From a virus (taxonomy: Duplodnaviria > Heunggongvirae > Uroviricota > Caudoviricetes): 64,000 nt of DNA. Both the position numbers and the translations under genes were made by a program. Location of the stretch: IMG/VR virus record IMGVR_UViG_3300037313_001331; one strand, given 5' to 3'. Under the pieces are notes generated by a model. It saw nothing but the letters and a program-made list of their open reading frames with translations. It had not been told where the DNA came from and made no database searches. Numbering within the stretch: position 1 is the stretch's first letter; every line of letters starts with the position of its first letter. Shown piece after piece: positions 1 to 64,000 of the stretch.

Positions 1-33
1 ATTCGCAAGCCATCCCAGGCAATCACGGTCATG

Positions 34-756
34 TCAGGCTCCCTTCAACAGCAGGTCGTTGATCTCGTCGCGCGTCATCGCGCGCTCGGCCGCCAGCTGG
101 GCGGCGTTCTCGAACACCTCGGTGCGCAACTTCTCGCGGAAGCGCTTCTCGATGACCAGGTCGGGGCACAGGTCCTCGACCATGTCGGTGTGCGTGGTGG
201 CCACCAGGACGGTCGCGCCAGCCCGGCGGGCGGTCTTCTGAAGCGAGAACGCGATCACCTTGGCCGCGGTGCGATCAAGCACAGCGAGGAACTCGTCGGC
301 GACCCACACCTGGGCGCCGCTCTCGATGGCCTTGGCCAGGCGGAAGCGGTAGCGCTGGCCGTCGGACAGCTCGCCTGGCTTGCGCACGTACAGGTAGGCG
401 TCGTTGATGCCGGCCGCGCCCAGCAGCTGGATGGCGTGGTTCGTGTCGGTGCCGATCTGGTCGATCAACGGCTTGTTGGGATCGAGCGCGATTTGGTCGA
501 GGTTCACCACCGACCGGCCGCGGCCGGCCATCTGCGCGGCCAGCTCGCGCAGGAGCACGGACTTGCCGCCGCCCGACTGCCCGGTGATGTAGACGATGTC
601 GCCATCGCGGATCTGCAGCTCCAGGTTGTCGAAGACGACGAATTCCTTGTCCTCCAGCCCGATGCCGAAGGCCTCCGCGATGTCCAGCACACGCGGCGAA
701 CGCTCCACCCGCGTGGTGAAGCGCTTGTCGATCACGTAGGGTTCAGCGCCAGACAT
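34..756 (-). CDS. ABC-type ATPase (nucleotide-binding domain only)
   Basis: Walker A GQSGGGKS, ABC signature LSDGQ, Walker B VWVADE; start taken at internal ATG 756 preceded by GGGAGGA. Confidence 0.75.
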   Translation of the reverse strand: MSGAEPYVIDKRFTTRVERSPRVLDIAEAFGIGLEDKEFVVFDNLELQIRDGDIVYITGQSGGGKSVLLRELAAQMAGRGRSVVNLDQIALDPNKPLIDQIGTDTNHAIQLLGAAGINDAYLYVRKPGELSDGQRYRFRLAKAIESGAQVWVADEFLAVLDRTAAKVIAFSLQKTARRAGATVLVATTHTDMVEDLCPDLVIEKRFREKLRTEVFENAAQLAAERAMTRDEINDLLLKGA

Positions 757-915
757 CGGGGTCCTCCCAGATGCGGATGGCATCGGTGCAGGTGATCTCG
801 CTCATGGCCGTCGTGGGCATCTCCCGGGACGCCTTCGAGACCACGCGGATGAACGCCCAGCGCACGACCATGCGGGGCAGCAGGCGGGCGATCCGCCATG
901 CGAATTTCTCTTTGC

Positions 916-1296
916 TCACTGAAGAGCCTCCTTCTTGACCCGACGCAGGGTCTTGTTGATCCAGTTCAGGACGCGGGGATTGCGCATCCACATCTCGACC
1001 TGGCCGTAGGTGTGCTGGGTGGTGAACGTCTCCTCGTCGGAGTCGTCCGTGACATCGCGCGCCCAGTTGATGCAGTGGGTCAGCTCGTGCACGGCGGTGT
1101 TCAGGGCGGTCTGCAGGTCGAGCCCGCTGGACAAGAACACCTTGTTCTCGCCCGTGTAGGTCATGCCGTCACAACCGCCCAGCTTCTCGTGGTCGGGTGC
1201 GACCACGAAGATGCGGAAGGTGTACTGGCCGATCTGCACGCGCCGCGGCAGGCCCTTGTAGAAGTCAGGCGCGTTCTGGATTTCGTTCGTCAGCAC
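916..1296 (-). CDS. HExxH zinc-metallopeptidase-like protein
   Basis: HELTHC motif; GTG start lies inside a class A box GTCAGCACTGAC with SD GGGAGTGGG just upstream. Confidence 0.55.
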   Translation of the reverse strand: MLTNEIQNAPDFYKGLPRRVQIGQYTFRIFVVAPDHEKLGGCDGMTYTGENKVFLSSGLDLQTALNTAVHELTHCINWARDVTDDSDEETFTTQHTYGQVEMWMRNPRVLNWINKTLRRVKKEALQ

Positions 1297-1297
1297 T
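1286..1297. promoter_or_regulatory. class A box GTCA-N4-TGAC
   Basis: GTCAGCACTGAC containing the GTG start of gene 916..1296; operon-internal. Confidence 0.5.
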
Positions 1298-1310
1298 GAC
1301 CCACTCCCGG

Positions 1311-1946
1311 CTACAACGTGGCGGCGAATGCGACCAGGGCCTCGTCGTTCTTCAGGCCGGTGGCAGCTTCGGCTTTCGCCATGAGGTTGGTGATTGCGAT
1401 CTGGCCGGCGGCCGAGATGTCCTTGAACCCGAAGGCCCGGGCCAGCGACACCTTCGACGCGGCGGCGGTCTCGATGCGGGTCTCGATGTCGGCCCGCTGC
1501 TCGGCGACCACCTTGTCCATGTCGTCGACGAATGCGCCCGGGTTGATGGCCCCCAGGTCGGCGTCGAGGAACTCCAGCTCCTTCGCGTCGAAGATGCCGG
1601 TGAGGTCCATGTCGATAGCCGCCAGCTCCGCCTTCAGCATCTCGGGGTCGATGTCGGAGATCGCCACGCGGTTGTCGGCGACCCGGGCGGCCTTGACCTG
1701 GTCGTCGCTCAGGTCGTCGCGCACCAGCACCGGCACCTTGTCCAGGCCCAGCTCGATGGCGGCCAGGCGCCGGCCGTGCCCCTTGATGATGATGCCGTGC
1801 TTGTCCACGACGATGGGCACGTCCCAGCCGAAGCGCTTGATCGACTCGACGATCTTCTTGACCTGGTCCTTCTCGTGCTTCTTGGAGTTCAGCTCGTATG
1901 GGATCAGGTCCTTGACCGGACGCATTTCCAGCTTCGGGGTCTTCAT
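1311..1946 (-). CDS. ParB-like nuclease domain protein
   Basis: ParB N-terminal-like block KDLIPYELNSKKH...GHGRRLAAIELG; start at MKTPK with RBS. Confidence 0.7.
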   Translation of the reverse strand: MKTPKLEMRPVKDLIPYELNSKKHEKDQVKKIVESIKRFGWDVPIVVDKHGIIIKGHGRRLAAIELGLDKVPVLVRDDLSDDQVKAARVADNRVAISDIDPEMLKAELAAIDMDLTGIFDAKELEFLDADLGAINPGAFVDDMDKVVAEQRADIETRIETAAASKVSLARAFGFKDISAAGQIAITNLMAKAEAATGLKNDEALVAFAATL

Positions 1947-2323
1947 GCGTCGGCCCTCCCGTTCAGCGTTGCGCAAGCGAAGCACTCGTAGCGGGCACGG
2001 CCGAGAAACACGCTGCCGCAGCGGTTGCAGTTGAGCGTGTCCTTGCGCCCTTCCTTCACGTCCGATGGCCAGTCGCGCGGTGTCAGCGTCGGTTCTGCCG
2101 GGGTCTTCTCGACCTCGAACAGCGCGACGCCCCCCGGGAAGTCGGGATCGGGTGCGATCACGAACTCGGCCGGCTTCCCGTCACGCGGGTTGAGCACGGA
2201 CAGGTAGATCTCGCCCTTGTCGTTGCCGCCGAACGCTGTGATCTTGGCGCCTACCAGGCGCCAGATGACGTGGTCACCGTAGTCGGCTTCTGCCTGCTCG
2301 GCCGGGTTCAGTGCGTCGCTCAT
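1943..2323 (-). CDS. hypothetical protein with C-terminal Cys zinc-ribbon-like motif
   Basis: ORF with CNRCG...CFAC; ATGA overlap with downstream gene. Confidence 0.5.
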   Translation of the reverse strand: MSDALNPAEQAEADYGDHVIWRLVGAKITAFGGNDKGEIYLSVLNPRDGKPAEFVIAPDPDFPGGVALFEVEKTPAEPTLTPRDWPSDVKEGRKDTLNCNRCGSVFLGRARYECFACATLNGRADA

Positions 2324-2326
2324 GAC

Positions 2327-2551
2327 TCAGAAGAAGGTGGGTTTGGCCACGGCGCGGGTCAGCGCCATCAGACCGGTCTGGAAGTCGGTGGCGCCGATGG
2401 ACACCCAGCGCTGATCGAGGTTCGGCGTGGCACGCAGCCGCTCGATGAGCGCGCCCAGCTCGGCTCCCTTGGCCTTGATCTCGTTCATCAGGTCGATCTC
2501 GACCTGGTCCAGCTCGCGGTAGCCCGCGATCTTTCGGTGTTGGTTGTCCAT
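2327..2551 (-). CDS. hypothetical protein (74 aa)
   Basis: start MDNQHRK overlaps stop of upstream gene (TGATG). Confidence 0.5.
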   Translation of the reverse strand: MDNQHRKIAGYRELDQVEIDLMNEIKAKGAELGALIERLRATPNLDQRWVSIGATDFQTGLMALTRAVAKPTFF

Positions 2552-2748
2552 CAGCTCTTTCCTCCTTGAATGCACGCGAGCACGACTCGCGGCGGTTGTT
2601 GTGTTTCTTGCTGCACGAGGTCGCCGACATCGCGCCGGGCGTCATCGATGCTGTAGCCCTCGTAGTCCTTCGGGAACTCGACGTAGTAGCTGGTCACCGA
2701 CCCGTCGGCACGACGCGCACCGATCAGTGCCCTCACGGTTTCGCTCAT
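2551..2748 (-). CDS. hypothetical protein (65 aa)
   Basis: MSETVRAL start at ATG 2748 overlapping stop of upstream small ORF (ATGA). Confidence 0.5.
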   Translation of the reverse strand: MSETVRALIGARRADGSVTSYYVEFPKDYEGYSIDDARRDVGDLVQQETQQPPRVVLACIQGGKS

Positions 2749-2912
2749 TGGGGCACCTCGATCAATTCGTTGCGCACGCGCATGAACCCGTCTTCGCCGA
2801 TCTCGATGAGCGATTCGTCCAGCTCGTAGCCGTCGGCGTTGTCGCAGTCCCCGCACACCACCGGGTCCTCGCGGTGGAGGCAGCTGTTGCAGCTCGGGAA
2901 CTTGTCGCTCAC
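2745..2912 (-). CDS. small Cys-rich zinc-ribbon-like protein (55 aa)
   Basis: manually translated: GTG start after GAGG SD, CNSC...CGDC, ends in ATGA overlap; below ORF-track cutoff. Confidence 0.4.
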   Translation of the reverse strand: MSDKFPSCNSCLHREDPVVCGDCDNADGYELDESLIEIGEDGFMRVRNELIEVPQ

Positions 2913-3580
2913 ATCACCTCCCGGGCGGCGCTCACAATGGCCACCAGCGCCATGCCGGCTGCGACCATCGAGTCCTCTTCGGCCTTGAAGCCGTTGGTCT
3001 TCACCACGTGGGAGATGAAGGCCTCGACGCGCGCCTGGTCCTCGACGGGCACCTTGAAGCGCATCAGGGCGTGGGTGATGGTTGGGCGCTCGGGCTTTTC
3101 CAGCGTGGGGATGGTTTCCTCGCCCTTCTCTTCGTCATCGAGGCCCAGCATGTCGAGGTCGATGCTGTCGGCCGCGAAGATGCCGGCCAAGTCCTGCTCG
3201 GTGTAGGGCAGGAACTTGGTCACGTCCTCCCCACCCAGGTCCTTCAGGATCTCGCCCAGCTTCAGCGCGTCGTCCTCGCCATACCGGCCGTTGTCGGCCA
3301 GGCCGATGGCCTTGGCTTGGCTGTCAGGGATGTGGCCCAGGTTGACGTAGGGCACCTCAGCAATGCCCATGCGCTGGGCGGCCCGGGTGCGGTGCTCGCC
3401 GCCGAGGATCTGCAGCGACCCATCGGGCAGCTCGCGCACAACAATGGGCTTGTAGAAGCCCATGCGCCGAATGCTCTCTTCGAGTCGGGCCTCCATTTCA
3501 GGACCCACCACGTTGCTGTTCCAAGGGTTGGGAAGCAACGTCGCGGGCGCTGCGTATCGAATCTCGATGCGGCTTGTCAT
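2909..3580 (-). CDS. ParB/Srx-like nuclease domain protein (second copy)
   Basis: LLPNPWNSN...ILGGEHRTRAAQRMG ParB-like N-terminal motifs. Confidence 0.65.
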   Translation of the reverse strand: MTSRIEIRYAAPATLLPNPWNSNVVGPEMEARLEESIRRMGFYKPIVVRELPDGSLQILGGEHRTRAAQRMGIAEVPYVNLGHIPDSQAKAIGLADNGRYGEDDALKLGEILKDLGGEDVTKFLPYTEQDLAGIFAADSIDLDMLGLDDEEKGEETIPTLEKPERPTITHALMRFKVPVEDQARVEAFISHVVKTNGFKAEEDSMVAAGMALVAIVSAAREVM

Positions 3581-3604
3581 TGGTCTAGGTATAAGGGATA
3601 CTCA

Positions 3605-3616
3605 GTCAGTGCTGAC
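3605..3616. promoter_or_regulatory. class A box
   Basis: GTCAGTGCTGAC after GGTATAAGGG in the divergent promoter region for the helicase. Confidence 0.5.
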
Positions 3617-3658
3617 TGATTAAATGTATAAGCAAACTGCGCCGATTGGCAAGCCTCA

Positions 3659-5383
3659 ATGATTCGGATCGCTCACAACGCAACAACCGCCAAGCTCTTC
3701 GACGCTGATCGCGACGCGAAGCTCGAAGTCCACCGGCTGCTGAGCTACCGCGTTGAGGGCTCCGAACACATGGCCGCCTTCAAGAGCGGTGGATGGAACG
3801 GCCGCGCGTCGTTCTTCGACTTCGCCAAGGGCACCTTCCCCACCGGCTTCGTCCGCCTGGTCGCGCAAGGGCTGCGCAAGAAGGGCTACGACATCCAGAT
3901 CGTCGCCAAGCCGCGGCCGGAGCCCCTGGGCCCGGAGAGGCCCGTTGTGGATCCCTTCGGCTACACGGAGCGCTACGACTACCAGCCCGCTGCCGTGGAC
4001 CAACTGGTGCGGCACGGCAACATCACCGTTCAGGTGGCCACCGGCGGCGGCAAGTCGCGCATCGCGCGCATGGCCTACAAGCGGATCGACCGCCCCACCC
4101 TCTTCCTCACCACGCGCGGCGTGCTGCTCCACCAGATGAAGGAGGCGGTCGAGGGCATGGGCGAAGAGGTCGCCGTGCTCGGCGACGGTGATTGGGGCAT
4201 CCCGTACACCCGGCCCGACGGAAAACAGGGCCGCCGCATCACGAAATTCGTCGTTGGCATGGTCCAGACGCTGGCTCAGCGCTTGGAGATCATCTCCGTC
4301 GACGGCGAACTCGAAGCCTTGACCGCCAGGCGCGACGCCGCCGAGTCAAAAGCGGTCGCCAAGCTGAAGGAAGACCTGAAGCAGCAAGGAATCACCGATT
4401 CCGAGGTCGTGCGCACGCGCTGCATCGCCCTTCTCGAAGGAATCACCTCGAAGTACCCCTCCAAAGAGCAGGATCGAGCGGAAATCACCGCCAAGGTCGC
4501 TCGGCACGAGCGGCTGCGGCTGGCCACCATCGAAATCCTCGCCCGTTTCGAGCTGGTGATCGCGGAAGAAGCTCACGAGGTGTCTGGCAACTCGTTCTAC
4601 GCGGTGATGAGTGCTTGCCGCAACGCGCACTACCGCATGGCGCTCACCGCCACGCCCTTCATGAAGGACGATGAAGAGGCGAACATGAAGCTGCTCGCGT
4701 GCTGCGGGCCGGTGGCGATCCGGATCACCGAGAAGATGCTGATCGACCGCGGCATCCTGGCGCGGCCGTACTTCAAGTTCCTGAAGCTGGACCCGTCGAA
4801 GAAGCCCAAGGGCATCTTCCGCACAACGGGCTGGCCGCGTGCCTATGAGCTTGGCATCGTGAAGAACGAATACCGCAACAAGCTCTTCTGCGTGGAGATG
4901 CTGCGTGGCATCAAGTACGGGCTGAACGGAATGATCCTGGTGACGCACAAGGCGCACGGGAAGATCTTCCTCGACATGCTGCGCAAGGCGGGCGCCCGGG
5001 CCGAGTTCATCTGGGGCGAGGACGACCAGGCCGGCCGGAAGGCGGCACTGCGCCGGCTCGGCAACGGCGAGATCGACGTGCTCATTGGGACCTCGATCAT
5101 GGACGTGGGCGTGGACGTGCCCAGTCTGGGCATCGTCGCGCTCGCCGGCGGCGGCAAGGCTGAGGTGGCAACGCGGCAGCGCATCGGCCGCGGGCTGCGC
5201 GAGAAGAAGGGCAAGCTGCCGAACGTCGCCTTCATCGTCGACGCGGCCGACAGCGACAACACGCACCTGGCGCGGCACGCGCGTGAGCGCCGGGCGATCA
5301 TCGAGGGAACGCCGGGCTTCGCCGAGGGCATCGTCGACGACTTCGACTACGTCGGCCTCGGGCTGGAGCGTCTGGCAGCGTGA
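3659..5383 (+). CDS. SF2 DEAD/DEAH-box helicase
   Basis: Walker A VATGGGKS, DEAH-like AEEAHE, TATP motif III, helicase-C motifs GTSIMDVGVDV and RQRIGRGLR. Confidence 0.85.
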   Translation: MIRIAHNATTAKLFDADRDAKLEVHRLLSYRVEGSEHMAAFKSGGWNGRASFFDFAKGTFPTGFVRLVAQGLRKKGYDIQIVAKPRPEPLGPERPVVDPFGYTERYDYQPAAVDQLVRHGNITVQVATGGGKSRIARMAYKRIDRPTLFLTTRGVLLHQMKEAVEGMGEEVAVLGDGDWGIPYTRPDGKQGRRITKFVVGMVQTLAQRLEIISVDGELEALTARRDAAESKAVAKLKEDLKQQGITDSEVVRTRCIALLEGITSKYPSKEQDRAEITAKVARHERLRLATIEILARFELVIAEEAHEVSGNSFYAVMSACRNAHYRMALTATPFMKDDEEANMKLLACCGPVAIRITEKMLIDRGILARPYFKFLKLDPSKKPKGIFRTTGWPRAYELGIVKNEYRNKLFCVEMLRGIKYGLNGMILVTHKAHGKIFLDMLRKAGARAEFIWGEDDQAGRKAALRRLGNGEIDVLIGTSIMDVGVDVPSLGIVALAGGGKAEVATRQRIGRGLREKKGKLPNVAFIVDAADSDNTHLARHARERRAIIEGTPGFAEGIVDDFDYVGLGLERLAA

Positions 5384-5414
5384 TTTCTTGACGCCGTGGG
5401 CGGCATCCGCCACA

Positions 5415-5426
5415 GTCAGTAGTGAC
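5415..5426. promoter_or_regulatory. class A box
   Basis: GTCAGTAGTGAC 19 nt before ATG 5445. Confidence 0.5.
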
Positions 5427-5444
5427 TAACAACAGGACCCGCCT

Positions 5445-5657
5445 ATGCAGCCGATCCACTATTCGCTCATTCTCAACGCCCTGATCATCGTCGCCGGCAC
5501 CTTCCTCGCCTACGTCTGGGCTCAGCCGCTGCTTCTGGTGGTGCTGGTTCTCGTCGCAAACCACGCCGTCGCGCGCTTCACCGACCCGCCACCGCCGGAG
5601 CGCGAGCGCGGGATCGGCTTCATGGCCGACATGGGCTCGGACGACGAAGACGACTGA
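5445..5657 (+). CDS. small membrane protein
   Basis: hydrophobic core, acidic C-terminus; SD-like AGGACC before ATG; class A box upstream. Confidence 0.45.
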   Translation: MQPIHYSLILNALIIVAGTFLAYVWAQPLLLVVLVLVANHAVARFTDPPPPERERGIGFMADMGSDDEDD

Positions 5658-5738
5658 CTCAGCAGTCGCTTATTGCTAACTCAGCGGGTGCTGACTACCT
5701 ATAATGGGAGTCTCACCCGCTTAGTATTTGGAGACTGG

Positions 5739-6032
5739 ATGTCCGAACTGCACCGATCAAGCTATGCGATTCGCAAGGACCTACAGCCAGGCCTGGACAA
5801 GGCCATCACGACCATGGGGCTGCAGTCCATCGGCGAGCTGCTCAGCATGATCGCTCGCGACCCAGCGCGTGCCGCCATTGCGCTCAAGCCCTTGGCTGAC
5901 GCGCTGCAGGCCGACAAGGACGAGGCCAAGCGCTTGAAGCAGGCCCAGGCCGACGTGAAGAAGCTCGCACGCACCGCGGACCCGGAGGCCGTCGCGAAGG
6001 CACTGGCCATCTTGAACAAGGCGCAGAAGTGA
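5739..6032 (+). CDS. hypothetical protein
   Basis: ATG after GGAGA; CCTATAATG box and degenerate class A boxes upstream. Confidence 0.5.
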   Translation: MSELHRSSYAIRKDLQPGLDKAITTMGLQSIGELLSMIARDPARAAIALKPLADALQADKDEAKRLKQAQADVKKLARTADPEAVAKALAILNKAQK

Positions 6033-6706
6033 CCGACAAGGTGCTCACCGGCGGGGTGAAGTCGACGAGTTTCAAGAAGCTGCGTGATTCGGAGCTGTTG
6101 GTTCCTGAGCACGTGGCGAAGGACCTGGAGCGCCGGGTGATGAAGAGCCTTGTCGCAAGTCGTGACGCCTTCAGTCGTGAGTACCTGGCGACTTGGGAGC
6201 CCGAAGAGAAGAAGGAAGAAATGACAGGGATCTCGGCAGCGCCCTCGTGGGCCATCACCTCGTTGAAGTGGCTCAAAGAAAACGGCTACGGCAGCTACGT
6301 CAGCTCGGGCATCACGCCGGACGTGCGCCTGCTGGGCGCGTTGCGCCGGATGTGCTGGATGAAGCTCGACCGCGTCAGCGGCGAGGATCGAGACCCCGAG
6401 GAATACAGCGCCCTGCTGACCGAGTACGTGAGTCGGTGGGATGCGGCACGGCACAAGGAAATGCGTGCATTCTTGGAGAGCGGAGGCTACTCGACCGAGA
6501 AGCGTCTTCATGGGGTCTCTCCGGCGGAGCCCGGCAAGATCACACTGGACGGCGCCGAAGGCCATGTTTGGGTGGTCGAAAACGGCCCAGACGGAAAGAT
6601 CCCCGCGCGTCCAGAGCCGGCAGCGCCTGCGTCGGAGATCGATGACCTGGCCGCCGCGGTGTTGGCTGAAGCAAAGGCGCGTGATTCGCGTCACGGGAGC
6701 TGGTGA
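6029..6706 (+). CDS. hypothetical protein
   Basis: GTG start overlapping upstream stop (GTGA). Confidence 0.55.
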   Translation: MTDKVLTGGVKSTSFKKLRDSELLVPEHVAKDLERRVMKSLVASRDAFSREYLATWEPEEKKEEMTGISAAPSWAITSLKWLKENGYGSYVSSGITPDVRLLGALRRMCWMKLDRVSGEDRDPEEYSALLTEYVSRWDAARHKEMRAFLESGGYSTEKRLHGVSPAEPGKITLDGAEGHVWVVENGPDGKIPARPEPAAPASEIDDLAAAVLAEAKARDSRHGSW

Positions 6707-7485
6707 TGGCGCTGTTCGACGCGGAACGCTTCATCGGCGGCATTCTCGGGAAGACCGGGTTCGGCGACCGCGGCGAACCCCATCCCTTCGAGGGCAGAGT
6801 GCGAGCACCGGACATGCGCACCGACGGCCCGACGCCGATCTATTCGTACAGCGCGACCCCGGCGGTAGAGGCGGCACTGGCCGCACAGCGCGAAGAAGAG
6901 AAGAAGCGCATCGAGGAATACCAGCGCCGGCGTGAAGAGCAAGAGAAGCAGCAGAGGTCGGCACGGGTGGCCCGCTCGGTCACGATGCGCGAGGTTTTGG
7001 CCTGCTTCCCGAACCAGCTGGCCGACGCGGTGAAGCGTGCCAAGCTCAGTGCTGGAGCTGGCAGCTGGGAATCCGAACGGCGGGAGAACCCGGACTACTT
7101 GGCGGAGCAGATCTTCCACGCCAACTGGCGGCGTGACACCTTCAAGTACCACCAGGCCTACGCGGAATGGGTCGAGCGCAAGGTCAAGACCTGGACAACC
7201 AAAGATGGTGCCGAACTGTTGGCGCACATGGATGCCGTCTACCTCGGCACGCGGCCCGAGACGGAGTTCAATGCGTCGGTGCTGGAAGAAAGTGCGCGAG
7301 AGCTGCGCGAGGCGCGGGCCAAAGAGGACGAGGAGAAGGAACGCCGCCGGGCGGAAGAGCAACGACTGCGCAAGCAAGCGGAGGTCGAGCGCGAAGAGCG
7401 GCGGATCGAGGCCGAGCAGGCTGCCTTTGCGCAGGAGATCGCCGAGCTGGACCGCCTGCGTCAACCCGGTCGAGGTGTGTGGTGA
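6703..7485 (+). CDS. hypothetical charged coiled-coil protein
   Basis: long ORF with E/R/K-rich segments; start overlaps upstream stop. Confidence 0.55.
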   Translation: MMALFDAERFIGGILGKTGFGDRGEPHPFEGRVRAPDMRTDGPTPIYSYSATPAVEAALAAQREEEKKRIEEYQRRREEQEKQQRSARVARSVTMREVLACFPNQLADAVKRAKLSAGAGSWESERRENPDYLAEQIFHANWRRDTFKYHQAYAEWVERKVKTWTTKDGAELLAHMDAVYLGTRPETEFNASVLEESARELREARAKEDEEKERRRAEEQRLRKQAEVEREERRIEAEQAAFAQEIAELDRLRQPGRGVW

Positions 7486-8123
7486 GCGGTGGCTGGCACG
7501 AGGGCGGCATCGTGTCGGATGACGTGGCCGACGGAATGGCCTATGCCTGGGGCGTCGGGAAAGACCCCTGGAGGCTCAAAGTCGCTGAGGGCGCGGGAGA
7601 GCCTTTCGTTCGCAGTCTTGGCGACAAGGTGGGTTCGGGAGAAGCGGTCGTTGACACCGAATACCGGGTGTTCACTTCGGGGCGACGCGCCGGCAAGACA
7701 GTGCGATGGTCGGCTGGTGCTCCAATTCACGTCACCGTGAAGGTCGATGAAGCCATCGCGGAAATGGATGCGGCGAAGAAGTCGCTGAAGGCTTTTGTCG
7801 ACGCAGAGCTGCGCAGACGAATGCTCGATGCTGTGAGAGAAACGGTCGGGGTCTTCGATGAATTGCCCTGGCCTGCGCGACGGGGCTATGGTGCCGGCGC
7901 GAAGCCGATGCTGGCGCGGGACTTGGCCACCACCGAGGTCGACATGCGCGGCATGATGGTGGTGAACTCAGACCGCAGGGAGTGGGCGGAGAGAAGCGCC
8001 ACAGACGATCTGAGCAGACGAGCATCACATCGGGCTGCGGCACGCGTGAAGCCCAGCCCGATGCTCGCGAAGTTACTCGACCGACACGAACTGATCAACG
8101 ACGACAAGCGGGGTACGTGGTGA
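7482..8123 (+). CDS. hypothetical protein
   Basis: GTG start overlapping upstream TGA; same frame as ORF-track 7167..8123. Confidence 0.5.
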   Translation: MSGGWHEGGIVSDDVADGMAYAWGVGKDPWRLKVAEGAGEPFVRSLGDKVGSGEAVVDTEYRVFTSGRRAGKTVRWSAGAPIHVTVKVDEAIAEMDAAKKSLKAFVDAELRRRMLDAVRETVGVFDELPWPARRGYGAGAKPMLARDLATTEVDMRGMMVVNSDRREWAERSATDDLSRRASHRAAARVKPSPMLAKLLDRHELINDDKRGTW

Positions 8124-8491
8124 GCGACCCCGCTCTTTTTTGGCACAACAACAGGGACACACGAACGATGAAGCTCACGGACATTCAGGAGGGCAAGAAC
8201 TATGGCAACGACAAAGACCCGCAATGGGCGGGGTACTACCGCACGGTCTGGATGATCGTCGACACGCCCAACAAGCCCGGCGGGAAGACCGTCCTGTGGA
8301 AGGTGGGCGGCGAAGGGGCGGGGCAGCCGCCGACACCAGGCCGGTTGAAGTCGACCCACCACGCGGGGCAGACCTCGCTGAAGAACTTCGCGGTCTGGGC
8401 GACGCATGAGGTGGTGGTGAAACAGCGGGCACCGGCCAAGAAGGTGGCGGCGAAGAAAGCCCCTGCGAAGAAGGCGGTGGCCAAGAAGTGA
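8120..8491 (+). CDS. protein with Lys/Ala-rich histone H1-like C-terminal tail
   Basis: C-terminus KKVAAKKAPAKKAVAKK; GTG start overlapping upstream stop (ATG at 8168 is an alternative). Confidence 0.5.
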   Translation: MSDPALFWHNNRDTRTMKLTDIQEGKNYGNDKDPQWAGYYRTVWMIVDTPNKPGGKTVLWKVGGEGAGQPPTPGRLKSTHHAGQTSLKNFAVWATHEVVVKQRAPAKKVAAKKAPAKKAVAKK

Positions 8492-8609
8492 GAACTATGC
8501 CCGCCAAAGACTGAGGGCCGCGTGCGGGCATCAGCGGAAGTGGTTCAATCAGCGGATGCACACGGTGGACACGTGTGCCCGTGTATTTGCAGTTCGAGGG
8601 GAAGTAGCG

Positions 8610-8888
8610 ATGAAGAAGCCGAGCCTGTATGCGACGGCACTGGAGTGGGTGGAGTCAGATGCCTTCACTGCCGAGCAGCTGGAGCGCATCGCGGTGGCCG
8701 CGGTGAAGGGCCTCAGCAGGCGGGGTGCAAAGACCGCGCTCGCGCGGGCTGTGCACGACGTGAGCGCTGAGCTGGGGCGAACCATGGGTGAGCACCTGCA
8801 GGAGTTCCATGACAAGCGGGCACTGGGCATGAGCAACCCTCACGAGTGGGCGGAAGACCCCAAGATCAAGCGGATCAACAAGCCCTGA
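8610..8888 (+). CDS. hypothetical protein
   Basis: ATG after GAGGGGAAG. Confidence 0.5.
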   Translation: MKKPSLYATALEWVESDAFTAEQLERIAVAAVKGLSRRGAKTALARAVHDVSAELGRTMGEHLQEFHDKRALGMSNPHEWAEDPKIKRINKP

Positions 8889-9111
8889 TCTCGGCCCTAT
8901 AAGGTCGAGTGCCTGACACAAGGCCGCCAGGATTTTCGGGGTGGGTGCGCGGTGCCGGGTCGCTCCGGGAGTGGAGCTTCGTCTACGTATAAGGTCTTCG
9001 TGCCAGGCTGGACAAAAACGGCGGCAAGGGCCACCGAAGCCCGAGACACCCCATAGGGGGTGCAAGGTCTAGGGTTCTCCCCTAGACAGGGGCGGGGTCG
9101 TGTGCGTCAGG

Positions 9112-9307
9112 TCAGACCAGACCCCAGTCCGCAGGGATGCCCCAATCGAACGACTCGCATGCATCGGGGTGCTCATCGGTGCGTGACCGGTTGAACCGTT
9201 CAGCCCCCAGGGCAAGCCCCTCGCATGCATCGTGCTCGCTGCGGGTGTGCTCATGGGCAAGGGTGGGCGTGATACGGTGGGTCTGCTGGTGGTGTTGAGT
9301 GCGCATG
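9112..9307 (-). CDS. small His-rich protein (65 aa)
   Basis: ATG after GAGGT; class A box and 16-bp CACGTG palindrome upstream. Confidence 0.4.
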
Positions 9308-9334
9308 GTGGTACCTCGGCGGTGCGAATGGTGG

Positions 9335-9346
9335 GTCAGTGCTGAC
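9335..9346. promoter_or_regulatory. class A box
   Basis: GTCAGTGCTGAC next to palindrome GGGCACACGTGTGCCC (9357-9372). Confidence 0.5.
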
Positions 9347-9385
9347 TGATCGAACAGGGCACACGTGTGCCCTGCCCTGGGTGGG

Positions 9386-10051
9386 TTACTCGCTCTTTTC
9401 GCCCCCGATCTCTTCGAGTTGACCCATGGTTGCAGACTCGACCAGGGAGACAAACGCAGTGACAAGGGGGTGTTCCCGGTTCAACTGCACCATGCGATCA
9501 TGGGTCTTGTGCTTCGCAGCAGTCGCACCCAGGGCATCGCAGAACCCGTTGTCACCCCACGTGCGAGACTTCTGCGTGGAGACCGTGTTAGCCCCCACCC
9601 GTGCGAACATCTTCGCAAGACGGGCCCGAGAAACGCCCTTGGTGTCACCGGTAGCACCATCGACACGGGCATACCCTGCGATGAGCACGTGCAGGGAGTC
9701 ATAGCTCAGCGCCCCCTCGGGGGACAGGTGCAGCGCGTACAGCCCGCATGCGGTGGTCGCGTCGATGTTCTTGTAATTCTTTTCGGTGATCGCGTTCACC
9801 ATCTGGATCGCCCGCTTCACCTGCTTTTGGGGAAGGGAAAAGAGGGTCTTGAAGTCGATCCCGTAATCTTTCATCGCGACGAAGGTCGATTCGACGAAAG
9901 CGAACTTGCCCTTGTCTCTGAGGACCGCTTCGATGTCTTTGGACGCTGCTGCGCGGTGGGCGGTGAGCACTGCGCGGGCTTCAGCGTAGGTGTCCCCGTT
10001 CTTGTTGGGACGGGCTGCACGCGGGGCGCGGGGGGTGGTGGTCTTGCTCAT
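9386..10051 (-). CDS. hypothetical protein
   Basis: 221-aa ORF; class A box about 24 nt upstream of ATG. Confidence 0.55.
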   Translation of the reverse strand: MSKTTTPRAPRAARPNKNGDTYAEARAVLTAHRAAASKDIEAVLRDKGKFAFVESTFVAMKDYGIDFKTLFSLPQKQVKRAIQMVNAITEKNYKNIDATTACGLYALHLSPEGALSYDSLHVLIAGYARVDGATGDTKGVSRARLAKMFARVGANTVSTQKSRTWGDNGFCDALGATAAKHKTHDRMVQLNREHPLVTAFVSLVESATMGQLEEIGGEKSE

Positions 10052-10084
10052 GGTGTGTACCTTTCAAAGTGTGTGTCAGTAGTG

Positions 10085-10096
10085 ACTGAGTGTCCC
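10085..10096. promoter_or_regulatory. class A box
   Basis: GTCAGTAGTGAC with a TGTGTG flank; 24 nt before ATG 10051. Confidence 0.5.
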
Positions 10097-10770
10097 GGTT
10101 AAATGTGTGATGCACCGGGGACAGGGAGATAGTCTCACGTTAATACCTCTGTCGTCAACAATGTTATTAAAGTAGAAACCCTTAGTCACTGCCCCTTCCC
10201 TGCGCTCGGAGGTCGGCTGACAGAAGGCGCGAGGCGGGCGCACGCGACTACCGGAGTGCGCTGGGCTGGCGAAGGAGGGACAACCCGAGGATGGGGTTTC
10301 CAGGGAGGAGCAGGCACTCACGTGGGTAGGCGCTAAGGAGAGTGCCCGCTGACATCCGACCCCGGGCTCGGCGCGTCCTAGGCCCTCATCAAGGAGCGCA
10401 GCCGTACTCCTAGGCTCCCGTCATGGAAGCCCGCCGTACATCGACGGGCTCGGCACCAGGCGCTCAGCGCTGGCCCTGGGTGCGCTGCAGGGTGTCCCGG
10501 CGACGGTCCGGGGCTGCAGCGATGGCGCGGCGCAGCTGCCTGCCCTGGCGGCGCTTGTTGCGCTCGGCGAGGTCTCGCTCCAGCTCGCGCTCCAGGGTCT
10601 GGTAGAACCGCTCGAATTCACTGTTCATGGAGCGTTCCTCAGTGAATCCAGCACACGGGGCGGTGTTCCGCGATGCACTGGACCACCTGGTCCTCCATGA
10701 CGGTGTCCCACACCACGCGACCAGGCGTGAGCGAGTACAGGTAGGCACGCAGCAGCATGACGGCCGCCGG

Positions 10771-10929
10771 TCATGCGAAGCGTGGAGCACGGCCCAGCAG
10801 GATCTGGTGCGCTTCCTCGAACGTGGCCTGGCGGTTGCGGAGGTACCCGGCAGCGGTGCGTGTGCCCAGGCTCTTCTGGATGGCCAGCGCCTTCTTGATG
10901 ATCTTGGTGAGTTGGCTTTGCAGTCCCAT
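10771..10929 (-). CDS. small ORF (50 aa), possibly the remnant of a disrupted gene
   Basis: manually translated; class B box then AGGGGAA then ATG; two further small ORFs follow in other frames. Confidence 0.3.
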   Translation of the reverse strand: MGLQSQLTKIIKKALAIQKSLGTRTAAGYLRNRQATFEEAHQILLGRAPRFA

Positions 10930-10951
10930 GGCGTTCCCCTGTGTGGTGGGT

Positions 10952-10990
10952 GTTGCGATGGGAGTGACTTTCTCGACCGGGCGTCGGCTA
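10952..10990 (-). promoter_or_regulatory. class B box copy 1
   Basis: GTTGCGATGGGAGTGACT plus GC hairpin CGACCGGGCGTCG; on the minus strand it precedes ATG 10929. Confidence 0.5.
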
Positions 10991-11211
10991 TGGTGGGCCT
11001 AGCCTGCGGGAGCCTAGGACCCGTGTGAGCCTGAGAAAAGTGGGCCTAGGACGGGCCTGAGCCTCATTGGTGTCCGAAATCTGTGCACGGACTTCGGACT
11101 AGTGAATTGTTCGGAGGTGACTCGGCGTATCTCCGAGTTTTTCACTACTCGGAGCGGTCAAGGCGAAGCCTATTCTCTGTCGAGGCACGCAGCCGTACCT
11201 CGCCGAGGGCC

Positions 11212-11502
11212 TCACGCCACCTTGGAGCCCTTGATCACGGTGAACCCGACCTTTGGCAGCGCCTTCAGCTCGACCTCCTCGACCTGCTGGAGCAGGAGCT
11301 GCGCACTGCCGATCTCCCAGCCTAGGCGCTCGAAGGTCCTGTCGATGGCCAAACGAAGTTCGGCCGCTGCAATCGGGGTCGGATCTGTGGTCGTGGACTG
11401 GATCGTCATGACCTGGAACGTGCCGTGGTGGTCCGTGTAGGCCACGCGCATGCTGAGGTTGGGCTCCGGGAAGCGCCCGGCGTCGATGTCGCGCTGGGGC
11501 AT
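11212..11502 (-). CDS. hypothetical protein (96 aa)
   Basis: GGTGGAG SD; start overlaps stop of the upstream 77-aa ORF. Confidence 0.4.
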   Translation of the reverse strand: MPQRDIDAGRFPEPNLSMRVAYTDHHGTFQVMTIQSTTTDPTPIAAAELRLAIDRTFERLGWEIGSAQLLLQQVEEVELKALPKVGFTVIKGSKVA

Positions 11503-11504
11503 GG

Positions 11505-11738
11505 CTACAACTCCACCGAGGCGTCGGTGACGCGCTCTGCCTTCAGGAGCTTCATCCCCATCGCCGGGAACGTGTGAGCCGCGCTGGCCCTCACTCCCTT
11601 GTCCAGCACGTCGGAATCGACCGTGGCGGTGCTGATGATGGTCCAGAGATGCCTGCTGCCGTTGTTGTCTTCGATCAGCGCTCTCAGGATGACTCGTTCG
11701 TTCGGGTACTGCGGATTCTCTTGCTTCGGACTACGCAT
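11505..11738 (-). CDS. hypothetical small protein (77 aa)
   Basis: C-terminal part of a longer Arg-rich ORF; manually chosen ATG. Confidence 0.3.
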   Translation of the reverse strand: MRSPKQENPQYPNERVILRALIEDNNGSRHLWTIISTATVDSDVLDKGVRASAAHTFPAMGMKLLKAERVTDASVEL

Positions 11739-13056
11739 GGGGACTTCAACTGCCTGGTGTACTGCTCGGAGGTGCCTCGGGCCAGGGAGCGCTGAGCCTA
11801 GGACGGGTGGATTCTCGGTCAGCCTCTGGTGGGCGGGTGGACATGAAACGGTAAGGATTGCCGATTGTGTGCGCGTCGTCACAGTCGGACGCACCTTTTC
11901 AGGACGTTTAAGGTAGGAGCCAGAACCCCTGGCGCCTGGAAGGTCGTTTCGATTGATCTCACGATTGGCGCCACCCCTATAAGCCAACTTACAGGTAGAC
12001 CCACACCTGGCCCCACAGCCAGACCCCTGCCTGTCCCTCTCTGCGGCATGTGATCCACCAGCCTGAGCCTCCCTATGGGTGAGCCTGTGCGTGTTGCCTA
12101 CCCTCCCCTTGGAGCATCTGCGAGCCTGGGTGTCTCTGTTCGTTGCCCGGCTCGTCCTGCCCCTCTTCCGTTCGGTGGTGCTACTGCCGGTGATCGCTCC
12201 GGGTGCTCTTCTGCTCACGACGCTTGCCCCTTTCCTCATAGGTGTTTCCTGCTGTATCTGCAGTCTCGGCGCTCGCTAGCTCACTGGCTGAGCCTGGGCT
12301 GTTCGGGGCCTGGTTCGGGTGTGGCGTTTCACCGGTTTGCGGGATGGGCTGCTCGCGCCATTCCCTTCTGGGAATCGGTGCAGCTCATTCCCTTTCGGGC
12401 ATTGCCGTGCGGTGCGCCTGGTGGTCGGCGGGCTTCTTGGGGCGCTCCAGCTTGTTGGGTTGGGGCTCGGGTGCTCGTTGCGTTGCGAATCGTCTGCCTT
12501 GCGCTCGGCGTGCGCTGCCTTCCCGTGCTTTATGCGGCGCTTTCTGTCTTCCCTGGTGATTTCTTCGGGGCGAAGCCGACATCTTCGACAGGTCCTGCAT
12601 ATAAGATGAATTGAGCGGACAAAAAGCCTTATAAATCAACAACTTACGAGCCTAGGCAGGAGTTGCACAAAATGAAGCCGCCCAACCGTGAAGTTGAGCG
12701 GCCCGAAGACTCGTTGGCATCACTCTCGGAGTCGGTTCACACACACGTGGTCGCAACACCGCAGTGTGGGCAGAGCCTGGTGCTTGTCAGGCGCTCTCCA
12801 CACCACCCAGGTCCACCTGCCCCACACTCAAGGGAGCTTCGGACCTGGCCTATGGGCGGGCCGTCGGGGCTCTTCACGTCCCCATGGCTAGCCACCGGGC
12901 AGGCGGCCTTCGTTCAATGACTCAAGGATTGCTGACGGATGTCAGGCGTGCCTGCTGTTCAGCGCCGCAGGCTTGCGGTGCCCCTTCTTGTGCTCTGGGG
13001 CTGGGATTCTCTTCGTCGTGTTCCTCAAGGTGTTGATGGCAAGTCGGATCAGCGCT

Positions 13057-13272
13057 TCATCCGGCACCTCCCTTCGCTTCCAGGGCTTTGTTGATGTTCT
13101 CAATGCGTTGGGTCCAACCGGCGGCTCGCATCGTGATCGTGCGGCGATGGTTCTCACGCACGTCCTCAGGCACTCGGCTTTCCAGCGTGCCGAGAAGTCG
13201 CCCCTCCTGGTCCAGATGGGCCTGGGCAACTCGGCGTTGAGCCAAGAGTTGCTCACGGGTGTAGTCGCTCAT
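13057..13272 (-). CDS. hypothetical protein (71 aa)
   Basis: ATG after GGGAG. Confidence 0.45.
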   Translation of the reverse strand: MSDYTREQLLAQRRVAQAHLDQEGRLLGTLESRVPEDVRENHRRTITMRAAGWTQRIENINKALEAKGGAG

Positions 13273-13273
13273 G

Positions 13274-13630
13274 TCAGGCTCCCATGCAGCCGTCACTGCG
13301 GATGCAAAGCTCCGGCGCCTCGCACTTGCGGTGGTTCTTCTGGCAGTCCGTGTCGGGGTTGAATGCGGCAGGCTCTTCCTTGCTTCCCTTGGCCAGCTGC
13401 CGCAGCCTGTCAATCGCCAGGATGAACTGGACTGACCAGTCCCCGGGCATTTCGCGGATCTGCCCGTGCTTGTCGGCGCATGAGCGGGACACGTCGGCCA
13501 TGAGCCGCATCACATCGCCTTTGCTCTTGCAGGCCGACAGGCGCGGCTCGATCTCTGCCAGCCACACGGCGTTGGCGAGCTTGCCCAGCTCCGCTGTGCG
13601 GTTGCACAGGTCTTCGATGGCTTCACTCAT
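13274..13630 (-). CDS. hypothetical Cys-containing protein
   Basis: ATG after GGAGG. Confidence 0.5.
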   Translation of the reverse strand: MSEAIEDLCNRTAELGKLANAVWLAEIEPRLSACKSKGDVMRLMADVSRSCADKHGQIREMPGDWSVQFILAIDRLRQLAKGSKEEPAAFNPDTDCQKNHRKCEAPELCIRSDGCMGA

Positions 13631-13977
13631 GGAGCCTCCGCGTTGCCGGCTTCCGGGTCGACCTCGGTCCAGTCGCTGACCCAGCAGATGAAGTTGGACC
13701 ACTTCTCACGCGGCTGGCTGTCGTTCTCGTCACGCGTGACGATGCATAGCGTGGGTTTGTGATAGACGCTCGGGGTCCAGAGGAATACGCGGTAGACGAA
13801 GCGCGGATCGGGCGCGACGCGGTATTCCTTGTCCGTCAAAAATGCTGGGCAGATTCGCCGCGTCTGGTGCGTCCCCAGACACTGCCATGGCTGATCCGGT
13901 GAAGCGCGGAACTCGACTGACTTGCCGTCGGCCCAGGCCTTGATCGCTTCGGCGTGCTTGTGTGGCGTGTTCATCAT
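13627..13977 (-). CDS. hypothetical protein
   Basis: ATGA overlaps at both ends. Confidence 0.5.
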   Translation of the reverse strand: MMNTPHKHAEAIKAWADGKSVEFRASPDQPWQCLGTHQTRRICPAFLTDKEYRVAPDPRFVYRVFLWTPSVYHKPTLCIVTRDENDSQPREKWSNFICWVSDWTEVDPEAGNAEAP

Positions 13978-14171
13978 CAGGTCTTCCGGAACTCGCAGCG
14001 CGAGTAGGTCTTGCGGGCCTCGCCGCGGGCTTCCTTCATGGTCGCGAAGCGGTCGATGCGGCCGGTGTTGTGCAGCAGGAGCCAGGGCTCCGCGGGGTTG
14101 AACGTGTCGGCGCCCTTGGGCTGCAGGTTGATCATGGCAACGTGCTTGTCGTGCGAGTAGACGTGCAGCAT
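13977..14171 (-). CDS. hypothetical protein (64 aa)
   Basis: class B box plus GGGGAAAG immediately upstream of ATG. Confidence 0.45.
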   Translation of the reverse strand: MLHVYSHDKHVAMINLQPKGADTFNPAEPWLLLHNTGRIDRFATMKEARGEARKTYSRCEFRKT

Positions 14172-14184
14172 GTGCTTTCCCCGT

Positions 14185-14225
14185 GTTGCGATGGTTCTAC
14201 TGTGAGGTTCGAGCCCCGGCTGCAG
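14185..14225 (-). promoter_or_regulatory. class B box copy 2
   Basis: GTTGCGATGGTTCTACT plus GC-rich tail; precedes ATG 14171. Confidence 0.5.
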
Positions 14226-14234
14226 GTTGGCTGG

Positions 14235-14480
14235 TCAGCGTGATGCGGCCGTGGCGTGGCGTGTCTTGAACTCCGCGATTGCCTCCGCATTGATCTCGTC
14301 CATGCGGCTGGCGATGCGCAGGTCGTTGAACAGGCTGTCAGCCAGCTCGCGGTCCGCCCGGAGCTTCAGGCCGTGGTCCATGCACAAGATGCCTTTCAGC
14401 ATCTGGAACTCGTGCGGATTGCCGCGAAAGTTCGCGAGCAGCTCATCCGTGCGCCGGTTCTGATCGTCAAGCAGGCTCAT
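14235..14480 (-). CDS. hypothetical protein
   Basis: ORF-track ORF in the co-oriented gene run. Confidence 0.45.
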   Translation of the reverse strand: MSLLDDQNRRTDELLANFRGNPHEFQMLKGILCMDHGLKLRADRELADSLFNDLRIASRMDEINAEAIAEFKTRHATAASR

Positions 14481-14884
14481 GCCGATGTCTCCACATCTTC
14501 AGCAGCCAGCTCGATTGCCCGGTCCAGCACACCGACGATGTCGACATGAAGGCGGCCGAGTGTGTCGTTGAAGTCCACCACGCTCAGCCTAAGCCCCTGT
14601 GAGCGCTCTCTGATTGCGCGCTCAAGAAAGCCATTGGCGGCAACCCGCCTGGATTGCATTGCCTGCATCTGGCTTGGCGTGGGGAGCGGCGGTTCAGGAG
14701 TCACCGCCAATCGGGCGCCGTGCAGACAGAAACATGCCGCGGTCTCTGTGTAGGGGCTGGTGCCCCAGCCATACTCATCACGCGCCATGCTTCGCTGTGT
14801 CCAGCGTTCGGGTTCATCAAGCAGGCAGCGCATTGCCTGGAGCGTGCACAGAGCGTCCATAGCCTGGTCGTGCGGGGTCATCAT
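14477..14884 (-). CDS. hypothetical protein
   Basis: ATG at 14884 overlapping upstream stop (ATGA). Confidence 0.45.
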   Translation of the reverse strand: MMTPHDQAMDALCTLQAMRCLLDEPERWTQRSMARDEYGWGTSPYTETAACFCLHGARLAVTPEPPLPTPSQMQAMQSRRVAANGFLERAIRERSQGLRLSVVDFNDTLGRLHVDIVGVLDRAIELAAEDVETSA

Positions 14885-15309
14885 GCCCTTGCCCCTTCGT
14901 GCTTGGCGATGAACTTGTCCATGCGCCACATCAGGACCGCGTGATCACGCACGTCATCCGCGCCCGTCTGCTGCAACTGCATGCGCTCTTCCGTCATGCA
15001 CAGGCAGAACATCGAGCCGGCGTCTTCCTCGGTCATGTTGAACAGCTTTGCTGCCACGGTTCCGAAGTAATCGAACTTCCGGTTCCACAACAGGCGCCCC
15101 TCATCATCGACGCCGAGTCCCAGCGCCTGGAACTCAGGCCGCATGGCTAGCCACCCCAAGCCGCAGGCGATGGTGCCGCAGTGGTTTGGATCGTTGCAGG
15201 CGCCATCCTCGTTGTTGAGTGCGACGACGGAGAGATTGAGCCTGGGGGCCGGGATGGTGGCCAGGATCTCGCGTGCGCGCTTCAGCAGCTCGATGTTCGG
15301 CCAGCTCAT
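14881..15309 (-). CDS. hypothetical protein
   Basis: 142-aa ORF in a coupled chain. Confidence 0.5.
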   Translation of the reverse strand: MSWPNIELLKRAREILATIPAPRLNLSVVALNNEDGACNDPNHCGTIACGLGWLAMRPEFQALGLGVDDEGRLLWNRKFDYFGTVAAKLFNMTEEDAGSMFCLCMTEERMQLQQTGADDVRDHAVLMWRMDKFIAKHEGARA

Positions 15310-15521
15310 TGCGCTACCGCCGCGGTGATCTGGTGGACCGACACGCCCGCGGCCAGGCCGGCGGCGATGGTTTCCTGCACGGCCTTGTCAGCGCTCGGCT
15401 TGTACACCACGCACGGCAGCTGCTTTTGCAGCTCCAGCTGGCGACTATGGGTGGCGCGTGCCTTGCGGCTCACTGCGCGGCGCCGGGCCTCGATCTCTTT
15501 CTCGGTGGTCGGGGTGTACAT
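15306..15521 (-). CDS. hypothetical protein (71 aa)
   Basis: class A box, then GAGGAC, then ATG. Confidence 0.45.
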   Translation of the reverse strand: MYTPTTEKEIEARRRAVSRKARATHSRQLELQKQLPCVVYKPSADKAVQETIAAGLAAGVSVHQITAAVAQ

Positions 15522-15540
15522 GATGCGTCCTCGATTGTGT

Positions 15541-15552
15541 GTCAGTGGTGAC
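15541..15552. promoter_or_regulatory. class A box
   Basis: GTCAGTGGTGAC; 20 nt before ATG 15521. Confidence 0.5.
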
Positions 15553-15601
15553 TTACCATTTCAGGCGGACTTTGCCCTGGGATGCCCGATCTATCGGGCG
15601 T

Positions 15602-15640
15602 GTTGCGATGGTTGAATCATCGCCCCGGGGCTGAGGCTGC
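15602..15640 (-). promoter_or_regulatory. class B box copy 3
   Basis: GTTGCGATGGTTGAAT plus GCCCCGGGGC palindrome. Confidence 0.5.
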
Positions 15641-15949
15641 GCGCTTCGCCGCGTCTTCAGCCAAGGCGCGCTTCATTGCTTCGGCACCCTGGTTGTAGGC
15701 GTCCTGCTCAGCCTTGGAGCGCTTGGCAGGCGCCTTGGAGGTGGGCTTGTCTTGGGGCTGGCAGGCCTGACCGCCAATCACGATGGGGCGAATGCCGCCG
15801 TTGGTCTGGGCCTGGGTGTCGAGCCAGGCATTAAGGGACTTCATGCACGCCTGCTGCGTGCGGTGGGGCGGATCGCTGATCTGCCGTTCGTGTTTCCCAC
15901 CTTCTGCGTCCACCCATGCGATGGTGGCTGCCAGCACAAATTCGATCAT
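15617..15949 (-). CDS. hypothetical protein
   Basis: 110-aa ORF; stop codon lies inside a class B box. Confidence 0.5.
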   Translation of the reverse strand: MIEFVLAATIAWVDAEGGKHERQISDPPHRTQQACMKSLNAWLDTQAQTNGGIRPIVIGGQACQPQDKPTSKAPAKRSKAEQDAYNQGAEAMKRALAEDAAKRAASAPGR

Positions 15950-16006
15950 AAAAGAGGACCTCCGTAACCCATTGTAGGGATCAGAGGCCCTCCACTCGCC
16001 CCTTGC

Positions 16007-16348
16007 TCAGGTGGCCTTGCCCTCGGGCGTCAGGCCATCCTTCACGTTTTGGCGGCGCGTGTCGCTGTCGGCGAGCGCCGCAGCTGCCAAGACCAGCGTG
16101 TCCACGTGCGGGATGATGCGCAAGCCGCTGAGCAAGCCGATCATCCCGGCCCGGTTCATGTTGCGCCGCTTACGGGCCAGGGCCTCCATTTCGCGCTGCT
16201 CATCGGTCAGCTGCCGTTGGCGCTCCAGCTCCGCGGCCTGGATGGTGCGTTCGGCCGCCGCTTTCGCTTCCCGCTCCTGGCGCGTGCGCTCCAGCGCCGC
16301 AGCCTGGCGTTGCTCGAAGGTGCCGCGATTCTTTGCCTGTCCCATCAT
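16007..16348 (-). CDS. hypothetical coiled-coil protein
   Basis: E/R/A-rich ORF. Confidence 0.5.
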   Translation of the reverse strand: MMGQAKNRGTFEQRQAAALERTRQEREAKAAAERTIQAAELERQRQLTDEQREMEALARKRRNMNRAGMIGLLSGLRIIPHVDTLVLAAAALADSDTRRQNVKDGLTPEGKAT

Positions 16349-16566
16349 TTCTCCTTGGTGTAGGTGCGAATTTCCACCACGTCGCGCTCGGCACGCAGAT
16401 AGGCTTTCGCCGCTTCGATGTCCTCATCGGTGTGATGGGGCTCTCTGTACAGCGCGAACCCAGCGCCTGCACTGCTCGCAAGCCACCAGTCGTAGGCGAC
16501 GCCATTCGGCGTCGTCAACCCGTAGCGCTTCGCCTTGACCAGGTCGGCATCGGTGAAGGTCTTCAT
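16345..16566 (-). CDS. hypothetical protein
   Basis: ATGA overlap chain. Confidence 0.45.
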   Translation of the reverse strand: MKTFTDADLVKAKRYGLTTPNGVAYDWWLASSAGAGFALYREPHHTDEDIEAAKAYLRAERDVVEIRTYTKEK

Positions 16567-16784
16567 GCCTGCACCTTGAACGCGATGACATGGTCGGCGT
16601 CGATCACGTATCGCGACTGCGTCGGCTCGTAGTCGAAGATGAATGCGCCATTCAAGTGGTCCACCCTCTTCAGCCTCACACCGGAAAAGCCAGCGCCTCC
16701 CGTGAGGAACAAGTCAACCCTAGCCCCTTCCTTGAGACCAGCCAAGTGCGCAGCAACACCGGTGAACTTCTTCGGCTCGGTCAT
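16563..16784 (-). CDS. hypothetical protein
   Basis: ATGA overlap chain. Confidence 0.45.
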   Translation of the reverse strand: MTEPKKFTGVAAHLAGLKEGARVDLFLTGGAGFSGVRLKRVDHLNGAFIFDYEPTQSRYVIDADHVIAFKVQA

Positions 16785-17050
16785 CAGATCCTCCCCTGCA
16801 TGAACGGCGCGATTTCCAGCACGCGGGCCTTGAAGCTGACGCGGAAGTGCTGCAGCACGCGATCATGGTCATAACTGACCTGGGCCAGCTTCTCTTGAAG
16901 TTGGCGGCCTTCTTCATCCGGCAGTACACAGATTGGCTTGAACCAGGACTGGTACTCCGTGATTCGCACCAAGTCGGTCTTCTTGTCCTCCTTCTCCACG
17001 GTGCCGCTCAGGACGAAGGGGAACAGGTCGTAGCTCCAGAAGGCGATCAT
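16784..17050 (-). CDS. hypothetical protein
   Basis: internal ATG chosen (MIAFWSY...) because of overlap with upstream gene. Confidence 0.4.
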   Translation of the reverse strand: MIAFWSYDLFPFVLSGTVEKEDKKTDLVRITEYQSWFKPICVLPDEEGRQLQEKLAQVSYDHDRVLQHFRVSFKARVLEIAPFMQGRI

Positions 17051-17253
17051 GGTTGGACCTTTCCTTCGTACTGCACATCGAAGCCTGCAATGCTGCTCAG
17101 CGTTTCCGCGTCGTAGGACTCCTCGTCCCCGTCCTGAACCCGCTGAATAGCAAGGGCCACAGCTTCTTCGTCGGACAGCTCCGCTGGCACGTCCACGAGG
17201 TAGATCAGCCGCTCCCACACCGCCTCATCGCGATGCACTGTGACGCGCTTCAT
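17047..17253 (-). CDS. hypothetical acidic protein
   Basis: internal ATG (MKRVTVH...) chosen. Confidence 0.4.
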   Translation of the reverse strand: MKRVTVHRDEAVWERLIYLVDVPAELSDEEAVALAIQRVQDGDEESYDAETLSSIAGFDVQYEGKVQP

Positions 17254-17589
17254 GCTGCCTGCCTGTTCGTATGCTGAAGCCGGCCCAAAGCCTCGCGGAA
17301 TTCCACGTGCACCCGCTCGACGATGTCGCGGCCGGTGCCGCCGATGCGCCAAGCCACACGCTCTTCGACACCCGGGGCGTGACCATGCATCCAGTCGTAG
17401 ATGTCGGCGGTGCGGCCGTCCTCGAACAGCAAGGACCAGCGGGTCGTCACCTTGCCGTCACTGTCTTTCGGGTGGTGCGGCGTGCCGAAGGCGTATGCCA
17501 GCTGGAGCACCGTCGCCTGGATGGTGCCCTGCATGCTGGTGGGCCATTCGAGATCGAAGGCGCGGTCGTTGTGGGTCTGGAACTGCATG
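17250..17589 (-). CDS. hypothetical protein
   Basis: ATG about 20 nt downstream of a class B box; no SD. Confidence 0.45.
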
Positions 17590-17615
17590 GTGTGCGGTTG
17601 CGTGTGTTGCGATGG

Positions 17616-17650
17616 GTGAATGGTCACGCCCCGGGTGCGGCGCTGGTGGT
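17616..17650 (-). promoter_or_regulatory. class B box copy 4
   Basis: GTTGCGATGGGTGAATGGTCACGCCCCGGG; 20 nt before ATG 17589. Confidence 0.5.
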
Positions 17651-17829
17651 CAGCGCTTGTCGGGGCCGCGCGAGGGCTTGTTGCCGTTGCTGCGGGCCGG
17701 GGTGATGGCGACACCGGACTGCGTGCGGCGCTCGACCTCGCGCATGTGGGCGCGGTCCTCTTCCGTGATCGGAACCGAGGTGCAGGCGCAGAGGCTTGCC
17801 AGAGCCATGGTGAGCAAAACGGGTTTCAT
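17650..17829 (-). CDS. small lipoprotein (59 aa)
   Basis: manually translated MKPVLLTMALASLCAC signal and lipobox; AAGGGA SD; ATGA overlap with upstream gene. Confidence 0.45.
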   Translation of the reverse strand: MKPVLLTMALASLCACTSVPITEEDRAHMREVERRTQSGVAITPARSNGNKPSRGPDKR

Positions 17830-18092
17830 GTTTCCCTTTCAGTGGTGGTTGAGAGAACTGAATCGTTGTGCTCGGTGTTCGGCTCTGGGTCGGCTGCATT
17901 GCTGCGCTCGCGTGCAGCCTCGCAATCGAAGCCCAGCATCCACTGCATGCGGTCGAGGATCTGCGCGTTGGTGCGGTAGGGACAGGAGTTCCGCAGCTTT
18001 CCTTCGCGGCAGGCCTGTGCGCCTTCGGCACGCAATGCCATCTTCTCGTCGCGCCGAACCGCTTTGCGTGGGCGCCACTTGCTGACCGTCAT
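17826..18092 (-). CDS. hypothetical protein
   Basis: ATG after GGAGCGAAGTGA. Confidence 0.4.
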   Translation of the reverse strand: MTVSKWRPRKAVRRDEKMALRAEGAQACREGKLRNSCPYRTNAQILDRMQWMLGFDCEAARERSNAADPEPNTEHNDSVLSTTTERET

Positions 18093-18307
18093 TTCACTTC
18101 GCTCCTCAACCAACGTTCGCCCTTCTGCTTCGCCACTTCCGCGCTCGTGTGGTGCGTCGTGGTGGGCGAGAAGCCGCAGCCGGGGAACCAGCGCTGCAGC
18201 TCCGCCCATGTCTTGCGGTCCACGACGGTGACGTAGCTCTTCTTGCCTTCAAGAGTCCCGTGTGTGACGCCGTAGTAGGGTCTGGACCAGACGACAGGCT
18301 TCTTCAT
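18089..18307 (-). CDS. hypothetical protein (72 aa)
   Basis: MKKPVVW start; overlaps upstream stop. Confidence 0.4.
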   Translation of the reverse strand: MKKPVVWSRPYYGVTHGTLEGKKSYVTVVDRKTWAELQRWFPGCGFSPTTTHHTSAEVAKQKGERWLRSEVK

Positions 18308-19013
18308 CCCCGTGCCCACAGGAACCTCTCCACCTTCTGCCTGGCTTGCCAGGAAAGCTCGTGGTCCTCTCGGATGTAGTGCCGCACCTTGGCGCGGCCC
18401 GTCTCGCGGCACAGGTCGACGATGATGCGGAGCAGCCTCGGTCCCGCCTCCTTCGCGTCGATGCTGCGGCTCTGGAAGTCCATGTAGTTCACGAAGTCCC
18501 AGCCCAAGCGGCTGCATCCATCGCTGCCGCCGTAGCGACGCAGGGCATCCCTGTAGCCGATGTGCAGCCACGCGATCATGTCGCCCCAGAAGCCCCGCCG
18601 GACTCCAGCGCCGGGGCTGTACCGTTCGGACAATCCGTGCTCGAACCGCATGGAGTTGGCCAGCTGTCGGACCTCATCCACGACGTCATCGTGCGGCTCA
18701 TAGGCGGGCGCCGACGCCAGCTCTCGATCAGCGGTGCCGCCAAACAGGCTCGCCAGCTCGGAGCCAAGATCCGCCGTGACGGACCTGGAGCCCCAGGTGG
18801 GCGTGATGATTCCGGGCAGCACCCGAAGCGCCAACATGCGGCCGAAGGCCATCACCTCCTCGTGGAACTGCCCCGTGTCGCACAGCCGGTGCTCCAGCGT
18901 GTCGTGGATGATGAAGTTGGTCGACGTACCGGTGAAGCCTGCCTCTTCGGGGATCCACGCCGGCACCCATCCGCCCACCTCGGGGTCGGGGAAGAAGTCT
19001 CGGACGATTCGCA
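18304..19013 (-). CDS. hypothetical protein (236 aa)
   Basis: start MRIVRDFF 11 nt after a double class A box; the first 120 aa of the longer ORF look like a non-coding Arg-rich extension. Confidence 0.5.
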
Positions 19014-19023
19014 TGACGGTTTC

Positions 19024-19045
19024 GGTCAGTGACTCAGCACTGACC
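19024..19045. promoter_or_regulatory. double class A box
   Basis: GGTCAGTGACTCAGCACTGACC; 11 nt before ATG 19013. Confidence 0.5.
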
Positions 19046-19246
19046 CATGAAAGTTGCGACAGTTGAATGTTCAGGGCGGGGTATCGGCTTGCGTCGAGCA
19101 CGCTGCGAGCAGCCACAGCGTTCCCGACACCAAGGCGCCGCCGGAACCGGCGAGCGCCAAGAATCCGTTGGGCCACCAGAAGCCGAAGATGCTCACGAGG
19201 GCGAGCATCACGGTGCCGGCCGCGAGCCTGTCTTGCAGTTGCAGCC

Positions 19247-19756
19247 TCAAGTGATTCCATCCCCCTGCGCCAGTTGAAGAAGCGGTGTCGGGTCCAGCAG
19301 CCATTCGGGCTTCGGCTGGTCCGGCGCCCAGTCGAAAAGCTCTGCGTGCCCGGGTGCGCGCAATTCGAGGTGCAGCATGCATGGCCGTGGGCGCTTGTTG
19401 GGCGGCAGCACATGAACCACGCGCCCTAGAATCGAACCCGCACGCACGTGTGATCCAACAGCCAGGAATGGCGACTGAGCAATCTCTCCGTAGACCACCA
19501 CCCCCGAAAGACCTTCGACCATCACAGCATCCGTGTTGAGCCACCATTTGTGGCCCAGCGCACGCCCCGTGAATTGTCCGGCGTACACAACGACGCCATG
19601 CTCAACCGCCACCACCCGCGTGGCTTCAGCACAGTGCAGGTCCACACCCTCGTGAATGTGGTGCCGTCGGCGTGCGCCGAATGCTGCTGGTGACGGGGCG
19701 CGCGGGACCGGAGCGGCGCTGAGCATGTCTTGGTGCAGCGGCCATTGCCAACTCAT
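19247..19756 (-). CDS. M23/LytM-family peptidase domain protein
   Basis: HIHEGVDLH and HLHLE metal-site-like motifs with a Gly-rich core; AAGAGGAG SD. Confidence 0.55.
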   Translation of the reverse strand: MSWQWPLHQDMLSAAPVPRAPSPAAFGARRRHHIHEGVDLHCAEATRVVAVEHGVVVYAGQFTGRALGHKWWLNTDAVMVEGLSGVVVYGEIAQSPFLAVGSHVRAGSILGRVVHVLPPNKRPRPCMLHLELRAPGHAELFDWAPDQPKPEWLLDPTPLLQLAQGDGIT

Positions 19757-20358
19757 GCCCAGCTCCTCTTCGCGTTGTCGATGACTGCGCAGAGTTCGTA
19801 GAACTGTTCCATGCTCACCCCCAGCGCATCCAGCCACGTCCTGAAGTAGAGGTCCAGCTCGACCGCTCGCTGGTGCGTGCCCGCGTGATGGGTGCGGAAG
19901 TCCTTGTAGTTCTGCACCTTGTCCGCGATGAGCATGTGCTTGACCGGTGTCAGGGGCCCACTGGTGGGCTTCGTGTCGAAGCGTGCCAACACCATCCCTT
20001 CCACGAAGCCATCTTCATGGGGCATGAGGCGATAGACCTTGTCGCTGAGCCAGTTGTTCGCCTGGTTGCGGTACTCCATCATCAGTAGCAGTACACGCGG
20101 CTGAATCATGGGACCACCGCTCGTGTAGAACTCCTGATTGAAGAACCGCTTCAGGTCAAAGTCCGACTGCACGAGCGGGTGCAGCATGTAGGCCTTCACA
20201 GCCTCCACGGTGGCGCCGATGTGATTCAGGATCGCCACACCTTCGGCGATGTGGTTGATGAGCGGCACCCCGGAGCGTGCGGCGCAGTGGTTGCCGTAGT
20301 GCTCACGGATCAGGCCAATCTCGGTCCCGCACACCGCGAGCGTGTCCTTGTCGAACAT
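19753..20358 (-). CDS. hypothetical protein (201 aa)
   Basis: ATG after GGAGGAGAACTG. Confidence 0.5.
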   Translation of the reverse strand: MFDKDTLAVCGTEIGLIREHYGNHCAARSGVPLINHIAEGVAILNHIGATVEAVKAYMLHPLVQSDFDLKRFFNQEFYTSGGPMIQPRVLLLMMEYRNQANNWLSDKVYRLMPHEDGFVEGMVLARFDTKPTSGPLTPVKHMLIADKVQNYKDFRTHHAGTHQRAVELDLYFRTWLDALGVSMEQFYELCAVIDNAKRSWA

Positions 20359-20765
20359 CAGTTCTCCTCCACCAGGAACATCACCAGCACCACCTTGGGC
20401 GCTTCGACGAGGCCGTCCATGGCGAGCATGAACTCCCACTGGCCCACCGGGAAGTCGGTGTATTCGATGGCGCGATGCCAGATGCGTTCTTCGCCGAGCT
20501 TCACCTCCAGCAGCGCCGTGCGCCCCTGCAGAACCTGGATGTGAAAGCTCCATGATGTGCACCCGCCGTCATCCCAAGCCCGGCACAAGATCGGTGCGAC
20601 TTCGGTGGCGACGATGTCGAGGAGCCAGTAGGCACCGGCTGTGTCAGCGACCGCCTTCATGCCCTCGCTGAAGATGAAGCGGCGATTGAACGGGTGGCGG
20701 AAGCGGCCGTCCGATCCGCCGACGAACTGCGCCATCACGCGCTGAAGGGCACCTGCGTCAGCCAT
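20358..20765 (-). CDS. hypothetical protein
   Basis: ATGA overlap. Confidence 0.45.
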   Translation of the reverse strand: MADAGALQRVMAQFVGGSDGRFRHPFNRRFIFSEGMKAVADTAGAYWLLDIVATEVAPILCRAWDDGGCTSWSFHIQVLQGRTALLEVKLGEERIWHRAIEYTDFPVGQWEFMLAMDGLVEAPKVVLVMFLVEEN

Positions 20766-21135
20766 AGGTGATCTCTCCCAACAGGCCCACCTGCAGCACG
20801 ACATCGGCCACCTCCGCGTCCCAGTCGCCGTTCTCAGGATCGATGACGCTGTTCAGGACGTTGCCGCGAATGTCGGAGCGCACCTCCGCCTCGTTCGCGA
20901 GGATCTTGCGAATCCCGGTACGAATCGTCTCCAGGGTCGCGTCACCCCACTTGGTGGAGTCATCCTCGCGGTCCACGCAGCCGGCGATCTTGACGACGTT
21001 GGAGTCGTCATCCCGCTCCACGTCGTCACAGGCCAACCAGTAGGCGGAGCCGCCCTCGTAGCAGGCCGTGAGAAGGTCGCGGCACAGCTCGTCGGTCACC
21101 TCCAGCTGCACGTTGATGGTCTTGTCGGTGCTCAT
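20758..21135 (-). CDS. hypothetical acidic protein
   Basis: ATG 18 nt after a class B box. Confidence 0.5.
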   Translation of the reverse strand: MSTDKTINVQLEVTDELCRDLLTACYEGGSAYWLACDDVERDDDSNVVKIAGCVDREDDSTKWGDATLETIRTGIRKILANEAEVRSDIRGNVLNSVIDPENGDWDAEVADVVLQVGLLGEITYG

Positions 21136-21149
21136 TGCATTCGTGTGTC

Positions 21150-21195
21150 GTTGCGATGTGTGAATGGTCGCGGTGGGTGTTCGGCTGCGCGGGCT
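21150..21195 (-). promoter_or_regulatory. class B box copy 5
   Basis: GTTGCGATGTGTGAATGGTCGCGGTGGG; 18 nt before ATG 21135. Confidence 0.5.
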
Positions 21196-21608
21196 CAGCG
21201 CCCAGCAGCCTTCAGGATCTCGTGCTTGAGCCTCGCCTTCGCGTCGGCCAGGTCCTTCGCCTTGAGCACCACGCGGGCGGCGTAGGCCAGGCCGGCGAGG
21301 AAGCCCGTCTTGCGCACGACCCGGGCAAGCGATGCCTCCTCAGCCGTGGGCAGCAGGACGCGGTACTCCCACAGCCCCGCCCTGCCCTCGCCACGCCGGC
21401 GGCGCTCGACGATGTGACTGCCGAACTTGGGCTTGCGCAGGTGCCGCAGCTGGGCGCTGATGGAGGCCGGCGGATCCAGGGTCAGTGCCGCGATCTCGTC
21501 CAGCGTGCGCCAGTTGCCGTCCCGGAGCATCAGGTCGCGGATGCGGCCCATCTGGTCAACCAGGCGCTCCTCGTCCAGCTCAGCGTCGAAGGCCGGGCCG
21601 AAGGTCAT
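21195..21608 (-). CDS. winged-helix DNA-binding protein (candidate regulator)
   Basis: wHTH-like segment RTLDEIAALT...ISAQLRHLRK...GLWEYRV; GGAGGA SD. Confidence 0.5.
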   Translation of the reverse strand: MTFGPAFDAELDEERLVDQMGRIRDLMLRDGNWRTLDEIAALTLDPPASISAQLRHLRKPKFGSHIVERRRRGEGRAGLWEYRVLLPTAEEASLARVVRKTGFLAGLAYAARVVLKAKDLADAKARLKHEILKAAGR

Positions 21609-21772
21609 GTCAGTCCTCCGTGACCGGGATGATGACCACGCGCTCCCATCGGCCACCTTGCTTCCAGCGGTCGTCGTGCTGTTGGTCGTCGGTGTAGACC
21701 TCGGGCTTCTGCCACGTCGGCTCACCAGGCTCACCAGGCTCCGGCCACCAGATCCAACGAACCTTGCCCATT

Positions 21773-22021
21773 TCAGCCCTCCTTCGGCAACCACACCCAG
21801 GCTTCAATCCAGGTGCCCTCGTCACTCTCGGAAGTGAACGTGTCATCGTCCACCTCGATGTTGTCGTCTGAGCCCCGGGCGTATCGGCGAATGGCCGCTT
21901 GAACCTGTTCCGGCGTTGCCACCGTTGTGTTCTCGTAGGCAATACGCAGTTTTGCCAGAGCGTCCGGCGCACCGTCTCGCTCAAGCAGGTCCTTCACGGC
22001 GCAGTAGAGTCGCCACGTCAT
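21773..22021 (-). CDS. hypothetical acidic protein
   Basis: internal ATG (MTWRLYC...) chosen. Confidence 0.4.
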   Translation of the reverse strand: MTWRLYCAVKDLLERDGAPDALAKLRIAYENTTVATPEQVQAAIRRYARGSDDNIEVDDDTFTSESDEGTWIEAWVWLPKEG

Positions 22022-22419
22022 CGCGCGACCTCCGTGCGGACGTTCGCGCTGGTGACGGTGTAGTGGTCCATGTGACCCGGGCCTTGACACCAGCCGTTCT
22101 GTGCAAGGGCTGTCATGCGGGCTTCGACCTCCCAGGGCTCCAGGCTCGAAGCCTCAAGCCAGGTCCGCACCTGCTTTGTGGCCAGCTCCTCGGTCGCGAA
22201 GGCCCAGGCGCCCTGGTGCTCGTTTCCGTTCTCCACATCCCACGAGAGGATGTAGACCTCCGCCGGCTGGTTCACCCCTTTGAGGATGAACTCCACCTCC
22301 TCCTCGGTGGCTCCGTCGAGCTTTCCGACCAGCTCATGATCGCCGGCGATGAGGTACCAGGTGTCCATCCGGCGCTTTGACCGATCAGCCCGCAAGGGGA
22401 GTGTGAATGGCGCGCTCAT
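22018..22419 (-). CDS. hypothetical protein
   Basis: class A box, then GGAGAATGC, then ATG. Confidence 0.5.
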   Translation of the reverse strand: MSAPFTLPLRADRSKRRMDTWYLIAGDHELVGKLDGATEEEVEFILKGVNQPAEVYILSWDVENGNEHQGAWAFATEELATKQVRTWLEASSLEPWEVEARMTALAQNGWCQGPGHMDHYTVTSANVRTEVAR

Positions 22420-22435
22420 GCATTCTCCAAAATGT

Positions 22436-22447
22436 GTCAGTGCTGAC
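22436..22447. promoter_or_regulatory. class A box
   Basis: GTCAGTGCTGAC; 17 nt before ATG 22419. Confidence 0.5.
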
Positions 22448-22900
22448 TTACCACGATCCGCGAGAAGCGACCCTGTGCCCGTCTTCGTAGACGGTGCGCC
22501 CCTCGGGTGGGTGTGAAACCAAATGATCGCCCTGTGAGTCAGGACTGAGTGATTCCATTGTAGAGACCGCCGAAGGCGTTGCCCGGTCGGCGTACAGGCT
22601 GGGCGTGCGCGAATTGGCGATCTCCACCAGCTGGCGCCAGTACCGCTTCATCTTGTTCCGGGTGATCGCCAGCTGCTTCGGGGTCAGCGACTCGTACCGG
22701 AGGTAGCCGCGCACCATGTCCGTGAGGAACGGGGCATCGAACCGGGAGAAGCCGACGCCATTCACCTCCCGGGTGTGGTGGCCGGCCTGTTCGGCGGCCG
22801 TCTGGCGGTTGTAGATGGCGAGCAGGGCCTTGTACACGGCCTGGTCGCTTCGCTCCAGGAGTGCCTGGATGCTCTCCTTCGTGTGAGTGGCAGCGGTCAC
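22448..22900 (-). CDS. hypothetical protein
   Basis: GTG after GAAGGG, 15 nt after a class B box; the ORF-track TTG start lies inside the box. Confidence 0.45.
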   Translation of the reverse strand: MTAATHTKESIQALLERSDQAVYKALLAIYNRQTAAEQAGHHTREVNGVGFSRFDAPFLTDMVRGYLRYESLTPKQLAITRNKMKRYWRQLVEIANSRTPSLYADRATPSAVSTMESLSPDSQGDHLVSHPPEGRTVYEDGHRVASRGSW

Positions 22901-22915
22901 TTGTTGCCCTTCGGT

Positions 22916-22975
22916 GTTGCGATGGGTCAACTGTGCGAACCGGGGTTCGGCGCTGGTGCGGCTGCTGTCGATGCG
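22916..22975 (-). promoter_or_regulatory. class B box copy 6
   Basis: GTTGCGATGGGTCAACTGTGCGAACCGGGGTTCGGCGC; 15 nt before GTG 22900. Confidence 0.5.
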
Positions 22976-23336
22976 TCAGCGAACGCTGTGAGCCCGACAA
23001 CGCCTGCATGCATGGCTTGAGGCGTGGGCCCTGCCTCGCGCTTCCGAACTAGAGGTCGAGGGCGGGCTACCTGCGGTAGTTCGCGAAGCTCGCGATGAGA
23101 CTCGGCCGCGGCTTCGGCGGACCTTCGCTCAGCTCATCGTCGCCGCCTGGCTCACGCTCCCAGGAACAGCAGGCGCCGAATTCATGTGCGGGCGTGGGCC
23201 ACACCGGATGCCGACACACGAACGAGCCGCGCGCCAGGTGTACAAGATCGATGTGCCGGCAGTGCTTGCACCGACGGCCATCATCAGTCCAGACTCCGTA
23301 CATAGACATGGGGCATACTGTACATCCATACAGCAC

Positions 23337-23368
23337 AAAAAGGGCGGAGCCGAAGCCCCGCCCGTCAA
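23337..23368 (-). terminator. intrinsic terminator
   Basis: minus-strand GGGCGGGGC-TTCG-GCTCCGCCC followed by TTTTTG, downstream of gene 23392..24204. Confidence 0.6.
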
Positions 23369-23391
23369 GCCCCTCGATCAGGAGACAGTGA

Positions 23392-24204
23392 TCACGCGCC
23401 CGCGAAGAGCATCGAGTTCGCCTTCGCCAGCAGGGTGCTCTCGGGGTTGCCGACGTAGCGGCCCTTGCCGTCGGCGACGATGACCTTCAAGTCGGCGAAC
23501 ATGCTGATGGTGTTGCCCGACATCGCCCGGGCCGACGGCACGCTGTAGGGCTTGGCCAGCAGGTTCTTCATCACGTTGCCTTCCTTGCCCGTGGTGATGT
23601 GGCCCTCGTCCTTGAGCACCTTCAGCGTGCGGTGCAGGACTTCGTTGAGCGAGGACTTCTTGCCGCTGATGAACTCGATGAACAGCGAGGCGCGGTTCTG
23701 CTCCTTCTTGTTCATCTTCTTGATGATGGCCAGCGTCTCTTCCATGCGGGCCTTGACCGCCTCGGGGTCGTCGGTGGCATCCGAGACGGTCAGCACCGTG
23801 TAGTCGGACAGCACCCCGCCCACGCGGTCCTTCAGGCGCTCGGTCTTGTCGGTGTAGTGCTTGCGCGGCACCTTGGCCTTCACCGGTGCCGCGGGCGTGG
23901 TCCCGGCGGCGGGGATGACACCATCCGGGGTCGCAGCGGCGATGCTCAGCTCGACCGCTTCGGCACCGGCCACCGCCGCATGCAGCTCGGCTTCGGTGTG
24001 CGCGGGCTTCACCGCGGTCTCGACCGGCGTCGGTGCGACCAGGGGTGCGGCGCCTTCGAGATCGGCGATGAGCGCGCTCAGTGCGGCGTCGCCCGCGTCT
24101 TCGACGGCGGAACCAGCTGCGACAACGCCGCCGGCGTCGGCGGCTGCCGCTTCGACCTTCGGTGCGGCGGTCGACTTCTTGCTGGAACGAGTGGTTTTTG
24201 CCAT
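23392..24204 (-). CDS. hypothetical Ala-rich protein
   Basis: 270-aa ORF; GGAGG SD. Confidence 0.55.
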   Translation of the reverse strand: MAKTTRSSKKSTAAPKVEAAAADAGGVVAAGSAVEDAGDAALSALIADLEGAAPLVAPTPVETAVKPAHTEAELHAAVAGAEAVELSIAAATPDGVIPAAGTTPAAPVKAKVPRKHYTDKTERLKDRVGGVLSDYTVLTVSDATDDPEAVKARMEETLAIIKKMNKKEQNRASLFIEFISGKKSSLNEVLHRTLKVLKDEGHITTGKEGNVMKNLLAKPYSVPSARAMSGNTISMFADLKVIVADGKGRYVGNPESTLLAKANSMLFAGA

Positions 24205-24342
24205 AGGGCCTCCAAAAATTGGGAACTTGCAGAGCCCGCGAACCGCCCGGTTCGCAGTGTTCTCAGTGTTCGCGCTGACCGTTGGCGTGTGTCTTCAGCA
24301 CCAGGCTGTCTTCGCTCTCACCGACCGCCGCACTCGCGTGCT

Positions 24343-24390
24343 GCAGTGGTTGAACTGTCGGGCTCGGGGTTCGGCGCCGGTGCGACCGGC
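24343..24390 (-). promoter_or_regulatory. class B box copy 7 (degenerate, in the attP region)
   Basis: GCAGTGGTTGAACTGTCGGGCTCGGGGTTCGGCGCCGGTGCG resembles the 3' half of copy 6. Confidence 0.35.
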
Positions 24391-24467
24391 GAGGCTACGT
24401 TCGTGATTCGCGAATCACGAAGTGCGCGTGTGCGTGTGCGCGAGTGACACGCCAGACATGGCAGCGG

Positions 24468-24727
24468 CGTTCCCACCACGAGGCCCCACTGTTCCCACCA
24501 CCCCGGGCCGTTCCCACCATCGTTCCCACCTTTTTGCCCGGATGCAGGCGGACGGCAGCGAATAGGCGCGCAAAGAAAAAAGCCCCGTTTCCAGAGGAGA
24601 ACGGGGCTTTTCAGGATGGTTGCGGATCGTGATGAACGATCTGCTGGCGGAGCCGGAGGCTGTCCAATAGCAAGGATTGGCGCGGGTTCCCGGGGTATCA
24701 TTCCCACTTTCCCACCGCCATTCCCAC
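24468..24727. repeat. eight direct TTCCCAC(C) repeats, candidate integrase arm-type sites (attP)
   Basis: TTCCCACC at 24470, 24492, 24511, 24523 and TTCCCAC(C) at 24690, 24701, 24710, 24720, all upstream of int. Confidence 0.5.
24574..24612. terminator. bidirectional intrinsic terminator
   Basis: A-tract, then AGCCCCGT / ACGGGGCT 8-bp stem, then T-tract. Confidence 0.55.
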
Positions 24728-24737
24728 CGGCCAATTT

Positions 24738-25964
24738 ATGCCCCGTCACACCCTCGTCGCCACCACTTTGAAGGCGAAGATCGAAGCCGCACTGGCGGCT
24801 GCCAAGGACTCCCAGAAGGCCCAGAAGCTGGGCGACGGCGACGGGCTGATGCTGGTGGCCCGCCCCAGCGGCGATGCCTCGTGGGTGCTGCGGTACCGCC
24901 AGGATGGTGCACGAAAGGACCTGACCCTGGGCCGGTGGCCAACGCTGACCCTGAAGATGGCGCGGGACGAAGCGGACAAGGCCCGCAAGTCTGCCGCCAC
25001 CGGCGTCGACCCGGTCGAGGCGAAGAAGGCGGCCCGCAAAGCGCGCCCCGGCGTGGCATCGGGCCCGGACACGGTCAGGCGGCTCTTCGAGGACTGGCGG
25101 GCCAAGGAAGAGGTCAGCGCCGTCTACGCCGGCAACATCGAGGCGGCGTTCCTGAAGGACGTGCTGCCTGTCATCGGCGCCGTGCCACCCGAGGACGTGA
25201 CCCGCGAGCAGATCCTGAAAATCCTGCGGACCATCGAAGGCCGGGGCGCCGTCGACATGGTCCGCCGGGTTCGCATGTGGATGCGGCAGATGTTCGAGTT
25301 CGGCATCGAGGACGAGAGCCGCCCTGCCCTGCGCATGTCGCCGGTGCCGATGGGGACGCTGAAGTCCTTCAAGAAGTCACGCAAGAAGCGGCACTACGCG
25401 GCCATCAAGGACGCCAAGGAGGTGCCGGCGCTGATGAAGGCGATCAAGGGCATCACGGACAACTTTGTCATCCGGAACGCCTTCCTGCTGTCGGCGCACA
25501 CGTTCCAGCGGCCGACCGAGATTCGCGAGGCGACCTGGGACGAGTTCGACCTGGACGCAGGCATCTGGCGCATCCCCGCGGAGCGCATGAAGCTGGCCGG
25601 CGAGCACTGGGTGCCGCTGTCGCGCCAGGTGGTGGAGATCCTGCGCGTGCACAAGGGCGTGGTGGGAGATCAGGGCTGGCTGTTCCCGGGCCGGAAGTAC
25701 GGCCAGTCCATCTCCGAGGGCACGCTCACCGGCCGCCTGAACAACATGGGGTTCGAGGGCCGTCACACGCCTCACGGGTTCCGCGCGATGGCGCGGACCA
25801 TCGGTGAAGAGGTCCTGCACATCGACGCCAAGTACCTGGAGAAGCAGCTTTCACACGAGGTCGATGTGAGCGGGCTGCGGGGCGCCTACAACCGGGCGGA
25901 GTACTGGGACCAGCGGGTCAAGATGATGCAGAAGTGGTCGGACTGGCTGGACGCTCAGACATGA
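24738..25964 (+). CDS. int: tyrosine integrase (P4-like, N-terminal arm-binding domain)
   Basis: N-terminus GDGDGLMLVARPSGDASWVLRYR; C-terminal HGFRAMARTIG...RAEYWDQR catalytic region. Confidence 0.85.
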   Translation: MPRHTLVATTLKAKIEAALAAAKDSQKAQKLGDGDGLMLVARPSGDASWVLRYRQDGARKDLTLGRWPTLTLKMARDEADKARKSAATGVDPVEAKKAARKARPGVASGPDTVRRLFEDWRAKEEVSAVYAGNIEAAFLKDVLPVIGAVPPEDVTREQILKILRTIEGRGAVDMVRRVRMWMRQMFEFGIEDESRPALRMSPVPMGTLKSFKKSRKKRHYAAIKDAKEVPALMKAIKGITDNFVIRNAFLLSAHTFQRPTEIREATWDEFDLDAGIWRIPAERMKLAGEHWVPLSRQVVEILRVHKGVVGDQGWLFPGRKYGQSISEGTLTGRLNNMGFEGRHTPHGFRAMARTIGEEVLHIDAKYLEKQLSHEVDVSGLRGAYNRAEYWDQRVKMMQKWSDWLDAQT

Positions 25965-26121
25965 CCCGCGCCTGGTAGGCGTCGATCTCGATGTCCACCC
26001 ACCGGCTGGACGTGCCCTGCTTCACCGGGCGGGGAAACTTGCCTTCTTGGATCAGCTGGTAGATGGCGGTGCGGCCCAGGCCCACACGCTTCTGGACAGC
26101 CGGTAGTGGAAGGAACTCCAT
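25918..26121 (-). CDS. alpA: AlpA-family excisionase / transcriptional regulator
   Basis: LPLPAVQKRVGLGRTAIYQLIQEGKFPRPVK HTH; overlaps the int 3' end convergently. Confidence 0.75.
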   Translation of the reverse strand: MEFLPLPAVQKRVGLGRTAIYQLIQEGKFPRPVKQGTSSRWVDIEIDAYQARVMSERPASPTTSASS

Positions 26122-26134
26122 GGCTCACAACTCA

Positions 26135-26160
26135 GTCAGTACTGAGTCATTATAGGGAGC
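26135..26160 (-). promoter_or_regulatory. class A box plus conserved -10-like box
   Basis: minus strand GGCTCCCTATAATGACTCAGTACTGACTGAG upstream of alpA. Confidence 0.5.
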
Positions 26161-26173
26161 CGGTGGGGGCGAT

Positions 26174-26338
26174 TCAGCCGGGCTTCTGGGGCGGCTTGTA
26201 GTCCTTCTCCCACTGGTCGTAGTTGGGAGCGACGTAGCGGTCCACGGGGTCAGAGCCGGCCCGCCGGCGCAGCTCGATCTCGGCGGAGCCGTGACGCCAC
26301 GAGGTCCAGATTCCGATGAGCAGGTCGATGATCCACAT
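26174..26338 (-). CDS. small hydrophobic protein
   Basis: internal ATG (MWIIDLLIGIW...). Confidence 0.3.
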   Translation of the reverse strand: MWIIDLLIGIWTSWRHGSAEIELRRRAGSDPVDRYVAPNYDQWEKDYKPPQKPG

Positions 26339-26631
26339 GGTGCTTGCGAGGGGCGGCAGAGGAGCCACCGCCCCAGATCGTCTACTTACAGCGGACGATA
26401 GTCACCAGGCGCGCGACCAGGCAGGCCGGGGCATCCGCCACCGCCGCCACCAGCTGGGTTGCCGGCGTCCATGGGCATGCCACCACCGGTCTGCTTCTGT
26501 TCTTCCTGCGTGAGCGGACGGGGAACATTCACTGCTTTTTGCATTGTGCCTTCCTAAGGGTTGAGGACTCGGACTCCTCTCGACCGCGGCGCATTCTGGT
26601 GAATGAGCCGATGATCGCACACTGCAAAGGT

Positions 26632-26961
26632 TTACAGCTTGAAGGCCGGCGGCGTCGGACCACCCATGCCGAACCGCGGTAGCTGGACTTTCTGGGGCTC
26701 GGGATTGATCAGACGAATGTTCGGGTGGAAAGGCATCGAGCAGCCGTTGTACAGGTGCCGGCCGAAGGCATGCATCAGCGCCCACAGCTGCCAAGTGCTC
26801 CACCCTTCCGCGTCTTCTGGCGGCGCCTGGAAGGTTCGCACTTCGAGAGGCAGCCTGGTGCCGCCGTTCTGGGCGACCCAGATGGCGTGATCGGTCTGGA
26901 GCTGAGCGCGGCCCAGCGGCGTCAGGCGCACTTTGACCTGGAAGTTGATGTTGAAGTCCAT
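26632..26961 (-). CDS. hypothetical protein
   Basis: MDFNINFQ start; no clear SD. Confidence 0.4.
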   Translation of the reverse strand: MDFNINFQVKVRLTPLGRAQLQTDHAIWVAQNGGTRLPLEVRTFQAPPEDAEGWSTWQLWALMHAFGRHLYNGCSMPFHPNIRLINPEPQKVQLPRFGMGGPTPPAFKL

Positions 26962-27048
26962 GTGTGGCTTTGGGGTTGGGGCGGTACGCCGCCCGATTGT
27001 TCCGACGTGACGATCCTGACCTCGAAGGTAGCGGCCGACGTTCATGGG

Positions 27049-27324
27049 TCAGCAGCCGCAGTCCGCATGCGCCTGGCGCCAGCAGGGGCCGTCGTGCTTC
27101 TTCTCGCGCCGCGGCCACGCGAGCGGGTGGCCGCTGGACCAGATCTCTTGCAGAACGGCCGCGCCCTCCGCGTCTGTGGGTGGTCCCTGCTTCTCGGTGC
27201 GCACCCAGGCGCAGGGCTTGCTGTTCTTCATGCCCGTGTAGATGTGCGCGTCGCACTGCTCCCGGGCGCTCAGCTCACGTGCTTGCTCGCGGGAGGCGCG
27301 AATCAGTCCTTCTTCGGTGCTCAT
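27049..27324 (-). CDS. hypothetical Cys-containing protein
   Basis: 91-aa ORF. Confidence 0.4.
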   Translation of the reverse strand: MSTEEGLIRASREQARELSAREQCDAHIYTGMKNSKPCAWVRTEKQGPPTDAEGAAVLQEIWSSGHPLAWPRREKKHDGPCWRQAHADCGC

Positions 27325-27710
27325 GCATCACCTCGCAGCTTCTGGGCCATCAGCTCGATCTCGTCGGCGAGTTGCAGCAGATGGGCATGGTTGAAGTGCT
27401 GTTCGCCACCCGACGGTCGGTCGTTGTGGGCGAGGTACCGCAGCGCCTTCGGCACCATGTCATCGCAGCCGTTCGGCCAGGCCGGCAGCTTGCTCTTGCG
27501 CCTTGTGACCAGTTGCTCGACGCGTTCCACAACGTCGTCGATCTCAAACTCACGAACGCTCATGCCAACGGCCGAAACGATTCTGTAGATGCCCTGCTGC
27601 CAGCGGTCCTTTCGCACCAGCTTGCCGTCGGCGCGAAACTCGTAGTCCTCGACCTTCGCGTCCCGGAACTCGGGCATGCGGAAGTCCTGTTCGGTCACTT
27701 GACGGGTCAT
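27321..27710 (-). CDS. hypothetical protein
   Basis: ATG after GGGAGGCAACC. Confidence 0.5.
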   Translation of the reverse strand: MTRQVTEQDFRMPEFRDAKVEDYEFRADGKLVRKDRWQQGIYRIVSAVGMSVREFEIDDVVERVEQLVTRRKSKLPAWPNGCDDMVPKALRYLAHNDRPSGGEQHFNHAHLLQLADEIELMAQKLRGDA

Positions 27711-28051
27711 GGTTGCCTCCCATGGATCTTCAGCAGCTGGAGTCCCGGGTCGCCCTCGAAGTTGACGAAGCCGTCCTCCAACAGCGCCGCGACGTGCGCC
27801 TTGCAGGTCTCCAGGTCCTCGGGGTCCAGCTCCTCGCCCTCGGGCACGAAGTAGCAGACGCCGATGACCGCTTCGAGGATCTCCGCCTCGTTGTCGCACC
27901 AGGTGAGCACGTGGGTCCGGTCGTCGGTTTCGGCGACGAAGAGGTAGGGGCTGGTCTCCGACTTCGGGCGCCCGCGGCAGATACCGGGCACGACGCCCTC
28001 GCCGCAGGTCTCGCACCAGCTTGTATCCGTGAGGATTTCGTTGCCGCTCAT
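27707..28051 (-). CDS. hypothetical Cys-containing acidic protein
   Basis: ATG after GAGGCGCCC; ATGA overlap. Confidence 0.5.
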   Translation of the reverse strand: MSGNEILTDTSWCETCGEGVVPGICRGRPKSETSPYLFVAETDDRTHVLTWCDNEAEILEAVIGVCYFVPEGEELDPEDLETCKAHVAALLEDGFVNFEGDPGLQLLKIHGRQP

Positions 28052-28058
28052 GGGCGCC

Positions 28059-28412
28059 TCAGTAGCTGTAGGTGACGATGTACGAGCCGGCGGGCAGCAC
28101 ATCCTTGTTGACCAGATCCTGCAGGACGACCTGCAGGCACCACGCCTCGATGCCCTTGTGCTTCACCATCTGCTCGATTCGGCCGCGGTCCCATTCATCC
28201 AGTTCCTTCTTGCCGTCGATCTCGTGCTTGTAGTCGGTGTCGTTCGGCGACTCGAACAGCTCGATGTCCACGCCGTAGGCGGCAGAGACCACGCTCTCCA
28301 GGCCGAGCGTGCCTCCCTCACGGTTGTACGCGTAGGTCTGCCAGTAGACGTGGTAGGTCGGCTTCTGCCTGGTCGCGAGAATGCCGTGCGGGGTTTGCAA
28401 ACCGATGGTCAT
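28059..28412 (-). CDS. hypothetical protein
   Basis: 117-aa ORF. Confidence 0.5.
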   Translation of the reverse strand: MTIGLQTPHGILATRQKPTYHVYWQTYAYNREGGTLGLESVVSAAYGVDIELFESPNDTDYKHEIDGKKELDEWDRGRIEQMVKHKGIEAWCLQVVLQDLVNKDVLPAGSYIVTYSY

Positions 28413-28597
28413 AGATCTTCCTCGTTGATCACGTCCTTGTAGGAACCGGCGTCACCCAGCGCATCGAGCGGATCGCGCTTGCGCTTCGGTGGGATCGGCC
28501 TCTTCGACGGCACACGCTTGGGCTCATCGATGTCGAACGAGCCGTCGCCCAGAAAGTCCAGGCCGGCCAGCATGTCGTCGTGGTTGTCGCGTAGCAT
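28409..28597 (-). CDS. hypothetical acidic protein
   Basis: ATGA overlap. Confidence 0.45.
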   Translation of the reverse strand: MLRDNHDDMLAGLDFLGDGSFDIDEPKRVPSKRPIPPKRKRDPLDALGDAGSYKDVINEEDL

Positions 28598-28598
28598 G

Positions 28599-28937
28599 TC
28601 AGTGCAGCTCCGATTCGAGCAACCAGCCGATCTGCTGGCGCTCCGTGACCGGCAGCAGGTACAGGCGCCCTTGCCCGGTCGGACCCGGTTGGGTCATGAG
28701 TGAGTTGAGGACGGGGATGTAGGTCGCGACGTTGCGCAAGACCTTCTCGCCTTCCGGTGCGGGCGCCACGAACTCGTAGGCGAACACCTCGCAGTGCGCG
28801 TAGCCGCCGGACCGGCCGAAGCGCTCGACGATCACGAAGTCGGCGAGAGGGATGCCGTGGTGCTTAAGCCAGCTGACCGCCTCCTGCAGCCCGCCGGCGA
28901 TGTGCGTTTGAACGGAATTGAGTCGTGTGTCAGTCAT
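28599..28937 (-). CDS. hypothetical protein
   Basis: 112-aa ORF. Confidence 0.5.
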   Translation of the reverse strand: MTDTRLNSVQTHIAGGLQEAVSWLKHHGIPLADFVIVERFGRSGGYAHCEVFAYEFVAPAPEGEKVLRNVATYIPVLNSLMTQPGPTGQGRLYLLPVTERQQIGWLLESELH

Positions 28938-29010
28938 GACAAACCTCGTGGGGTGCGATGCTGAATGATCGAGGGGGCCCCTTGGACATGGGGGGTTGCT
29001 GCTTGGCTGG

Positions 29011-29124
29011 TCGCCCTACAATGCGTTGTGCCCTGTCGAAGGGCATGCCGAAAGGCTCCTCCCTCCATTCCTCCCATTACCTTTCGGCTAGGGGTCGGCC
29101 ACTTGTGAGCCGACCCCATTTTTC
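29011..29124 (+). ncRNA. candidate small RNA (promoter, structured CU-rich body, intrinsic terminator)
   Basis: CGCCCTACAATG -10-like box; stems TGCCCT/AGGGCA and GCCGAAAGG/CCTTTCGGC around CTCCTCCCTCCATTCCTCCC; GGGGTCGGC...GCCGACCCC then ATTTTTC. Confidence 0.4.
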
Positions 29125-29512
29125 ATACCGACCTCACCAGCACCGCGGTCCCCGCCTTGATCTCGGCAACAGCCTCGATCTCATCCAGCACCCGACAGTG
29201 CAGGAGCGTTTCGATGGGAAGGTCCACGCCGCGGGCGAAGCCCGCGATGCCGAAGGCGAAGCGAATCACCATCGAGACCACGAGCGACAGCAGGCCCAGC
29301 AGTGCCTCGCCCAGACCGTCGTGGATGCACGCCAGAACAACCTCGACCCACAGCCGCGTGGGCAGCAGGAAGACGTTCCAGAACGTGCCCAGCCATAGCG
29401 AGTTGAGGTAGGACGGGTTGCGGTACTTCAGGATCTGGTACGGCTCGGGCGTCCAATGCAGTCGCGCCAGCGCCGGGTTCAGCTCGAAGAGGACAGGGAA
29501 CTCGCCGGTCAA
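29123..29512 (-). CDS. membrane protein
   Basis: several hydrophobic segments. Confidence 0.5.
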   Translation of the reverse strand: MTGEFPVLFELNPALARLHWTPEPYQILKYRNPSYLNSLWLGTFWNVFLLPTRLWVEVVLACIHDGLGEALLGLLSLVVSMVIRFAFGIAGFARGVDLPIETLLHCRVLDEIEAVAEIKAGTAVLVRSV

Positions 29513-29712
29513 GACGCTCTCCTGAGTGCGAGCATTGCGGGCTCGATGATCCAGGCACCGGCGGCTCCGAAGAGCACGCCCGCGGCGAAGAGAAGCACCA
29601 GGTCCGAGAAGTACATCGGATGCATGCGCGGGGTCTTGGTCGGCTTGCGCATCCGGGGCTTGCTGATGGCGGTGATGGCGGTCATGGGCAGTTCAAGTTG
29701 TCGATGCGTCAC
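29509..29712 (-). CDS. small membrane protein
   Basis: ATGA overlap; hydrophobic C-terminus. Confidence 0.4.
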   Translation of the reverse strand: MTHRQLELPMTAITAISKPRMRKPTKTPRMHPMYFSDLVLLFAAGVLFGAAGAWIIEPAMLALRRAS

Positions 29713-29849
29713 TGTCTCGTGCGGGCTGCGGCTAGAGTTCGGCGGTGTGCTGCGTCATGAGCCTTGCTCTCGTCGGCGCTTTTCCACCACCTCGTCCACC
29801 AGCTGCTCCTCACGGAGCAGCGCTTCAGGCGTCGTCGCCTTGAGAATGT

Positions 29850-30164
29850 TCACCTGTGCTCCTTCGCAGGTTGCCAGCAGTCCTCGCTTGGTATCACTCG
29901 CGCCAAGTCGTCGTAGTAGCTTCCATGTGCGTGCCACAACTCCTCAACAACGTCGTCCCTCACCGTGCCCCAGGTCGTTTGCGAGCGGTGGCGCGCGTGC
30001 ACCTTTGCCCCTTCCGCAAATACACTGACGCCCTCCTCTTTTGAATTGGCACGGGAGTTGTGCGACAGGCTGTAGGAGTCGCGGGAGAGCACGGGACGGA
30101 ACACATAGCCGCCGGCCCGGACATAGAGCCCGTGCTTGTCCTTCTTGACTTTGGTCTTGCTCAC
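29850..30164 (-). CDS. hypothetical protein
   Basis: GTG after AAGGAGCGG; the upstream part of the longer ORF is Arg-rich and probably non-coding. Confidence 0.4.
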   Translation of the reverse strand: MSKTKVKKDKHGLYVRAGGYVFRPVLSRDSYSLSHNSRANSKEEGVSVFAEGAKVHARHRSQTTWGTVRDDVVEELWHAHGSYYDDLARVIPSEDCWQPAKEHR

Positions 30165-30745
30165 TTCCGCTCCTTCGACGTGGTCAGCACGAACGCCTGC
30201 GCCGGCAGCTGGAAGAAGCCGCGGTCGAACTGGCTGAAGAAGCAGGCCATCATCTGGTCCACGTCGTACTCGGCCGCGTGGGCGGCTTCTTTGTCGTAGG
30301 GCACGCCGCATGCGAAGCACAGGGCTTGCAGATTGGGGATCGCCCCGTCCGGGGTCGCCCAGCGCCCTTGCAGCATCGTGTCGATGAGCCGCACGACGGG
30401 CAGCGGGGCACCGATGCGAATGAGTTCGAGGAGCACGAACGGGATGTCGAACCCCTCCCCGTTGTGGACCACCATGTAGTCGCACTTGGACATCAGCAGC
30501 GAGAGCTTCGGCCCGACGGCATCCCACGTCGGGCAGCCGACCAGGTCCTCGAACTTGATGCCGTGCACCGCCTGGGCGTCGGGGTCGATGGAGCGCTCAG
30601 GGTTGATGCGTTGCACGTACTTGCCGATGGGCTCCCGGGAGTCGAGGTCGTACAGCTTCAGTGCCACCTCGATGATGCGGTGGCCCTTGGTCTGGTCCAG
30701 TCCCGTGGTTTCGGTGTCAAAGCCGCCGATGATTCGCCTGGTCAT
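30161..30745 (-). CDS. DnaQ-like 3'-5' exonuclease (DEDDh)
   Basis: Exo motifs GGFDTETTGLD, HNGEGFDIPF, HAAEYDVD; GGAGAAG SD. Confidence 0.8.
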   Translation of the reverse strand: MTRRIIGGFDTETTGLDQTKGHRIIEVALKLYDLDSREPIGKYVQRINPERSIDPDAQAVHGIKFEDLVGCPTWDAVGPKLSLLMSKCDYMVVHNGEGFDIPFVLLELIRIGAPLPVVRLIDTMLQGRWATPDGAIPNLQALCFACGVPYDKEAAHAAEYDVDQMMACFFSQFDRGFFQLPAQAFVLTTSKERK

Positions 30746-31020
30746 TGCGGCTTCTCCGCGAGGCCGCGCCAACGCACCAGACGCCACTTGTCCAGGTTGA
30801 TAGGGGCGTGACTGGAGCGAGCGAGTGCGTCGGCACTCTCCACCCCCTTCGAGCCGTATCGCCACCGCACACCATCGAATCTGTTGAAGAAGGCGTCCAC
30901 AACACCTTCGCCGATCAGCACCCACTCACACTCGTAGATGCCAGGCTCCCAGGGCTGCTGTGGCGGGTCGAACCAGTCACTGCGGTTGACCTGACCGCCG
31001 AGGTAGTAGACGGGCGTCAT
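30742..31020 (-). CDS. hypothetical protein
   Basis: ATGA overlap. Confidence 0.45.
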   Translation of the reverse strand: MTPVYYLGGQVNRSDWFDPPQQPWEPGIYECEWVLIGEGVVDAFFNRFDGVRWRYGSKGVESADALARSSHAPINLDKWRLVRWRGLAEKPQ

Positions 31021-31256
31021 GCCACCACCTTCGGAGCAACGACCTGCGGCAGCGGAATCGGCTGCAGGTCACGCTCCGGCACGGTGAAGAACGGGTAGCT
31101 GCCGTCAGCCTTGAGCGTCACGCTGACGTGATACACGCCAGTGGTGTTGGTGTCGTCTCGGGCGCAGCCGTAGTCGTGGCCGCTGCAGAGGTAGACGGTC
31201 GAACCAGCTGCGTGGTCGAAACGATCCTTGGTCAGCTTGTATGCCTGTCGGGTCAT
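31017..31256 (-). CDS. hypothetical protein
   Basis: internal ATG (MTRQAYK...). Confidence 0.4.
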   Translation of the reverse strand: MTRQAYKLTKDRFDHAAGSTVYLCSGHDYGCARDDTNTTGVYHVSVTLKADGSYPFFTVPERDLQPIPLPQVVAPKVVA

Positions 31257-31349
31257 GGTGTCCCTCGAAAAGTTGATGTGTGCATGGTCGTGCGCAGCAC
31301 TCGGCAAGTGCTCTGGACGACCGGCCCGCCCATCACGCGGGCCGATCAA

Positions 31350-31586
31350 TCACTCGCAGTACTGGAACTTGTCGCCCACGTGGCCGTAGAAGCCATCGCG
31401 TGTCATGCGCACCCGAGGAGCCTCACCGATGACCTCCATCACCGTGTTCGGACCTTCGATGATCACGATCTCCACCTGGAAGCAGGAGAGCGACTTGGGC
31501 GCCGGCGCCGGAACGGGGACCTCTTCCTTCTTCGTGCAACCTGCCAGCACGAAGACCAGCACCGCGAGTGCGATGAAGGCGCGCAT
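31350..31586 (-). CDS. small lipoprotein
   Basis: signal peptide and LAGC lipobox. Confidence 0.55.
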   Translation of the reverse strand: MRAFIALAVLVFVLAGCTKKEEVPVPAPAPKSLSCFQVEIVIIEGPNTVMEVIGEAPRVRMTRDGFYGHVGDKFQYCE

Positions 31587-31589
31587 GGC

Positions 31590-32405
31590 CTACTTCACGT
31601 TGATGAAGGGAACCGCGCCGGCGGCCTGGGTGGTCGGGAGTCGCCCGTCCCACTTGGCGATGGCCTGCAACTGCACGTACTCGGCACCGCCCTGCTTGGC
31701 GACCGCCTCCGCCTTGATGCGAATCGCGTCGGCCTCACCCTGGGCCTGGACACGCTGCCGCTCTGCGGTGATCTTGGCGTTCTCCAGTTGGTTCTTCTCG
31801 GCCTGCAGTTGGAACTGGGCCGCTGCGGCGGCCTTGATGTTCGCCTCCAGCGCCGGGTCCGTCAGCAGGTTGCGCACGTTCACCGTCTTGACTTGGAACA
31901 GCCCCTTGCCGGCGTCTGCGTCGAGCGACGCCTGCAGAGCCTTCACGGTCTCCGCTTCGAGCGCGGAACGTTCGGTGTGGATGGTCGCCGAACCGTGCTT
32001 GCTGACCACGTCGTAGATGGCCCCGCGGGCCTGGCGGGTCACGAAGTTCATGCCCACCGCTTCACAGCCGCCACCCTTGATGTCGGTCAGGTCGCCCGGC
32101 CACTTGGTCATGATCGCCGCGGCCTTGCCGGGGTCGATGTTCACGTACAGGTCCACGTCGAGGTCGGCCAGGGCGATCTTGTCGCTGGTCTGCGGCTTCA
32201 GGTCGTTGACGGCCATCGGCAGCTCCTTCGCGCACACCTCGGTGATGCGCTTGAACGCGGAGAAGTACATGCCGGGCGGCAGCGTCTCGTTCTTGACTTG
32301 GCCGAGCGCGGACTCGACGCCCACGTTGCCGGTGTCGATCTGGGTGCAGGCGCCCAGGCAGAGCGCTGCGAGCGCCATCGTGAATGAGAGGAACAGTCGT
32401 TTCAT
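31590..32405 (-). CDS. SPFH/band-7 (prohibitin-like) domain lipoprotein
   Basis: LGAC lipobox; SPFH-like core and Ala/Gln-rich coiled-coil C-terminus. Confidence 0.65.
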   Translation of the reverse strand: MKRLFLSFTMALAALCLGACTQIDTGNVGVESALGQVKNETLPPGMYFSAFKRITEVCAKELPMAVNDLKPQTSDKIALADLDVDLYVNIDPGKAAAIMTKWPGDLTDIKGGGCEAVGMNFVTRQARGAIYDVVSKHGSATIHTERSALEAETVKALQASLDADAGKGLFQVKTVNVRNLLTDPALEANIKAAAAAQFQLQAEKNQLENAKITAERQRVQAQGEADAIRIKAEAVAKQGGAEYVQLQAIAKWDGRLPTTQAAGAVPFINVK

Positions 32406-32408
32406 GTG

Positions 32409-32597
32409 TCAGATCACCTTCATGGTTGGAGAGAGGCCGATGAACACCGCGGCGGCCGTGGCCACTGCGGCAATGAGAAGGGGCACCAGCAGCTGCCGGA
32501 AGCCCTTGCGAACCTGTTTGCGCTCACGCTTCGTGAAGACGTGCAGCATCAGGAACGCCAGCGACGCAACGGTCGCGAAGAGAACGATGAACTTCAT
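32409..32597 (-). CDS. small transmembrane protein
   Basis: two hydrophobic segments flanking a basic loop. Confidence 0.5.
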   Translation of the reverse strand: MKFIVLFATVASLAFLMLHVFTKRERKQVRKGFRQLLVPLLIAAVATAAAVFIGLSPTMKVI

Positions 32598-33064
32598 GCG
32601 TTTCGCTCCAGTCCGGCGAGGATTCGGTGGATGTGCGCCTTCGCCGCCTTGAAGTCCTCCTGGGCTTCCTTGCCCCAGAAGCTCGCCCGGCAGGTGGGCT
32701 TCTCCTGATGAGCCAGGACCGCGGGCAGTGCAGCGTCAAGCACTGCTCGGGTCAGGCGCTCAGGCTTCCAGTCGCGGCTGTAGTGAGGCCCGCGGTGGCC
32801 GAGAATCTCGATGAGGTGACCCTTGTTGCAGCCGCGGTAGATCACCCCGGACGTGCACATCTCCAGCGCCTGGGCCAGTTGCGTCGCGTTCCAACGACGG
32901 AAGCTGGGGCGCCAGTCCCTGATGTCGCCCGACCGGTTCAGAGGGTCCCAATTCAAGTCCTTGTGGACCTTCGCATCGTGGTCGCGCCACTCAATCTCCC
33001 AGCCGGGGCTCGGCATCCAGTCGAGCACCGAGATCCACGGGAATTCCTTCCGGTCGTGGCTCAT
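32594..33064 (-). CDS. hypothetical protein, weak peptidase-like motifs (possible peptidoglycan hydrolase)
   Basis: internal ATG (MSHDRKEF...); GHLIEILGHRGPHYSRDW segment. Confidence 0.4.
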   Translation of the reverse strand: MSHDRKEFPWISVLDWMPSPGWEIEWRDHDAKVHKDLNWDPLNRSGDIRDWRPSFRRWNATQLAQALEMCTSGVIYRGCNKGHLIEILGHRGPHYSRDWKPERLTRAVLDAALPAVLAHQEKPTCRASFWGKEAQEDFKAAKAHIHRILAGLERNA

Positions 33065-33477
33065 TCCAAGCCCCGCGAGCTGCCGGCGAGCATCCGGCCC
33101 GTGTTCGCCTGGATGGTCACTGCGCGGTCGTCCCACAACTCGACCATCCCGTAGTCCTTGACGCACGTGACCGGCAGCGCGTGGCCGAAGGTCTTCTGGC
33201 ACCAGGCGTGAATCGCGCACAGCGCCTCGAACGCCTGCCGGCCGCGGTCACCCTCCGGCACGGGGACCGAAGCGCCAGGCCGGGCCACCGTGGTGATCGG
33301 CCACATCCGGGCCGTGAAGATGCGAACCTCCCACCCTTCGTTGAGCCAGCGCTTCACGCGCTGCACCATCGCCGGCACCGGCTCGCCGATGTGCGACGCG
33401 CCCTTCCAGCCGTCGTAGTGCGCCAGGGTGCCGTCGAGGTCGACGCCGATCCATCCGCCGTTGTCGCTCATGGCCAC
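33061..33477 (-). CDS. HAD-superfamily hydrolase-like protein
   Basis: N-terminal DLDGTL motif I. Confidence 0.55.
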   Translation of the reverse strand: MAMSDNGGWIGVDLDGTLAHYDGWKGASHIGEPVPAMVQRVKRWLNEGWEVRIFTARMWPITTVARPGASVPVPEGDRGRQAFEALCAIHAWCQKTFGHALPVTCVKDYGMVELWDDRAVTIQANTGRMLAGSSRGLE

Positions 33478-33478
33478 C

Positions 33479-33955
33479 TCAGTGCACGCTCAGGCCGAGA
33501 CCGTGGGTGTCCGTGGTGACCACGGTGTGCCCCAGACGCTCCGCCAGCAGGTCGATCAACTGGCCCGTGGACAGCTCGGTGAGCCCCAGGGCCCGACCGC
33601 GGGCGGTGTCCTCGATGCCGATGGCTTCGGCCGACAGGCCCACCTTCTCGGCGATGGCCTTGATCAACACTCGGCGGGCGCGAATCAGCTCGCCCTTGTC
33701 GCCGAAGATGGAGTGGTTCTTGTAGAGCGACGTGATCATGTCGCCGCTGTCGGGCGAGACCACGCACTCCAGAACCGTGTCGGTGTGCATGTCGTCGCGC
33801 CGGTACAGGTAGAACCAGCCGGCGTCCACAGTGCCGCCGAACGCCTGGTGTTGGGCCATCTTGGAGGCTTCCTTGAACTTCAGGCTCAGTTCAAGCGCGA
33901 TGCGGTCGGCGTTGACCACGACCACGTCCTTGTAGGCATCGAGTGCGGGATGCAT
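33479..33955 (-). CDS. hypothetical protein
   Basis: 158-aa ORF. Confidence 0.5.
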   Translation of the reverse strand: MHPALDAYKDVVVVNADRIALELSLKFKEASKMAQHQAFGGTVDAGWFYLYRRDDMHTDTVLECVVSPDSGDMITSLYKNHSIFGDKGELIRARRVLIKAIAEKVGLSAEAIGIEDTARGRALGLTELSTGQLIDLLAERLGHTVVTTDTHGLGLSVH

Positions 33956-33967
33956 TGGGTCCTTTCT

Positions 33968-34351
33968 TCAGTTGGTGTTCGTGTTCAGCGCGCCCGGCAG
34001 CGGAGAGTTCCGGGGCTTGAGGGCGTGCTTTGCGCGGATCTCGGGCACCTTGGTCCAGACGCGGTTCAGCTCAAGCTGGCCGCACTTCTCCATGTCGAGC
34101 CCATGCGCGCTGCACAGTCCGGCCAGCGTGACCATCACGCCGCCCGCCTCCTGGTAGCGCTCGCCCACGGGCCGGCTGAAGACGTAGTCGACAAGCATCA
34201 GCACCTCCTCGCGGGTGGTGCCGGCCGCCTGCGCCAGTTCCAGCGCCTCTTCCGTGAAGCGGTGGTTGCGCTCCCGCTGGCTGGTCGCATCGGCCTCTCC
34301 AAAGCAGGCATGCATCCAACGGGTGACTTCTTGTTGAAATTGGCTCATCAC
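33968..34351 (-). CDS. MazG-like nucleotide pyrophosphohydrolase
   Basis: all-alpha pattern with EEALELAQA / EEVLMLVDY acidic motifs. Confidence 0.45.
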   Translation of the reverse strand: MMSQFQQEVTRWMHACFGEADATSQRERNHRFTEEALELAQAAGTTREEVLMLVDYVFSRPVGERYQEAGGVMVTLAGLCSAHGLDMEKCGQLELNRVWTKVPEIRAKHALKPRNSPLPGALNTNTN

Positions 34352-34770
34352 AGCTCCACGTAGCCGCTCTTCTTGAGCGTGTTGAAAAGGGCCTTCAGCT
34401 CGGTCTCGCGCTCGCCAACGTCGACGCTGCGCGTGGTGGGCTTCCCCACCTGTTCACCCGACAGCGCGTCGCGACGCTGAATCGCGTATCCCGGGCGATC
34501 CGGGAACCACGCGAAGGTCACGGTCCCGCCCTTGCCCAGGAAGTGCTTCTTGAGCGGTTCGGGCGGGCAGCTGTCTGCCGTCATCCCCACCAGGGCCAGC
34601 ACCGACTCATCGATCAGCCCGCTGGTCACCTGCCACAGCGAGCGACTCACCAGGGCCAACTCGCGCTTGGTCATGCGGTTGCGCTCGACGCGGTGAACCA
34701 GCACTTCCAGCTGCTCGACCGTCTTCCGGGCAAGCTCTTCGCTGATGGTTGGGGGTGCTTCAAACGTCAT
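34348..34770 (-). CDS. hypothetical protein
   Basis: ATG directly after class A box plus ACACACAA; no SD. Confidence 0.5.
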   Translation of the reverse strand: MTFEAPPTISEELARKTVEQLEVLVHRVERNRMTKRELALVSRSLWQVTSGLIDESVLALVGMTADSCPPEPLKKHFLGKGGTVTFAWFPDRPGYAIQRRDALSGEQVGKPTTRSVDVGERETELKALFNTLKKSGYVEL

Positions 34771-34776
34771 TTGTGT

Positions 34777-34788
34777 GTCACTACTGAC
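34777..34788. promoter_or_regulatory. class A box
   Basis: minus strand GTCAGTAGTGACACACAA directly followed by ATG 34770. Confidence 0.5.
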
Positions 34789-34807
34789 TTACTCACCTGG
34801 ACAAAAA

Positions 34808-34836
34808 TAGGCGGGCACGGAGGCCCGCCCCTATGG
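34808..34836 (-). terminator. intrinsic terminator between two class A boxes
   Basis: minus strand GGCGGGC-ctccgt-GCCCGCC followed by TATTTTTGT. Confidence 0.5.
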
Positions 34837-34846
34837 CACATCGTGT

Positions 34847-34880
34847 GTCATCACTGACTGTCGAACTCATTATAGGGAGC
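34847..34880 (-). promoter_or_regulatory. conserved -10-like box plus class A box
   Basis: minus strand GCTCCCTATAATGAGTTCGACAGTCAGTGATGAC. Confidence 0.5.
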
Positions 34881-34896
34881 GACAGTCAGGCTTCGG

Positions 34897-35541
34897 TCAC
34901 TGGAGCGTGACAGCTCCTGCGGCCTTTGCCGCCTCCATCAACGCAAGGTGCTCCGAGATCGAGCAATGTGCGGCATGGATCACGGCGCTCACCCGGTCCG
35001 ACAGGTCCAGGTAGGCACGCGGCAGGCGGTAGTGCCGGCATTCCATGCGCTCATCCATCACCAGGCCGATGGCCAGCGCGTTGTAGTGCTCCATGAACGC
35101 CGGGCAGGCGGGCGCCTTGCCCTCCTCTTCCACCAGCGGGATGCCCGGCTGCACCACCACGATGGTTGAGAACCACCGGTTGGCCGCCTGTATGCAGCGC
35201 CCGACGTAGTCCACCACCAGCTGGGCGACCTCGGGGCTGCCCGCGAGCGTGGATCGCTGCACGTCGGCCAGGAGGTACGCGGCCCCGTCCAGGGGCGTGC
35301 GGTCCGAGATGAAGAGCCGGGAGACCTTCGTCGCCGCGGCGAACTGCTTCTCGAATGACTCCAGCAGCGTGTTCTGGACCGCCAGGCGCTCCTCGATGGG
35401 GTACTCCTTCCTGGGGTCCATGCCGCACGCGGCGTAGACGCCCCTGGCGTCGGTCTGCAGGAACGGAATGTCACAGCGCTGCGCGAAAGCCTTCGCCAGC
35501 GTCGACTTGCCCACGCGCTGGGCGCCAAGCAGGCCGATCAT
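34897..35541 (-). CDS. P-loop kinase, putative (d)NMP kinase
   Basis: Walker A GAQRVGKST; GGAGGG SD. Confidence 0.55.
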   Translation of the reverse strand: MIGLLGAQRVGKSTLAKAFAQRCDIPFLQTDARGVYAACGMDPRKEYPIEERLAVQNTLLESFEKQFAAATKVSRLFISDRTPLDGAAYLLADVQRSTLAGSPEVAQLVVDYVGRCIQAANRWFSTIVVVQPGIPLVEEEGKAPACPAFMEHYNALAIGLVMDERMECRHYRLPRAYLDLSDRVSAVIHAAHCSISEHLALMEAAKAAGAVTLQ

Positions 35542-36095
35542 TCGGGCGTGCCCTCCGCCAGCGTCACCACCCCCTCGGGCGCCTGCCTCATCGGGATCGG
35601 CACGATGAGGCCCGGAATCGCCGCGGGTTCGATGAAGCCCTCGCGGTCGCCGTCAGGCGTCTTCACCGCGATGCCGGTCGACCCGAATCCACCCTCGCCG
35701 CGTTCCGTGGACGGCAGCTCATCGACTTCCACGAATTCAGGCAGCACGAACGGCTGGAACATGATCTGGGCGACACGCTCGCCGGCCTGGACGACCTGGT
35801 CTTCCTTGCCGAAGTTGGCCAGGATCACACCGATCTCGCCGCGGTAGTCGCTGTCGATCACGCCCGGGGCGTTCAGCACGATCAGGCCCTTCTTCAAGGA
35901 CAGCCCGCTGCGCGAGCAGATCAGGCCGACATGCCCGTCGGGAATCGCCATCTTCAGGCCGGTCTTGATGAGTTTCCACTCACCCGGCGCGATGGTCTCG
36001 TCGTGGTCCGTGCACAGATCCACGGCTGCAGCTCCACGCGTCGCCGCGAAGGGAATGTTGGCCTGCGGGTGCACGCGCTGAGTTTGAACTTGCAC
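35538..36095 (-). CDS. dut: dUTP diphosphatase
   Basis: dUTPase motifs AAGVDL, GVIDSDYRGE, RGEGGFGSTG; GTG after AGGAGAGG. Confidence 0.85.
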   Translation of the reverse strand: MQVQTQRVHPQANIPFAATRGAAAVDLCTDHDETIAPGEWKLIKTGLKMAIPDGHVGLICSRSGLSLKKGLIVLNAPGVIDSDYRGEIGVILANFGKEDQVVQAGERVAQIMFQPFVLPEFVEVDELPSTERGEGGFGSTGIAVKTPDGDREGFIEPAAIPGLIVPIPMRQAPEGVVTLAEGTPE

Positions 36096-36133
36096 TGGTC
36101 CTCTCCTGTGAGTTGTTTTGGGGTTCCCTCTTC

Positions 36134-36175
36134 ACTGTAGGGAGCGCGGGAACCCCTTATAGGGAGCCGAAATTC
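36134..36175 (-). promoter_or_regulatory. two tandem conserved -10-like boxes
   Basis: minus strand CGGCTCCCTATAAGGGG and GCGCTCCCTACAGTGAAG upstream of dut. Confidence 0.4.
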
Positions 36176-36207
36176 CAGGACTTTTTTCGGCGCCGATTTC
36201 CCTTTCG

Positions 36208-36468
36208 TCAGCCAACGATGGCGCCCAGGCGCTCGGCGACCTGCTGGGCACGGGCCGCTTCGGCGACCGACGCCTCGCGCTGCTGCAGGTTGAAGTCGAT
36301 GGCACGCTGGTGCGAGGCAGCCTTGTCCTCGTGGTGCTGGCGCACGTGATTCAGGTCCTCGACGGCCTTCTGCAGCGCACTCACTGCGCTGTCCACGCTG
36401 GTCGGGCGGACCGGCGCCGGGGTTTGCTTGATGAAGCCGTTGAGCAGATTGGCGATGACTTGGGTCAT
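36208..36468 (-). CDS. hypothetical protein
   Basis: class A box, then AAGGA, then ATG. Confidence 0.45.
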   Translation of the reverse strand: MTQVIANLLNGFIKQTPAPVRPTSVDSAVSALQKAVEDLNHVRQHHEDKAASHQRAIDFNLQQREASVAEAARAQQVAERLGAIVG

Positions 36469-36486
36469 GATGTTTCCTTGGTGTGG

Positions 36487-36498
36487 GTCAGTACTGAG
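36487..36498. promoter_or_regulatory. class A box (variant)
   Basis: GTCAGTACTGAG; 19 nt before ATG 36468. Confidence 0.45.
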
Positions 36499-37422
36499 TC
36501 ACGCAACAAGGTGAGAGCTGCTGACCTCAGCCTCCACCTGATGACGGAATTGCAGCCAGCCCCGGAAGTTGCGGGACTGGAACTGCTTGAATGCGGCGGC
36601 GAATGCCTGGTGTTCCACCGGCGACGCATGCAGCGGCGTCGAGCCCACCAGGCGCTCGTACAGCGCAAGGTCCTTCTCGATGCTCGGGCGTTCGCCGTCG
36701 TGCGTCAGGTACGAGACCCGGGCACAGCGGGCAGCGCTGATTTTGGCGAGCAAGCGCGGGTTGCTGGGGTACAGCTCGCGCTCTTCCGGGAGCACGTAGG
36801 GCAGATGCCAGCCCTTCTCGGTCTCCCAGTCGGCATGCCGGCGCTGCACCGGCTCTGAGCCCGCCATGGCCTTGTTCATGGCCTGGGCCAGGGCGCGGAT
36901 CTCGGGCTGGGCATCGGCATGGTCACGCAGGGCGAAGAAGTTGTCCCAGTCCGTCGCCGTCACGATGACGCTGATGTACTGGAACGGCTCCAGAATGCGG
37001 TTGACCACCTGCTTGTGGTAGCCGGCCGCCGACATGGCTTCTGCGACTTCGGCCGCCCGCCGGGCTGCTTCGCGCCAGGCATCCTGCACCGACATGCTGG
37101 TGCGCTCGAAGGTGAACAACGGGCAGTCCGACGGGTTGTCGTGCTCGATGGCCTCCTCCAGAAGTACAGGCGCGGTGCCCTCTTCCGCCGCCTGCATGCC
37201 GGGCTGGTTCAGCCCCCAGTGCACAGGCATGGCCGGATCGTTGCGCACCTGGTCCAGCATCTTGGCCACCGGGATCGCACGGGAGCTGCTGGCGTTGCGG
37301 CTGAAGACGCGGTGGGTCATGAACTCCGCGTGGATGAAGCGCTGGTAGCGCAGCTGGAGGGTGATCAGCTCAACGCCGTTGTCGGCGACCGAGTGCTCGA
37401 TGACTTTTGCTGTTGCGGTCAT
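36499..37422 (-). CDS. thyX: flavin-dependent thymidylate synthase
   Basis: ThyX signature THRVFSRNASSSRAIP (RHRX7S type). Confidence 0.85.
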   Translation of the reverse strand: MTATAKVIEHSVADNGVELITLQLRYQRFIHAEFMTHRVFSRNASSSRAIPVAKMLDQVRNDPAMPVHWGLNQPGMQAAEEGTAPVLLEEAIEHDNPSDCPLFTFERTSMSVQDAWREAARRAAEVAEAMSAAGYHKQVVNRILEPFQYISVIVTATDWDNFFALRDHADAQPEIRALAQAMNKAMAGSEPVQRRHADWETEKGWHLPYVLPEERELYPSNPRLLAKISAARCARVSYLTHDGERPSIEKDLALYERLVGSTPLHASPVEHQAFAAAFKQFQSRNFRGWLQFRHQVEAEVSSSHLVA

Positions 37423-37716
37423 GCTCCGACCTTTCGCTTGCCGGCTTCCAGCCAGCGCATGGAGACGTAGTGCATGGACACCGATCCGGTGACCGTGCCT
37501 GCGATGTAGATGGCGCCCAGACCAGCCAGCTCCAGCAGGGTGCGGCCCTGCATGGTCACCAGCCCGATCAGAAGGATGTTCGTGACGAAGAAGATGCCGT
37601 TGCTACAGACAGACGCCGCGGCGTGGTAGGTGAGACTGCCTGAGTTGCGAGCGCGACTGACCCACGTGAACGCGGCACTCTGCAGAACCAGCAGGAGGAA
37701 CCAGGCAAACAGCATC
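37419..37716 (-). CDS. membrane protein
   Basis: internal ATG (MLFAWFLLL...); hydrophobic. Confidence 0.4.
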
Positions 37717-37930
37717 ACCAGGCTCCAAACCAGCGGCCAACGCCATGAACGATGCCGATGGGGAAGAAGATCGCGCCGGCGACTAGAAAGCCCCACATGC
37801 CCGCCTTGAAGCAGATGACCAGGTGCGTGAGCCAGCCGCCCAGAATCGCGATCAGCAGGCAGACCGGCAGCACGAGGGCACCCACGCCGCCCAGGAGGGC
37901 GCCAATGAAGCGAAGAACGGAGCCGGTCAT
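37715..37930 (-). CDS. small membrane protein
   Basis: internal ATG (MTGSVLRF...); two TM-like segments. Confidence 0.4.
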   Translation of the reverse strand: MTGSVLRFIGALLGGVGALVLPVCLLIAILGGWLTHLVICFKAGMWGFLVAGAIFFPIGIVHGVGRWFGAW

Positions 37931-38415
37931 CGCTGCACCGCCTGACGAGAGACCTTGCTGCTCGGGCCGCCGGTGCGAACCGCGGGCTTGAGGCCGTCCT
38001 GCTCCGCCTCCTTGACCACCTTGAGACGCACGCCATCGACGAACTGCGGGTCGGGGTTGGCGTCGAACATCGCCGTCTTCTTCTTGGGGATCACGTCGTA
38101 GTAGACGCAACCGTTGAGGAACGTGGCGCGGGCGGTGGCAACACCTTCGAGGCCCGTGACGGTATCGCGCACCTTCGAGCCCAGCGGGATGGGGGCGGCT
38201 GTCGCCTTCGTCGCGCGGGCTGACACGCCGGCGTCAACGAAGTTCAGCATGTGGGCGTCGATGTACTGCGCCTCGGGCATCACGTTCTCGCCCTCCTTGT
38301 TGCGGGGCTGCACGGCGTACTGAATGTTGCCGCTGAGCATGTCCCGGCGCTGAATCGCGATGCCGCGAAAGCCGGTGACGGCGTCTTCCACCGTCGATCC
38401 AAGGTCAAAGTTCAT
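37927..38415 (-). CDS. tandem-repeat protein (two ~70-aa repeats)
   Basis: repeat GxxVxDxVTGxxGxAxxR...GxxxY twice; ATG 14 nt after the tRNA 3' end with AAAGGA SD between. Confidence 0.5.
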   Translation of the reverse strand: MNFDLGSTVEDAVTGFRGIAIQRRDMLSGNIQYAVQPRNKEGENVMPEAQYIDAHMLNFVDAGVSARATKATAAPIPLGSKVRDTVTGLEGVATARATFLNGCVYYDVIPKKKTAMFDANPDPQFVDGVRLKVVKEAEQDGLKPAVRTGGPSSKVSRQAVQR

Positions 38416-38429
38416 GGGGTCCTTTCGAT

Positions 38430-38507
38430 TGGGGACGGCGGCAGGACTCGAACCTGCGACCAAGTGCCTGTTCGGCACGATTGCTCTACCGCTGAGCTAC
38501 GCCGTCC
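38430..38507 (-). tRNA. tRNA-like gene, His-type acceptor (G-1:C73, encoded CCA) but non-canonical anticodon arm
   Basis: canonical D arm and T arm, 7-bp acceptor plus extra 5' G; anticodon region GTGCC-GAACA-GGCAC has a 5-nt loop or G33. Confidence 0.55.
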
Positions 38508-38689
38508 GTTGAAGGGAGCACCAGGCGGATTCGACCCCGCGGCGTCAGAACCGTGAGAGCGGAGGAACTGAATCTCCGGGTGCATGGTTCCGCTTGACTA
38601 GCCTCGACGCGCTACTTGGTTCACTCAGCCGCCGTCTGTCAACCGACGGCGTCACTACTGCTTTCGCGCTCGACTGGCACCTTGATCTG

Positions 38690-39157
38690 TCAGTTGAGTT
38701 CGGGGTCGTCGTCCTCGTCCGTGTCGAGGAAGGACACGCCCTCGATCACGACCGGCTTGTCCTTCTGCGGCAGCGCCGATTGCAGGATCACAGCTGCAGC
38801 GCTGGGGGCCGTTGCCGGGGCCACCTTCTTCGTGCCCTTGTCGGACCGGGGCTTGCGCGTCGCCGGCTGGCTACGGATGCGCACTTCCTGCTTGTAGCAG
38901 GCCATGATCGCGGCGCGGTTGACGAACAGGAATTCGCCCAGCGTGGCCTCGGTGACGACGGGATTGCCACGGTCGTCCAGCGTCACGCCCGGCAGGTCTT
39001 CGTCGATGAGTGCAAGGGCATTCAGCGCCTCGCGGACCTTCACGTTCTGCATGTGCTCGGTCGCGGCCTTCAGCGTCGCGTGCGTGGTGCCGTCCTTCGC
39101 GCGGAACCCGCTGAACTTCTCGATGTCGGCGGTGATCGCCTTCTTGGTCTCTGCCAT
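38690..39157 (-). CDS. hypothetical protein
   Basis: 155-aa ORF, acidic C-terminus. Confidence 0.5.
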   Translation of the reverse strand: MAETKKAITADIEKFSGFRAKDGTTHATLKAATEHMQNVKVREALNALALIDEDLPGVTLDDRGNPVVTEATLGEFLFVNRAAIMACYKQEVRIRSQPATRKPRSDKGTKKVAPATAPSAAAVILQSALPQKDKPVVIEGVSFLDTDEDDDPELN

Positions 39158-39372
39158 GTGTTCTCCTGTTGCAAAGGGAAGCGGGCGTCCGGATGGCTCT
39201 GTGCTTTCCCGGTCCTCATCGGTCGCCTCGCCCGCTTTCGTTTGCAGGGGCCGGAGCCCCTGGGATCAGGCCTTGCGCTTGCGCCACCAGACCTTCACGG
39301 TGGCCACTCCCACCACACCCACGATGACGCCGAAGACGAAGGTCTCGGCGATGTTCGAGAACGTGCAAGCGA

Positions 39373-39564
39373 TCATTGGCCGCGCCCCTGTTCGTTCGAC
39401 TTGTCGACCCGGGCCTGCGAGCCGTAGCTCTCGTCGTACCGTCCGCCCTCCTCACGCCCGGCACGCTTGTCGAGGATGTGCGCGATCCACATCAGGCCCG
39501 CGATACCGACGACAACGCCCGTGACGAAGAAGCCCGCGGCGGTGGACCAATCGATGGGGCTCAT
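39373..39564 (-). CDS. small membrane protein
   Basis: one TM segment; ATGA overlap. Confidence 0.45.
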   Translation of the reverse strand: MSPIDWSTAAGFFVTGVVVGIAGLMWIAHILDKRAGREEGGRYDESYGSQARVDKSNEQGRGQ

Positions 39565-40085
39565 CGACGACCACCCACGCTGATGGACGGCTTGGAGAAC
39601 GAAGTCGTCGTGCTGCTGTAGCCGGTGGTGCGCGAGCTGAAGCTGCCGGTGTTCGTGGTGGGCGTCGGCGCCTTGAACGTGCTCGGCGAGGTCGTCACCG
39701 GTGCCGGAGCGGGCTTCGGCGGCTGCGGGATGGGCGCTGCTGCCGTCTGTTGCACGGGTGCCGGCGCACGTTCGCGGATGATCGTCGTGCGCTCACGGAT
39801 GATCTGCCGCTGCGGCGCGACCTGGACCTGCTGCTGGTTGGCGCTGTGCTGGCCGGCCATGTATCCGATGGCACCGGCAGCCAGCGCACCGCCCCAGCCC
39901 GGGCCGTTGTCGGCCTGCTGGACCACAACGGGCGCGGCCCCTGCAGGTTGGGCTGCCACGGGTGCCTGGTACTGGGGCTGCTCGTAGCTCGCACCGCGGG
40001 GTGCCTCGTGGCAACCGACCGTGAGCGCCGTCACGATCAGGAGCGCCGCTGCACCGCCGTAGATGAATTGAAGTCGTCGTTCCAC
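39561..40085 (-). CDS. Pro/Thr/Ala-rich lipoprotein
   Basis: GTG after AGGAG; LTVGC lipobox; low-complexity PAPV tail. Confidence 0.5.
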   Translation of the reverse strand: MERRLQFIYGGAAALLIVTALTVGCHEAPRGASYEQPQYQAPVAAQPAGAAPVVVQQADNGPGWGGALAAGAIGYMAGQHSANQQQVQVAPQRQIIRERTTIIRERAPAPVQQTAAAPIPQPPKPAPAPVTTSPSTFKAPTPTTNTGSFSSRTTGYSSTTTSFSKPSISVGGRR

Positions 40086-40238
40086 TTGTTCTCCTCTGAA
40101 AATGTCCCTGAACCTGAATCGTCGGGGCTCCCCGTTGGCAACGGTGAGTCACCACTGAGTGCACCGCTGGTGCGCCTTGGGACGCTCCAGAGATTGATGG
40201 GCGGGAGCGTGAACCCCTCCCATTCAATCGCACAGTTA

Positions 40239-40274
40239 CTCAGCACTGACTTAGTCGTTTGCATTATAGGGAGC
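40239..40274 (-). promoter_or_regulatory. conserved -10-like box plus class A box variant
   Basis: minus strand GGGGCTCCCTATAATGC-N10-GTCAGTGCTGAG. Confidence 0.45.
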
Positions 40275-40286
40275 CCCTAGGGCGCT

Positions 40287-42554
40287 CTACGCGACCTTGC
40301 TGAAGGAGTAGTCGATGGGGCACGCGCCGGCAGAGCAGTCCAGGTGCTCGAAGCCGATGTCCTGGCTGATCGAGTCATCCTTGATGGCAGCCAGGATCTC
40401 CTGGAAGCGCTCACGGCTGACCGGCTCTTCGGGCTGGTACTCGTAGGCGGTCGTGTCTGCCTGGGGCATCACGGAGCAGCACTTGATCGTCGACTGGCCG
40501 TCCAGCAGCGTCTGCCGGAAGTGCGGATAGTTCACGGTCTTCGGGTCGTACTTCAGCGTGTAGGAGACCTGGTTGCCGAAGTCGTGCTTCTCGCCGGTGG
40601 TGTCGTCGTAGCCGTCGATCCACCACTTCTCCATCAGCTGCAGGAACTTGTACTGCTCTTCGGGCGTCGCCTCGGCCGCGGTCACCAGCGCGTCGCCCAT
40701 GCCCAGTGTGACGATCTCGGGGACGGTTGGGAAGCCCACGATGGTCGTTCCGCTGTACTGCTTCAGCTCGCGCACCGGGTAGCCCTTGGCGCGGTACTGC
40801 TCGATCAGCGGGTCATCGTTGCGGAACTGCACCCAGCGCAGGTACTCACGCATCGACGGAAGGTGCGCGCCCTCGGTGAGGCCGAACAGCTTGCTCGTGG
40901 TGCCGGCGGGCTTCATCGTCGTCACGGTGTGCGGCATGGCCACGCCCAGCTTCTCGCTGTAGCGGCGGGCTTCGTCGACGCAGGCCCGGCTGAAGCGGCC
41001 CAGCGTGCGCCACATCTTGATGGACTTGTGCTCGTTGACGATGTCCTTCCAGCCGAAGCCGAAGCGAGCCCAGATCCACTCATGCAGGCCAGTGATACCC
41101 ACGCCGATGCGGTTCGTGCGGCGAACTTCCTTGCCGTAGAGGCAGTCCATCGTGTTGACGCGAATCAGCGCCCGGGTGGCAGTGCGGAATGCGTCCTCGG
41201 CGTCACGGTCCCAGGCAGTGGCCGTCTCTTCGTCGGCGAAGTTGAAACCACGGATGTAGGAGGCGGCGTGATACGGCACCACGTCCGCGATGACGCAGTA
41301 GCCACCCAGCATGCCCAGGCTGATCTCGCCGCACGGGTTGGTGATCTGAGTGAACTCCTTCTTCGCGAAGATGGCCGCCAGCTCGGCCGTCATGTGCTTC
41401 GTCTCGGGGTCCAGCTTCATCCGCTCGGACTCGGCGTAGTCACCATCGAACAGCGCGGCGATGCCGTCCTGCTTCTGGGTCAGGCGCTCCACATTGATCA
41501 GGCCAGGCTCACCGGTGCCATCGTGGTAGCTGGCGCTGCAGACGGCCTCGTAGACCTGCTTGGCGTGCAGGGCAAACAGCAGCGTGCCTTGCGACTCGAA
41601 AGCAAGGTCATCTTGACCAGCGCGCACCAGCTTCCAGAACTCCTCGTCCACGGTGACGGAGTTGTTCGAGGACCAGAGCACCCCGCCCTTCTTGACCGAA
41701 ACGAAGTCGGCGATGTTGGCGTCACGCCAGGTCTTGGTGGCCATGCGAGCGGCCCGGCGGGCACCACCCACCAACACGCACTCGGCCAGGTAGTGGTCGG
41801 CGTACATGGTGGCCTTCCAGGGCTCCATGCCGCTGCCCTTCAGCTGGGCGATCTTGGTGATGGCGTCCATGAGCGGCGCCGGCCCGGAGGCGGGACGACC
41901 CTGCATGCCCATGATGGGGGCACCACGGTGGCGCACGCCGCTGAAGTCGAGGATCAGGACGTGGTTGGACCAGCGGCGCTCCCAGGTCATGCGCTCGATC
42001 TGCTCCACTGCCTTGGCCCAGCCCTCGCGGCTGTCGGGCACCTCGTAGACGACCTGGGGGAAGCCGACGAAGGTGTGGGGCGTGACGTAGTCGGTGCTGA
42101 CGTACCCGTCGCGCACGTCCGGGTGGTCGCCGCGAATCACACACTGCACGAACGGCATGTCGCGCGACCAGTTGACGACCATCATGTCGTCGTCGTAGGC
42201 GCGGCCGACGCCTGAGCCATTCAGCAGAAGGTAGAACAGCAGGAAGCTCGACGCGGCGGTCGAGCAGTTGGTGAAGACCTCCTGATTGCGGCTGGGCTGG
42301 TTCTCGTCGCCGTGCTGGAGGTGACGACCCGACATCAGCAGCGAAGCCTGTCGCAGGTGATGGTGCAGCGGCTCGAACTCGAAGCCGGCAGTCTCGGGGT
42401 GGAGGGACGAGTTGCCGATGGCAACCCGCAGGGCTACGTCGCTCCACACTTCGACGCTGCCGTCGGACTTCTTGCGGTTGATGGTACGGTCTGCGACTGC
42501 TTCGCCGATGCCGGAGGCGTAGCTGCGCGCTGGTGTGGACCAGCTGGAATTCAT
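40287..42554 (-). CDS. ribonucleotide reductase, class II-like
   Basis: 755 aa; TNCSTAASSF, LLLNGSGVG and NPCGEISL active-site motifs; AAGGAG SD. Confidence 0.85.
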   Translation of the reverse strand: MNSSWSTPARSYASGIGEAVADRTINRKKSDGSVEVWSDVALRVAIGNSSLHPETAGFEFEPLHHHLRQASLLMSGRHLQHGDENQPSRNQEVFTNCSTAASSFLLFYLLLNGSGVGRAYDDDMMVVNWSRDMPFVQCVIRGDHPDVRDGYVSTDYVTPHTFVGFPQVVYEVPDSREGWAKAVEQIERMTWERRWSNHVLILDFSGVRHRGAPIMGMQGRPASGPAPLMDAITKIAQLKGSGMEPWKATMYADHYLAECVLVGGARRAARMATKTWRDANIADFVSVKKGGVLWSSNNSVTVDEEFWKLVRAGQDDLAFESQGTLLFALHAKQVYEAVCSASYHDGTGEPGLINVERLTQKQDGIAALFDGDYAESERMKLDPETKHMTAELAAIFAKKEFTQITNPCGEISLGMLGGYCVIADVVPYHAASYIRGFNFADEETATAWDRDAEDAFRTATRALIRVNTMDCLYGKEVRRTNRIGVGITGLHEWIWARFGFGWKDIVNEHKSIKMWRTLGRFSRACVDEARRYSEKLGVAMPHTVTTMKPAGTTSKLFGLTEGAHLPSMREYLRWVQFRNDDPLIEQYRAKGYPVRELKQYSGTTIVGFPTVPEIVTLGMGDALVTAAEATPEEQYKFLQLMEKWWIDGYDDTTGEKHDFGNQVSYTLKYDPKTVNYPHFRQTLLDGQSTIKCCSVMPQADTTAYEYQPEEPVSRERFQEILAAIKDDSISQDIGFEHLDCSAGACPIDYSFSKVA

Positions 42555-42602
42555 TGGGGCTCCTTATAGGTGTTTTGAATCGGGGACGGCGAGTCTACGT
42601 GA

Positions 42603-42614
42603 CTCAGTGCTGAC
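42603..42614. promoter_or_regulatory. class A box (variant) upstream of the RNR gene
   Basis: CTCAGTGCTGAC about 50 nt before the RNR ATG. Confidence 0.45.
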
Positions 42615-42634
42615 CCACAATGTAAGTGGATCAG

Positions 42635-42901
42635 CTACCACGAACCACAGCGAACATCACCGTCTTTCACTGTAGAGATCGCGATGGGTTCGGACTTGAC
42701 AGGCTCCGGCGGCGTGGGCTGGACGATAGGGCCGAGACGCATCGTGTTGTGAATGCCTTGCGTGTGCAGCCTGTTCAACTGCTCCATGACACGCCTGGGA
42801 TCACCGATAGGCGTTGCCTCGATCACGATCTGCACCGAGTCGCGATCCATTGCGTGCCGGAAGTCGATGCGACTGACGTACAGGTCGATACCCTGGCTCA
42901 T
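42635..42901 (-). CDS. hypothetical protein
   Basis: internal ATG (MSQGIDLY...); its 3' end carries a degenerate class B copy. Confidence 0.45.
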   Translation of the reverse strand: MSQGIDLYVSRIDFRHAMDRDSVQIVIEATPIGDPRRVMEQLNRLHTQGIHNTMRLGPIVQPTPPEPVKSEPIAISTVKDGDVRCGSW

Positions 42902-42902
42902 G

Positions 42903-43124
42903 TCAGCGTCCGAAGAAGTCGATGGGCGGGTCCGAGTCGGTCTGCACTGCCTTCTCCGGCAGGCGATAGCACCACACCGGGCAGTACTCGCCCCGCAGCT
43001 GACGCTCGACGGTTTCAAGCCACACGATCACGCCATCACCGACGCTGATCGGGTGCCACGCAAACCAACGGTGCCAACCCCGGTTGCGCTTGCGGCGCAG
43101 ACCCGCATAGATGTCGATCTTCAC
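42903..43124 (-). CDS. hypothetical protein
   Basis: 73-aa ORF. Confidence 0.4.
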   Translation of the reverse strand: MKIDIYAGLRRKRNRGWHRWFAWHPISVGDGVIVWLETVERQLRGEYCPVWCYRLPEKAVQTDSDPPIDFFGR

Positions 43125-43321
43125 GACATGAACTCCTCAAGGCTGAGCGTGCGCTTCCAGCCGTGGCCGCCATCGTGAAACACATCAACGACAGCATGCG
43201 GCAGCTCCTTGCCCTGTTCCTGCTGTTGCTTGATCCAGCTTTGCGCCTCATGCTTGACAGTGAACGGCATGAGCAAGTCGCTCCACCACCGGACGACGTA
43301 GATGTAGGTTGCGCGAGCCAT
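43121..43321 (-). CDS. hypothetical protein
   Basis: ATGA overlap. Confidence 0.4.
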   Translation of the reverse strand: MARATYIYVVRWWSDLLMPFTVKHEAQSWIKQQQEQGKELPHAVVDVFHDGGHGWKRTLSLEEFMS

Positions 43322-43770
43322 CAGTGTTCCTCCGCCAGCAGCGCCTCGACGCGCTTGAAGGCAAGCATGTAGCGCTGCATGCGCGCCACGTCCTTTTCTG
43401 TCACGCCCTTGAGCCGCGTCAGGTCCGAGTTGTCCCGGAGGTCCTCACGCTTCACTAGCAGGGCGTCACGATTGAACGCGAGCCGCTCGATGAACTCCTC
43501 GTAGGTCTCGCCGCTCTGCCGCGTCAGTGCGCGCACGCCGCTGATGACCCGCTCGGTCATGCCAATGGCGCGGAGGTCTCCGAACGACACCTTGCAGTCC
43601 TCGACCACGTCGTGCAACACGCAGATGGCCATCAGCTCCTCGTCCGACGTGCGCAGGCGCATCATCATGCGTAGCGGGTGCAGGATGTAGGCATTGCCTC
43701 CCTTGTCGGCCTGGTCAACATGCTTCGCAGCCGCGAAGGCGATGGCCGTTGCGAGAATGCTGATGCTCAT
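43321..43770 (-). CDS. small HD-domain hydrolase resembling a (p)ppGpp hydrolase
   Basis: HPL...HDVVED HD motifs in 149 aa, like the RelA/SpoT hydrolase half. Confidence 0.55.
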   Translation of the reverse strand: MSISILATAIAFAAAKHVDQADKGGNAYILHPLRMMMRLRTSDEELMAICVLHDVVEDCKVSFGDLRAIGMTERVISGVRALTRQSGETYEEFIERLAFNRDALLVKREDLRDNSDLTRLKGVTEKDVARMQRYMLAFKRVEALLAEEH

Positions 43771-44357
43771 GCGGCAACCGGGGTTGCGGCACGCATCAGC
43801 GCAATGGCCTTCTGGAACTCCTCGGTCTTCACGCCGGCCGCGACCGCGGCGCAGGCGTCAGCCAGGTGCTCGTTCGCCGCGAGAAGCGTCACCTTGCCCT
43901 TCACGGTCCGAGTGAGCCAGCCCGCGTTCGGCCAGCGGGCCACCGCCCACTCGATGACCTCTTCCTTCGCCGCGTGCTTGTGCCCCACGCTCGCCAGCTT
44001 CACCTCGGTGGGGTTCACCTCGATGAGCGGGACCGGCAGCCCCGCAAGCAGCATGATCGACATCCCATTGCCCAGGCTGCCCCGGGCGCTCTGGGTGCCC
44101 GTGGGCACTTCCCCGACAGCCATGCCGGCACCCGACCAGCTCATGAACTCGGCCAGGCCGGCGCGCAGCTCCTTCGCTCGGCGGAGATCGTCGCTGGACT
44201 TGCGCACGACCTTCGCCTCCGCCTTCTTGGCGCCCTCGGTGCTAACCAGCTTCACGTGGGTGATGGCCCAGCTGCCAGTCAGCAGGTCGAACTCGGCCCG
44301 GGCCAAGCCCAGGTTCGACATGGCCGGGTCGAGCCCGGCGAGGATCAGCTTGCTCAT
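43767..44357 (-). CDS. RuvC-like Holliday junction resolvase
   Basis: ILAGLDPAMSNLGLA RuvC/YqgF-like start; internal ATG at 44357. Confidence 0.55.
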   Translation of the reverse strand: MSKLILAGLDPAMSNLGLARAEFDLLTGSWAITHVKLVSTEGAKKAEAKVVRKSSDDLRRAKELRAGLAEFMSWSGAGMAVGEVPTGTQSARGSLGNGMSIMLLAGLPVPLIEVNPTEVKLASVGHKHAAKEEVIEWAVARWPNAGWLTRTVKGKVTLLAANEHLADACAAVAAGVKTEEFQKAIALMRAATPVAA

Positions 44358-44671
44358 GCGGTGACCTGCTCCGTGTGTTCGATTTCCGGGGTGCTCCGCA
44401 GCTGGTACAGGGCCTCTTCGAGCGCGGCCACCCGCTTCTCGCGGCGGGCGCGCACGTCGGCGACGGCCTCCTCCTTGGTGAGGAAGGCGTCCTTGCCGAT
44501 CACCAGGTTCTCCCAGTGACTGCTGCCCTCGGGACTGAACTGGATGTTGCGCCGCCCGCGGCTCCAGCCCCCGATGGTGATCTTCCCTTCGACCAGGCGG
44601 ACCTGGTAGTCGTACTTCGTGACCCATGCCTGGCACAGGTCACCGGTCTTCAGCTCTTTCGGATTCGTCAT
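44354..44671 (-). CDS. hypothetical protein
   Basis: 105-aa ORF. Confidence 0.45.
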   Translation of the reverse strand: MTNPKELKTGDLCQAWVTKYDYQVRLVEGKITIGGWSRGRRNIQFSPEGSSHWENLVIGKDAFLTKEEAVADVRARREKRVAALEEALYQLRSTPEIEHTEQVTA

Positions 44672-44674
44672 GAA

Positions 44675-45058
44675 TTACTCCTGCGCCGGGATGCCGGCCA
44701 ACTGTCGCGTTTCTTGGTAAGCGCCGACCCATTCGGCGTCGCTATAGAAGCCACACCCGTACCGGTCATCAGCGGCGTGCATGCGTTTCGTCGCCTCCCA
44801 CAGCTGCACAAGCTCGGCGTACGACGGAGGCTTCGCCGGCTCAGCCGTCACCAGGCGTTTTGCGATCTCCGCCCTGATGACGGTGTGCATGGAGCCGGCC
44901 GGCGAATCATCCAGCACCTTCCGCACCCACTTCGTCCACCGCAGGCCCTCACCGTTGGCGATCCATTCGATGGCTCGCCACGTGGCATGGTCAAACCGCA
45001 GCGATGTGCGCTGTCCGTCGGTGAGAGCCAGCGTTCGGGTTTGGTGAACCTCACTCAT
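44675..45058 (-). CDS. hypothetical protein
   Basis: 127-aa ORF. Confidence 0.45.
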   Translation of the reverse strand: MSEVHQTRTLALTDGQRTSLRFDHATWRAIEWIANGEGLRWTKWVRKVLDDSPAGSMHTVIRAEIAKRLVTAEPAKPPSYAELVQLWEATKRMHAADDRYGCGFYSDAEWVGAYQETRQLAGIPAQE

Positions 45059-45061
45059 CGG

Positions 45062-46669
45062 TCAATCCCAGCGGTCCAAGTTGTAGGTGGTCACGGTGCC
45101 GTTGGCGGTCGTCACGCGCACCTTCTGGTTCCAGGTGTTGTGCGACTCCAGCTTCAGCCCGGCGGCGCTGCCCGCGTCTTTGCCTTCTAGCGACTTGGAC
45201 CAGGAGTGAGCCTCAACCGTGGCACGAACCGCGTGCAGCTCGCTCTTCAGTTGCTCCGGGAACAAGCACAGCGACCGGCCGGAGGAATCGTTCGCCCCCT
45301 TCAGCAGCAGGAACACCGACTTGCCATGGTGGGAGAACTTGTCCTCGCCACCCCACAAGTTCGGCTGCAGCGCGATGGCCGTGCACTCCACCATCGCGTG
45401 AGCGGAAAGGCCCCAGCTGCTCGCCGGCGAGCCACCGCTGTACAGGTACCACGTGACGGGGTTGCGGGCCTCGGGCAGGTCCCACTGGATGATGGGCGGC
45501 GCGTCCATGTCGGCCGCGGTCACCAGCTGGGCAAAGTTGCCGCGGGAAGGCACCTCCACCTCGATCTTCTTGGCATCCGGCAGCACCGTGCGGCGGAACT
45601 TGTCCCAGGTCATCGTCTGGACGCCCGGGATCACCATGCCGGGCGCCGGCTTGGCCTTCAGGTGCCCGAACACTGTGCCCGAGGCATCGAAGTGCTGGGG
45701 CGGCACCGTGGGCTTCCACAGGGCGGTCACGTCCTCCAGGCGGGCGTAGCGACGGCGCAGCGAGGGGGCGATGCCCAACTTCTCGACCAGCTTCTCGGCC
45801 TGCTCGATGTTGCCCGCCTTCGGGGGCGCAGTCGGGCGCTGGTACTCCAGCGGGTGCATCTTCGCGGCGAACGCGCGACGCACCTCCTCGATGGGCTTAC
45901 CCGCTGCCAGGTCGTCCAGCAGCGTCCCGATCATCGAACTGCGAACGTGGCAGAAGCCCGCCGGCGCGGTTGCGACGGCCAGCCAGGTGCCGGCACGTTC
46001 GTGCGCTGGCGACCAGGCGTGCTTGCGAGCCATGTGCAGCGCGTACAGCCATTCAGCGACGCCCAGCACCTTCTCGGAGCGGTACAAGGTTTCGGACTTC
46101 AGCAGCGTCACCGCGGCATTGATGGTGGCTTCGTTGTAGTCGGCCAGCGCACGGTTGAGCATGCCGTAGTCCTCGCGCTTCTCCGCCATGACCTGGCCCG
46201 GGGTCTTCACCCGGTCCTTGTGAATCATGGCCTTGGGCGGCGTCACCGACAGGTGATGCCAGTCGCCGGTCACCGCGGTACCCCACGTGCGGGCGTTCGA
46301 CAGGAACACGCCGGTCACCAGCGAACGCTCCACCTTGAGCTTCAGCGCAGCCACCGCATCGCGGTAGAGGGCGGGCGCGTCGAAGTCCCACAGGATCGAA
46401 TGGGTGCCGCCGTTCTCGTCGATGGTGACCAGGCCGCCGTAGGTGTTGACGAACTGACGGCAGCAGTTGCAGTTGTAGACCTGGCGCACGTCTTCGGGCA
46501 GCCGCTCCAGGAAGTGCTCGTACAGGCCAGGGATGCCGGTGGTGAACACCGGCTTGCCTTCACCCACGTTCGCAGCGAAGCGGGCGCGCATCATGTCGGC
46601 GAAGCGGTCGAATTCATCCTCGTCGTAGGGCTTGCCACCGATGGTGGCCGCGGTCACAGCAGTCTTCAT
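45062..46669 (-). CDS. large protein of unknown function (535 aa)
   Basis: long intact ORF inside the replication block; no motif I recognise. Confidence 0.6.
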   Translation of the reverse strand: MKTAVTAATIGGKPYDEDEFDRFADMMRARFAANVGEGKPVFTTGIPGLYEHFLERLPEDVRQVYNCNCCRQFVNTYGGLVTIDENGGTHSILWDFDAPALYRDAVAALKLKVERSLVTGVFLSNARTWGTAVTGDWHHLSVTPPKAMIHKDRVKTPGQVMAEKREDYGMLNRALADYNEATINAAVTLLKSETLYRSEKVLGVAEWLYALHMARKHAWSPAHERAGTWLAVATAPAGFCHVRSSMIGTLLDDLAAGKPIEEVRRAFAAKMHPLEYQRPTAPPKAGNIEQAEKLVEKLGIAPSLRRRYARLEDVTALWKPTVPPQHFDASGTVFGHLKAKPAPGMVIPGVQTMTWDKFRRTVLPDAKKIEVEVPSRGNFAQLVTAADMDAPPIIQWDLPEARNPVTWYLYSGGSPASSWGLSAHAMVECTAIALQPNLWGGEDKFSHHGKSVFLLLKGANDSSGRSLCLFPEQLKSELHAVRATVEAHSWSKSLEGKDAGSAAGLKLESHNTWNQKVRVTTANGTVTTYNLDRWD

Positions 46670-46690
46670 GTCGAGTCCTTTCAGGTTGAG

Positions 46691-47170
46691 TTACCAGCTG
46701 CCGCGGGACGGCGCATCGGCATTGCGTTCATGGGGAACGCTGGGGCGGGGAGTCATCGCTCCCCGCTCCGTCACGAAATCTTCTGGCGCTGCCAGCAGTT
46801 CGGAGAACCAAGTCTCCAAGCCATCGAAGTGCTCAATGGCGTCTTGCAGGGGCAGCGTCACGCCACTGATCTCCTTCGCGAGTTCAAGGTCCGCCGGCGC
46901 GAAGGCGGCACCCACGATGTAGGATTTGTTGGGCAGGTCGTTGTCCACGTACAGGTCGGCCAGGCGGAACTTCTCGTCGCCGATGAATGAGTGCGGAAGT
47001 GCCACTGTGCCGCCGGCCTTGGTTGTCTTCCGGAAGCGCACCTTCAGCACCGCCGGTCCCTTGATCTGGAACACCGGAGCGTCCTTACCCATCGCCGCCT
47101 GCTTGGCGGTGGCCAGAATCCGACGCAGATCGATGCGCCTCTCCTGCAGCTCAGCCTTGCCTATACGCAC
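46691..47170 (-). CDS. hypothetical protein
   Basis: 159-aa ORF. Confidence 0.5.
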   Translation of the reverse strand: MRIGKAELQERRIDLRRILATAKQAAMGKDAPVFQIKGPAVLKVRFRKTTKAGGTVALPHSFIGDEKFRLADLYVDNDLPNKSYIVGAAFAPADLELAKEISGVTLPLQDAIEHFDGLETWFSELLAAPEDFVTERGAMTPRPSVPHERNADAPSRGSW

Positions 47171-49098
47171 AGCGAGCCCTCCACGGTCGAGGTGCCGTCC
47201 TTCTTGCGGACCACGGTCACCTCGTCACACCAGTCCCTGAGTTCGTTGTGGCTGATCACCAGCACCGTGCCTCGCTCCCGAGCCTTGCGCTCCAGCAGCG
47301 TCATCAGGCGCTCCAGACCGGCGGCGTCCATCGCCTCGTCGATCTCGTCACCGATCCACAGCTCGATGGGGTTCGCGGCCCGGGAAGCGACCAGGTCCTG
47401 CAGCGCGAGGCCGCATGCCAGGCGCACGCGCTTCTTCTCGCCGCCCGACAGGCCCTGGAAGTTGTCGCTGCCCTTGTCGTTGTGCACGTCGATGGAGAAC
47501 TTCTCCTTCAGGTCGCCCTTGGCGCCCTTGGTCAGCGTGGTCCAGGTCGCGTGCATGTTCCCGTCCGACAGCACCGAGAGGTAGTCGGCGGTTCGGTCGT
47601 TCAGGAACGGCGTCACCGTGTCGAGGATCTGCGCCCGAACGCCGGCCGGCCCGAAGACCTTCACCACCGACTCGGCGATCTCCAGCGCCTCCTGCTTCGT
47701 CGCGACCTGGGTGGTCAGCTCGCCCATCTTGCTGGCGTGCTCTGCGACCTGGGTTTCGAGCATGGTCACGGTCGCCGCGTGCGGGTTGCTCTCGGTCTTG
47801 CGCAGCTCGACCTGTTCCTTCGCCTTGTCGAGCGCCGCCTTCATGCGCTCGATCTCGTCCTTGCCTTGTTGGAAGCGCGTCACGACGGCCTGGAGGCCCG
47901 TGCGCTCAGCAGTGATCGCCGACACGTCGGGCACCTTGCGGCGCGCTTCCGTTGCTGCAGCTGCCGCCCAAGTGGCGGCAGTGACCTGCTTCAGAACCAG
48001 AGCCTTCACGGCCGCGAGGTTGTCCTTTGCCGTTGTCAGCAGCGTCTCGACGTGGGCGATCAGCTCGCTCTGTTCCGATTCGGTGTGCGTCTTCCCGCAG
48101 GACTCACACGGCGCGATCTTGCCAGCCCGGGTGGCCTCCAGCTGCTTCTCCAGCTGCGCGATTGTTTTCTCGGCAGCGTCCTTTTTGTGCTTCTCGATGC
48201 CGCGTAGGGCCGCCTGGTGCTTGGTCTCCGCGTCACGGGCGGCACGCTCCAGCTCACCGTGCTTCTCCAGCTCGGTGTCGATCTCGGCGATGCGCACCAC
48301 GGCCGCGTCGTGCCCCTTCTTCGAGGCCAAGACGTTCGCCAGGTGCGTGCGCAGCTTCAGCTCCTGCTCCGTGACCGCGACGGTCGCCTCGTCGACGCGA
48401 ACACCGCGCCCCTTTTCCCAGGCGCCATAGTTAGCGCGTGCCTTCAGCAGCGTCTCCTCGACGCGCTTCATCACCGCCTGCAGCGTGGTGCGGGCAGCCT
48501 CCGCGGTCTCCAGCTCACGCTGGGCAGTCGTGCGTCGCTTGGTCGCGATCTCGTAGGCGCGCTCGTAGCGCCGCAGCCCTGCCGCCTCTTCGACCAGGGT
48601 CTTCAGCTCCTTGTCGGTCTTCATGGGCAGGTCGGGCATGACCTCCTGACCGCTGTAGACCGCGGCCATGAAGACCTCCTGGCTGCAACCCAGAATGCTC
48701 TCCAGCACCTTCTGGCTCTCGGCTTCGGTGCCTTTGTGCAGGTCGACCGCGCCGGAAGCGGTCACTGCCTGAATCAGCAGGCTGTTCTTGTGGTCCTTGT
48801 GCTTGCGGAACCGCTGGACGACGTAGACAGAATCGCCCTTGCGCAGCGTCAGCTGCACGGAGCAATCCTTCTTGGCGGTCTGATTGACCACCTTGTCGCC
48901 CTTGATGCCGCGGGCAGTCGTCCCGAACAGCACCCAGCAGATCGCGTCGACCAGGCTGGACTTGCCGGCGCCGTTGCTCGACGCGGACCCGTCATCCTCG
49001 TTCTTGCCCTGGATCAGGTGCAGCCCACGATCCTGCAGATCAACGGCAGCTCGCCCGATGGTCAGAAAGTTCTGAATGTAGAGGCGAACAAACTTCAC
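47161..49098 (-). CDS. SbcC/Rad50-like ATPase
   Basis: Walker A GAGKSS, coiled coils with CESCGK zinc hook, signature LSGGEKKR, Walker B LWIGDEIDE; GTG start overlapping upstream TGA (GTGA). Confidence 0.85.
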   Translation of the reverse strand: MKFVRLYIQNFLTIGRAAVDLQDRGLHLIQGKNEDDGSASSNGAGKSSLVDAICWVLFGTTARGIKGDKVVNQTAKKDCSVQLTLRKGDSVYVVQRFRKHKDHKNSLLIQAVTASGAVDLHKGTEAESQKVLESILGCSQEVFMAAVYSGQEVMPDLPMKTDKELKTLVEEAAGLRRYERAYEIATKRRTTAQRELETAEAARTTLQAVMKRVEETLLKARANYGAWEKGRGVRVDEATVAVTEQELKLRTHLANVLASKKGHDAAVVRIAEIDTELEKHGELERAARDAETKHQAALRGIEKHKKDAAEKTIAQLEKQLEATRAGKIAPCESCGKTHTESEQSELIAHVETLLTTAKDNLAAVKALVLKQVTAATWAAAAATEARRKVPDVSAITAERTGLQAVVTRFQQGKDEIERMKAALDKAKEQVELRKTESNPHAATVTMLETQVAEHASKMGELTTQVATKQEALEIAESVVKVFGPAGVRAQILDTVTPFLNDRTADYLSVLSDGNMHATWTTLTKGAKGDLKEKFSIDVHNDKGSDNFQGLSGGEKKRVRLACGLALQDLVASRAANPIELWIGDEIDEAMDAAGLERLMTLLERKARERGTVLVISHNELRDWCDEVTVVRKKDGTSTVEGSLCV

Positions 49099-49703
49099 AG
49101 AGTCGCTCCTTCTTCCTTGTGCTCGAACATCCATTCCTCCACCTTGAAGGTCGGGATTCGCTTCCCGTTGCAGTAGGGTTCGAGAATGAACGACTCGTCG
49201 CGGACCTGCTTGCCCTCGAAGAACAGCACGCAGGCCCCCTTCGAGAAGCGGATGCTGTGCACCTGGTCCGCGGTCATCGTGTAGACGGAGCCGACCTCAT
49301 AGGTCCTCTCTTCGATAAGCCAGTCGTCGGGCTTCGCTTCCGGGGTCACCGTGTACTCGCCCATGCCGGCGGCCTGCAGCTTCGAGCGGATGAACTGGTC
49401 ACCCACCTCGTCGGTGTGCGGCCGGACCTTCCGGTAGGTCTGGTTGGTTACCGATCCCGCCAGCACCAGGCAGGCGAAGTTGAATCGGTGGCTGTGCGGC
49501 GTGATGTGGTGTTGCGTCTGGCGGTCAGACCTGAACAGGCGCACTTTCCCGTACTCGCCGCCACCCACCAGCTCACTGGTGAGGCCCGGCAACGCGTAGT
49601 TGCGCACTTCGTCATGTGTCATGCGGCTGACGGCCTCCCTCAGCACCTCCATCGGTGACTGCAGGGCTTCATCCCTCGTCTTCTTGTACGGCCCCATGCT
49701 CAA
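49095..49703 (-). CDS. hypothetical protein between the SbcC-like and SbcD-like genes
   Basis: 202-aa ORF; HITPHSHRF segment. Confidence 0.5.
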   Translation of the reverse strand: MSMGPYKKTRDEALQSPMEVLREAVSRMTHDEVRNYALPGLTSELVGGGEYGKVRLFRSDRQTQHHITPHSHRFNFACLVLAGSVTNQTYRKVRPHTDEVGDQFIRSKLQAAGMGEYTVTPEAKPDDWLIEERTYEVGSVYTMTADQVHSIRFSKGACVLFFEGKQVRDESFILEPYCNGKRIPTFKVEEWMFEHKEEGATL

Positions 49704-50815
49704 ACCTCCACTGTTTCAGCGGCGCCGAGAATCTCGAACGCGGCCTTCGTGACCGCTTCGGTGCGGTCGCCGGCGAAGCCCTTGATGAACTCCGTCACCG
49801 ACGCTTCAAGAGACGCTCCCGAGACCACGCTGGCGGTCACTGCGCCCTCACGAACGGGCGCCTTGGGCATCGCTTGCACCAGCACCGCGCGAGCACCCAT
49901 CGCAAGCAGCTCCTCGCGGGCGGCCGCGGCGTCCTTCGCCTTGTCGGCGTCGACTCGCACGCGGACGTAGTTCCCGTCGACAACCAGGGGCAGCTCATCG
50001 GGCTCGCAGTACTCGGCAGCCTTGCCCAGGTCCACGAACTCCGGGAGGTGCGACTTGCGCCAGATGACCTTGTCGTCATGAACGATCAGGAATCCCGCCC
50101 TGGAGCCGATGTCCGACCAGGTGTGATGGGCCAGAGCACCGATGCTCCAGACCTCACCCACGCCGTGCGAATCAGCGTCACCATGGGTCATGCAGCGGTG
50201 GTTGTGGTAGTGGCCTGCGAACACCCGCTTGAACCCGAGGGACGACAGCCAGGCGGCGTCAAGCCCGTGCGTCGGCAGTCCCTCGATCACGCCGTCGATG
50301 GGGGCGTGAATGATCAAGTCGAATTTCGCAGCGCCACCATTGGCCAGGACGGGAGTCGCGACTGCGGCGAGTTCCAGCTCCTTCTTCAGGTGCTCGATGC
50401 TTTCGATCCATGGGACCAGCACGACGTTCAGGTCCATGTCGAATGAGATCGCATTGCAGACCTTAATGCCCGGGCCTTCGAGTGCCGTGATGGCGCTGCC
50501 CAGGCGGGTGGCATCTTTGCCTTCGAGATCGTGGTTCCCCGCAAGGATCACGATCTCCATGTCCATGCCGATCACGATGTCGTTGAGCGTATCGCGCACG
50601 GGATTGAGCACGCTCGGTGCCACCGAACCCCGCACATGAAACACATCACCGGCGAACACCAGCTTGCGCCCACCAGCAGCCTTCACCTCCTGGGCGGCCC
50701 GCTGGACCTCATCGAGAAGCCCTTGCAGGCGGCTGTTCACGCCGTTCGGCAAGACCGTCGAAAACTGCGACCACGCATGCTTGTGCAGGTCTGCCAGCAA
50801 ACCGTAAGGTGACAT
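49700..50815 (-). CDS. SbcD/Mre11-like metallophosphoesterase nuclease
   Basis: GDVFH, GNHD, GHYH phosphoesterase motifs; ATG after GGGAAGGG. Confidence 0.85.
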   Translation of the reverse strand: MSPYGLLADLHKHAWSQFSTVLPNGVNSRLQGLLDEVQRAAQEVKAAGGRKLVFAGDVFHVRGSVAPSVLNPVRDTLNDIVIGMDMEIVILAGNHDLEGKDATRLGSAITALEGPGIKVCNAISFDMDLNVVLVPWIESIEHLKKELELAAVATPVLANGGAAKFDLIIHAPIDGVIEGLPTHGLDAAWLSSLGFKRVFAGHYHNHRCMTHGDADSHGVGEVWSIGALAHHTWSDIGSRAGFLIVHDDKVIWRKSHLPEFVDLGKAAEYCEPDELPLVVDGNYVRVRVDADKAKDAAAAREELLAMGARAVLVQAMPKAPVREGAVTASVVSGASLEASVTEFIKGFAGDRTEAVTKAAFEILGAAETVEV

Positions 50816-50825
50816 TGCAACCCTT

Positions 50826-50851
50826 CCCAAAAATTGCCCCGCTTGCGGGGC
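50826..50851 (-). terminator. intrinsic terminator
   Basis: minus strand CCCCGC-aa-GCGGGG followed by CAATTTTTGGG, between a TATAAT box and the sbcD-like SD. Confidence 0.5.
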
Positions 50852-50859
50852 TTCAATCA

Positions 50860-50885
50860 ATTATAGAGAGTTAGTCAGTGATGAC
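50860..50885 (-). promoter_or_regulatory. class A box plus TATAAT
   Basis: minus strand GTCATCACTGACTAACTCTCTATAAT; the box spans the SleB-like stop codon. Confidence 0.45.
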
Positions 50886-51296
50886 TGAGTCATTCGGGCG
50901 ATAGAAGCGGTGGTCGCCGATCTTTTTCGTCGCCACCATCGCGAGCCGCCACGCCGGGCGCACCCAGGTGGCGTGGTAGAACTTCGATCCACCCGTGAAG
51001 TCGTACATGCGGCCGTTGATCGTCATGAGCGCCACACGGTTCGCCACCCACCAGGCGTGCTCCTCCCGCGGCATCAGGCCGGCCGGGATCACCCAGCCCT
51101 GCTTCGTGCGCACAACGGCATTTGTCCACGAAAACTGGTGTGGCTTGAAGACCTCGGTGCACACCTTGTCGTTGTCCAGCTCGGCACGATTCACCGTCAC
51201 CAGCGCGACGGCGTACTGGCCTGGGATAGTCTGATTGCGGCTCTCGTGGTAGACGTTGAGCGCCAGGCAGGCGAGCGCAGTGCTGACCAGCATCAT
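50871..51296 (-). CDS. SleB/CwlJ-like cell wall hydrolase
   Basis: CLALNVYHESRNQ, like the Hydrolase_2 family; stop codon lies inside a class A box. Confidence 0.6.
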   Translation of the reverse strand: MMLVSTALACLALNVYHESRNQTIPGQYAVALVTVNRAELDNDKVCTEVFKPHQFSWTNAVVRTKQGWVIPAGLMPREEHAWWVANRVALMTINGRMYDFTGGSKFYHATWVRPAWRLAMVATKKIGDHRFYRPNDSVITD

Positions 51297-51637
51297 TTGG
51301 CAGCCTTTCCCGGTCTCGCTTCATGATGCGCGACAAACTCCATCGGGGTCGCGAACACCAGTTCGGTGTTCTTGGGTAGTACCAGGTTCGGCGGGTCGAC
51401 GCGCTTGCAGACGTTTCTCCGATAGATCGCCATGCCGGCGCACTGGGCGCCTCTCAGCGTGTGGCAATGCACCACGTGATCGCTGTGGGCCAGCTGAACG
51501 TACTCTCCGGGAGTAGCGCCGCCCAACCAGCCGTTGAGTGCGGTACGGGTCATCGGGCAGTCTGAACAGGGCGCGGTGTGTTGGCGCTTTGCGGGCTTCG
51601 CCTCCCTGCTGCTGATGAGTTGTCGCTTTGTGTTCAT
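51293..51637 (-). CDS. hypothetical Cys/His-rich protein
   Basis: 114-aa ORF. Confidence 0.45.
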   Translation of the reverse strand: MNTKRQLISSREAKPAKRQHTAPCSDCPMTRTALNGWLGGATPGEYVQLAHSDHVVHCHTLRGAQCAGMAIYRRNVCKRVDPPNLVLPKNTELVFATPMEFVAHHEARPGKAAK

Positions 51638-52110
51638 GGTGAGACTTTGCTGGGTGCTCTTCGGCTCGTCCCGGGGATTCGCATGCGCTCGGTGAGGGAC
51701 TCCTCACGCATGTCCTCGGGCGGGCGCTTGACGGCGAAGAGCCGTTCGGGGATGTGCCAGTGCATGCCGCCCGTGAAGGGGTGCTTGCCATGGCTCTTGT
51801 AGGTGACACCCTTGTCCTTGCCGGCTTGGCCAAAGGCGTCCATGTGGATCAGCATGCGGGTGCCGTCTTCGATCAGCATGCCCACGTGCGTCACCCCGTA
51901 GGCCCGAATGGCGGAGATAGTCTCGGCGGGGATCGCCCAGGACTCGTCTGCTCGGATGTACTCGTCGGTGCGCCGCGGCATCCAGTAGATGTTCAGGCGC
52001 AGGCCCTTGAAGCTGTGGATCTCGCCGGCCTTGCGGCGGTGCCGGCGCACCATGCGAACGGTGTGGGTGCCGGCCCGCTTCGGTTCACCGACCTTCGTGG
52101 ACATGGACAT
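51634..52110 (-). CDS. hypothetical protein
   Basis: 158-aa ORF. Confidence 0.45.
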   Translation of the reverse strand: MSMSTKVGEPKRAGTHTVRMVRRHRRKAGEIHSFKGLRLNIYWMPRRTDEYIRADESWAIPAETISAIRAYGVTHVGMLIEDGTRMLIHMDAFGQAGKDKGVTYKSHGKHPFTGGMHWHIPERLFAVKRPPEDMREESLTERMRIPGTSRRAPSKVSP

Positions 52111-52444
52111 GCACCTTCAGGCCGCGCAGTCGAGCTGCGTCGATCATGTGCTTCGTGCCCCGGCTGCGGCCATCCCAGAACGCCACCAGCCCGTCGGCGT
52201 AGTCGGCCATCTGACAGTTGCGCACCAGGCCGGCCCGCTTGCCGGCGTACCCATTCCAATCGGGAATGAACTGGCGAATCGGCAGGTTGTTCCGGTTTGC
52301 CCAGGTCTCGCCCAGCTGGTCGACGCCGCGGGCGCCGCCGCTGACGACCTCCGTGATTTTCCAGTCCCAGAGCAGCGGCTCCATCACCTGCTGGATGAGC
52401 TTGTAGTCCGTGATCCCCCGACTGCCGGCGATGATGACCTTCAT
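52085..52444 (-). CDS. SLOG/DUF2493-like protein
   Basis: MKVIIAGSRGITDY...VVSGGARGVDQLGE...LVAFWDGRSRGTKHMI pattern. Confidence 0.5.
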   Translation of the reverse strand: MKVIIAGSRGITDYKLIQQVMEPLLWDWKITEVVSGGARGVDQLGETWANRNNLPIRQFIPDWNGYAGKRAGLVRNCQMADYADGLVAFWDGRSRGTKHMIDAARLRGLKVHVHVHEGR

Positions 52445-52662
52445 GCGTCAACCTCGATTCGGTCGAGGCAGTACTCCACCTGGTCGACGAAGGTGAAGTT
52501 CATCCCGCCAGTGCTTGTACGCCCACACCGCATGCACGCTCTGAGCCCCCGCATGAAGTACGGGTTGTAGCGGGCTCGAAGGAACGCCATCATCTCCGGC
52601 GTGTAGTACCGCGCCCGCATCTTGCGGCGCCAGGTCTCACGCTTGCCGAAACGCTTGGGCAT
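52441..52662 (-). CDS. hypothetical protein
   Basis: 73-aa ORF with CMRCGR. Confidence 0.4.
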   Translation of the reverse strand: MPKRFGKRETWRRKMRARYYTPEMMAFLRARYNPYFMRGLRACMRCGRTSTGGMNFTFVDQVEYCLDRIEVDA

Positions 52663-52663
52663 G

Positions 52664-52933
52664 TCAGTGGTAGTCCGAACAGCGGTGTGGAAGAAATGCC
52701 ATCGGCACGAATTCGACTCGACAGCCTTCAGGTAGCAGCCGCTCGACGATGGATCGATTGGAGTTGCACTGAGGCGAACCGGTGCTACTCGGCCTGAGCT
52801 TGAAGAACAGCGCCTCGTTCTCCGGAGTGATGGCCCAGTACCTTTCGCCCATGCAAATGCGACCGGACTTCGGGGTCGTGATGTCCGAGAGGGGCACCCG
52901 CACGAATCGCGGGTCAGACAACGACAGCGGCAT
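52664..52933 (-). CDS. hypothetical protein
   Basis: 89-aa ORF. Confidence 0.4.
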   Translation of the reverse strand: MPLSLSDPRFVRVPLSDITTPKSGRICMGERYWAITPENEALFFKLRPSSTGSPQCNSNRSIVERLLPEGCRVEFVPMAFLPHRCSDYH

Positions 52934-52934
52934 G

Positions 52935-53222
52935 TCAGGCGTCCTCTGAGATCTCGTGCAGGCCGCCGCGGGCGGTCAGGCCCCAGCTGCGCTTGGGCAC
53001 ACGGTCACCGCCAGGGCCTTGCCCGTTCAGGAGAGCGACGATTGCGGCCTTGTCGGTCGGGATCTCCAGCTCGTCGATGAAGGTCTCGCCGTAGTAGGGC
53101 TTGGGCGAGAGCTTTGCCTCGGTGTGGGCGCCGCCCTCGCCCGTGAGGTTGGCGCAGTAGCTGGCCGGGTAGAGGTTGTCGCCGCAGGCGGCTTCAGGCC
53201 GGGTCACACGAAACACTCGCAT
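52935..53222 (-). CDS. hypothetical protein
   Basis: 95-aa ORF. Confidence 0.4.
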   Translation of the reverse strand: MRVFRVTRPEAACGDNLYPASYCANLTGEGGAHTEAKLSPKPYYGETFIDELEIPTDKAAIVALLNGQGPGGDRVPKRSWGLTARGGLHEISEDA

Positions 53223-53560
53223 CAGGAATCTCCTTCAGGTAGATGACACTCACCATCGAGTGAGGGTGAACTCTCCCGGGTGGGTATCGGCGCGTCATCG
53301 ACGCAATCAAAAGTGCCGCGCGATCCTCGGCAGGGTGCTCGCGCCAGTTGTGGGCAAGGGCCGAGTGATGCTCTGCCATGTCGGTCAGCTCACCGGTCAC
53401 CACCCGTTCAACGACGGCGCGCTTCAGCAGCTTCTTGCTACGTGAATCGACCAGCTCCACCTGTGCGCCCTCGGGGCACTTCTCGACCCACGAGAGGCCC
53501 AGGCGGAACGTGTTGAACTGGCCCGTGAGGCCGCGGCGGGGATATGAGAAAGCGATCTGC
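53194..53560 (-). CDS. hypothetical protein
   Basis: internal ATG directly after CTCTACAGTGAAAGC. Confidence 0.45.
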
Positions 53561-53600
53561 ATGCTTTCACTGTAGAGACGACACGCAGATCGCTCGGCGC

Positions 53601-53903
53601 TCAGAAGCTGCCGCTGTCCACCTTCGACTTGACGAAGTCGAGGATGCGCGTGGCCGAGTCCTTGCGGCTGTAGATAGAAGCGGCGCCCGGGATCGTGCTG
53701 GGCTCCACCTGGCACAGGGCCAGGCGCTTGAGCACCTGTAGGATGATGCCGATGGCCTGCACTTCGCAGTCGTCACTCTCCACCTGGAACGACATGCACA
53801 GCGGATCAATTGCTGGGCGGAAGAACTGGTGGTGGCTATCCTCCAGCGGAGGATCGAAGCGCACGGTCCCGTCGGGGTTCACGATGACTTCGTGGCGACT
53901 CAT
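53601..53903 (-). CDS. hypothetical protein
   Basis: 100-aa ORF. Confidence 0.45.
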   Translation of the reverse strand: MSRHEVIVNPDGTVRFDPPLEDSHHQFFRPAIDPLCMSFQVESDDCEVQAIGIILQVLKRLALCQVEPSTIPGAASIYSRKDSATRILDFVKSKVDSGSF

Positions 53904-54940
53904 GCTTCGGACCCCACCAGCAGCTCGTGCAGCTCACCCACGCGGCCTTCAGCGTTGATCTTGTCCACCAGCTGGCCGGCGAAGTAGGTCTTGCCGTCGA
54001 AGGTGATGCGCCCGCTCTTGTCCTTGTCCAGCTTCTTCGCCGCGATCAGCTCTTCGATGTAGCCGCGGGTGAAGTCGAACGACGCGAGGCCCTTGTCGTC
54101 ATAGGCCAGGCGCAGCTCCACTTCCTGGAACGGCATGCAGATCTTGTTCTTCTTCGTGTTCAGGCAAATCACTGCCGCGTCCAGCCCGCCGTCCTTCTTG
54201 TCCTTCTCCAGCTTGCGACCGGTGAAGATGCGGGTGGTGGCATAGAACTCCATGGCCGCGCCGCCCGGGGTTGTGGTCGGGTCGCCGTACACGACGCCAG
54301 GCTTCGTGCGGATCTGGTTGAGATAGATGCCCGTGACATCGAACTCACCCACCGCCTGGTTCACGGCCTTGAGCGTCGTCGATGAGACGCGAGCCAGGGC
54401 AGTGGTGTCGTTCATGGTGTACTCGTCGATCTCGCGGCGCTTCCCGTCCTTGTCGTAGAGCACGGACTTCGGAATGGCCGATGCAATGGAGTCGCACACG
54501 TAGACGATGGGTGCATCCGGGGCGATCAGCTTCCGCTTGCGGATCGTCTCTGCCACCTTGAGCGCAGCGGTATTGCCCTCTTCCCAGGTTTCCGACCGCT
54601 TGTAGACGAAGCGAGGGAAGGTGGTATCCAGCCCCAGCAGCTGGGCGAATGCCGCATTGAAGGTCCGCTCCCAGTCGATGAACACCGCGACGCCACCGGC
54701 CTTCTGCGCCGCGATCATCGCGAGGGTGGCCAGCAGGGTCTTGCCCGAGGCGGACGGGCCGGCGATCTCGATGAGTCGGCCGCCCGGCAGACCGCGGCCA
54801 TAGAAGCCGCTCAGGATCTTGTTCAGGGGCGCGTAGCCCATGTCGAGCCACAGTGAAGGCTCGGTCTCTTCATCGTTGGCTCCCACCGCTCCCAGTAGGG
54901 CGGCGCCCAGGGCGGCGAGGTCAAGTGATTTTGCGGACAT
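53900..54940 (-). CDS. RecA-family recombinase
   Basis: Walker A GPSASGKT, Walker B-like VYVCDS and RecA-core layout. Confidence 0.85.
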   Translation of the reverse strand: MSAKSLDLAALGAALLGAVGANDEETEPSLWLDMGYAPLNKILSGFYGRGLPGGRLIEIAGPSASGKTLLATLAMIAAQKAGGVAVFIDWERTFNAAFAQLLGLDTTFPRFVYKRSETWEEGNTAALKVAETIRKRKLIAPDAPIVYVCDSIASAIPKSVLYDKDGKRREIDEYTMNDTTALARVSSTTLKAVNQAVGEFDVTGIYLNQIRTKPGVVYGDPTTTPGGAAMEFYATTRIFTGRKLEKDKKDGGLDAAVICLNTKKNKICMPFQEVELRLAYDDKGLASFDFTRGYIEELIAAKKLDKDKSGRITFDGKTYFAGQLVDKINAEGRVGELHELLVGSEA

Positions 54941-55009
54941 GCTTTTCTCTTTCTTGTAGTGGTGGGCTCAGTGCTGGCCCGGTTGTGGCTCAGGCGGACG
55001 CCTGGCCGG

Positions 55010-55972
55010 TCAAGCGGCCATCGCCATTGCTGGCGCCGGCACGTCGATTCCGAAGTTCTGCAGGAAGGCCCGGCGGTCGCGCAGAATCGAGGCGAAGTTC
55101 AGCCGCTCGCACAGGTGCAGGAACTTCTCGGGGTCGGGCTTCTTGTGGACGATCTGGACCTCGCCCGGCAGCGGCTTGCGCGCCTGCGCCAGGTCCAGCA
55201 GCTTGAAGTTGCGTCGCACCAGCGCCCTACCCTCCTCGCTGGCCAGAAACTGCTCTGGGTGAAGAGACTTGGCGGTCTTCGACTTGCGCGTGGCCGGCGT
55301 GTAGGCGCCCGAGTCGACGGCGTCCCAGAAGGCCTGAACCGTCTTCCACTTGGCGATGAACTGGTAGCACGCGGCACTCTTCTCGCCCATGCCATCGACA
55401 CCCGGGACGTTGTCGTTCGCGTCGCCGTTGATGGCCTTGCCCTGGGCAAACTCCTCGGGGCTGAAGAAGCCGGTGAACTCCAGGAAGTTCTCCAGCGAGA
55501 CCTTGCGGTCACGAATCGGATCGAACCAGGTGGTGGTCGCGTTGACCATGCGCAGCCAGTCGCGGTCGCCCGTCACCATGACCGTGCGCGTCCCGGGGCG
55601 GGCTGCGACGGTGTGCCAGCCCAGGTCGTCTGCTTCGAGCAACGGGGAGCGCAGCTGACGCACCCCGAGGTACTCCATGAACTTCTCGATGAAGGGCGTC
55701 TGGCGCTTGAAGGCATCCTTCGATGCCTGCTCCTCTGGCGTCTTCGCCACCCGGTTGCCCTTGTACTCGGGGTACAGCTCGTAGCGGAACTCGGCACGAC
55801 CGTCCCACAGGATCAGCGGTGTGCCGTTCGGGTAGGTCTGCATCAGCTTCCGCATCGAGTGCAGGAAGCCGAAGATGGCTTGCACTTCCATCGTGCCCAC
55901 GGTCAGGGTGTTGGCCTGGTCGTTCGCATGGGCGATGGAGTTGCCGTCAACGGCGAGAAGGAGTTTCGTCAT
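55010..55972 (-). CDS. 5'-3' exonuclease / flap endonuclease (FEN, Pol I 5'-exo-like)
   Basis: LLAVDGNSIA, TGDRD, GVDGMGEKSA motifs. Confidence 0.85.
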   Translation of the reverse strand: MTKLLLAVDGNSIAHANDQANTLTVGTMEVQAIFGFLHSMRKLMQTYPNGTPLILWDGRAEFRYELYPEYKGNRVAKTPEEQASKDAFKRQTPFIEKFMEYLGVRQLRSPLLEADDLGWHTVAARPGTRTVMVTGDRDWLRMVNATTTWFDPIRDRKVSLENFLEFTGFFSPEEFAQGKAINGDANDNVPGVDGMGEKSAACYQFIAKWKTVQAFWDAVDSGAYTPATRKSKTAKSLHPEQFLASEEGRALVRRNFKLLDLAQARKPLPGEVQIVHKKPDPEKFLHLCERLNFASILRDRRAFLQNFGIDVPAPAMAMAA

Positions 55973-56117
55973 CGCGTTTCAAATGGCAAATGTGAGCGCC
56001 AGGTCAGACCGGACGGCTTGATGTCATCGATGCCGGCCATGCATAGTGCTGGCGCTCAGGTTTGCCTTCGTCACGAGAAAAATGGGGCGGCGCGATGCCG
56101 CCCCGTGGGGTTGTCGA

Positions 56118-57062
56118 TCAGCCGAGTTGGCTCAGCAGTTCGTCCAGGTCCGGGTCACCGGTGGGCTCGCCCGCCGTCGTCGCGGCTGCGGGAGCCGCCG
56201 CGGGCTTGGCCGCTGCCTTCGCGGGCAGATCCGGCACGTCGGTGATCTCCTCGTCCAGCTTCTTGGCAGCTGCAGCGGGCTTCGCGGCCGGCTTGCGCGG
56301 TGCAGCGACGGCGTAGTCGTCGTCGACCAGCTCGGCGGCACCAGCTGCGGCCTCGGGCAGGCCCGAGGGGCGAGCACCGGCTGCGGCCGGAGCTGCCAGC
56401 AGACCGGCAACGGAACGCACCGAGTTCAGGGCGCGCTGTTGTTGCTCGACCGACTCCTGCTGCACGTAGGCGTCCAGGTCGTGGAGCTTGGTGAGCACGT
56501 CCGGCGACACGGCGCTCGCCTTCGCGGCCAGCATGGTCTGGTACTTGGTGTTCTTGCCCGTGCCTTCGCGGGTGATGATGATGTCCGAACCCGGATTGCC
56601 GTCGCCCATGATGATGGACTCGCCGGCTTCTTCGTACTCGGTGGCGATGCCCAGCACCTGCTCGAACACCGTGGGCGCCAGCTCCAGGATCTGGACCTCG
56701 CCGGGGGTCGGGCCATCCAGCTGCACCGCGTTCAACAGCACGCGGCCGGCGGACTTGGCTTCCTTCAGCAGCTCCATCGTGGCGTCGTCGGTCGCGCCCT
56801 TGATGGCGCTCTGCACCGCGTCGCACACGGGGCAGGGACGACCGAAGGTCTTGTCCGTGCAGACGTAGATCGCGGCGATGGTGTTGTCGGCGTTCTTGAC
56901 GAAGTGCTGACCGAAGTCGTGCCAGAACTGCTGGCCGGCGCCACGCCAGGACTGGAGGATGCGCCAGCGACTGCGACCTGCGGCCGGCTTGACGGTCTTG
57001 CGACGCTTGCCGGAGGCCAGGTCTTGCTTCTTGTTCTTCAGGAGTTCGAGCAATGCGGACAT
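56118..57062 (-). CDS. putative ssDNA-binding protein
   Basis: position in the replication block, Cys cluster CTDKTFGRPCPVCD, Ala/Pro-rich linker and acidic tail DPDLDELLSQLG; inference only. Confidence 0.4.
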   Translation of the reverse strand: MSALLELLKNKKQDLASGKRRKTVKPAAGRSRWRILQSWRGAGQQFWHDFGQHFVKNADNTIAAIYVCTDKTFGRPCPVCDAVQSAIKGATDDATMELLKEAKSAGRVLLNAVQLDGPTPGEVQILELAPTVFEQVLGIATEYEEAGESIIMGDGNPGSDIIITREGTGKNTKYQTMLAAKASAVSPDVLTKLHDLDAYVQQESVEQQQRALNSVRSVAGLLAAPAAAGARPSGLPEAAAGAAELVDDDYAVAAPRKPAAKPAAAAKKLDEEITDVPDLPAKAAAKPAAAPAAATTAGEPTGDPDLDELLSQLG

Positions 57063-57112
57063 GTAGTTTCCCTTGTTGGTTTGGTTGGGTGAAGAGCGGT
57101 TTGACCCGCCCT

Positions 57113-57139
57113 CACATTATAGTGTGTGTCAGTGGTGAC
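57113..57139 (-). promoter_or_regulatory. class A box plus TATAAT
   Basis: minus strand GTCACCACTGACACACACTATAATGTGAGG upstream of the SSB-like gene. Confidence 0.5.
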
Positions 57140-57142
57140 TGA

Positions 57143-57652
57143 CTATTCGGACGACTTCGCAGCGCCGCCAGACATCGCGTCCAGCATCCGCTCGCGATTG
57201 GCCTGGTTGACAGCGACCCGCAGGCCACCCTCCTTCTCCTTCGCTGCGTCCCGGGCGATCTGCAGGAGCATGTCCTTGCGGTGCTCGAAGGATCGCTCAG
57301 CGACTTCGGCCAGGCGGTATTCCTGCTGAGCGTCGATCAGCTGCGCGTAGGCGCGACGGTACCGGGCGTCCAGCACCAGCGCGGCACGAATCTGCCCCTC
57401 GGTGGTCTTGGGGTTTTCTTCCTTCAGCTTCAGACGGTATTCGCCATCCAGCTTGCCTTCGAGGATCTCGACCGCCACCTTGTACCGCTCGTACTGGCGC
57501 TTCGCCCGCACGGTCCGCGTGGCGTAGAACACGTACAGCGCGGAGTGCTGCGCCATGTTCCCGCTCAGGTCGGTCAGGTCGATGGAAATGTCCTTCTTCA
57601 GCTGCTCCGGGTCGACGTATGCCGTCATCGCGGTTTCTGCGGCTTCGCTCAT
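57143..57652 (-). CDS. hypothetical protein
   Basis: AGGAGAG SD; ATGA overlap with the dnaE stop. Confidence 0.5.
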   Translation of the reverse strand: MSEAAETAMTAYVDPEQLKKDISIDLTDLSGNMAQHSALYVFYATRTVRAKRQYERYKVAVEILEGKLDGEYRLKLKEENPKTTEGQIRAALVLDARYRRAYAQLIDAQQEYRLAEVAERSFEHRKDMLLQIARDAAKEKEGGLRVAVNQANRERMLDAMSGGAAKSSE

Positions 57653-60600
57653 GTCAGTAGCTCTCCTAGTTTCTCGAACGTGTTCTCGATCAGCCGGACC
57701 TTCGAGGGGTCATGGAAGACTGATCCGGGGTGAATGCCGAAGATGACGGTTGCATCCAGGTCGGCGCGATAGATGACCTTGCCGGCCAGGTCCGCCGGCG
57801 TGCCCTTGATGCCCGGCGCGAACCAGCGCACCGCGTTGCTGCCCATCGCGATGATGATGGGCGGCTTCAGAATCTCGATCTCCTGCTCCAGGTACTTGGA
57901 GCATCCGATGATCTGCTCGTTGGTCAGGGCCTTCTGCTCTTTCGGCTTCGACACCTTCACCAGCGACGTGTAGTAGCCGTCGGAGGCCCGGAGGCCCACG
58001 TCCTTCAGAGCCGCCTTCACCGCTTCGGAGGCCTTGCCTTCCAGCATCTTGCCGGCGCGCTCCTCTTCCCAGCTGGGTGTGTCGAACACCATCATGAACC
58101 GCGGCTTGTCGCCCATGCGCGGCAGCGGGTGCGGCTTGCCCTTGAGCGAGCACCCCTCACATGCGCGGGCCTCCTCGACCAGGCGGGTGATCTTGATCTT
58201 GGCCAAGTGCTCCGCATTCAGCTCGCGGTCGGGGCGCACCATTTCGACGGTGAAGCCCGGCACCAGTGCAATGCGGTCTTTCAACCGGTCGGGGTGCGTC
58301 GCGGGCTTGCCCTCACCGGTGATCGAGTGGAGTGCCCCGACCTTCTCCAGGTTCTCCAGGTGCTTGCTGTTGACGGCGGTCCGCCCCAGCACCTCCTTCT
58401 GGGTCTCCTGGTCCAGCCCGCGGATGTGCGCCGGCACCTCCACGATCTTCACCTTGGTCTTGAGCGGCACTTCCTTCGTGCTCACCGGCACCCAGGTGAA
58501 TCTGCCGCCCACGTGGGCGCGCAGCTTCTCGATGGCAGCGGCCACGCCCGAGCTGATGCCCTTGATGGCCTGCAGGGGCGCGTACAGCTTGTCCTCGCCC
58601 TCGATCTCAACCCGGGCGCTCGAACGGTTCAGGTCAGGCGGCAGGACCTGCAGCTTCTTCCCCTGGGCATCAAGCACCAGGCCCGCCAGCTTCTCGTCCT
58701 TGTCGACCACCGTCATCGCCGCGGCGAAGAATTCGGCGGGGTAGTACACCTTCAGCCACATCGTCACCCAGCTGATGAGCGAGTACTCGTAGGAGTGCGA
58801 CTTGTTGAAGGAGTATGCCGCGTAGCCCTCGATGGAGGTCCACAGCGACTCGGCCTTGTGCTCTTCCCATTCGGAGTGGTCGACGCAGCCCTTGATGAAC
58901 TTGTCCTTGAACTCGGCCATCTTCTCGGCGTCCTTCTTGCCGATGGCCTTTCGCACACCGTCTGCTTCGCCCGGCGTGAAGCCCGCGAGCACCCGGCAGA
59001 CCTGCATCACCTGCTCCTGGTACGCCATCACCCCGTAGGTTTCAGACAGCACCGGCTCCAGCTTCGGGTGGTCGTAGTACGGCCGCGTGGCTCCCTGCTT
59101 CACCTGGACGTAGCGGTCACAGAGGCCGGCGTCCAGCGGGCCCGGCCGGAAGAGCGCGGTTGCGGCGCAGATGTCGTCGAACGTGAGCGGCCCGCCCAGT
59201 GCCAGCTGCTTCAGCAGGTTCTTCATGCCGCCGCCCTCGAACTGGAACACGCCGGTGGTGTCGCCCTTCGCGAATGCCTCCAGCACCCGCTTGTCGTCAA
59301 GCGGCAGGGAAAGCATGTCGATGGTCTTGTGGTGACGCTCGCGGATGTACTCCAGCGCCGTCTCGACCATGTCCAGAGTGCTGAGGCCCAGAATGTCGAT
59401 CTTGATCAGGCCAAAGTCCTCGACCTTGGTCTTGTCCCACTGCACGATCGGCAGGGTGCTGCCATCCTTGTCACCGCGGGTGGACACCACGGCCCGGTTC
59501 ACCACCGGCTCGCCGGCGACGACCACGCCCGCGGCGTGTTGCGACAGCGAGCGGTTGGCGCCCTCCAGGCGCAGCGCATAGTCCCACAGGATCGGCCGCT
59601 CGTTCTTGAACTTCTCGATGTCGGGCACGCGTTCGGCGGACTCGGTCAGGCTCAGCGAGACACCGTGCTCCTTTTCCATCTGCTTCGAGCAGGCGTACTC
59701 CCATGGATCCAGGTCATGCAGGCGCGCGGTGTCGCGCAGCGCCGACGCCGGGCCCAGAGTGGAGAAGTTGACGATGCCGGCAACGCGGTCGTGCCCCCAC
59801 TTGTTGCGGATGTAGTCGATGACCATGTGGCGCTTGCCGGACATGAAGTCGAGGTCGGCGTCGGGAAGGTCCACGCGGTCGGGGTTGATGAAGCGCTCGA
59901 ACAGCAGGCCGAAACGGATGGGGTCGATGTCAGTGATGCCCATCAGGTAGGCGACCAGAGACCCGCCCACGGAGCCGCGCCCGGGGCCGACGCGCACGCC
60001 GTTTTCCTTGCTCCAGTTGACGATGTCCTGCACCAGCAGGAAGTAGCCGCTGAAGCCCATCTTCTTCAGGACGCCCAGCTCGAATGCCAGGCGCTCCCGG
60101 TACGGTCCGTCCAGGTCCTCGCGGCTCGGGGCGTGGCCCCAGACCTCGCGACCGAAGCGTTTGCCCCAGCCGGCCTTCACTGCGGCCAGCAGCGCGGTGA
60201 ACTCGTCGTCAGCCATCTTGGGCATGGTCGGCTGCAGCTTCTTGAAGACGAAGCTGCAGCCGGCCGGGATCAGCTTGGCGTTCTCGACCAGCGAGAGCAC
60301 CCGACCGCTGCCAACCTGGTCGCGCAGCTTCTTGCACTCCTCCACCATGTCCTTCGCTGACAGCAGGCACATGTTGCGCACGTAGGGGCGCGGCAGAAAG
60401 ATCGAATGGGCGGACGTGTTGCTGCTGATGGCGCGCAGCACGTCGGTGGCATTCGCGTCCTCGGGCGTGGCGTAGAACGCCGGCCGAGTGACGATCATGG
60501 TCTGCAGGTAGGCGTCGCCCACCTCGAACGCCTTGCGGTTCAGACGGTTGAACAGCGGCGTGTCCAGCGCCACCAGCTCGATGATGTAGTCGCGGCCGAA

Positions 60601-61074
60601 CCGGGCGGACAGCTGCGCGCTGATCGAGGTGGCGTCCTCGCGGTGCCACAGGTTGTAGATGTCGCCGGTCGTGACGATCACGTCCTCCAGCGCCAGCACG
60701 TCGGCCAGACCCAGGCGGGCGTGGTAGTAGTAGTGCTCGGGCGTGAGCGACTTCGTGAGGGCCGCGAACAGACTCTGCATGCCCTTGTCGGACTTCACGT
60801 AGACCTTCAGGCGGTAGCCGCCGTTCTCGCGGTCCTTGAGCTTCGCCGTCGGATCGTCCACCACCTGGATGGTGCACCCGACAATGGGCGTGATGCCGGC
60901 CTTCTTGCATTTCTCGGCGAAGAACGGCATCGACGCGACGCTCATGTAGTCCGCGAGCGCGATGTGCGTGTAGCCCAGCTCCTTCGCGCGGTCGACGATC
61001 TTGCCGACCTGGAAGCTGGACTCGCCCAGCGAGAAGTCGGAGCGAACCGACAGTGCGATCTGCAGCGGATTCAA
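57649..61074 (-). CDS. dnaE: DNA polymerase III alpha (DnaE) fused to a C-terminal family-4 UDG-like domain
   Basis: PHP domain and palm GPGRGSVGGSLVAYLMGITDIDP; C-terminal ~190 aa with GIHPGSV (HPS-like) motif; TTG start after GGAGAAG, overlapping upstream TGA (TTGA). Confidence 0.85.
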   Translation of the reverse strand: MNPLQIALSVRSDFSLGESSFQVGKIVDRAKELGYTHIALADYMSVASMPFFAEKCKKAGITPIVGCTIQVVDDPTAKLKDRENGGYRLKVYVKSDKGMQSLFAALTKSLTPEHYYYHARLGLADVLALEDVIVTTGDIYNLWHREDATSISAQLSARFGRDYIIELVALDTPLFNRLNRKAFEVGDAYLQTMIVTRPAFYATPEDANATDVLRAISSNTSAHSIFLPRPYVRNMCLLSAKDMVEECKKLRDQVGSGRVLSLVENAKLIPAGCSFVFKKLQPTMPKMADDEFTALLAAVKAGWGKRFGREVWGHAPSREDLDGPYRERLAFELGVLKKMGFSGYFLLVQDIVNWSKENGVRVGPGRGSVGGSLVAYLMGITDIDPIRFGLLFERFINPDRVDLPDADLDFMSGKRHMVIDYIRNKWGHDRVAGIVNFSTLGPASALRDTARLHDLDPWEYACSKQMEKEHGVSLSLTESAERVPDIEKFKNERPILWDYALRLEGANRSLSQHAAGVVVAGEPVVNRAVVSTRGDKDGSTLPIVQWDKTKVEDFGLIKIDILGLSTLDMVETALEYIRERHHKTIDMLSLPLDDKRVLEAFAKGDTTGVFQFEGGGMKNLLKQLALGGPLTFDDICAATALFRPGPLDAGLCDRYVQVKQGATRPYYDHPKLEPVLSETYGVMAYQEQVMQVCRVLAGFTPGEADGVRKAIGKKDAEKMAEFKDKFIKGCVDHSEWEEHKAESLWTSIEGYAAYSFNKSHSYEYSLISWVTMWLKVYYPAEFFAAAMTVVDKDEKLAGLVLDAQGKKLQVLPPDLNRSSARVEIEGEDKLYAPLQAIKGISSGVAAAIEKLRAHVGGRFTWVPVSTKEVPLKTKVKIVEVPAHIRGLDQETQKEVLGRTAVNSKHLENLEKVGALHSITGEGKPATHPDRLKDRIALVPGFTVEMVRPDRELNAEHLAKIKITRLVEEARACEGCSLKGKPHPLPRMGDKPRFMMVFDTPSWEEERAGKMLEGKASEAVKAALKDVGLRASDGYYTSLVKVSKPKEQKALTNEQIIGCSKYLEQEIEILKPPIIIAMGSNAVRWFAPGIKGTPADLAGKVIYRADLDATVIFGIHPGSVFHDPSKVRLIENTFEKLGELLT

Positions 61075-61280
61075 GGCGTCTTCTCCAGCGGCACGACGAC
61101 ACCCTTGAAGATGTCCGCGTACTTCACCGCGCTGCCGATTGACATCGGCACACTGAACCGAGGTGGAATGCAGTCGTCGTAGCGAACGCGTGCTTTTGGC
61201 CACCAGTGAGGCTCGTGCCCGCGGAGACCGTTGTGACAAAAGAAACCCATTCGCCCGAGAAGAAGCCAGATCTTGAACAT
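61071..61280 (-). CDS. small ORF translationally coupled to dnaE
   Basis: ATG 5 nt after class A box plus ACACA; no SD. Confidence 0.35.
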   Translation of the reverse strand: MFKIWLLLGRMGFFCHNGLRGHEPHWWPKARVRYDDCIPPRFSVPMSIGSAVKYADIFKGVVVPLEKTP

Positions 61281-61285
61281 TGTGT

Positions 61286-61297
61286 GTCAGTGGTGAC
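61286..61297. promoter_or_regulatory. class A box
   Basis: minus strand GTCACCACTGACACACA directly followed by ATG 61280. Confidence 0.5.
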
Positions 61298-61306
61298 TGA
61301 GTCTTT

Positions 61307-61912
61307 TCATGATAGTGCCCGCGTGGGGTTGGATGTGAAATGCAACGCCCCATTCAGCTCACAAACCAGTTGCCCGGCGAGGAAGATCGCCACCGCATCG
61401 GAGACCTTCACCTTGGCGCTACTGGGCGCCATGCCCAGCTCTGCCTGGAAGGCGAATGCCAAGCGCGCTCGGGACCATCCGCCCTCCAGCAGGGCCCGCA
61501 CCATGATGTGTCGCCAGCCCTTCGCCGCGGGGTTTCGGCCCGCCTGCATTTCCGCACGCACGTGGTCGAACCAGCCACACTCGAAGCCCCGACGGATCTG
61601 ACTCTGCACGCGCTTGGGCGCGGCGTCGATCACCTGCTGTTCGCCCGCGGTGATGCTGACGCGCGTGACGCCCCGGGTGCTCGCCGTGATCGTTCTGTCG
61701 GGGACCTCCCCACCCTGCTTCGCTGGCGAACCCTGCAGCAGCTTCGCTGCGAGCACAAGGTCCTGGCGTGCACGACGCACGCCAGCTTCATCGGGAAGCT
61801 TCGCCAGCACCCGACGTGCAACCGACACGCACGCCGCCGAGTGCGAACAGGCGCCACACGTTGTCGATGTGGCGCTGACGTAGACCGGAGAACCGTAGCA
61901 GGTGGGCGTCAA
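61307..61912 (-). CDS. Cys-rich protein coupled to the sigma factor (candidate anti-sigma)
   Basis: TTG start overlapping the sigma stop (TTGA); CYG...TTCGACSHSAAC cluster; function inferred from context only. Confidence 0.4.
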   Translation of the reverse strand: MTPTCYGSPVYVSATSTTCGACSHSAACVSVARRVLAKLPDEAGVRRARQDLVLAAKLLQGSPAKQGGEVPDRTITASTRGVTRVSITAGEQQVIDAAPKRVQSQIRRGFECGWFDHVRAEMQAGRNPAAKGWRHIMVRALLEGGWSRARLAFAFQAELGMAPSSAKVKVSDAVAIFLAGQLVCELNGALHFTSNPTRALS

Positions 61913-62592
61913 GCGGCTTTGTCCGAGAGCGTCTTGCGCAGGCCTCCGATGGGTGCCCACTGCACGTCGAACTTGGCGAGGATCTCGCGCTTGACCTGGC
62001 GCAGCTCTTCGCCAGCCAGACCGATCTCGGTACACAGCTCGCGAAGCTTGCGGCCACCGGTGCCGCGCTCCTTCTCGTCGAGCATCAGTGCCGTCACCAG
62101 GCGGCGAGCGCCCGGGGACAAGGATGCCAGGCGCTCACGCACGGCATCGCGGTGGTCGAGGCGGTCCTCTTCGGAATCATCCATCTGGTCGCCGGCCAGC
62201 AGCTCCAACGGGTCGCCCTCCGCCTCTGCGCCCACGACTTCCTCGTAGCTGACCAGGCCCAGCTCGGCACGCTCCTTCTCGGGCTTCTCGATGTAGGCGT
62301 TGAAGAAGCGCCACGCGACGGTCTGACAGTAGCTGGAGAAGTAGGTGCCGCGGTCGGCGGACCAGCTGCGAGCCGCCTGGACGTAGCCCAGGTTCAGCAC
62401 GCTCATGCAGTCGTCCAGCTCCATGCCCAGCCCCATGGCCTCCACCCGCCGGAATGCCTTGATGGCCATGCCCTTCAACATGCCCTGGACGGACTCGTAG
62501 GAGCCATCGTTCGCGTAGCGCTTGTTCTTCTCCTCCCGAACGCGAGTGGTGCGCGGCTTCAGGACAACGACGGTGGGGGAAACTGCTTGCAT
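61909..62592 (-). CDS. sigma-70-family RNA polymerase sigma factor
   Basis: region-2-like RGTYFSSYCQTVAWRFFNAYI and region-4 HTH LRELCTEIGLAGEELRQVKREILAKF; AAGGA SD. Confidence 0.7.
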   Translation of the reverse strand: MQAVSPTVVVLKPRTTRVREEKNKRYANDGSYESVQGMLKGMAIKAFRRVEAMGLGMELDDCMSVLNLGYVQAARSWSADRGTYFSSYCQTVAWRFFNAYIEKPEKERAELGLVSYEEVVGAEAEGDPLELLAGDQMDDSEEDRLDHRDAVRERLASLSPGARRLVTALMLDEKERGTGGRKLRELCTEIGLAGEELRQVKREILAKFDVQWAPIGGLRKTLSDKAA

Positions 62593-62616
62593 GGGACTGA
62601 TCCTTGAGTCGAAAAA

Positions 62617-63786
62617 TTACTTGCCGAAAACGCGCTTGGCGACCTGGTCCGCGACTTCGCGGTCCACCGTCGACAGACGGTTGATGAAGGCCTTCTGCAG
62701 GCCCAGGTGGTAGTTGTTGTGGGCGTACCCGTACATGCCAGCGTTGATCAGCGAACGCGGCGAGATCGGGTTGGACAGCTTGGACGAGTCGAACTCCTGG
62801 CGCACTCGGGTGGCAAAGTCGACGAGCAGCTTCGCGTCCTCGGGCGGGATGTCCGACTGCAGGGCGACCAGTCGCTCCTCCAGCGCCTTCTCCATGTAGG
62901 GCATCTTCTCGACGATGCCGAAGCGCTCGAAGTTGGCGGCGTTCTGGATCGTGGTGCCCTGGTACAGGCCGGTCTCATCGCCCTGCCCGTTCGTGTTGCC
63001 CGTTGCGACGATGCGGAAGTCCGGATGCGGCTTCACGACCCGCATCGAGGTGTCAGCTTCCTTGATGAACAGCGGCTTGCCTTCCAGCACCGCCTGGTAC
63101 ACGGCGAGCACCTCCGGGCGCCCGAAGTCGTACTCGTCGGCGATGTACAGCCACCCGTACTTCATCGCCATGGGCAACGGCCCGTACTCGAAGAACGTGT
63201 GACCATCGCGCAGACGCCACCCGCCGACGATGTGCTCCTCTTCCATGTTGGCGGTGTGCTGCACACGCACGGTGGGGCGTCGCGTGCGTGCCGCGACCTG
63301 CTCGAAGATGGTGGTCTTGCCGGTACCCGAGTGACCCCAGAGGAACGTCGGGATGTTCATCTCCAGCCCGAACATCAGCGACTTGAGCACGTCCAGGTTG
63401 AAGACGTAGTTGGGGTCGACTGCCGGCACCATGTCGGAGAACTCGGGCGTGTCCGGCATGACGGAGATTTTGATCGGCTCGCCCTTGCTGCTGAGCGCCG
63501 CCTTGACCTTGCCCAGGCCGAAGACTTCGTGGAAGTTTTTCTTCATGGACGTGGCCACCGGGGTGGAAGATGTGTCAGTACTGACTGAGCTTGCAAGCGC
63601 TCGCTTTTCCAGCTCTGCCTTTGCGATGTCGCTCAGCAGCGGCGCACCGGGAAACTCCTTCTCGTAGTCCTTGAGGGTGTACCCCTCGGCGGCGTGGTCC
63701 TTCGCGATGTGCAGCTGAATCGAGTGGACCTTTGCGCCACACTTCATGCACTTGATCTTGGTGTCTTCCGTGGTGCCCTTGCTCAT
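62617..63786 (-). CDS. AAA+ ATPase (MoxR/CobS-like) with N-terminal zinc ribbon
   Basis: Walker A LWGHSGTGKTT, Walker B LYIADEYD, N-terminal CMKCGAKVH; ATG after GGAGGA. Confidence 0.8.
   Translation of the reverse strand: MSKGTTEDTKIKCMKCGAKVHSIQLHIAKDHAAEGYTLKDYEKEFPGAPLLSDIAKAELEKRALASSVSTDTSSTPVATSMKKNFHEVFGLGKVKAALSSKGEPIKISVMPDTPEFSDMVPAVDPNYVFNLDVLKSLMFGLEMNIPTFLWGHSGTGKTTIFEQVAARTRRPTVRVQHTANMEEEHIVGGWRLRDGHTFFEYGPLPMAMKYGWLYIADEYDFGRPEVLAVYQAVLEGKPLFIKEADTSMRVVKPHPDFRIVATGNTNGQGDETGLYQGTTIQNAANFERFGIVEKMPYMEKALEERLVALQSDIPPEDAKLLVDFATRVRQEFDSSKLSNPISPRSLINAGMYGYAHNNYHLGLQKAFINRLSTVDREVADQVAKRVFGK
63574..63585. promoter_or_regulatory. class A box inside the AAA+ ATPase CDS
   Basis: GTCAGTACTGAC within codons for SSVSTDTS, about 30 nt before an in-frame Met. 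Confidence 0.4.
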
Positions 63787-63817
63787 CAAATCCTCCGGTT
63801 CACAATGTTTGTCGCGG

Positions 63818-63850
63818 GGTTGCGATGGTTGAATCTTCGCCCCTACATCT
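63818..63850 (-). promoter_or_regulatory. class B box copy 8
   Basis: GTTGCGATGGTTGAATCTTCGCCCC; about 30 nt before the AAA+ ATPase ATG. Confidence 0.5.
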
Positions 63851-63863
63851 TGGACATCATACA

Positions 63864-63875
63864 GTCAGCGCTGAC
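63864..63875. promoter_or_regulatory. class A box
   Basis: GTCAGCGCTGAC upstream of class B copy 8. Confidence 0.45.
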
Positions 63876-63876
63876 T

Positions 63877-64000
63877 AATTGTTCATCACGAAAGAAGAAC
63901 TTTCGTGAGTTGTGCCATGACGGTTGTCGGCAGGCTGCCCAGGTCGTCCAGCACGACGTGCTTGTCGTAGTAGTAGCGGACCGACTCCGTCTGAATCCCG
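63877..64000 (-). CDS. partial CDS (C-terminal end)
   Basis: open frame running off the window edge; class B and class A boxes lie downstream of it. Confidence 0.3.

Follow-up and report, generated by a model that had tools for sequence, protein, structure and literature searches.

The polymerase gene and its upstream region

The window (the whole stretch of 64,000 nucleotides of DNA that was analyzed) is from an uncultivated, temperate phage of siphovirus type, about 111 kb in size, that belongs to the SSU5/RHEph10/nickie group. At 57649..61074, on the minus strand, lies a gene (dnaE-UDG) whose product, as identified from Pfam, NCBIfam, and PHROG matches, is a C-family (DnaE-type) DNA polymerase of 1141 amino acids with a C-terminal uracil-DNA glycosylase (UDG)-like domain; the features of this gene and of its upstream region are all on the same strand. 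As judged by the list of open reading frames (ORFs), Pfam, coding statistics, and independent gene calls, the gene begins with TTG (61074-61072) and ends with TGA (57651-57649). The TTG had been described as the only in-frame start, which it is not: the open frame spans 57649..61353 and offers ATG at 61353, TTG at 61239, and GTG at 61203 farther upstream. TTG at 61074, with its own ribosome-binding site, is nevertheless well supported as the probable start of translation because coding statistics, the N termini of homologues, and the gene calls agree. The in-frame stretch 5' of it reads as non-coding (GC3 of 0.44 and a codon score of -0.97, versus +0.99 for the gene), and the JGI and Logan gene calls independently give 1141 amino acids. 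A Shine-Dalgarno-like GGAGAAG, read directly from the sequence at 61080..61086, is separated from the TTG by a 5-nt spacer.

As was correctly noted at the outset, along with the GGAGAAG, the TTG overlaps (TTGA) the stop codon (TGA, 61073-61071) of a 69-amino-acid ORF that starts with ATG and occupies 61071..61280. Also confirmed was the presence of a class A box 5 nt before this ORF: the copy at 61286..61303 belongs to a repeated motif, GACTCAGTCACCACTGAC, which has five matches at three or fewer mismatches, every one of them on the minus strand, where 0.1 would be expected.

The coding status of the 69-amino-acid ORF is uncertain. It could be a true small gene, or encode a leader peptide, with its translation coupled to initiation of dnaE at a weak TTG and controlling it, a reading that we consider possible but doubtful. 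In its favor are the 4-nt overlap, which would permit coupling only if the ORF were translated, a significant 3-base GC periodicity in its frame (p about 0.001 by shuffling), a GC3 of 0.87 in its last 23 codons, and its prediction by the JGI and Logan gene callers as well. Moreover, unrelated small ORFs likewise overlap the dnaE start in other relatives (RHEph10 gp047, SSU5_051, and an 89-amino-acid ORF in L004). Its codon score, however, is 0.04 where adjoining genes score 0.8-1.0, and it found no homologue but itself in 5.8 billion proteins or 50,697 phage records. Its ATG has no Shine-Dalgarno sequence and, 5 nt past the box, lies where two other copies of GACTCAGTCACCACTGAC carry a TATAAT -10 element. 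Finally, the closest relative with context (L006) lacks the ORF, its dnaE starting with ATG after a spacer of only 20 nt, and the dnaE of the window has a good Shine-Dalgarno sequence of its own. Thus, the ORF and its overlap with the TTG are as originally predicted, but coupling is unproven.

A family-4 UDG fold replaces the OB and tau-binding domains

The N-terminal part of the protein bears out the prediction of an ORF of about 1140 codons with a PHP domain and DnaE palm motifs. The PHP domain (amino acids 9-139; 60658..61050) matches PF02811 with an E value of 2.5e-16; because its first metal-binding HxH motif is degenerate, reading SVRSDFS, it is probably not an exonuclease. The Pol3 palm/NTPase and finger domains (amino acids 318-733; 58876..60123) comprise matches to DNA_pol3_alpha (PF07733; amino acids 318-563, E 1e-75) and to the finger domain (PF17657; amino acids 566-733, E 9e-55). 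Both catalytic aspartate motifs of the palm can be read in the sequence, PDADLDF (amino acids 404-410; 59865-59845) and KIDILGL (amino acids 558-564; 59403-59383). The Pfam-matched part of the (HhH)2 domain (HHH_6, PF14579, E 5.8e-10) follows at amino acids 808-859 (58498..58653), and by eye what may be a second HhH-like element (NSKHLENLEKVGALHSI) lies beyond it, after an insertion. Next comes a linker motif, RLKDRIALVPGF (amino acids 930-941; 58252..58287), which is conserved in the family with the consensus R-x-[KR]-D-Q-x-E-L-[LM]-P-G-L. From its position, compared with that of E. coli 920-QADMF-924 (cited in PMC3201878), it is a candidate clamp-binding-like motif; its Gln is present in 85 of the 94 members of the fused family that have a residue there, and the copy in the window's phage is degenerate, with Arg in its place.

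The remainder of the protein (amino acids ~964-1141; 57652..58185) is the family-4 UDG-like domain, in good agreement with the span of 57649-58220 first assigned to it. PF03167 (UDG) is matched at amino acids 990-1125 with an E value of 1.6e-11 for the full-length protein and 7.7e-13 for the C-terminal 217 amino acids alone, and a phmmer search of the PDB matched 4zbx (E 2e-14). An AF2 model of amino acids 860-1141 contains a confident alpha/beta UDG domain (pLDDT 80-90) and no beta-rich OB fold, and its top Foldseek matches are all family-4 UDGs (from Thermotoga, Thermus, and Sulfolobus; TMt 0.79-0.83). Domain search and structure prediction therefore agree with the proposed fusion. Against the curated family-4 models, however, the domain scores far under cutoff: TIGR00758 matches with an E value of 3e-18 but at 66 bits versus 125, and NF040953 at 66 versus 250 bits.

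The C terminus is not the canonical OB/tau-binding region of DnaE. The PHP, palm, finger, and HhH domains are homologous to those of cellular DnaE1 (E. coli Pol III alpha), whereas the OB domain, which 97% or more of C-family polymerases have (PMC3919608), and the tau-binding C-terminal domain (CTD) are absent. Both regions go unmatched because PRK05673, the NCBIfam DnaE model, is matched only over profile positions 7-853 of 1146; NF004226 is matched over positions 7-853 as well (E 7.5e-221), and the protein scores 736 bits against a DnaE-model cutoff of 1002. Hence, the core of the polymerase is intact, and a family-4 UDG fold has replaced the OB domain and the CTD.

An assembly chimera, or a missed stop codon or frameshift separating dnaE from an independent UDG gene, would give the appearance of a fusion, and short fragments do make up about half of the related cluster representatives. 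An HNH endonuclease ORF, which interrupts dnaE upstream of the HhH domain, accounts for the fragments; in these split relatives the UDG-like domain is still fused to the HhH part. Meanwhile, the ORF is continuous with a uniform GC3 of 0.91, the same DNA was found in nine contigs (the four loci fetched being identical where they overlap), and the same architecture recurs in 41 full-length representatives and 35 records of isolated phages. The continuous ORF, the identical loci, and the full-length relatives refute an artefact, which we regard as exceedingly improbable.

A widespread family with an altered pocket

The original prediction knew of UDG fusions to family-A polymerases rather than to DnaE, but the DnaE-UDG fusion is already known, and the window adds a further member. 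Timinskas et al. (2014; PMC3919608) described a DnaE from Yersinia and Salmonella elements with an archaeal-type UDG domain replacing OB and CTD, and the GenBank note of Rhizobium phage RHEph10 gp048 lists the architecture. Full-length homologues, 37-42% identical, occur in at least 35 phage records, among them SSU5-like phage-plasmids and phages of Rhizobium, Pseudomonas, and Stenotrophomonas. Metagenomes yielded about 115 clusters of homologues at 50% identity. An exhaustive phmmer search returned 56 cluster representatives with E<1e-30; as far as about E 5e-17, almost every match had the UDG-like domain at the C terminus, and 41 of the 149 further matches listed exceeded 1000 amino acids.

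[quoted passage not shown] Like the protein of the window, which is known from metagenomic DNA, it has a PHP-Pol3-(HhH)2 arrangement followed by PF03167; SSU5 gp052 is 36.6% identical over 99% of the length, and the gene order CobT-CobS-...-dnaE-hyp-gp32-like SSB-FEN is shared. The two differ in that the window copy reaches no more than 37-42% identity with any isolated phage, has His in motif B in place of Asn, and, together with its close relatives, keeps a set of three Cys and one His of which SSU5 and RHEph10 have none.

We compared the residues of 102 members of the fused family with those of 29 standalone UDGs, taking residue roles in family-4 UDGs (including N91 and H178) from PMC10359453. 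The family-4 catalytic signature is systematically altered. In motif A (V-G-E-[AG]-P-G in family-4 UDGs; VFDTPS here, amino acids 996-1001, 58072..58089), Glu is replaced by Asp in 95 of the 102, making Asp998 near-invariant. YYTSLVKVS (amino acids 1034-1042; 57949..57975) corresponds to the family-4 Y-I-T-N-x-V-K-C. The uracil-binding Asn (Ser1037 here) and the third Fe-S Cys (Val1041 here) are each present in none of the 102, and the stacking Phe gives way to L, G, M, A, or T. The motif B equivalent is GIHPGSVFH (amino acids 1113-1121; 57712..57738). The HPS-type motif that had been recognized, GIHPGSV (amino acids 1113-1119), is thus present in the window but is not a feature of the family: Asn, Ser, or Thr replaces its His in 96 of the 102, and only two keep it, one being the window copy (His1115), which lacks the terminal Arg of HPS..R. 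The Y-x-T-x-x-x-K stretch (its Tyr, Thr, and Lys) and the Gly and Pro in motif B are strongly conserved too. At the level of sequence, the fused UDG-like domain falls in a distinct, widespread clade in which uracil-glycosylase residues are systematically replaced.

Two further features of the window copy deserve mention. CEGC (amino acids 972-975) and His982 (58120..58161) form with Cys1058, in GCSKYL (57889-57906), a co-varying Cys3-His set, His being present in 43 of the 45 members that have all three Cys; this could possibly be a metal site. The copy also has both an acidic residue in motif A and His in motif B, the minimal pair of active family-4 and family-1 enzymes, which we count against a non-catalytic reading.

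Possible roles of the UDG-like domain

The explanation that on balance we favor, with guarded confidence, is that the protein is a replicative polymerase, starting at TTG 61074, whose UDG-like tail is a non-canonical DNA-handling module replacing the OB domain. Judged by its residues only, the domain would have lost canonical uracil glycosylase function and is most likely non-catalytic. It may take over the missing OB role by keeping template or duplex DNA close to the polymerase, and contribute to processivity or template tracking, while proofreading could be supplied in trans by a DnaQ-like exonuclease (a DnaQ-like "DNA polymerase exonuclease subunit" is encoded at 30161-30925). There are precedents for UDG-like domains as accessory modules of polymerases: processivity has been hypothesized for the UDG-like domains of SPO1 and T5 PolA (PMC3201878), catalytic residues have been lost in the N4-like PolA UDG domains, and the poxvirus UDG subunit sits on the template strand (bioRxiv 10.1101/2025.03.26.645540).

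Conservation of the pocket (Asp998 in 95 of 102, Y-x-T-x-x-x-K, and the motif B Gly and Pro) exceeds what a purely structural scaffold would need, which argues against a non-catalytic domain and fits a remodelled active or binding pocket. In a rival reading, the domain is an active glycosylase with a remodelled pocket that would scan the template strand ahead of the polymerase and clear uracil, or some other aberrant or modified base, before copying, much as SP15-like family-A phage polymerases do with their N-terminal UDG; those fusions excise dU about 5 nt ahead of the active site (bioRxiv 10.1101/2025.03.26.645540). The retention of His1115 and the phage's investment in low dUTP and dTMP synthesis (dUTPase, 35538-36095; ThyX, 36499-37422) point the same way. 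We nonetheless think this unlikely, given the absence of the uracil-hydrogen-bonding Asn from all 102 members, the loss of the stacking Phe and intercalating Arg, the lack of the motif B His in 98% of members, and the scores far under the family-4 cutoffs; moreover, no AP endonuclease, PolX, or ligase was found among the roughly 35 window ORFs scanned, which are part of the genome. We give even less credence to a domain that serves mainly for protein-protein docking, tethering the polymerase to, for example, the phage's helicase or primase, the gp32-like SSB, the DnaQ-like subunit, or the host clamp. The domain does sit where cellular DnaE1 has its tau-binding CTD, the poxvirus UDG subunit bridges the polymerase and A20, and a conserved Q-x-E-L-[LM] motif stands just upstream of the domain in most family members. 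But the conserved residues fall in canonical nucleotide-binding pocket motifs rather than on a new surface, and the window's phage has lost the Gln of the linker motif.

Family-4 UDGs (UdgA; T. thermophilus 1ui0, T. maritima 1vk2/1l9g, S. tokodaii 4zbx) share the fold (TMt ~0.8, 22-25% identity), recognizable motif A and B positions, the CxxC, and the last cluster Cys. They stand alone, however, whereas the domain of the window is fused to a polymerase and differs in having FDTPS for GE(A/G)PG, Ser for the uracil-binding Asn, Leu for the stacking Phe, Val for the third cluster Cys, no motif B Arg, and scores under the curated cutoffs. In vaccinia D4-A20-E9, too, a UDG-fold protein accompanies the replicative polymerase. 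Poxvirus D4/E4, a processivity subunit, likewise ties the fold to a replicative polymerase, on the template strand, but is a separate subunit, an active family-1-type UDG with a family-B polymerase, and has no sequence kinship to the window copy beyond the superfamily; the association is also cited in PMC3201878, and the Mpox complex is mentioned in bioRxiv 10.1101/2025.03.26.645540.

Family-A phage polymerases (SPO1-like, SP15/YerA41/phiLo-like, N4-like, and T5) similarly carry a UDG-superfamily domain within a replicative polymerase, and the phiLo PolA structure 9qhs is a weak structural match to the domain of the window. Loss of catalytic residues is shared with the N4-like group, whereas the SP15-like domains are experimentally active UDGs (bioRxiv 10.1101/2025.03.26.645540). 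The polymerases belong to unrelated families (A versus C), and the UDG domain is N-terminal in PolA but C-terminal in the window copy. Because the match to phrog_17 (E 5e-9) is weaker than that to family 4, the sequences suggest that the DnaE-UDG and PolA-UDG fusions arose independently.

Domain layout and distribution of the polymerase

The ORF listing of the window contains one long open frame at 57649..61353 on the minus strand, which yields a product of 1141 aa when read from the TTG at 61074-61072. Pfam assigns to this product a PHP domain (PF02811, aa 9-139, E 2.5e-16), a DNA_pol3_alpha palm/NTPase domain (PF07733, aa 318-563, E 1e-75), a finger domain (PF17657, aa 566-733, E 9e-55), an HHH_6 or (HhH)2 domain (PF14579, aa 808-859, E 5.8e-10), and a UDG-superfamily domain (PF03167, aa 990-1125, E 1.6e-11, improving to 7.7e-13 when only the last 217 aa are searched). 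The palm retains its catalytic Asp motifs (PDADLDF, aa 404-410, and KIDILGL, aa 558-564) and, with the PHP, finger, and (HhH)2 domains, makes up the C-family DnaE-type core of Timinskas et al. The Pfam domains and palm motifs thus bear out the original prediction of a DnaE-type polymerase with a C-terminal UDG-like domain, whose coordinates and motifs were correct, including GIHPGSV at aa 1113-1119.

Beyond this core the protein departs from DnaE1, which has a C-terminal OB fold and a tau-binding CTD. Its match to the DnaE equivalog PRK05673 covers only profile positions 7-853 of 1146 (736 bits against a cutoff of 1002); the beta-binding, OB, and tau-binding part therefore has no counterpart, and the C-terminus does not align to the canonical OB/tau region, the alternative to a UDG-like fold that had been raised at the outset. 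No OB domain was matched by Pfam in the polymerase, and no OB-like beta barrel was seen in an AlphaFold2 model of aa 860-1141. We conclude that the window protein is a polymerase of the DnaE type whose catalytic core is intact and which lacks both the OB domain and the CTD. Its order of domains, PHP-Pol3-(HhH)2 followed by PF03167, is that of the DnaE-UDG variant (DnaEX of Timinskas et al. 2014; SSU5-like polymerases), and a match to phrog_4335 spans aa 736-1139 (E 1e-105). An artefactual or chimeric origin of the fusion was considered and rejected.

The PHP domain is missing its first HxH motif (SVRSDFS is found instead), and the phage encodes a DnaQ-like exonuclease at 30161-30925 on the minus strand (Pfam RNase_T, E 2e-18; phrog_192, "DNA polymerase exonuclease subunit," E 3e-47). 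Because of these two features, proofreading for DnaE is probably supplied in trans by the DnaQ-like protein. Ahead of the UDG-like domain the family shares a linker motif, R-x-[KR]-D-Q-x-E-L-[LM]-P-G-L, whose Gln occurs in 85 of 94 members; in the window it lies at 58252-58287 on the minus strand (aa 930-941, DRIALVPGF), and Arg replaces the Gln in this phage and its nearest relatives. The motif resembles beta-clamp-binding motifs (QL[SD]LF; QADMF of E. coli alpha) and occupies a comparable position after HhH.

The DnaE-UDG architecture is not new, being already published and widespread in a known group of phages and phage-plasmids. Timinskas et al. reported a PF03167 UDG domain in a DnaE variant and stated that 97% or more of C-family polymerases otherwise have the OB domain (PMC3919608), and the GenBank note of RHEph10 gp048 lists "uracil-DNA glycosylase-like." A tblastn search returned 35 phage records with at least 80% of the protein covered at 37-42% identity; among them were Rhizobium phages (RHEph10, V1VFA-S, B1VFA, RHph_*), Stenotrophomonas phages ANB28 and BUCTxx99, Pseudomonas phages nickie, hairong, and phiK7B1, and SSU5-like phage-plasmids of Salmonella, Klebsiella, and E. 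coli. The supposition that UDG fusion is a trait of family-A polymerases rather than of DnaE fails on all three of these sources. DnaE-UDG is the replicase of a widespread group of temperate phages and phage-plasmids of ~100-120 kb, including the SSU5 type of Salmonella, Klebsiella, and E. coli. The value of the window is confirmatory, a divergent member being added together with a residue census across the family; the census, a co-varying Cys3-His set, and the linker motif add a little to prior knowledge and sharpen the functional question.

When the last 217 aa were compared exhaustively by phmmer with 1.84 billion cluster representatives, 56 of these matched at E<1e-30. Placement was C-terminal in nearly all matches down to about E 5e-17, weaker matches were ordinary standalone UDGs of about 180-250 aa, and among the 149 further matches listed 41 exceeded 1000 aa. 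By megablast against phages the locus matched in no more than five fragments (6-9%), all in Rhizobium phages, and there is therefore no close DNA relative among phages. Among fetched loci, a 110,897-bp JGI metagenome contig and other contigs of the same phage were identical to the locus. The gene order CobT-CobS-sigma-like-hypothetical-dnaE-hypothetical-gp32-like SSB-FEN-RecA is conserved.

In related metagenomic phages dnaE is carried in two ORFs (locus L004, 4781-9044; L005; L006, 2782-7158) with an HNH_3 homing-endonuclease ORF between the halves. The first ORF (780-791 aa) encodes PHP, palm, and fingers, and the second, called at 347-355 aa although its start lies about 36 codons further upstream, encodes HhH and the UDG-like domain; such C-terminal pieces (about 380-420 aa) constitute about half of the cluster representatives. 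The insertion interrupting dnaE in L004 gave no group I intron match in Rfam, and the split gene represents either a true two-subunit polymerase or an unrecognised intron.

Fold, residues, and possible functions of the UDG-like domain

Profile searches, phmmer against PDB sequences, and structure prediction with Foldseek agree with the original prediction that the C-terminus is family-4 UDG-like. The PF03167 score (49.2 bits; gathering threshold 24.3) places it in the UDG superfamily, and the nearest NCBIfam models are family-4 UDG TIGR00758 and archaeal type-4 UDG NF040953 (each E 3e-18), although both scores fall well short of the curated family-4 cutoffs (66.1 versus 125.3 bits and 65.8 versus 250 bits, respectively). 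The PDB sequences matched by phmmer were S. tokodaii 4zbx (E 2e-14), T. maritima TM0511, and T. thermophilus 1ui0, with UdgX ranking next. The AlphaFold2 model, which covered aa 860-1141 only and was built from a 9-sequence alignment, was confident for the alpha/beta domain (pLDDT about 80-90) and poor for the linker. Its top Foldseek matches in the PDB were all family-4 UDGs (TMt 0.79-0.83, E about 1e-11), with UdgX and then, weakly, the UDG-like domain of the phiLo family-A polymerase (9qhs), MUG, and TDG below them. The signature of UdgX consists of motif A GEQPG and an R-loop, KRRIH, with a cross-linking His (PMC10359453); the domain does not fit it, having FDTPS as motif A and no KRRIH-like loop after the TSLVK segment (VSKPKEQKALTNEQ), and the UdgX model TIGR03914 scored 47.7 versus 190 bits. 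PolA-UDG fusions of the SPO1-, SP15-, and N4-like kinds, which have a family-A core and an N-terminal UDG-like domain, were set aside as well, the core here being C-family and the domain C-terminal.

For comparison, domain sequences of 102 fused-family members were aligned with 29 standalone family-4 UDGs recovered in the same search. In family-4 enzymes the Glu of motif A, GE(A/G)PG, activates water, the Asn of T-N-x-V and the His of motif B hydrogen-bond uracil, and the motif B Arg binds substrate (PMC10359453). Motif A reads V-G-E-[AG]-P-G in the standalone enzymes (Glu in 24/29) and [VI]-x-D-x-P-[NST] in the fused family (Asp in 95/102, Glu in 3), with VFDTPS in the window. The uracil-binding Asn, present in 24 of the 29 standalone enzymes, is found in none of the 102 fused members, which have Ala, Ser, Thr, or Gly (Ser1037 of T-S-L-V in the window). 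Two further residues conserved in 24/29 are likewise replaced: the Phe of P-F-V-G, which presumably stacks on the base, is L, G, M, A, or T (Leu of GKMLEG in the window), and the third cluster Cys never occurs (Val1041). In motif B the His (27/29) gives way to Asn in 63 members, Ser in 22, Thr in 11, and Gly in 3, remaining His in 2, and the terminal Arg (12/29), which serves in DNA intercalation or substrate binding, is mostly Phe (62/102) and is His1121 in the window.

Measured against the family-4 motif B pattern HPS(S/A)(L/V)(L/V)R, the window copy (HPGSVFH) retains the His, as His1115, and lacks the terminal Arg. The "HPS-type motif" noted at first is hence genuine in this protein but is not a family trait, the two members with His being the window phage and one from another cluster; even its 74%-identical relative has GINPGS. 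The proposed check of catalytic residues had a divided outcome, with the motif B His kept and the motif A Glu, uracil Asn, stacking Phe, third Cys (which leaves three of the four 4Fe-4S Cys ligands), and terminal Arg lost. Asp998, Tyr1034, Thr1036, Lys1040, Gly1113, and Pro1116 (window numbering) are very strongly conserved within the fused family. Judged by its residues, the domain is a family-4-derived fold in which every uracil-specific feature has been replaced, save the motif B His in the window copy.

Cys1, Cys2, and Cys4 of the cluster are kept in about half of the fused family, the window included (Cys972 and Cys975, within 58161-58150, and Cys1058, 57903-57901). A His six residues past the CxxC (His982, 58131-58129) is found in 43 of 45 three-Cys fused members and, at the same position, in only 2 of 27 four-Cys standalone enzymes. 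It is reasonable to infer a putative Cys3-His metal site in place of the 4-Cys 4Fe-4S site, in which His982 may substitute for the third Cys. All cluster ligands are gone in the other half of the family, RHEph10 and SSU5 among them.

The OB domain of cellular Pol III alpha touches single-stranded template DNA and faces the 5' template overhang, as does the UDG domain of phiLo PolA (PDB 9qhs). We propose that the UDG-like domain is not a canonical uracil glycosylase but would handle DNA in place of the missing OB domain, and we consider this non-catalytic DNA-handling reading slightly more probable than not. A DNA-handling role would match, by analogy, the processivity-factor role proposed for the UDG domains of SPO1 and T5 PolA (PMC3201878), the N4-like PolA enzymes, whose UDG domains have lost catalytic residues, and the poxvirus UDG subunit, which rides on the template strand (both bioRxiv 10.1101/2025.03.26.645540). 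As an OB stand-in or processivity module, the domain would show that a C-family polymerase can work without tau and without the OB fold of at least 97% of its relatives. The main rival, an active glycosylase of altered specificity that scans the template, is in our view unlikely. It is kept alive by the near-invariant Asp (95/102) and the conserved pocket, and the window copy carries both the Asp and the His; a template-scanning glycosylase has, moreover, been shown experimentally in SP15-like PolA-UDG fusions (bioRxiv 10.1101/2025.03.26.645540), to which the present domain might be analogous. Loss of the Asn in all members and loss of the Phe speak, however, against uracil as its target. Base sensing or excision, if it occurs, would link replication to base surveillance in a bacterial-type replicase, as has already been shown in some family-A phage polymerases and poxviruses.

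We give little credence to a mainly protein-docking role. It is also improbable that the pocket is not a dead relic but has been re-engineered for base sensing, so that it would read the template ahead of the C-family replicase and stall at, or excise, a non-uracil base, such as a bulky or modified one. This idea derives from the near-invariant Asp, the small residues where Asn and Phe had closed the uracil pocket, and the candidate Cys3-His site in half of the family; were it true, the domain would be the first "read-ahead" damage or modification sensor in a bacterial-type replicative polymerase. Elsewhere in the window, all on the minus strand, are genes for a dUTPase (35538-36095), a ThyX-type thymidylate synthase (36499-37422), and a class II (B12-dependent) ribonucleotide reductase (40287-42554). 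With these enzymes the phage produces dTMP and eliminates dUTP, which points to ordinary thymine DNA of low uracil content, and no hydroxymethylase or base-modification genes were found among the window ORFs scanned.

Start codon and the upstream 69-aa ORF

The in-frame starts available to dnaE are ATG 61353, TTG 61239, GTG 61203, TTG 61074, and ATG 60945, the last of which is inside the PHP domain. Coding statistics, homologue N-termini, a GGAGAAG sequence, and gene calls together lend good support to the predicted TTG at 61074. Read in the frame of dnaE, the 279 nt preceding 61074 show a GC3 of 0.44 and a codon log-odds of -0.97 per codon, as against 0.91 and +0.99 for the gene. Conservation among homologues starts exactly past the TTG (window (M)NPLQIALSVRSDFSLGESSFQ, L006 MTTPNPLQVALSVRSDFSLGESSFQ), and the N-termini of RHEph10, nickie, SSU5, and L004 fall within a few residues of it. 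GGAGAAG lies 5 nt upstream, and the JGI and Logan pipelines independently call the same 1141-aa product.

The 69-aa ORF (61280..61071, minus strand) is present as described, its TGA overlapping the dnaE TTG. Its coding status is favoured by a 3-base GC periodicity (GC1/2/3 of 0.58/0.43/0.72, p about 0.001 versus shuffles) that is strongest in the last 23 codons (GC3 0.87). Against it stands a codon score of 0.04 versus 0.8-1.0 in neighbouring genes. No Shine-Dalgarno sequence precedes the ORF, and searches for homologues found only the ORF itself among 5.8 billion proteins and only chance matches in a phage collection at E<=10. In L006, the nearest relative with sequence available around dnaE, a spacer of 20 nt takes the place of the small ORF and the start is ATG; in other relatives unrelated small ORFs overlap the dnaE start, which indicates that the slot upstream of dnaE is variable. 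Translational coupling of the 69-aa ORF to dnaE is possible but unproven. Rfam detected no RNA families in 56900-62100.

A repeated box and the flanking genes

The "class A box" of the original prediction is a real repeated motif, TCAGTCA-NN-ACTGA(C), with overlapping short inverted repeats, and is almost always intergenic and on the gene-coding strand. Copies have their 5' ends at 63588, 61300, 57142, 50888, 10089, 9349, and 3619 on the minus strand and at 26132 on the plus strand. Outside the window the box lies at ~7131-7144 of L004; its occurrence in a 59%-identical relative is upstream of an HNH gene. The copy at 57145-57116 is part of a sigma-70-like promoter (TAGTCA-18 nt-TATAAT, 10/12 matches) ahead of the gp32-like SSB gene, and the copy at 50891-50874 likewise has TATAAT after it. 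The box is probably a phage promoter or operator element. At 61303-61286 the ATG of the 69-aa ORF sits at the would-be -10 element; if this copy is a promoter, its transcript would therefore lack that ATG. Terminator-like sites in the locus were no commoner than in shuffles. On the downstream side of the box and TATAAT at 50891-50860 there is a GC-rich hairpin with a run of T after it (gaagCCCCGCaagcGGGGCaattttt; 50820-50875, minus strand), which resembles an intrinsic terminator or attenuator and lies between the genes for the cell-wall hydrolase and the SbcD-like protein.

The stop codon of dnaE overlaps the ATG of a downstream 169-aa gene (ATGA, 57649-57652). This gene (57143-57652) matches phrog_1069 and phrog_2058 and also lies 3' of dnaE in RHEph10, L004, and L006. 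Upstream of dnaE are two conserved genes on the minus strand, 61307-62035 and 61909-62592, one sigma-70 region-2-like (phrog_351) and the other Cys-rich (phrog_3616), the latter being homologous to RHEph10 gp046 and, by eye, to the N-terminal part of SSU5_051. Since the 242-aa ORF listed upstream of dnaE runs into the sigma-like gene, it probably begins further downstream than called. Finally, the window encodes a tyrosine integrase (24738-25964, plus strand; Arm-DNA-bind_3, Phage_int_M, and Phage_integrase domains). The phage is probably temperate and integrating, in contrast to its SSU5-like relatives, which have a plasmid-prophage lifestyle.

Follow-up and report, generated by a model that had tools for sequence, protein, structure and literature searches.

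In bacterial ECF sigma factors, a gene that overlaps the end of the sigma gene and lies downstream of it usually encodes the anti-sigma factor. Another known type of sigma-binding protein is represented by the WhiB-like (Wbl) proteins, which act by binding region 4 of the primary sigma factor, and WhiB7 adds a DNA-binding tail to this. Here, we describe a phage locus in which a small sigma gene is followed by an overlapping gene, designated p2. The window (the whole analyzed stretch of 64,000 nucleotides) comes from a phage of roughly 111 kb, which belongs to a clade of phages of Proteobacteria with genomes of roughly 105–120 kb. The two genes are located as follows.

61909–62592, minus strand: phage sigma-70-family factor of 227 aa (sigma2, acidic linker and sigma4; Pfam, NCBIfam, PHROG, PDB and Foldseek)
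61307–61912, minus strand: p2 of 201 aa (N-terminal Cys4 module, basic helical middle part and C-terminal winged helix)

We tentatively suggest that these genes form a conserved two-gene transcription module, where p2 would serve as a metal-cluster, nucleic-acid-binding co-factor (probability of about 0.4).

The phage sigma factor

The ORF 61909–62592 is a member of the sigma-70 family, and we regard this assignment as nearly certain. It agrees with the initial annotation and with earlier labels: JGI names the ORF a sigma subunit, and GenBank labels its homologue in Rhizobium phage RHph_N1_10 as a sigma factor. The gene starts with ATG, preceded by AAGGA 9–13 nt 5′ of this codon, and the N-terminus of the protein carries a conserved, clade-specific motif, KNxxYANDGSYESV. 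All 64 matches of a PDB profile search were sigma factors, the best of them being RpoS (E 4e-7), in which residues 106–170 aligned with residues 39–105 of the phage protein. The ORF was also matched by PHROG 351 (sigma), by NCBIfam TIGR02937 (sigma70-ECF superfamily; E 6e-7, residues 32–208 against profile positions 7–161 of 165, under the cut-off) and by 10 further NCBIfam sigma models. When the predicted model was compared with PDB using Foldseek, the top 50 matches were all sigma factors (probability 0.95–1.0, E 1e-3 to 1e-2, about 220 columns); the TM-scores were about 0.25, which is low because the free model sets the two domains in a different relative position. The sole relevant Pfam match was Sigma70_r2 (E 1.2e-3; score of 19 bits, cut-off 24). 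This was likewise the only family found in the orthologues (10/10 scanned), five of which passed the gathering score, while Sigma70_r4 gave no match in the window sigma or in the scanned orthologues.

Two domains were delineated in the protein.

62260–62499, minus strand: sigma domain 2, regions 2.1–2.4 (residues 32–111), three long helices, from the RpoS alignment
61969–62172, minus strand: sigma domain 4 (residues 141–208), four helices with a putative region 4.2 HTH, GLAGEELRQVKREIL

Domain 2 was modelled by AF2 with pLDDT 84–93, and its alignment with RpoS spans LxDLIxEGNLGLxxAxxKFxPxxGxRFSTY. The string RGTYFSSYCQTVAWRFFNAYI is present in the protein, and profiles align it to region 2.2–2.4 of RpoS (GFRFSTYATWWIRQ). 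Region 2 is recognizable, as had been noted initially. For the region-4 HTH proposed at the same time, support comes from the fold and from models of whole sigma factors: residues 113–208 align with the C-terminal parts (region 3.2–4.2) of the RpoS (TIGR02394, E 1e-5), RpoH, SigB and RpoD_Cterm models, and AF2 places helices at 141–156, 160–176, 183–190 and 194–207. Searched alone against PDB, domain 4 is weak and gave no significant match (RpoS, E 1.2). The phage protein is a divergent, minimal two-domain sigma factor without sigma3. By itself, it is ordinary, already annotated and adds little; the novelty is that this phage sigma is never alone, since a partner of an uncharacterized family follows it across the clade.

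Start of p2 and its coupling to the sigma gene

The start of p2 overlaps the end of the sigma gene.

61909–61912, minus strand: TTGA overlap of the p2 TTG start and the sigma TGA stop, read from the sequence

The p2-frame TTG at 61912–61910 overlaps the sigma TGA at 61911–61909, exactly as the initial annotation had it. An NTGA overlap was found in 9 of the 13 related loci, and the p2 start codon lies from −7 to +4 nt from the sigma stop in all 13. Alternative in-frame starts occur upstream (GTG at 61960 and 62035), and the start chosen by JGI lies past the Cys cluster (167 aa, P0008). The TTG, or a codon near it, is supported as the start because the Cys cluster is conserved and because a start codon lies this close to the sigma stop in 13/13 loci.

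A programmed −1 frameshift giving a sigma–p2 fusion was also considered, since the p2 reading frame stays open on the 5′ side of the sigma stop. It was rejected because there is no slippery heptamer, because the frame relation and spacing of the two genes vary among loci (from offsets of +2, +4 and −4 nt up to a 53-nt gap), and because long open alternative frames are expected at 64% GC.

Gene order and related phages

The neighbouring genes and the putative promoter of the locus are as follows.

62617–63789, minus strand: CobS-like AAA+ ATPase (Pfam AAA_5, 1.6e-20, and CbbQ_C; PHROG 249, 5e-91)
63856–63885, minus strand: sigma-70-like promoter candidate TGAACA-18-TATGAT, 5′ of cobS, from the consensus scan
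57649–61074, minus strand: DnaE-type DNA polymerase III alpha with a C-terminal UDG-like domain (an ORF whose homologues have PHP, DNA_pol3_alpha and UDG Pfam matches)

The synteny CobT-CobS-sigma-p2-DnaE is common to all relatives. Wherever a related locus included enough DNA, the order sigma, p2, DnaE was kept, in phages of Stenotrophomonas through to those of Rhizobium, and the sigma gene is directly 5′ of p2 in all loci with upstream DNA, at p2 identities down to 25%. The clade spans phages of Rhizobium, Stenotrophomonas and Xanthomonas together with many metagenomic relatives, and its cultured members include Stenotrophomonas phage ANB28 and Rhizobium phages RHph_N1_10 and RHEph10. The relatives were reached solely via a DNA match to cobS and via the ANB28 homologue. 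When sigma and p2 were compared by tblastn with 50,697 phage records, nothing matched at 1e-3, and a scan of genome contigs with the single protein found no relative and hence yielded no bacterial or prophage context. One further locus (L029), recruited by a sigma peptide pattern, contained neither the sigma nor the p2 gene and was set aside.

The cobS gene ends 24 nt 5′ of the sigma ATG, and the two genes are probably in one operon. The consensus promoter scan gave one site where 0.4 were expected, and nothing resembling a terminator was found in 60800–64000, reading through to dnaE. A second TTGA coupling, reported for the dnaE start, is also present: the dnaE-frame TTG at 61074–61072 overlaps the TGA of a 69-aa ORF (61071–61280). 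The N-terminus of DnaE read from this TTG (MNPLQIALSVRSDF) matches the DnaE homologue of locus L001, and this codon is the probable start of dnaE. The 69-aa ORF resembles none of the small genes that occupy this position in relatives and may not be a gene.

The distance between p2 and dnaE is 0–4 nt in some loci, and elsewhere up to two genes and about 230 nt lie between them. The linkage of p2 to dnaE is as tight as that to sigma, and adjacency therefore does not by itself identify sigma as its partner. It could be supposed that p2 is a protein of DNA replication or metabolism (such as an origin- or replisome-associated Fe-S winged helix) that belongs with dnaE, with its position next to sigma being mere operon packing. 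We find this clearly unlikely: the coupling to the sigma stop is the more constant one (13/13 loci), whereas the p2–dnaE spacing is variable, and p2 showed no similarity to known replication proteins in Pfam, PDB and fold searches. We suggest instead that p2 is probably a functional partner of sigma.

The p2 family, its cysteine motif and fold

Two elements of the protein are of importance for its possible role.

61829–61900, minus strand: Cys4 motif C5-x13-C19-x2-C22-x5-C28, a candidate [4Fe-4S] or Zn site
61328–61519, minus strand: C-terminal winged helix of p2 (residues 132–195)

The p2 proteins are an uncharacterized family (PHROG 3616), which is new and moderately interesting. The PHROG 3616 profile matched the window p2 with E 3.3e-11 (residues 2–183 against positions 14–211 of 222), and its homologues from loci L001 and L002 and from ANB28 scored 2.7e-21, 2.1e-11 and 5.1e-15, respectively. 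A word-index search with p2 found itself alone, and an exhaustive HMM search was needed to collect the family, which comprises 88 representatives at 50% identity; two long matches (P0045 and P0058) were discarded as repetitive, low-complexity proteins. The family alignment returned no annotated names in the word-index search. The GenBank labels “recombinase” and “5′-3′ exonuclease” on p2 homologues (BUCTxx99, JGB6) had no profile support and are probably annotation errors. Pfam analysis of 58 members revealed no shared family, no anti-sigma model and no Whib, and the window p2 had no match in NCBIfam. Against PDB sequences, the p2 profile gave nothing significant (best E 0.039 over a 36-residue stretch), and the best Foldseek match in PDB reached only E 0.25.

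The cysteine cluster, with the string CYGSPVYVSATSTTCGACSHSAAC, is real and occurs in 57 of the 58 aligned members, although the spacing is C-x13-C-x2-C-x5-C (x13 in 55 members) and not x17 as initially described. Every one of the 58 sequences has C19, C22 and C28, and at least 90% of them keep C5 and G7. According to the AF2 model of p2 (pLDDT 91.5, pTM 0.86; flexible linker with pLDDT 62), the Cys4 region passes from coil to a short helix and then to a helix. Judged by sequence, the cysteines are spaced in the classic [4Fe-4S] manner of WhiB-like/FNR proteins and not in that of zinc anti-sigma factors, and both Fe-S and Zn are candidate metals compatible with it. The hhalign comparison of p2 with nine Wbl sequences showed a local match of C-x2-C-x5-C and the next helix (23 columns at a probability of 43%). 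The p2 cluster is not followed by the G(V/I)WGG turn.

The C-terminal domain has an H-H-H-beta-hairpin topology and winged-helix structural matches. The family is uniformly basic (pI 8.3–10.6, median 9.4) and has no transmembrane segment. The positive charge is located in the middle region, and the recognition helix and wing are uncharged on average, so canonical winged-helix DNA binding by p2 is not assured. Many winged helices bind proteins.

The likeness of p2 to zinc-binding anti-sigma domains, suggested by the initial annotation, did not hold. The ZAS signature H-x3-C-x2-C is absent from p2, where T15 stands four positions before C19 (T/S in place of His), and there is no conserved His in the family. 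Comparison of both proteins by profile and structure placed the ORF 61909–62592 in the sigma-70 family but gave no anti-sigma match for p2: no sequence or fold similarity to anti-sigma domains was found in Pfam, PDB or fold searches. Nevertheless, an anti-sigma role is a live rival explanation. In this case, p2 would be a cytoplasmic anti-sigma of the phage sigma, made 1:1 by coupling and released by a signal (oxidation or loss of the Cys4 site, or replication onset), after which late genes would be switched on. The sigma-to-partner order with a 4-nt overlap, conserved across the clade, is consistent with this, and the layout of p2 (an N-terminal helical Cys module of about 60 aa, a linker and a C-terminal domain) recalls the ASD-linker-sensor arrangement of the ChrR/RsrA type; a delay device would also make sense for a sigma made early with replication genes. 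However, the basic character of p2 and its winged helix argue against this role, as does the missing anti-sigma match, and we consider it rather unlikely. Gene order and overlap, which are typical of sigma/anti-sigma pairs, are the sole evidence for inhibition.

The WhiB-like cysteine spacing and the local hhalign match would also fit a protein directed at the host. Like AsiA or WhiB, it would bind region 4 of host sigma-70 (or the core RNA polymerase) and shut off or remodel transcription by the host sigma, as the phage sigma made alongside it captures the core enzyme. Phages bearing a sigma factor often carry an inhibitor of the host-sigma holoenzyme, and it would be logical to make such a protein together with the phage sigma. 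For example, phiEco32 and 7-11 have their own sigma and a host-RNAP inhibitor (PMC4331800), and T4 AsiA is an inhibitor of the host-sigma holoenzyme (PMC7824862). On the other hand, p2 is not homologous to AsiA, gp79 or the WhiB-like family (no Whib in 58 members, no G(V/I)WGG and no structural match), and strict 1:1 coupling with the phage sigma would be needless for such a role, which makes a host target scarcely probable.

Palindromic elements in the window

A strongly over-represented motif exists within the window, without a tie to sigma. Palindromic TCAG(C/T)ACTGA elements are found 5′ of many phage genes, and the following copies and palindromes were located.

61287–61296, minus strand: motif copy TCACCACTGA, then CACACA, directly 3′ of the p2 stop
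63865–63874, minus strand: palindrome TCAGCGCTGA, inside the spacer of the cobS promoter candidate
26130–26151: 22-bp palindrome ACTCAGTCAGTACTGACTGAGT

The same decamer as that following p2 is located between p2 and dnaE in the relative L002. The intergenic elements of the phage include TCA(G/C)CACTGA and GCTCCCTATAATG. No role as the promoter of this sigma could be assigned to TCAGCACTGA: the motif is palindromic, and it stands in varying order with respect to TATAAT.

Proposed role of the sigma–p2 module

We suggest the following scheme for the two-gene module. The genes would be transcribed within an early or middle operon, cobT-cobS-sigma-p2-dnaE, from a promoter of the host sigma-70 type, and p2 would be translated from the sigma mRNA by translational coupling at TTGA. 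The phage sigma would replace the host sigma on the host core RNA polymerase and redirect it to phage promoters. The p2 protein, soluble and basic, may bind both the phage sigma and nucleic acid. It would then act as a promoter-specificity or activator subunit, similar to WhiB7 with sigma-A region 4, MotA with sigma-70 or SPO1 gp33 with gp34, and not as a classical anti-sigma. A positive or DNA-binding co-factor role of p2 is possible, and we rate its chance at somewhat less than even.

A more specific variant of this scheme is very unlikely. According to it, p2 would found a family of transcription factors, new to Proteobacteria phages, that carry a [4Fe-4S] cluster and bind sigma. As a functional counterpart of the actinobacterial WhiB-like proteins, p2 would have either an independent origin or a common one obscured by divergence; it would dock onto region 4 of the phage sigma via C-x13-C-x2-C-x5-C and bind TCAG(C/T)ACTGA via its basic and winged-helix parts. 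If this is true, middle or late transcription of the phage would respond to redox, O2, NO or iron conditions in the infected cell.

The p2 protein pairs a four-cysteine centre of the Fe-S type with a winged helix. If the sigma–p2 complex forms, p2 would be a new kind of sigma accessory subunit, either a co-activator or a structurally new class of anti-sigma, and may also be the first Fe-S-dependent control point in a proteobacterial phage transcription programme. The existence of cultured relatives makes direct testing of this question possible.

Comparison with known systems

The phage sigma resembles ECF (group 4) and minimal phage sigma factors (PHROG 351, e.g., phiEco32 gp36) in its sigma2 and sigma4 composition, its size of about 200–230 aa, its end-to-end match to TIGR02937 and the presence of a co-transcribed downstream gene that overlaps its stop codon. 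Unlike ECF factors, its region 2 scores best against RpoS/RpoD-type models and not against ECF subfamilies, and the protein stays under curated cut-offs and carries KNxxYANDGSYESV.

In common with the ZAS proteins (RsrA, ChrR, RslA), p2 is a soluble, Cys-containing protein coupled downstream of a small sigma and consists of an N-terminal helical module and a second domain. It differs from them in lacking H-x3-C-x2-C, a conserved His and any sequence or fold match, in being basic and not acidic, and in having a C-terminal winged helix. With the Wbl proteins of Actinobacteria and actinophages (WhiB1, WhiB7), p2 shares the C-xn-C-x2-C-x5-C arrangement with the last Cys at a helix N-terminus. In contrast to them, it has no Whib match, no G(V/I)WGG and no listed fold match; its first Cys is just 13 residues off, the protein is about twice as large and has a winged helix, and the hosts are Proteobacteria. 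At the level of sequence, this likeness is a motif resemblance and not membership. Only the winged helix of about 60–70 residues aligns with Fur/PerR, ArsR/CzrA and MecI/BlaI, at 3–16% identity, and p2 differs from these winged-helix metalloregulators in domain order and Cys spacing, as well as in its non-basic recognition helix and wing.

Although p2 is unrelated in sequence and structure to gp33, MotA and AsiA, and its Cys4 centre is absent from those co-factors, the proposed arrangement is the same as in SPO1 gp34/gp33, T4 gp55/gp33 and T4 MotA/AsiA with sigma-70: the phage's own or appropriated sigma factor would depend on a second phage protein for the use of its promoters, and the genes are located in or near the replication module.

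Sigma gene and its neighbourhood

The sigma gene lies on the minus strand between genes for a CobS-like ATPase and a DnaE-type polymerase, directly followed by the gene for its 201-aa partner, here called p2. No terminator-like sites were found from cobS up to the start of dnaE in a scan of 60800–64000.

Features from cobS to dnaE in the window
63885–63856, minus strand: promoter candidate of host type (TGAACA-18-TATGAT), upstream of cobS
62617–63789, minus strand: CobS-like AAA+ ATPase (Pfam AAA_5, 1.6e-20; PHROG 249, 5e-91)
61909–62592, minus strand: sigma ORF, 227 aa, 24 nt after cobS, ATG start with AAGGA ahead
61307–61912, minus strand: p2 ORF, 201 aa, its TTG (61912–61910) lying over the sigma TGA (61911–61909), as read directly from the sequence
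233 nt between p2 and dnaE: gap containing a doubtful 69-aa ORF
57649–61074, minus strand: DnaE-type polymerase, likely TTG start at 61074, overlapping a TGA

The surrounding genes form a module for phage replication and recombination: they encode a gp32-like SSB, a RecA/UvsX-like protein, a 5'-3' exonuclease, an SbcC-like ATPase, a class II RNR and a UvsW-like helicase. The replication genes are T4-like, and a tyrosine integrase with Arm DNA-binding, Phage_int_M and Phage_integrase domains is encoded at 24738–25964 (plus strand), so the phage may be temperate. The dnaE frame is open upstream as far as an ATG at 61353, and homologues (6531–9947 in locus L001, 6233–9640 in L002) back the TTG at 61074. 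The phage DnaE combines PHP, pol III alpha and finger domains with a C-terminal uracil-DNA-glycosylase-like domain (Pfam UDG in homologues). The 69-aa ORF (61071–61280, minus strand) begins 6 nt past a TCACCACTGACACACA motif; since the small genes found there in relatives show no resemblance to it, it may be non-coding leader sequence. Mobile insertions hit the cobT-cobS-sigma-p2-dnaE module in two relatives: an intein (Hom_end_hint) lies within CobS of L005 (2732–4972), and dnaE of L020 is split by an HNH/NUMOD4 homing-endonuclease gene (1437–5436).

Identity of the sigma factor

Sigma70_r2 was the only Pfam match of the 227-aa protein (E 1.2e-3, 19 bits against a cut-off of 24), and the eleven matching NCBIfam models are every one of sigma factors. 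The best of them, TIGR02937 (sigma70-ECF superfamily; E 6e-7, below its own cut-off), was matched end to end (residues 32–208 against profile positions 7–161 of 165), and the RpoS, RpoH, SigB and RpoD_Cterm models aligned their own C-terminal regions to residues 113–208. PHROGs assigns the protein to family 351, 'RNA polymerase sigma factor'. When a profile built from the window protein and six metagenomic homologues (44–49% identical) was compared with the PDB, all 64 distinct sequences at E ≤1 were sigma factors. The best, RpoS (4e-7), aligned over regions 2.1–2.4 (...DLIxEGNLGL...GxRFSTY...), with a second, weak stretch on the 4.2 helix-turn-helix. Searched alone, the C-terminal domain did not retrieve sigma4 significantly (RpoS, E 1.2), so region 4 is a putative assignment made from the full-length models, position and fold.

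The AlphaFold model (pLDDT 71 overall, 84–93 in domain 2) comprises three long helices (32–111), a disordered acidic linker (115–138) and four helices (141–207), a predicted sigma2-sigma4 architecture without sigma3. Its best 50 Foldseek matches in the PDB are all sigma factors (probability 0.95–1.0). Sigma70_r2 was also the sole Pfam family in all ten orthologous upstream genes scanned in relatives, above the gathering score in five. The initial annotation had called ORF 61909–62592 a sigma-70-family factor, and the profile and structure comparisons place it inside that family. This identity was already known from annotation: the identical protein is a 'DNA-directed RNA polymerase sigma subunit' at JGI, and the homologue in Rhizobium phage RHph_N1_10 is labelled 'RNA polymerase sigma-70 factor protein' in GenBank.

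The identical protein occurs in JGI metagenomes, where the contigs carrying it reach 110,897 bp. The closest cultured relatives are the Stenotrophomonas phages ANB28 and BUCTxx99 (~108 kb), with a DNA-level match over part of cobS only. The sigma protein of the window has a C-terminal tail of 15 residues (APIGGLRKTLSDKAA; 61909–61953, minus strand) that is missing from 6/6 homologues, which end in ...FGV(R/Q/K)Wx; the tail occupies the stretch up to the overlapping TTG of p2.

Coupling of sigma and p2

Related loci with upstream DNA are those of the phages ANB28 and RHph_N1_10, four distant metagenomic members (25–30% p2 identity), eight IMG/VR contigs, three JGI contigs and one Logan contig. 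In every one of them, sigma stands immediately upstream of p2, with dnaE after. Relative to base one of the sigma stop codon, a start codon for p2 falls between -7 and +4 nt in 13/13 loci examined. Nine of these overlap as NTGA: the window, L001 and L016 have TTGA, L005, L009, L013, L014 and L015 have GTGA, and the Rhizobium phage has ATGA. In one distant lineage the two genes are 53 nt apart. The TTGA overlap proposed from the window alone is thus borne out, as is its recurrence at the likely dnaE start (61074). With such conservation, TTGA is no accident but marks conserved translational coupling, which argues for production of sigma and p2 in fixed proportion.

In L020 and L019, p2 and dnaE are only 0 to 4 nt apart; elsewhere one or two small ORFs lie between them. 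Because dnaE is linked tightly too, adjacency alone cannot tell whether p2 works with sigma or with DnaE; that p2 is a replication-linked protein seems improbable to us.

The p2 family and its predicted fold

No Pfam or NCBIfam model matched p2. It has a full-length match to PHROG 3616 ('unknown function'; E 3e-11), as have its homologues in L001, L002 and ANB28, and 88 relatives at E ≤1e-3 emerged when 1.84 billion cluster representatives were scanned exhaustively with HMMER. After two long repetitive proteins were discarded, the rest measured ~50–230 aa, and no extra domain was found in them; the shortest have the look of fragments or of truncated calls. By sequence, p2 thus belongs to an uncharacterised phage family. 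In the alignment of 58 full-length members, three Cys are invariant, while a fourth Cys and a Gly each reach 90% conservation or more. The motif C-x13-C-x2-C-x5-C occurs in 57/58 (x13 spacing in 55), the lone exception being an N-terminally truncated gene call. The four-Cys cluster noted initially is therefore real, with x13 rather than x17 as its first spacing. The JGI call of the window p2 (P0008, 167 aa) begins past this cluster; conservation of the cluster shows the longer form to be the real one.

Public calls of p2 homologues look wrong, and 'recombinase' is implausible. BUCTxx99 77996–78586 carries that name, and others are 'hypothetical'. In JGB6, the record of L008, the homologue (5941–6638) is split into a "5'-3' exonuclease" and a 'recombinase', and the dnaE and AAA genes are fragmented, as if from frameshift errors.

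A confident AlphaFold model of p2 with the 58-sequence alignment (pLDDT 91.5, pTM 0.86) begins with a coil carrying C5, followed by a short helix that contains C19 and, after it, C22; helix 25–37 begins just ahead of C28. A long helix (43–60) and a less confident linker lead to a beta-hairpin and three helices (75–123), followed by helices 132–179 and a beta-hairpin (183–192). Family members are basic throughout (pI 8.3–10.6, median 9.4), and no hydrophobic segment or membrane anchor was found in them. Positive charge is concentrated at residues 39–131, and the winged-helix recognition helix and wing are neutral on average.

Anti-sigma and WhiB-like readings of p2

Bacterial ECF sigma/anti-sigma pairs have the same sigma-then-partner order with overlap, and a small N-terminal Cys helical module, a linker and a second domain recall soluble anti-sigmas such as ChrR. 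However, p2 lacks the H-x3-C-x2-C motif that defines zinc-binding anti-sigma (ZAS) domains, no anti-sigma profile or structure matches it, and it has no membrane anchor. It is basic, whereas an anti-sigma that covers the surfaces with which sigma contacts DNA and core is typically acidic, and its second domain has the winged-helix fold, which prokaryotes use for DNA binding more commonly than any other. The zinc anti-sigma reading first proposed is thus not favoured, and we consider an anti-sigma function rather unlikely.

Zinc ribbons have CxxC...CxxC spacing, whereas C-x2-C-x5-C is characteristic of the [4Fe-4S] sites of WhiB-like proteins, FNR, EndoIII/MutY and AddB/Dna2/Cas4; the Cys spacing of p2 thus points to a putative [4Fe-4S]-type site. 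Because WhiB-like proteins work through binding sigma region 4, this lead was tested with eight phage WhiB sequences, collected with an M. tuberculosis WhiB1 query that was validated by 1,136 WhiB-annotated phage hits. The profile-profile match to the p2 N-terminus was local (23 columns; C-x2-C-x5-C and the next helix; probability 43%), leaving the first Cys outside. The G(V/I)WGG turn and a Pfam Whib match were absent from the 58-member family, so the resemblance is one of motif and not evidence of family membership. One of the 1,136 phage records with a WhiB-like tblastn match is listed under Stenotrophomonas, which is unexpected for a proteobacterial host.

Candidate DNA elements

The decamer TCA(G/C)(C/T)ACTGA has 27 matches in the window at ≤1 mismatch, against 5.1 expected (0/100 shuffles reach 27), and is probably what the initial annotation spoke of as boxes. 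Most copies are intergenic, 6–50 nt upstream of start codons (e.g. of recA, gp32, RNR, ORFs at 22419 and 3580), often extended into a palindrome (ACTCAGTCAGTACTGACTGAGT at 26130–26151) or followed by CACACA. One copy (61287–61296) lies directly past the p2 stop; the position between p2 and dnaE is conserved in close relatives, with the same decamer there in L002. The decamer is enriched in close relatives (L002, L012, L015), not in ANB28 or the Rhizobium phage. The window (64 kb, 64% GC) holds only six TATAAT hexamers, all within ~25 nt of a decamer, on either side. On the minus strand, three of them share the fixed form GCTCCCTATAATG; the plus strand reads ATTATAGGGAGC and looks T7-promoter-like.

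Positions of the elements in the window
Decamer, examples: 1290, 3606, 9336, 15542, 19034, 22437, 26136, 36488, 40240, 42604, 50875, 54968, 57129, 61287, 63575, 63865
TATAAT, plus strand: 5700
TATAAT, minus strand: 57121, 50865, 40268, 34874, 26154

The decamer is a candidate for an operator or a promoter element; since its order relative to TATAAT varies, it suits an operator better than a core promoter element. The palindrome would suit a dimeric winged-helix protein; the decamer is so far tied to neither sigma nor p2.

Proposed role of the pair

The locus encodes a phage sigma factor with a constantly co-occurring, translationally coupled, soluble and basic partner of Cys4 and winged-helix type. 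Its charge, winged helix and Fe-S-type centre suggest that p2 may be a nucleic-acid-binding co-factor of sigma, to which we give a probability of roughly 40%. Host RNA polymerase would transcribe the operon early; sigma and p2 would be made together and then form a complex, and sigma would redirect the host core enzyme to phage promoters, with p2 acting alongside it. A p2 directed at the host sigma factor, for which phiEco32/7-11 (PMC4331800) and T4 AsiA (PMC7824862) offer comparisons, is very unlikely.

Of the original reading, the sigma factor and the coupling stand, and the zinc anti-sigma does not find favour. Sigma itself was already annotated; the constant pairing with PHROG 3616, the Fe-S-type Cys4 motif and the winged-helix fold are new, no description of them having been found in the searchable literature. 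Pairing a phage sigma with an accessory protein of its own is a known kind of arrangement. For p2 as co-factor, the parallels are WhiB7 with sigma-A, MotA with sigma-70 and SPO1 gp33 with gp34.
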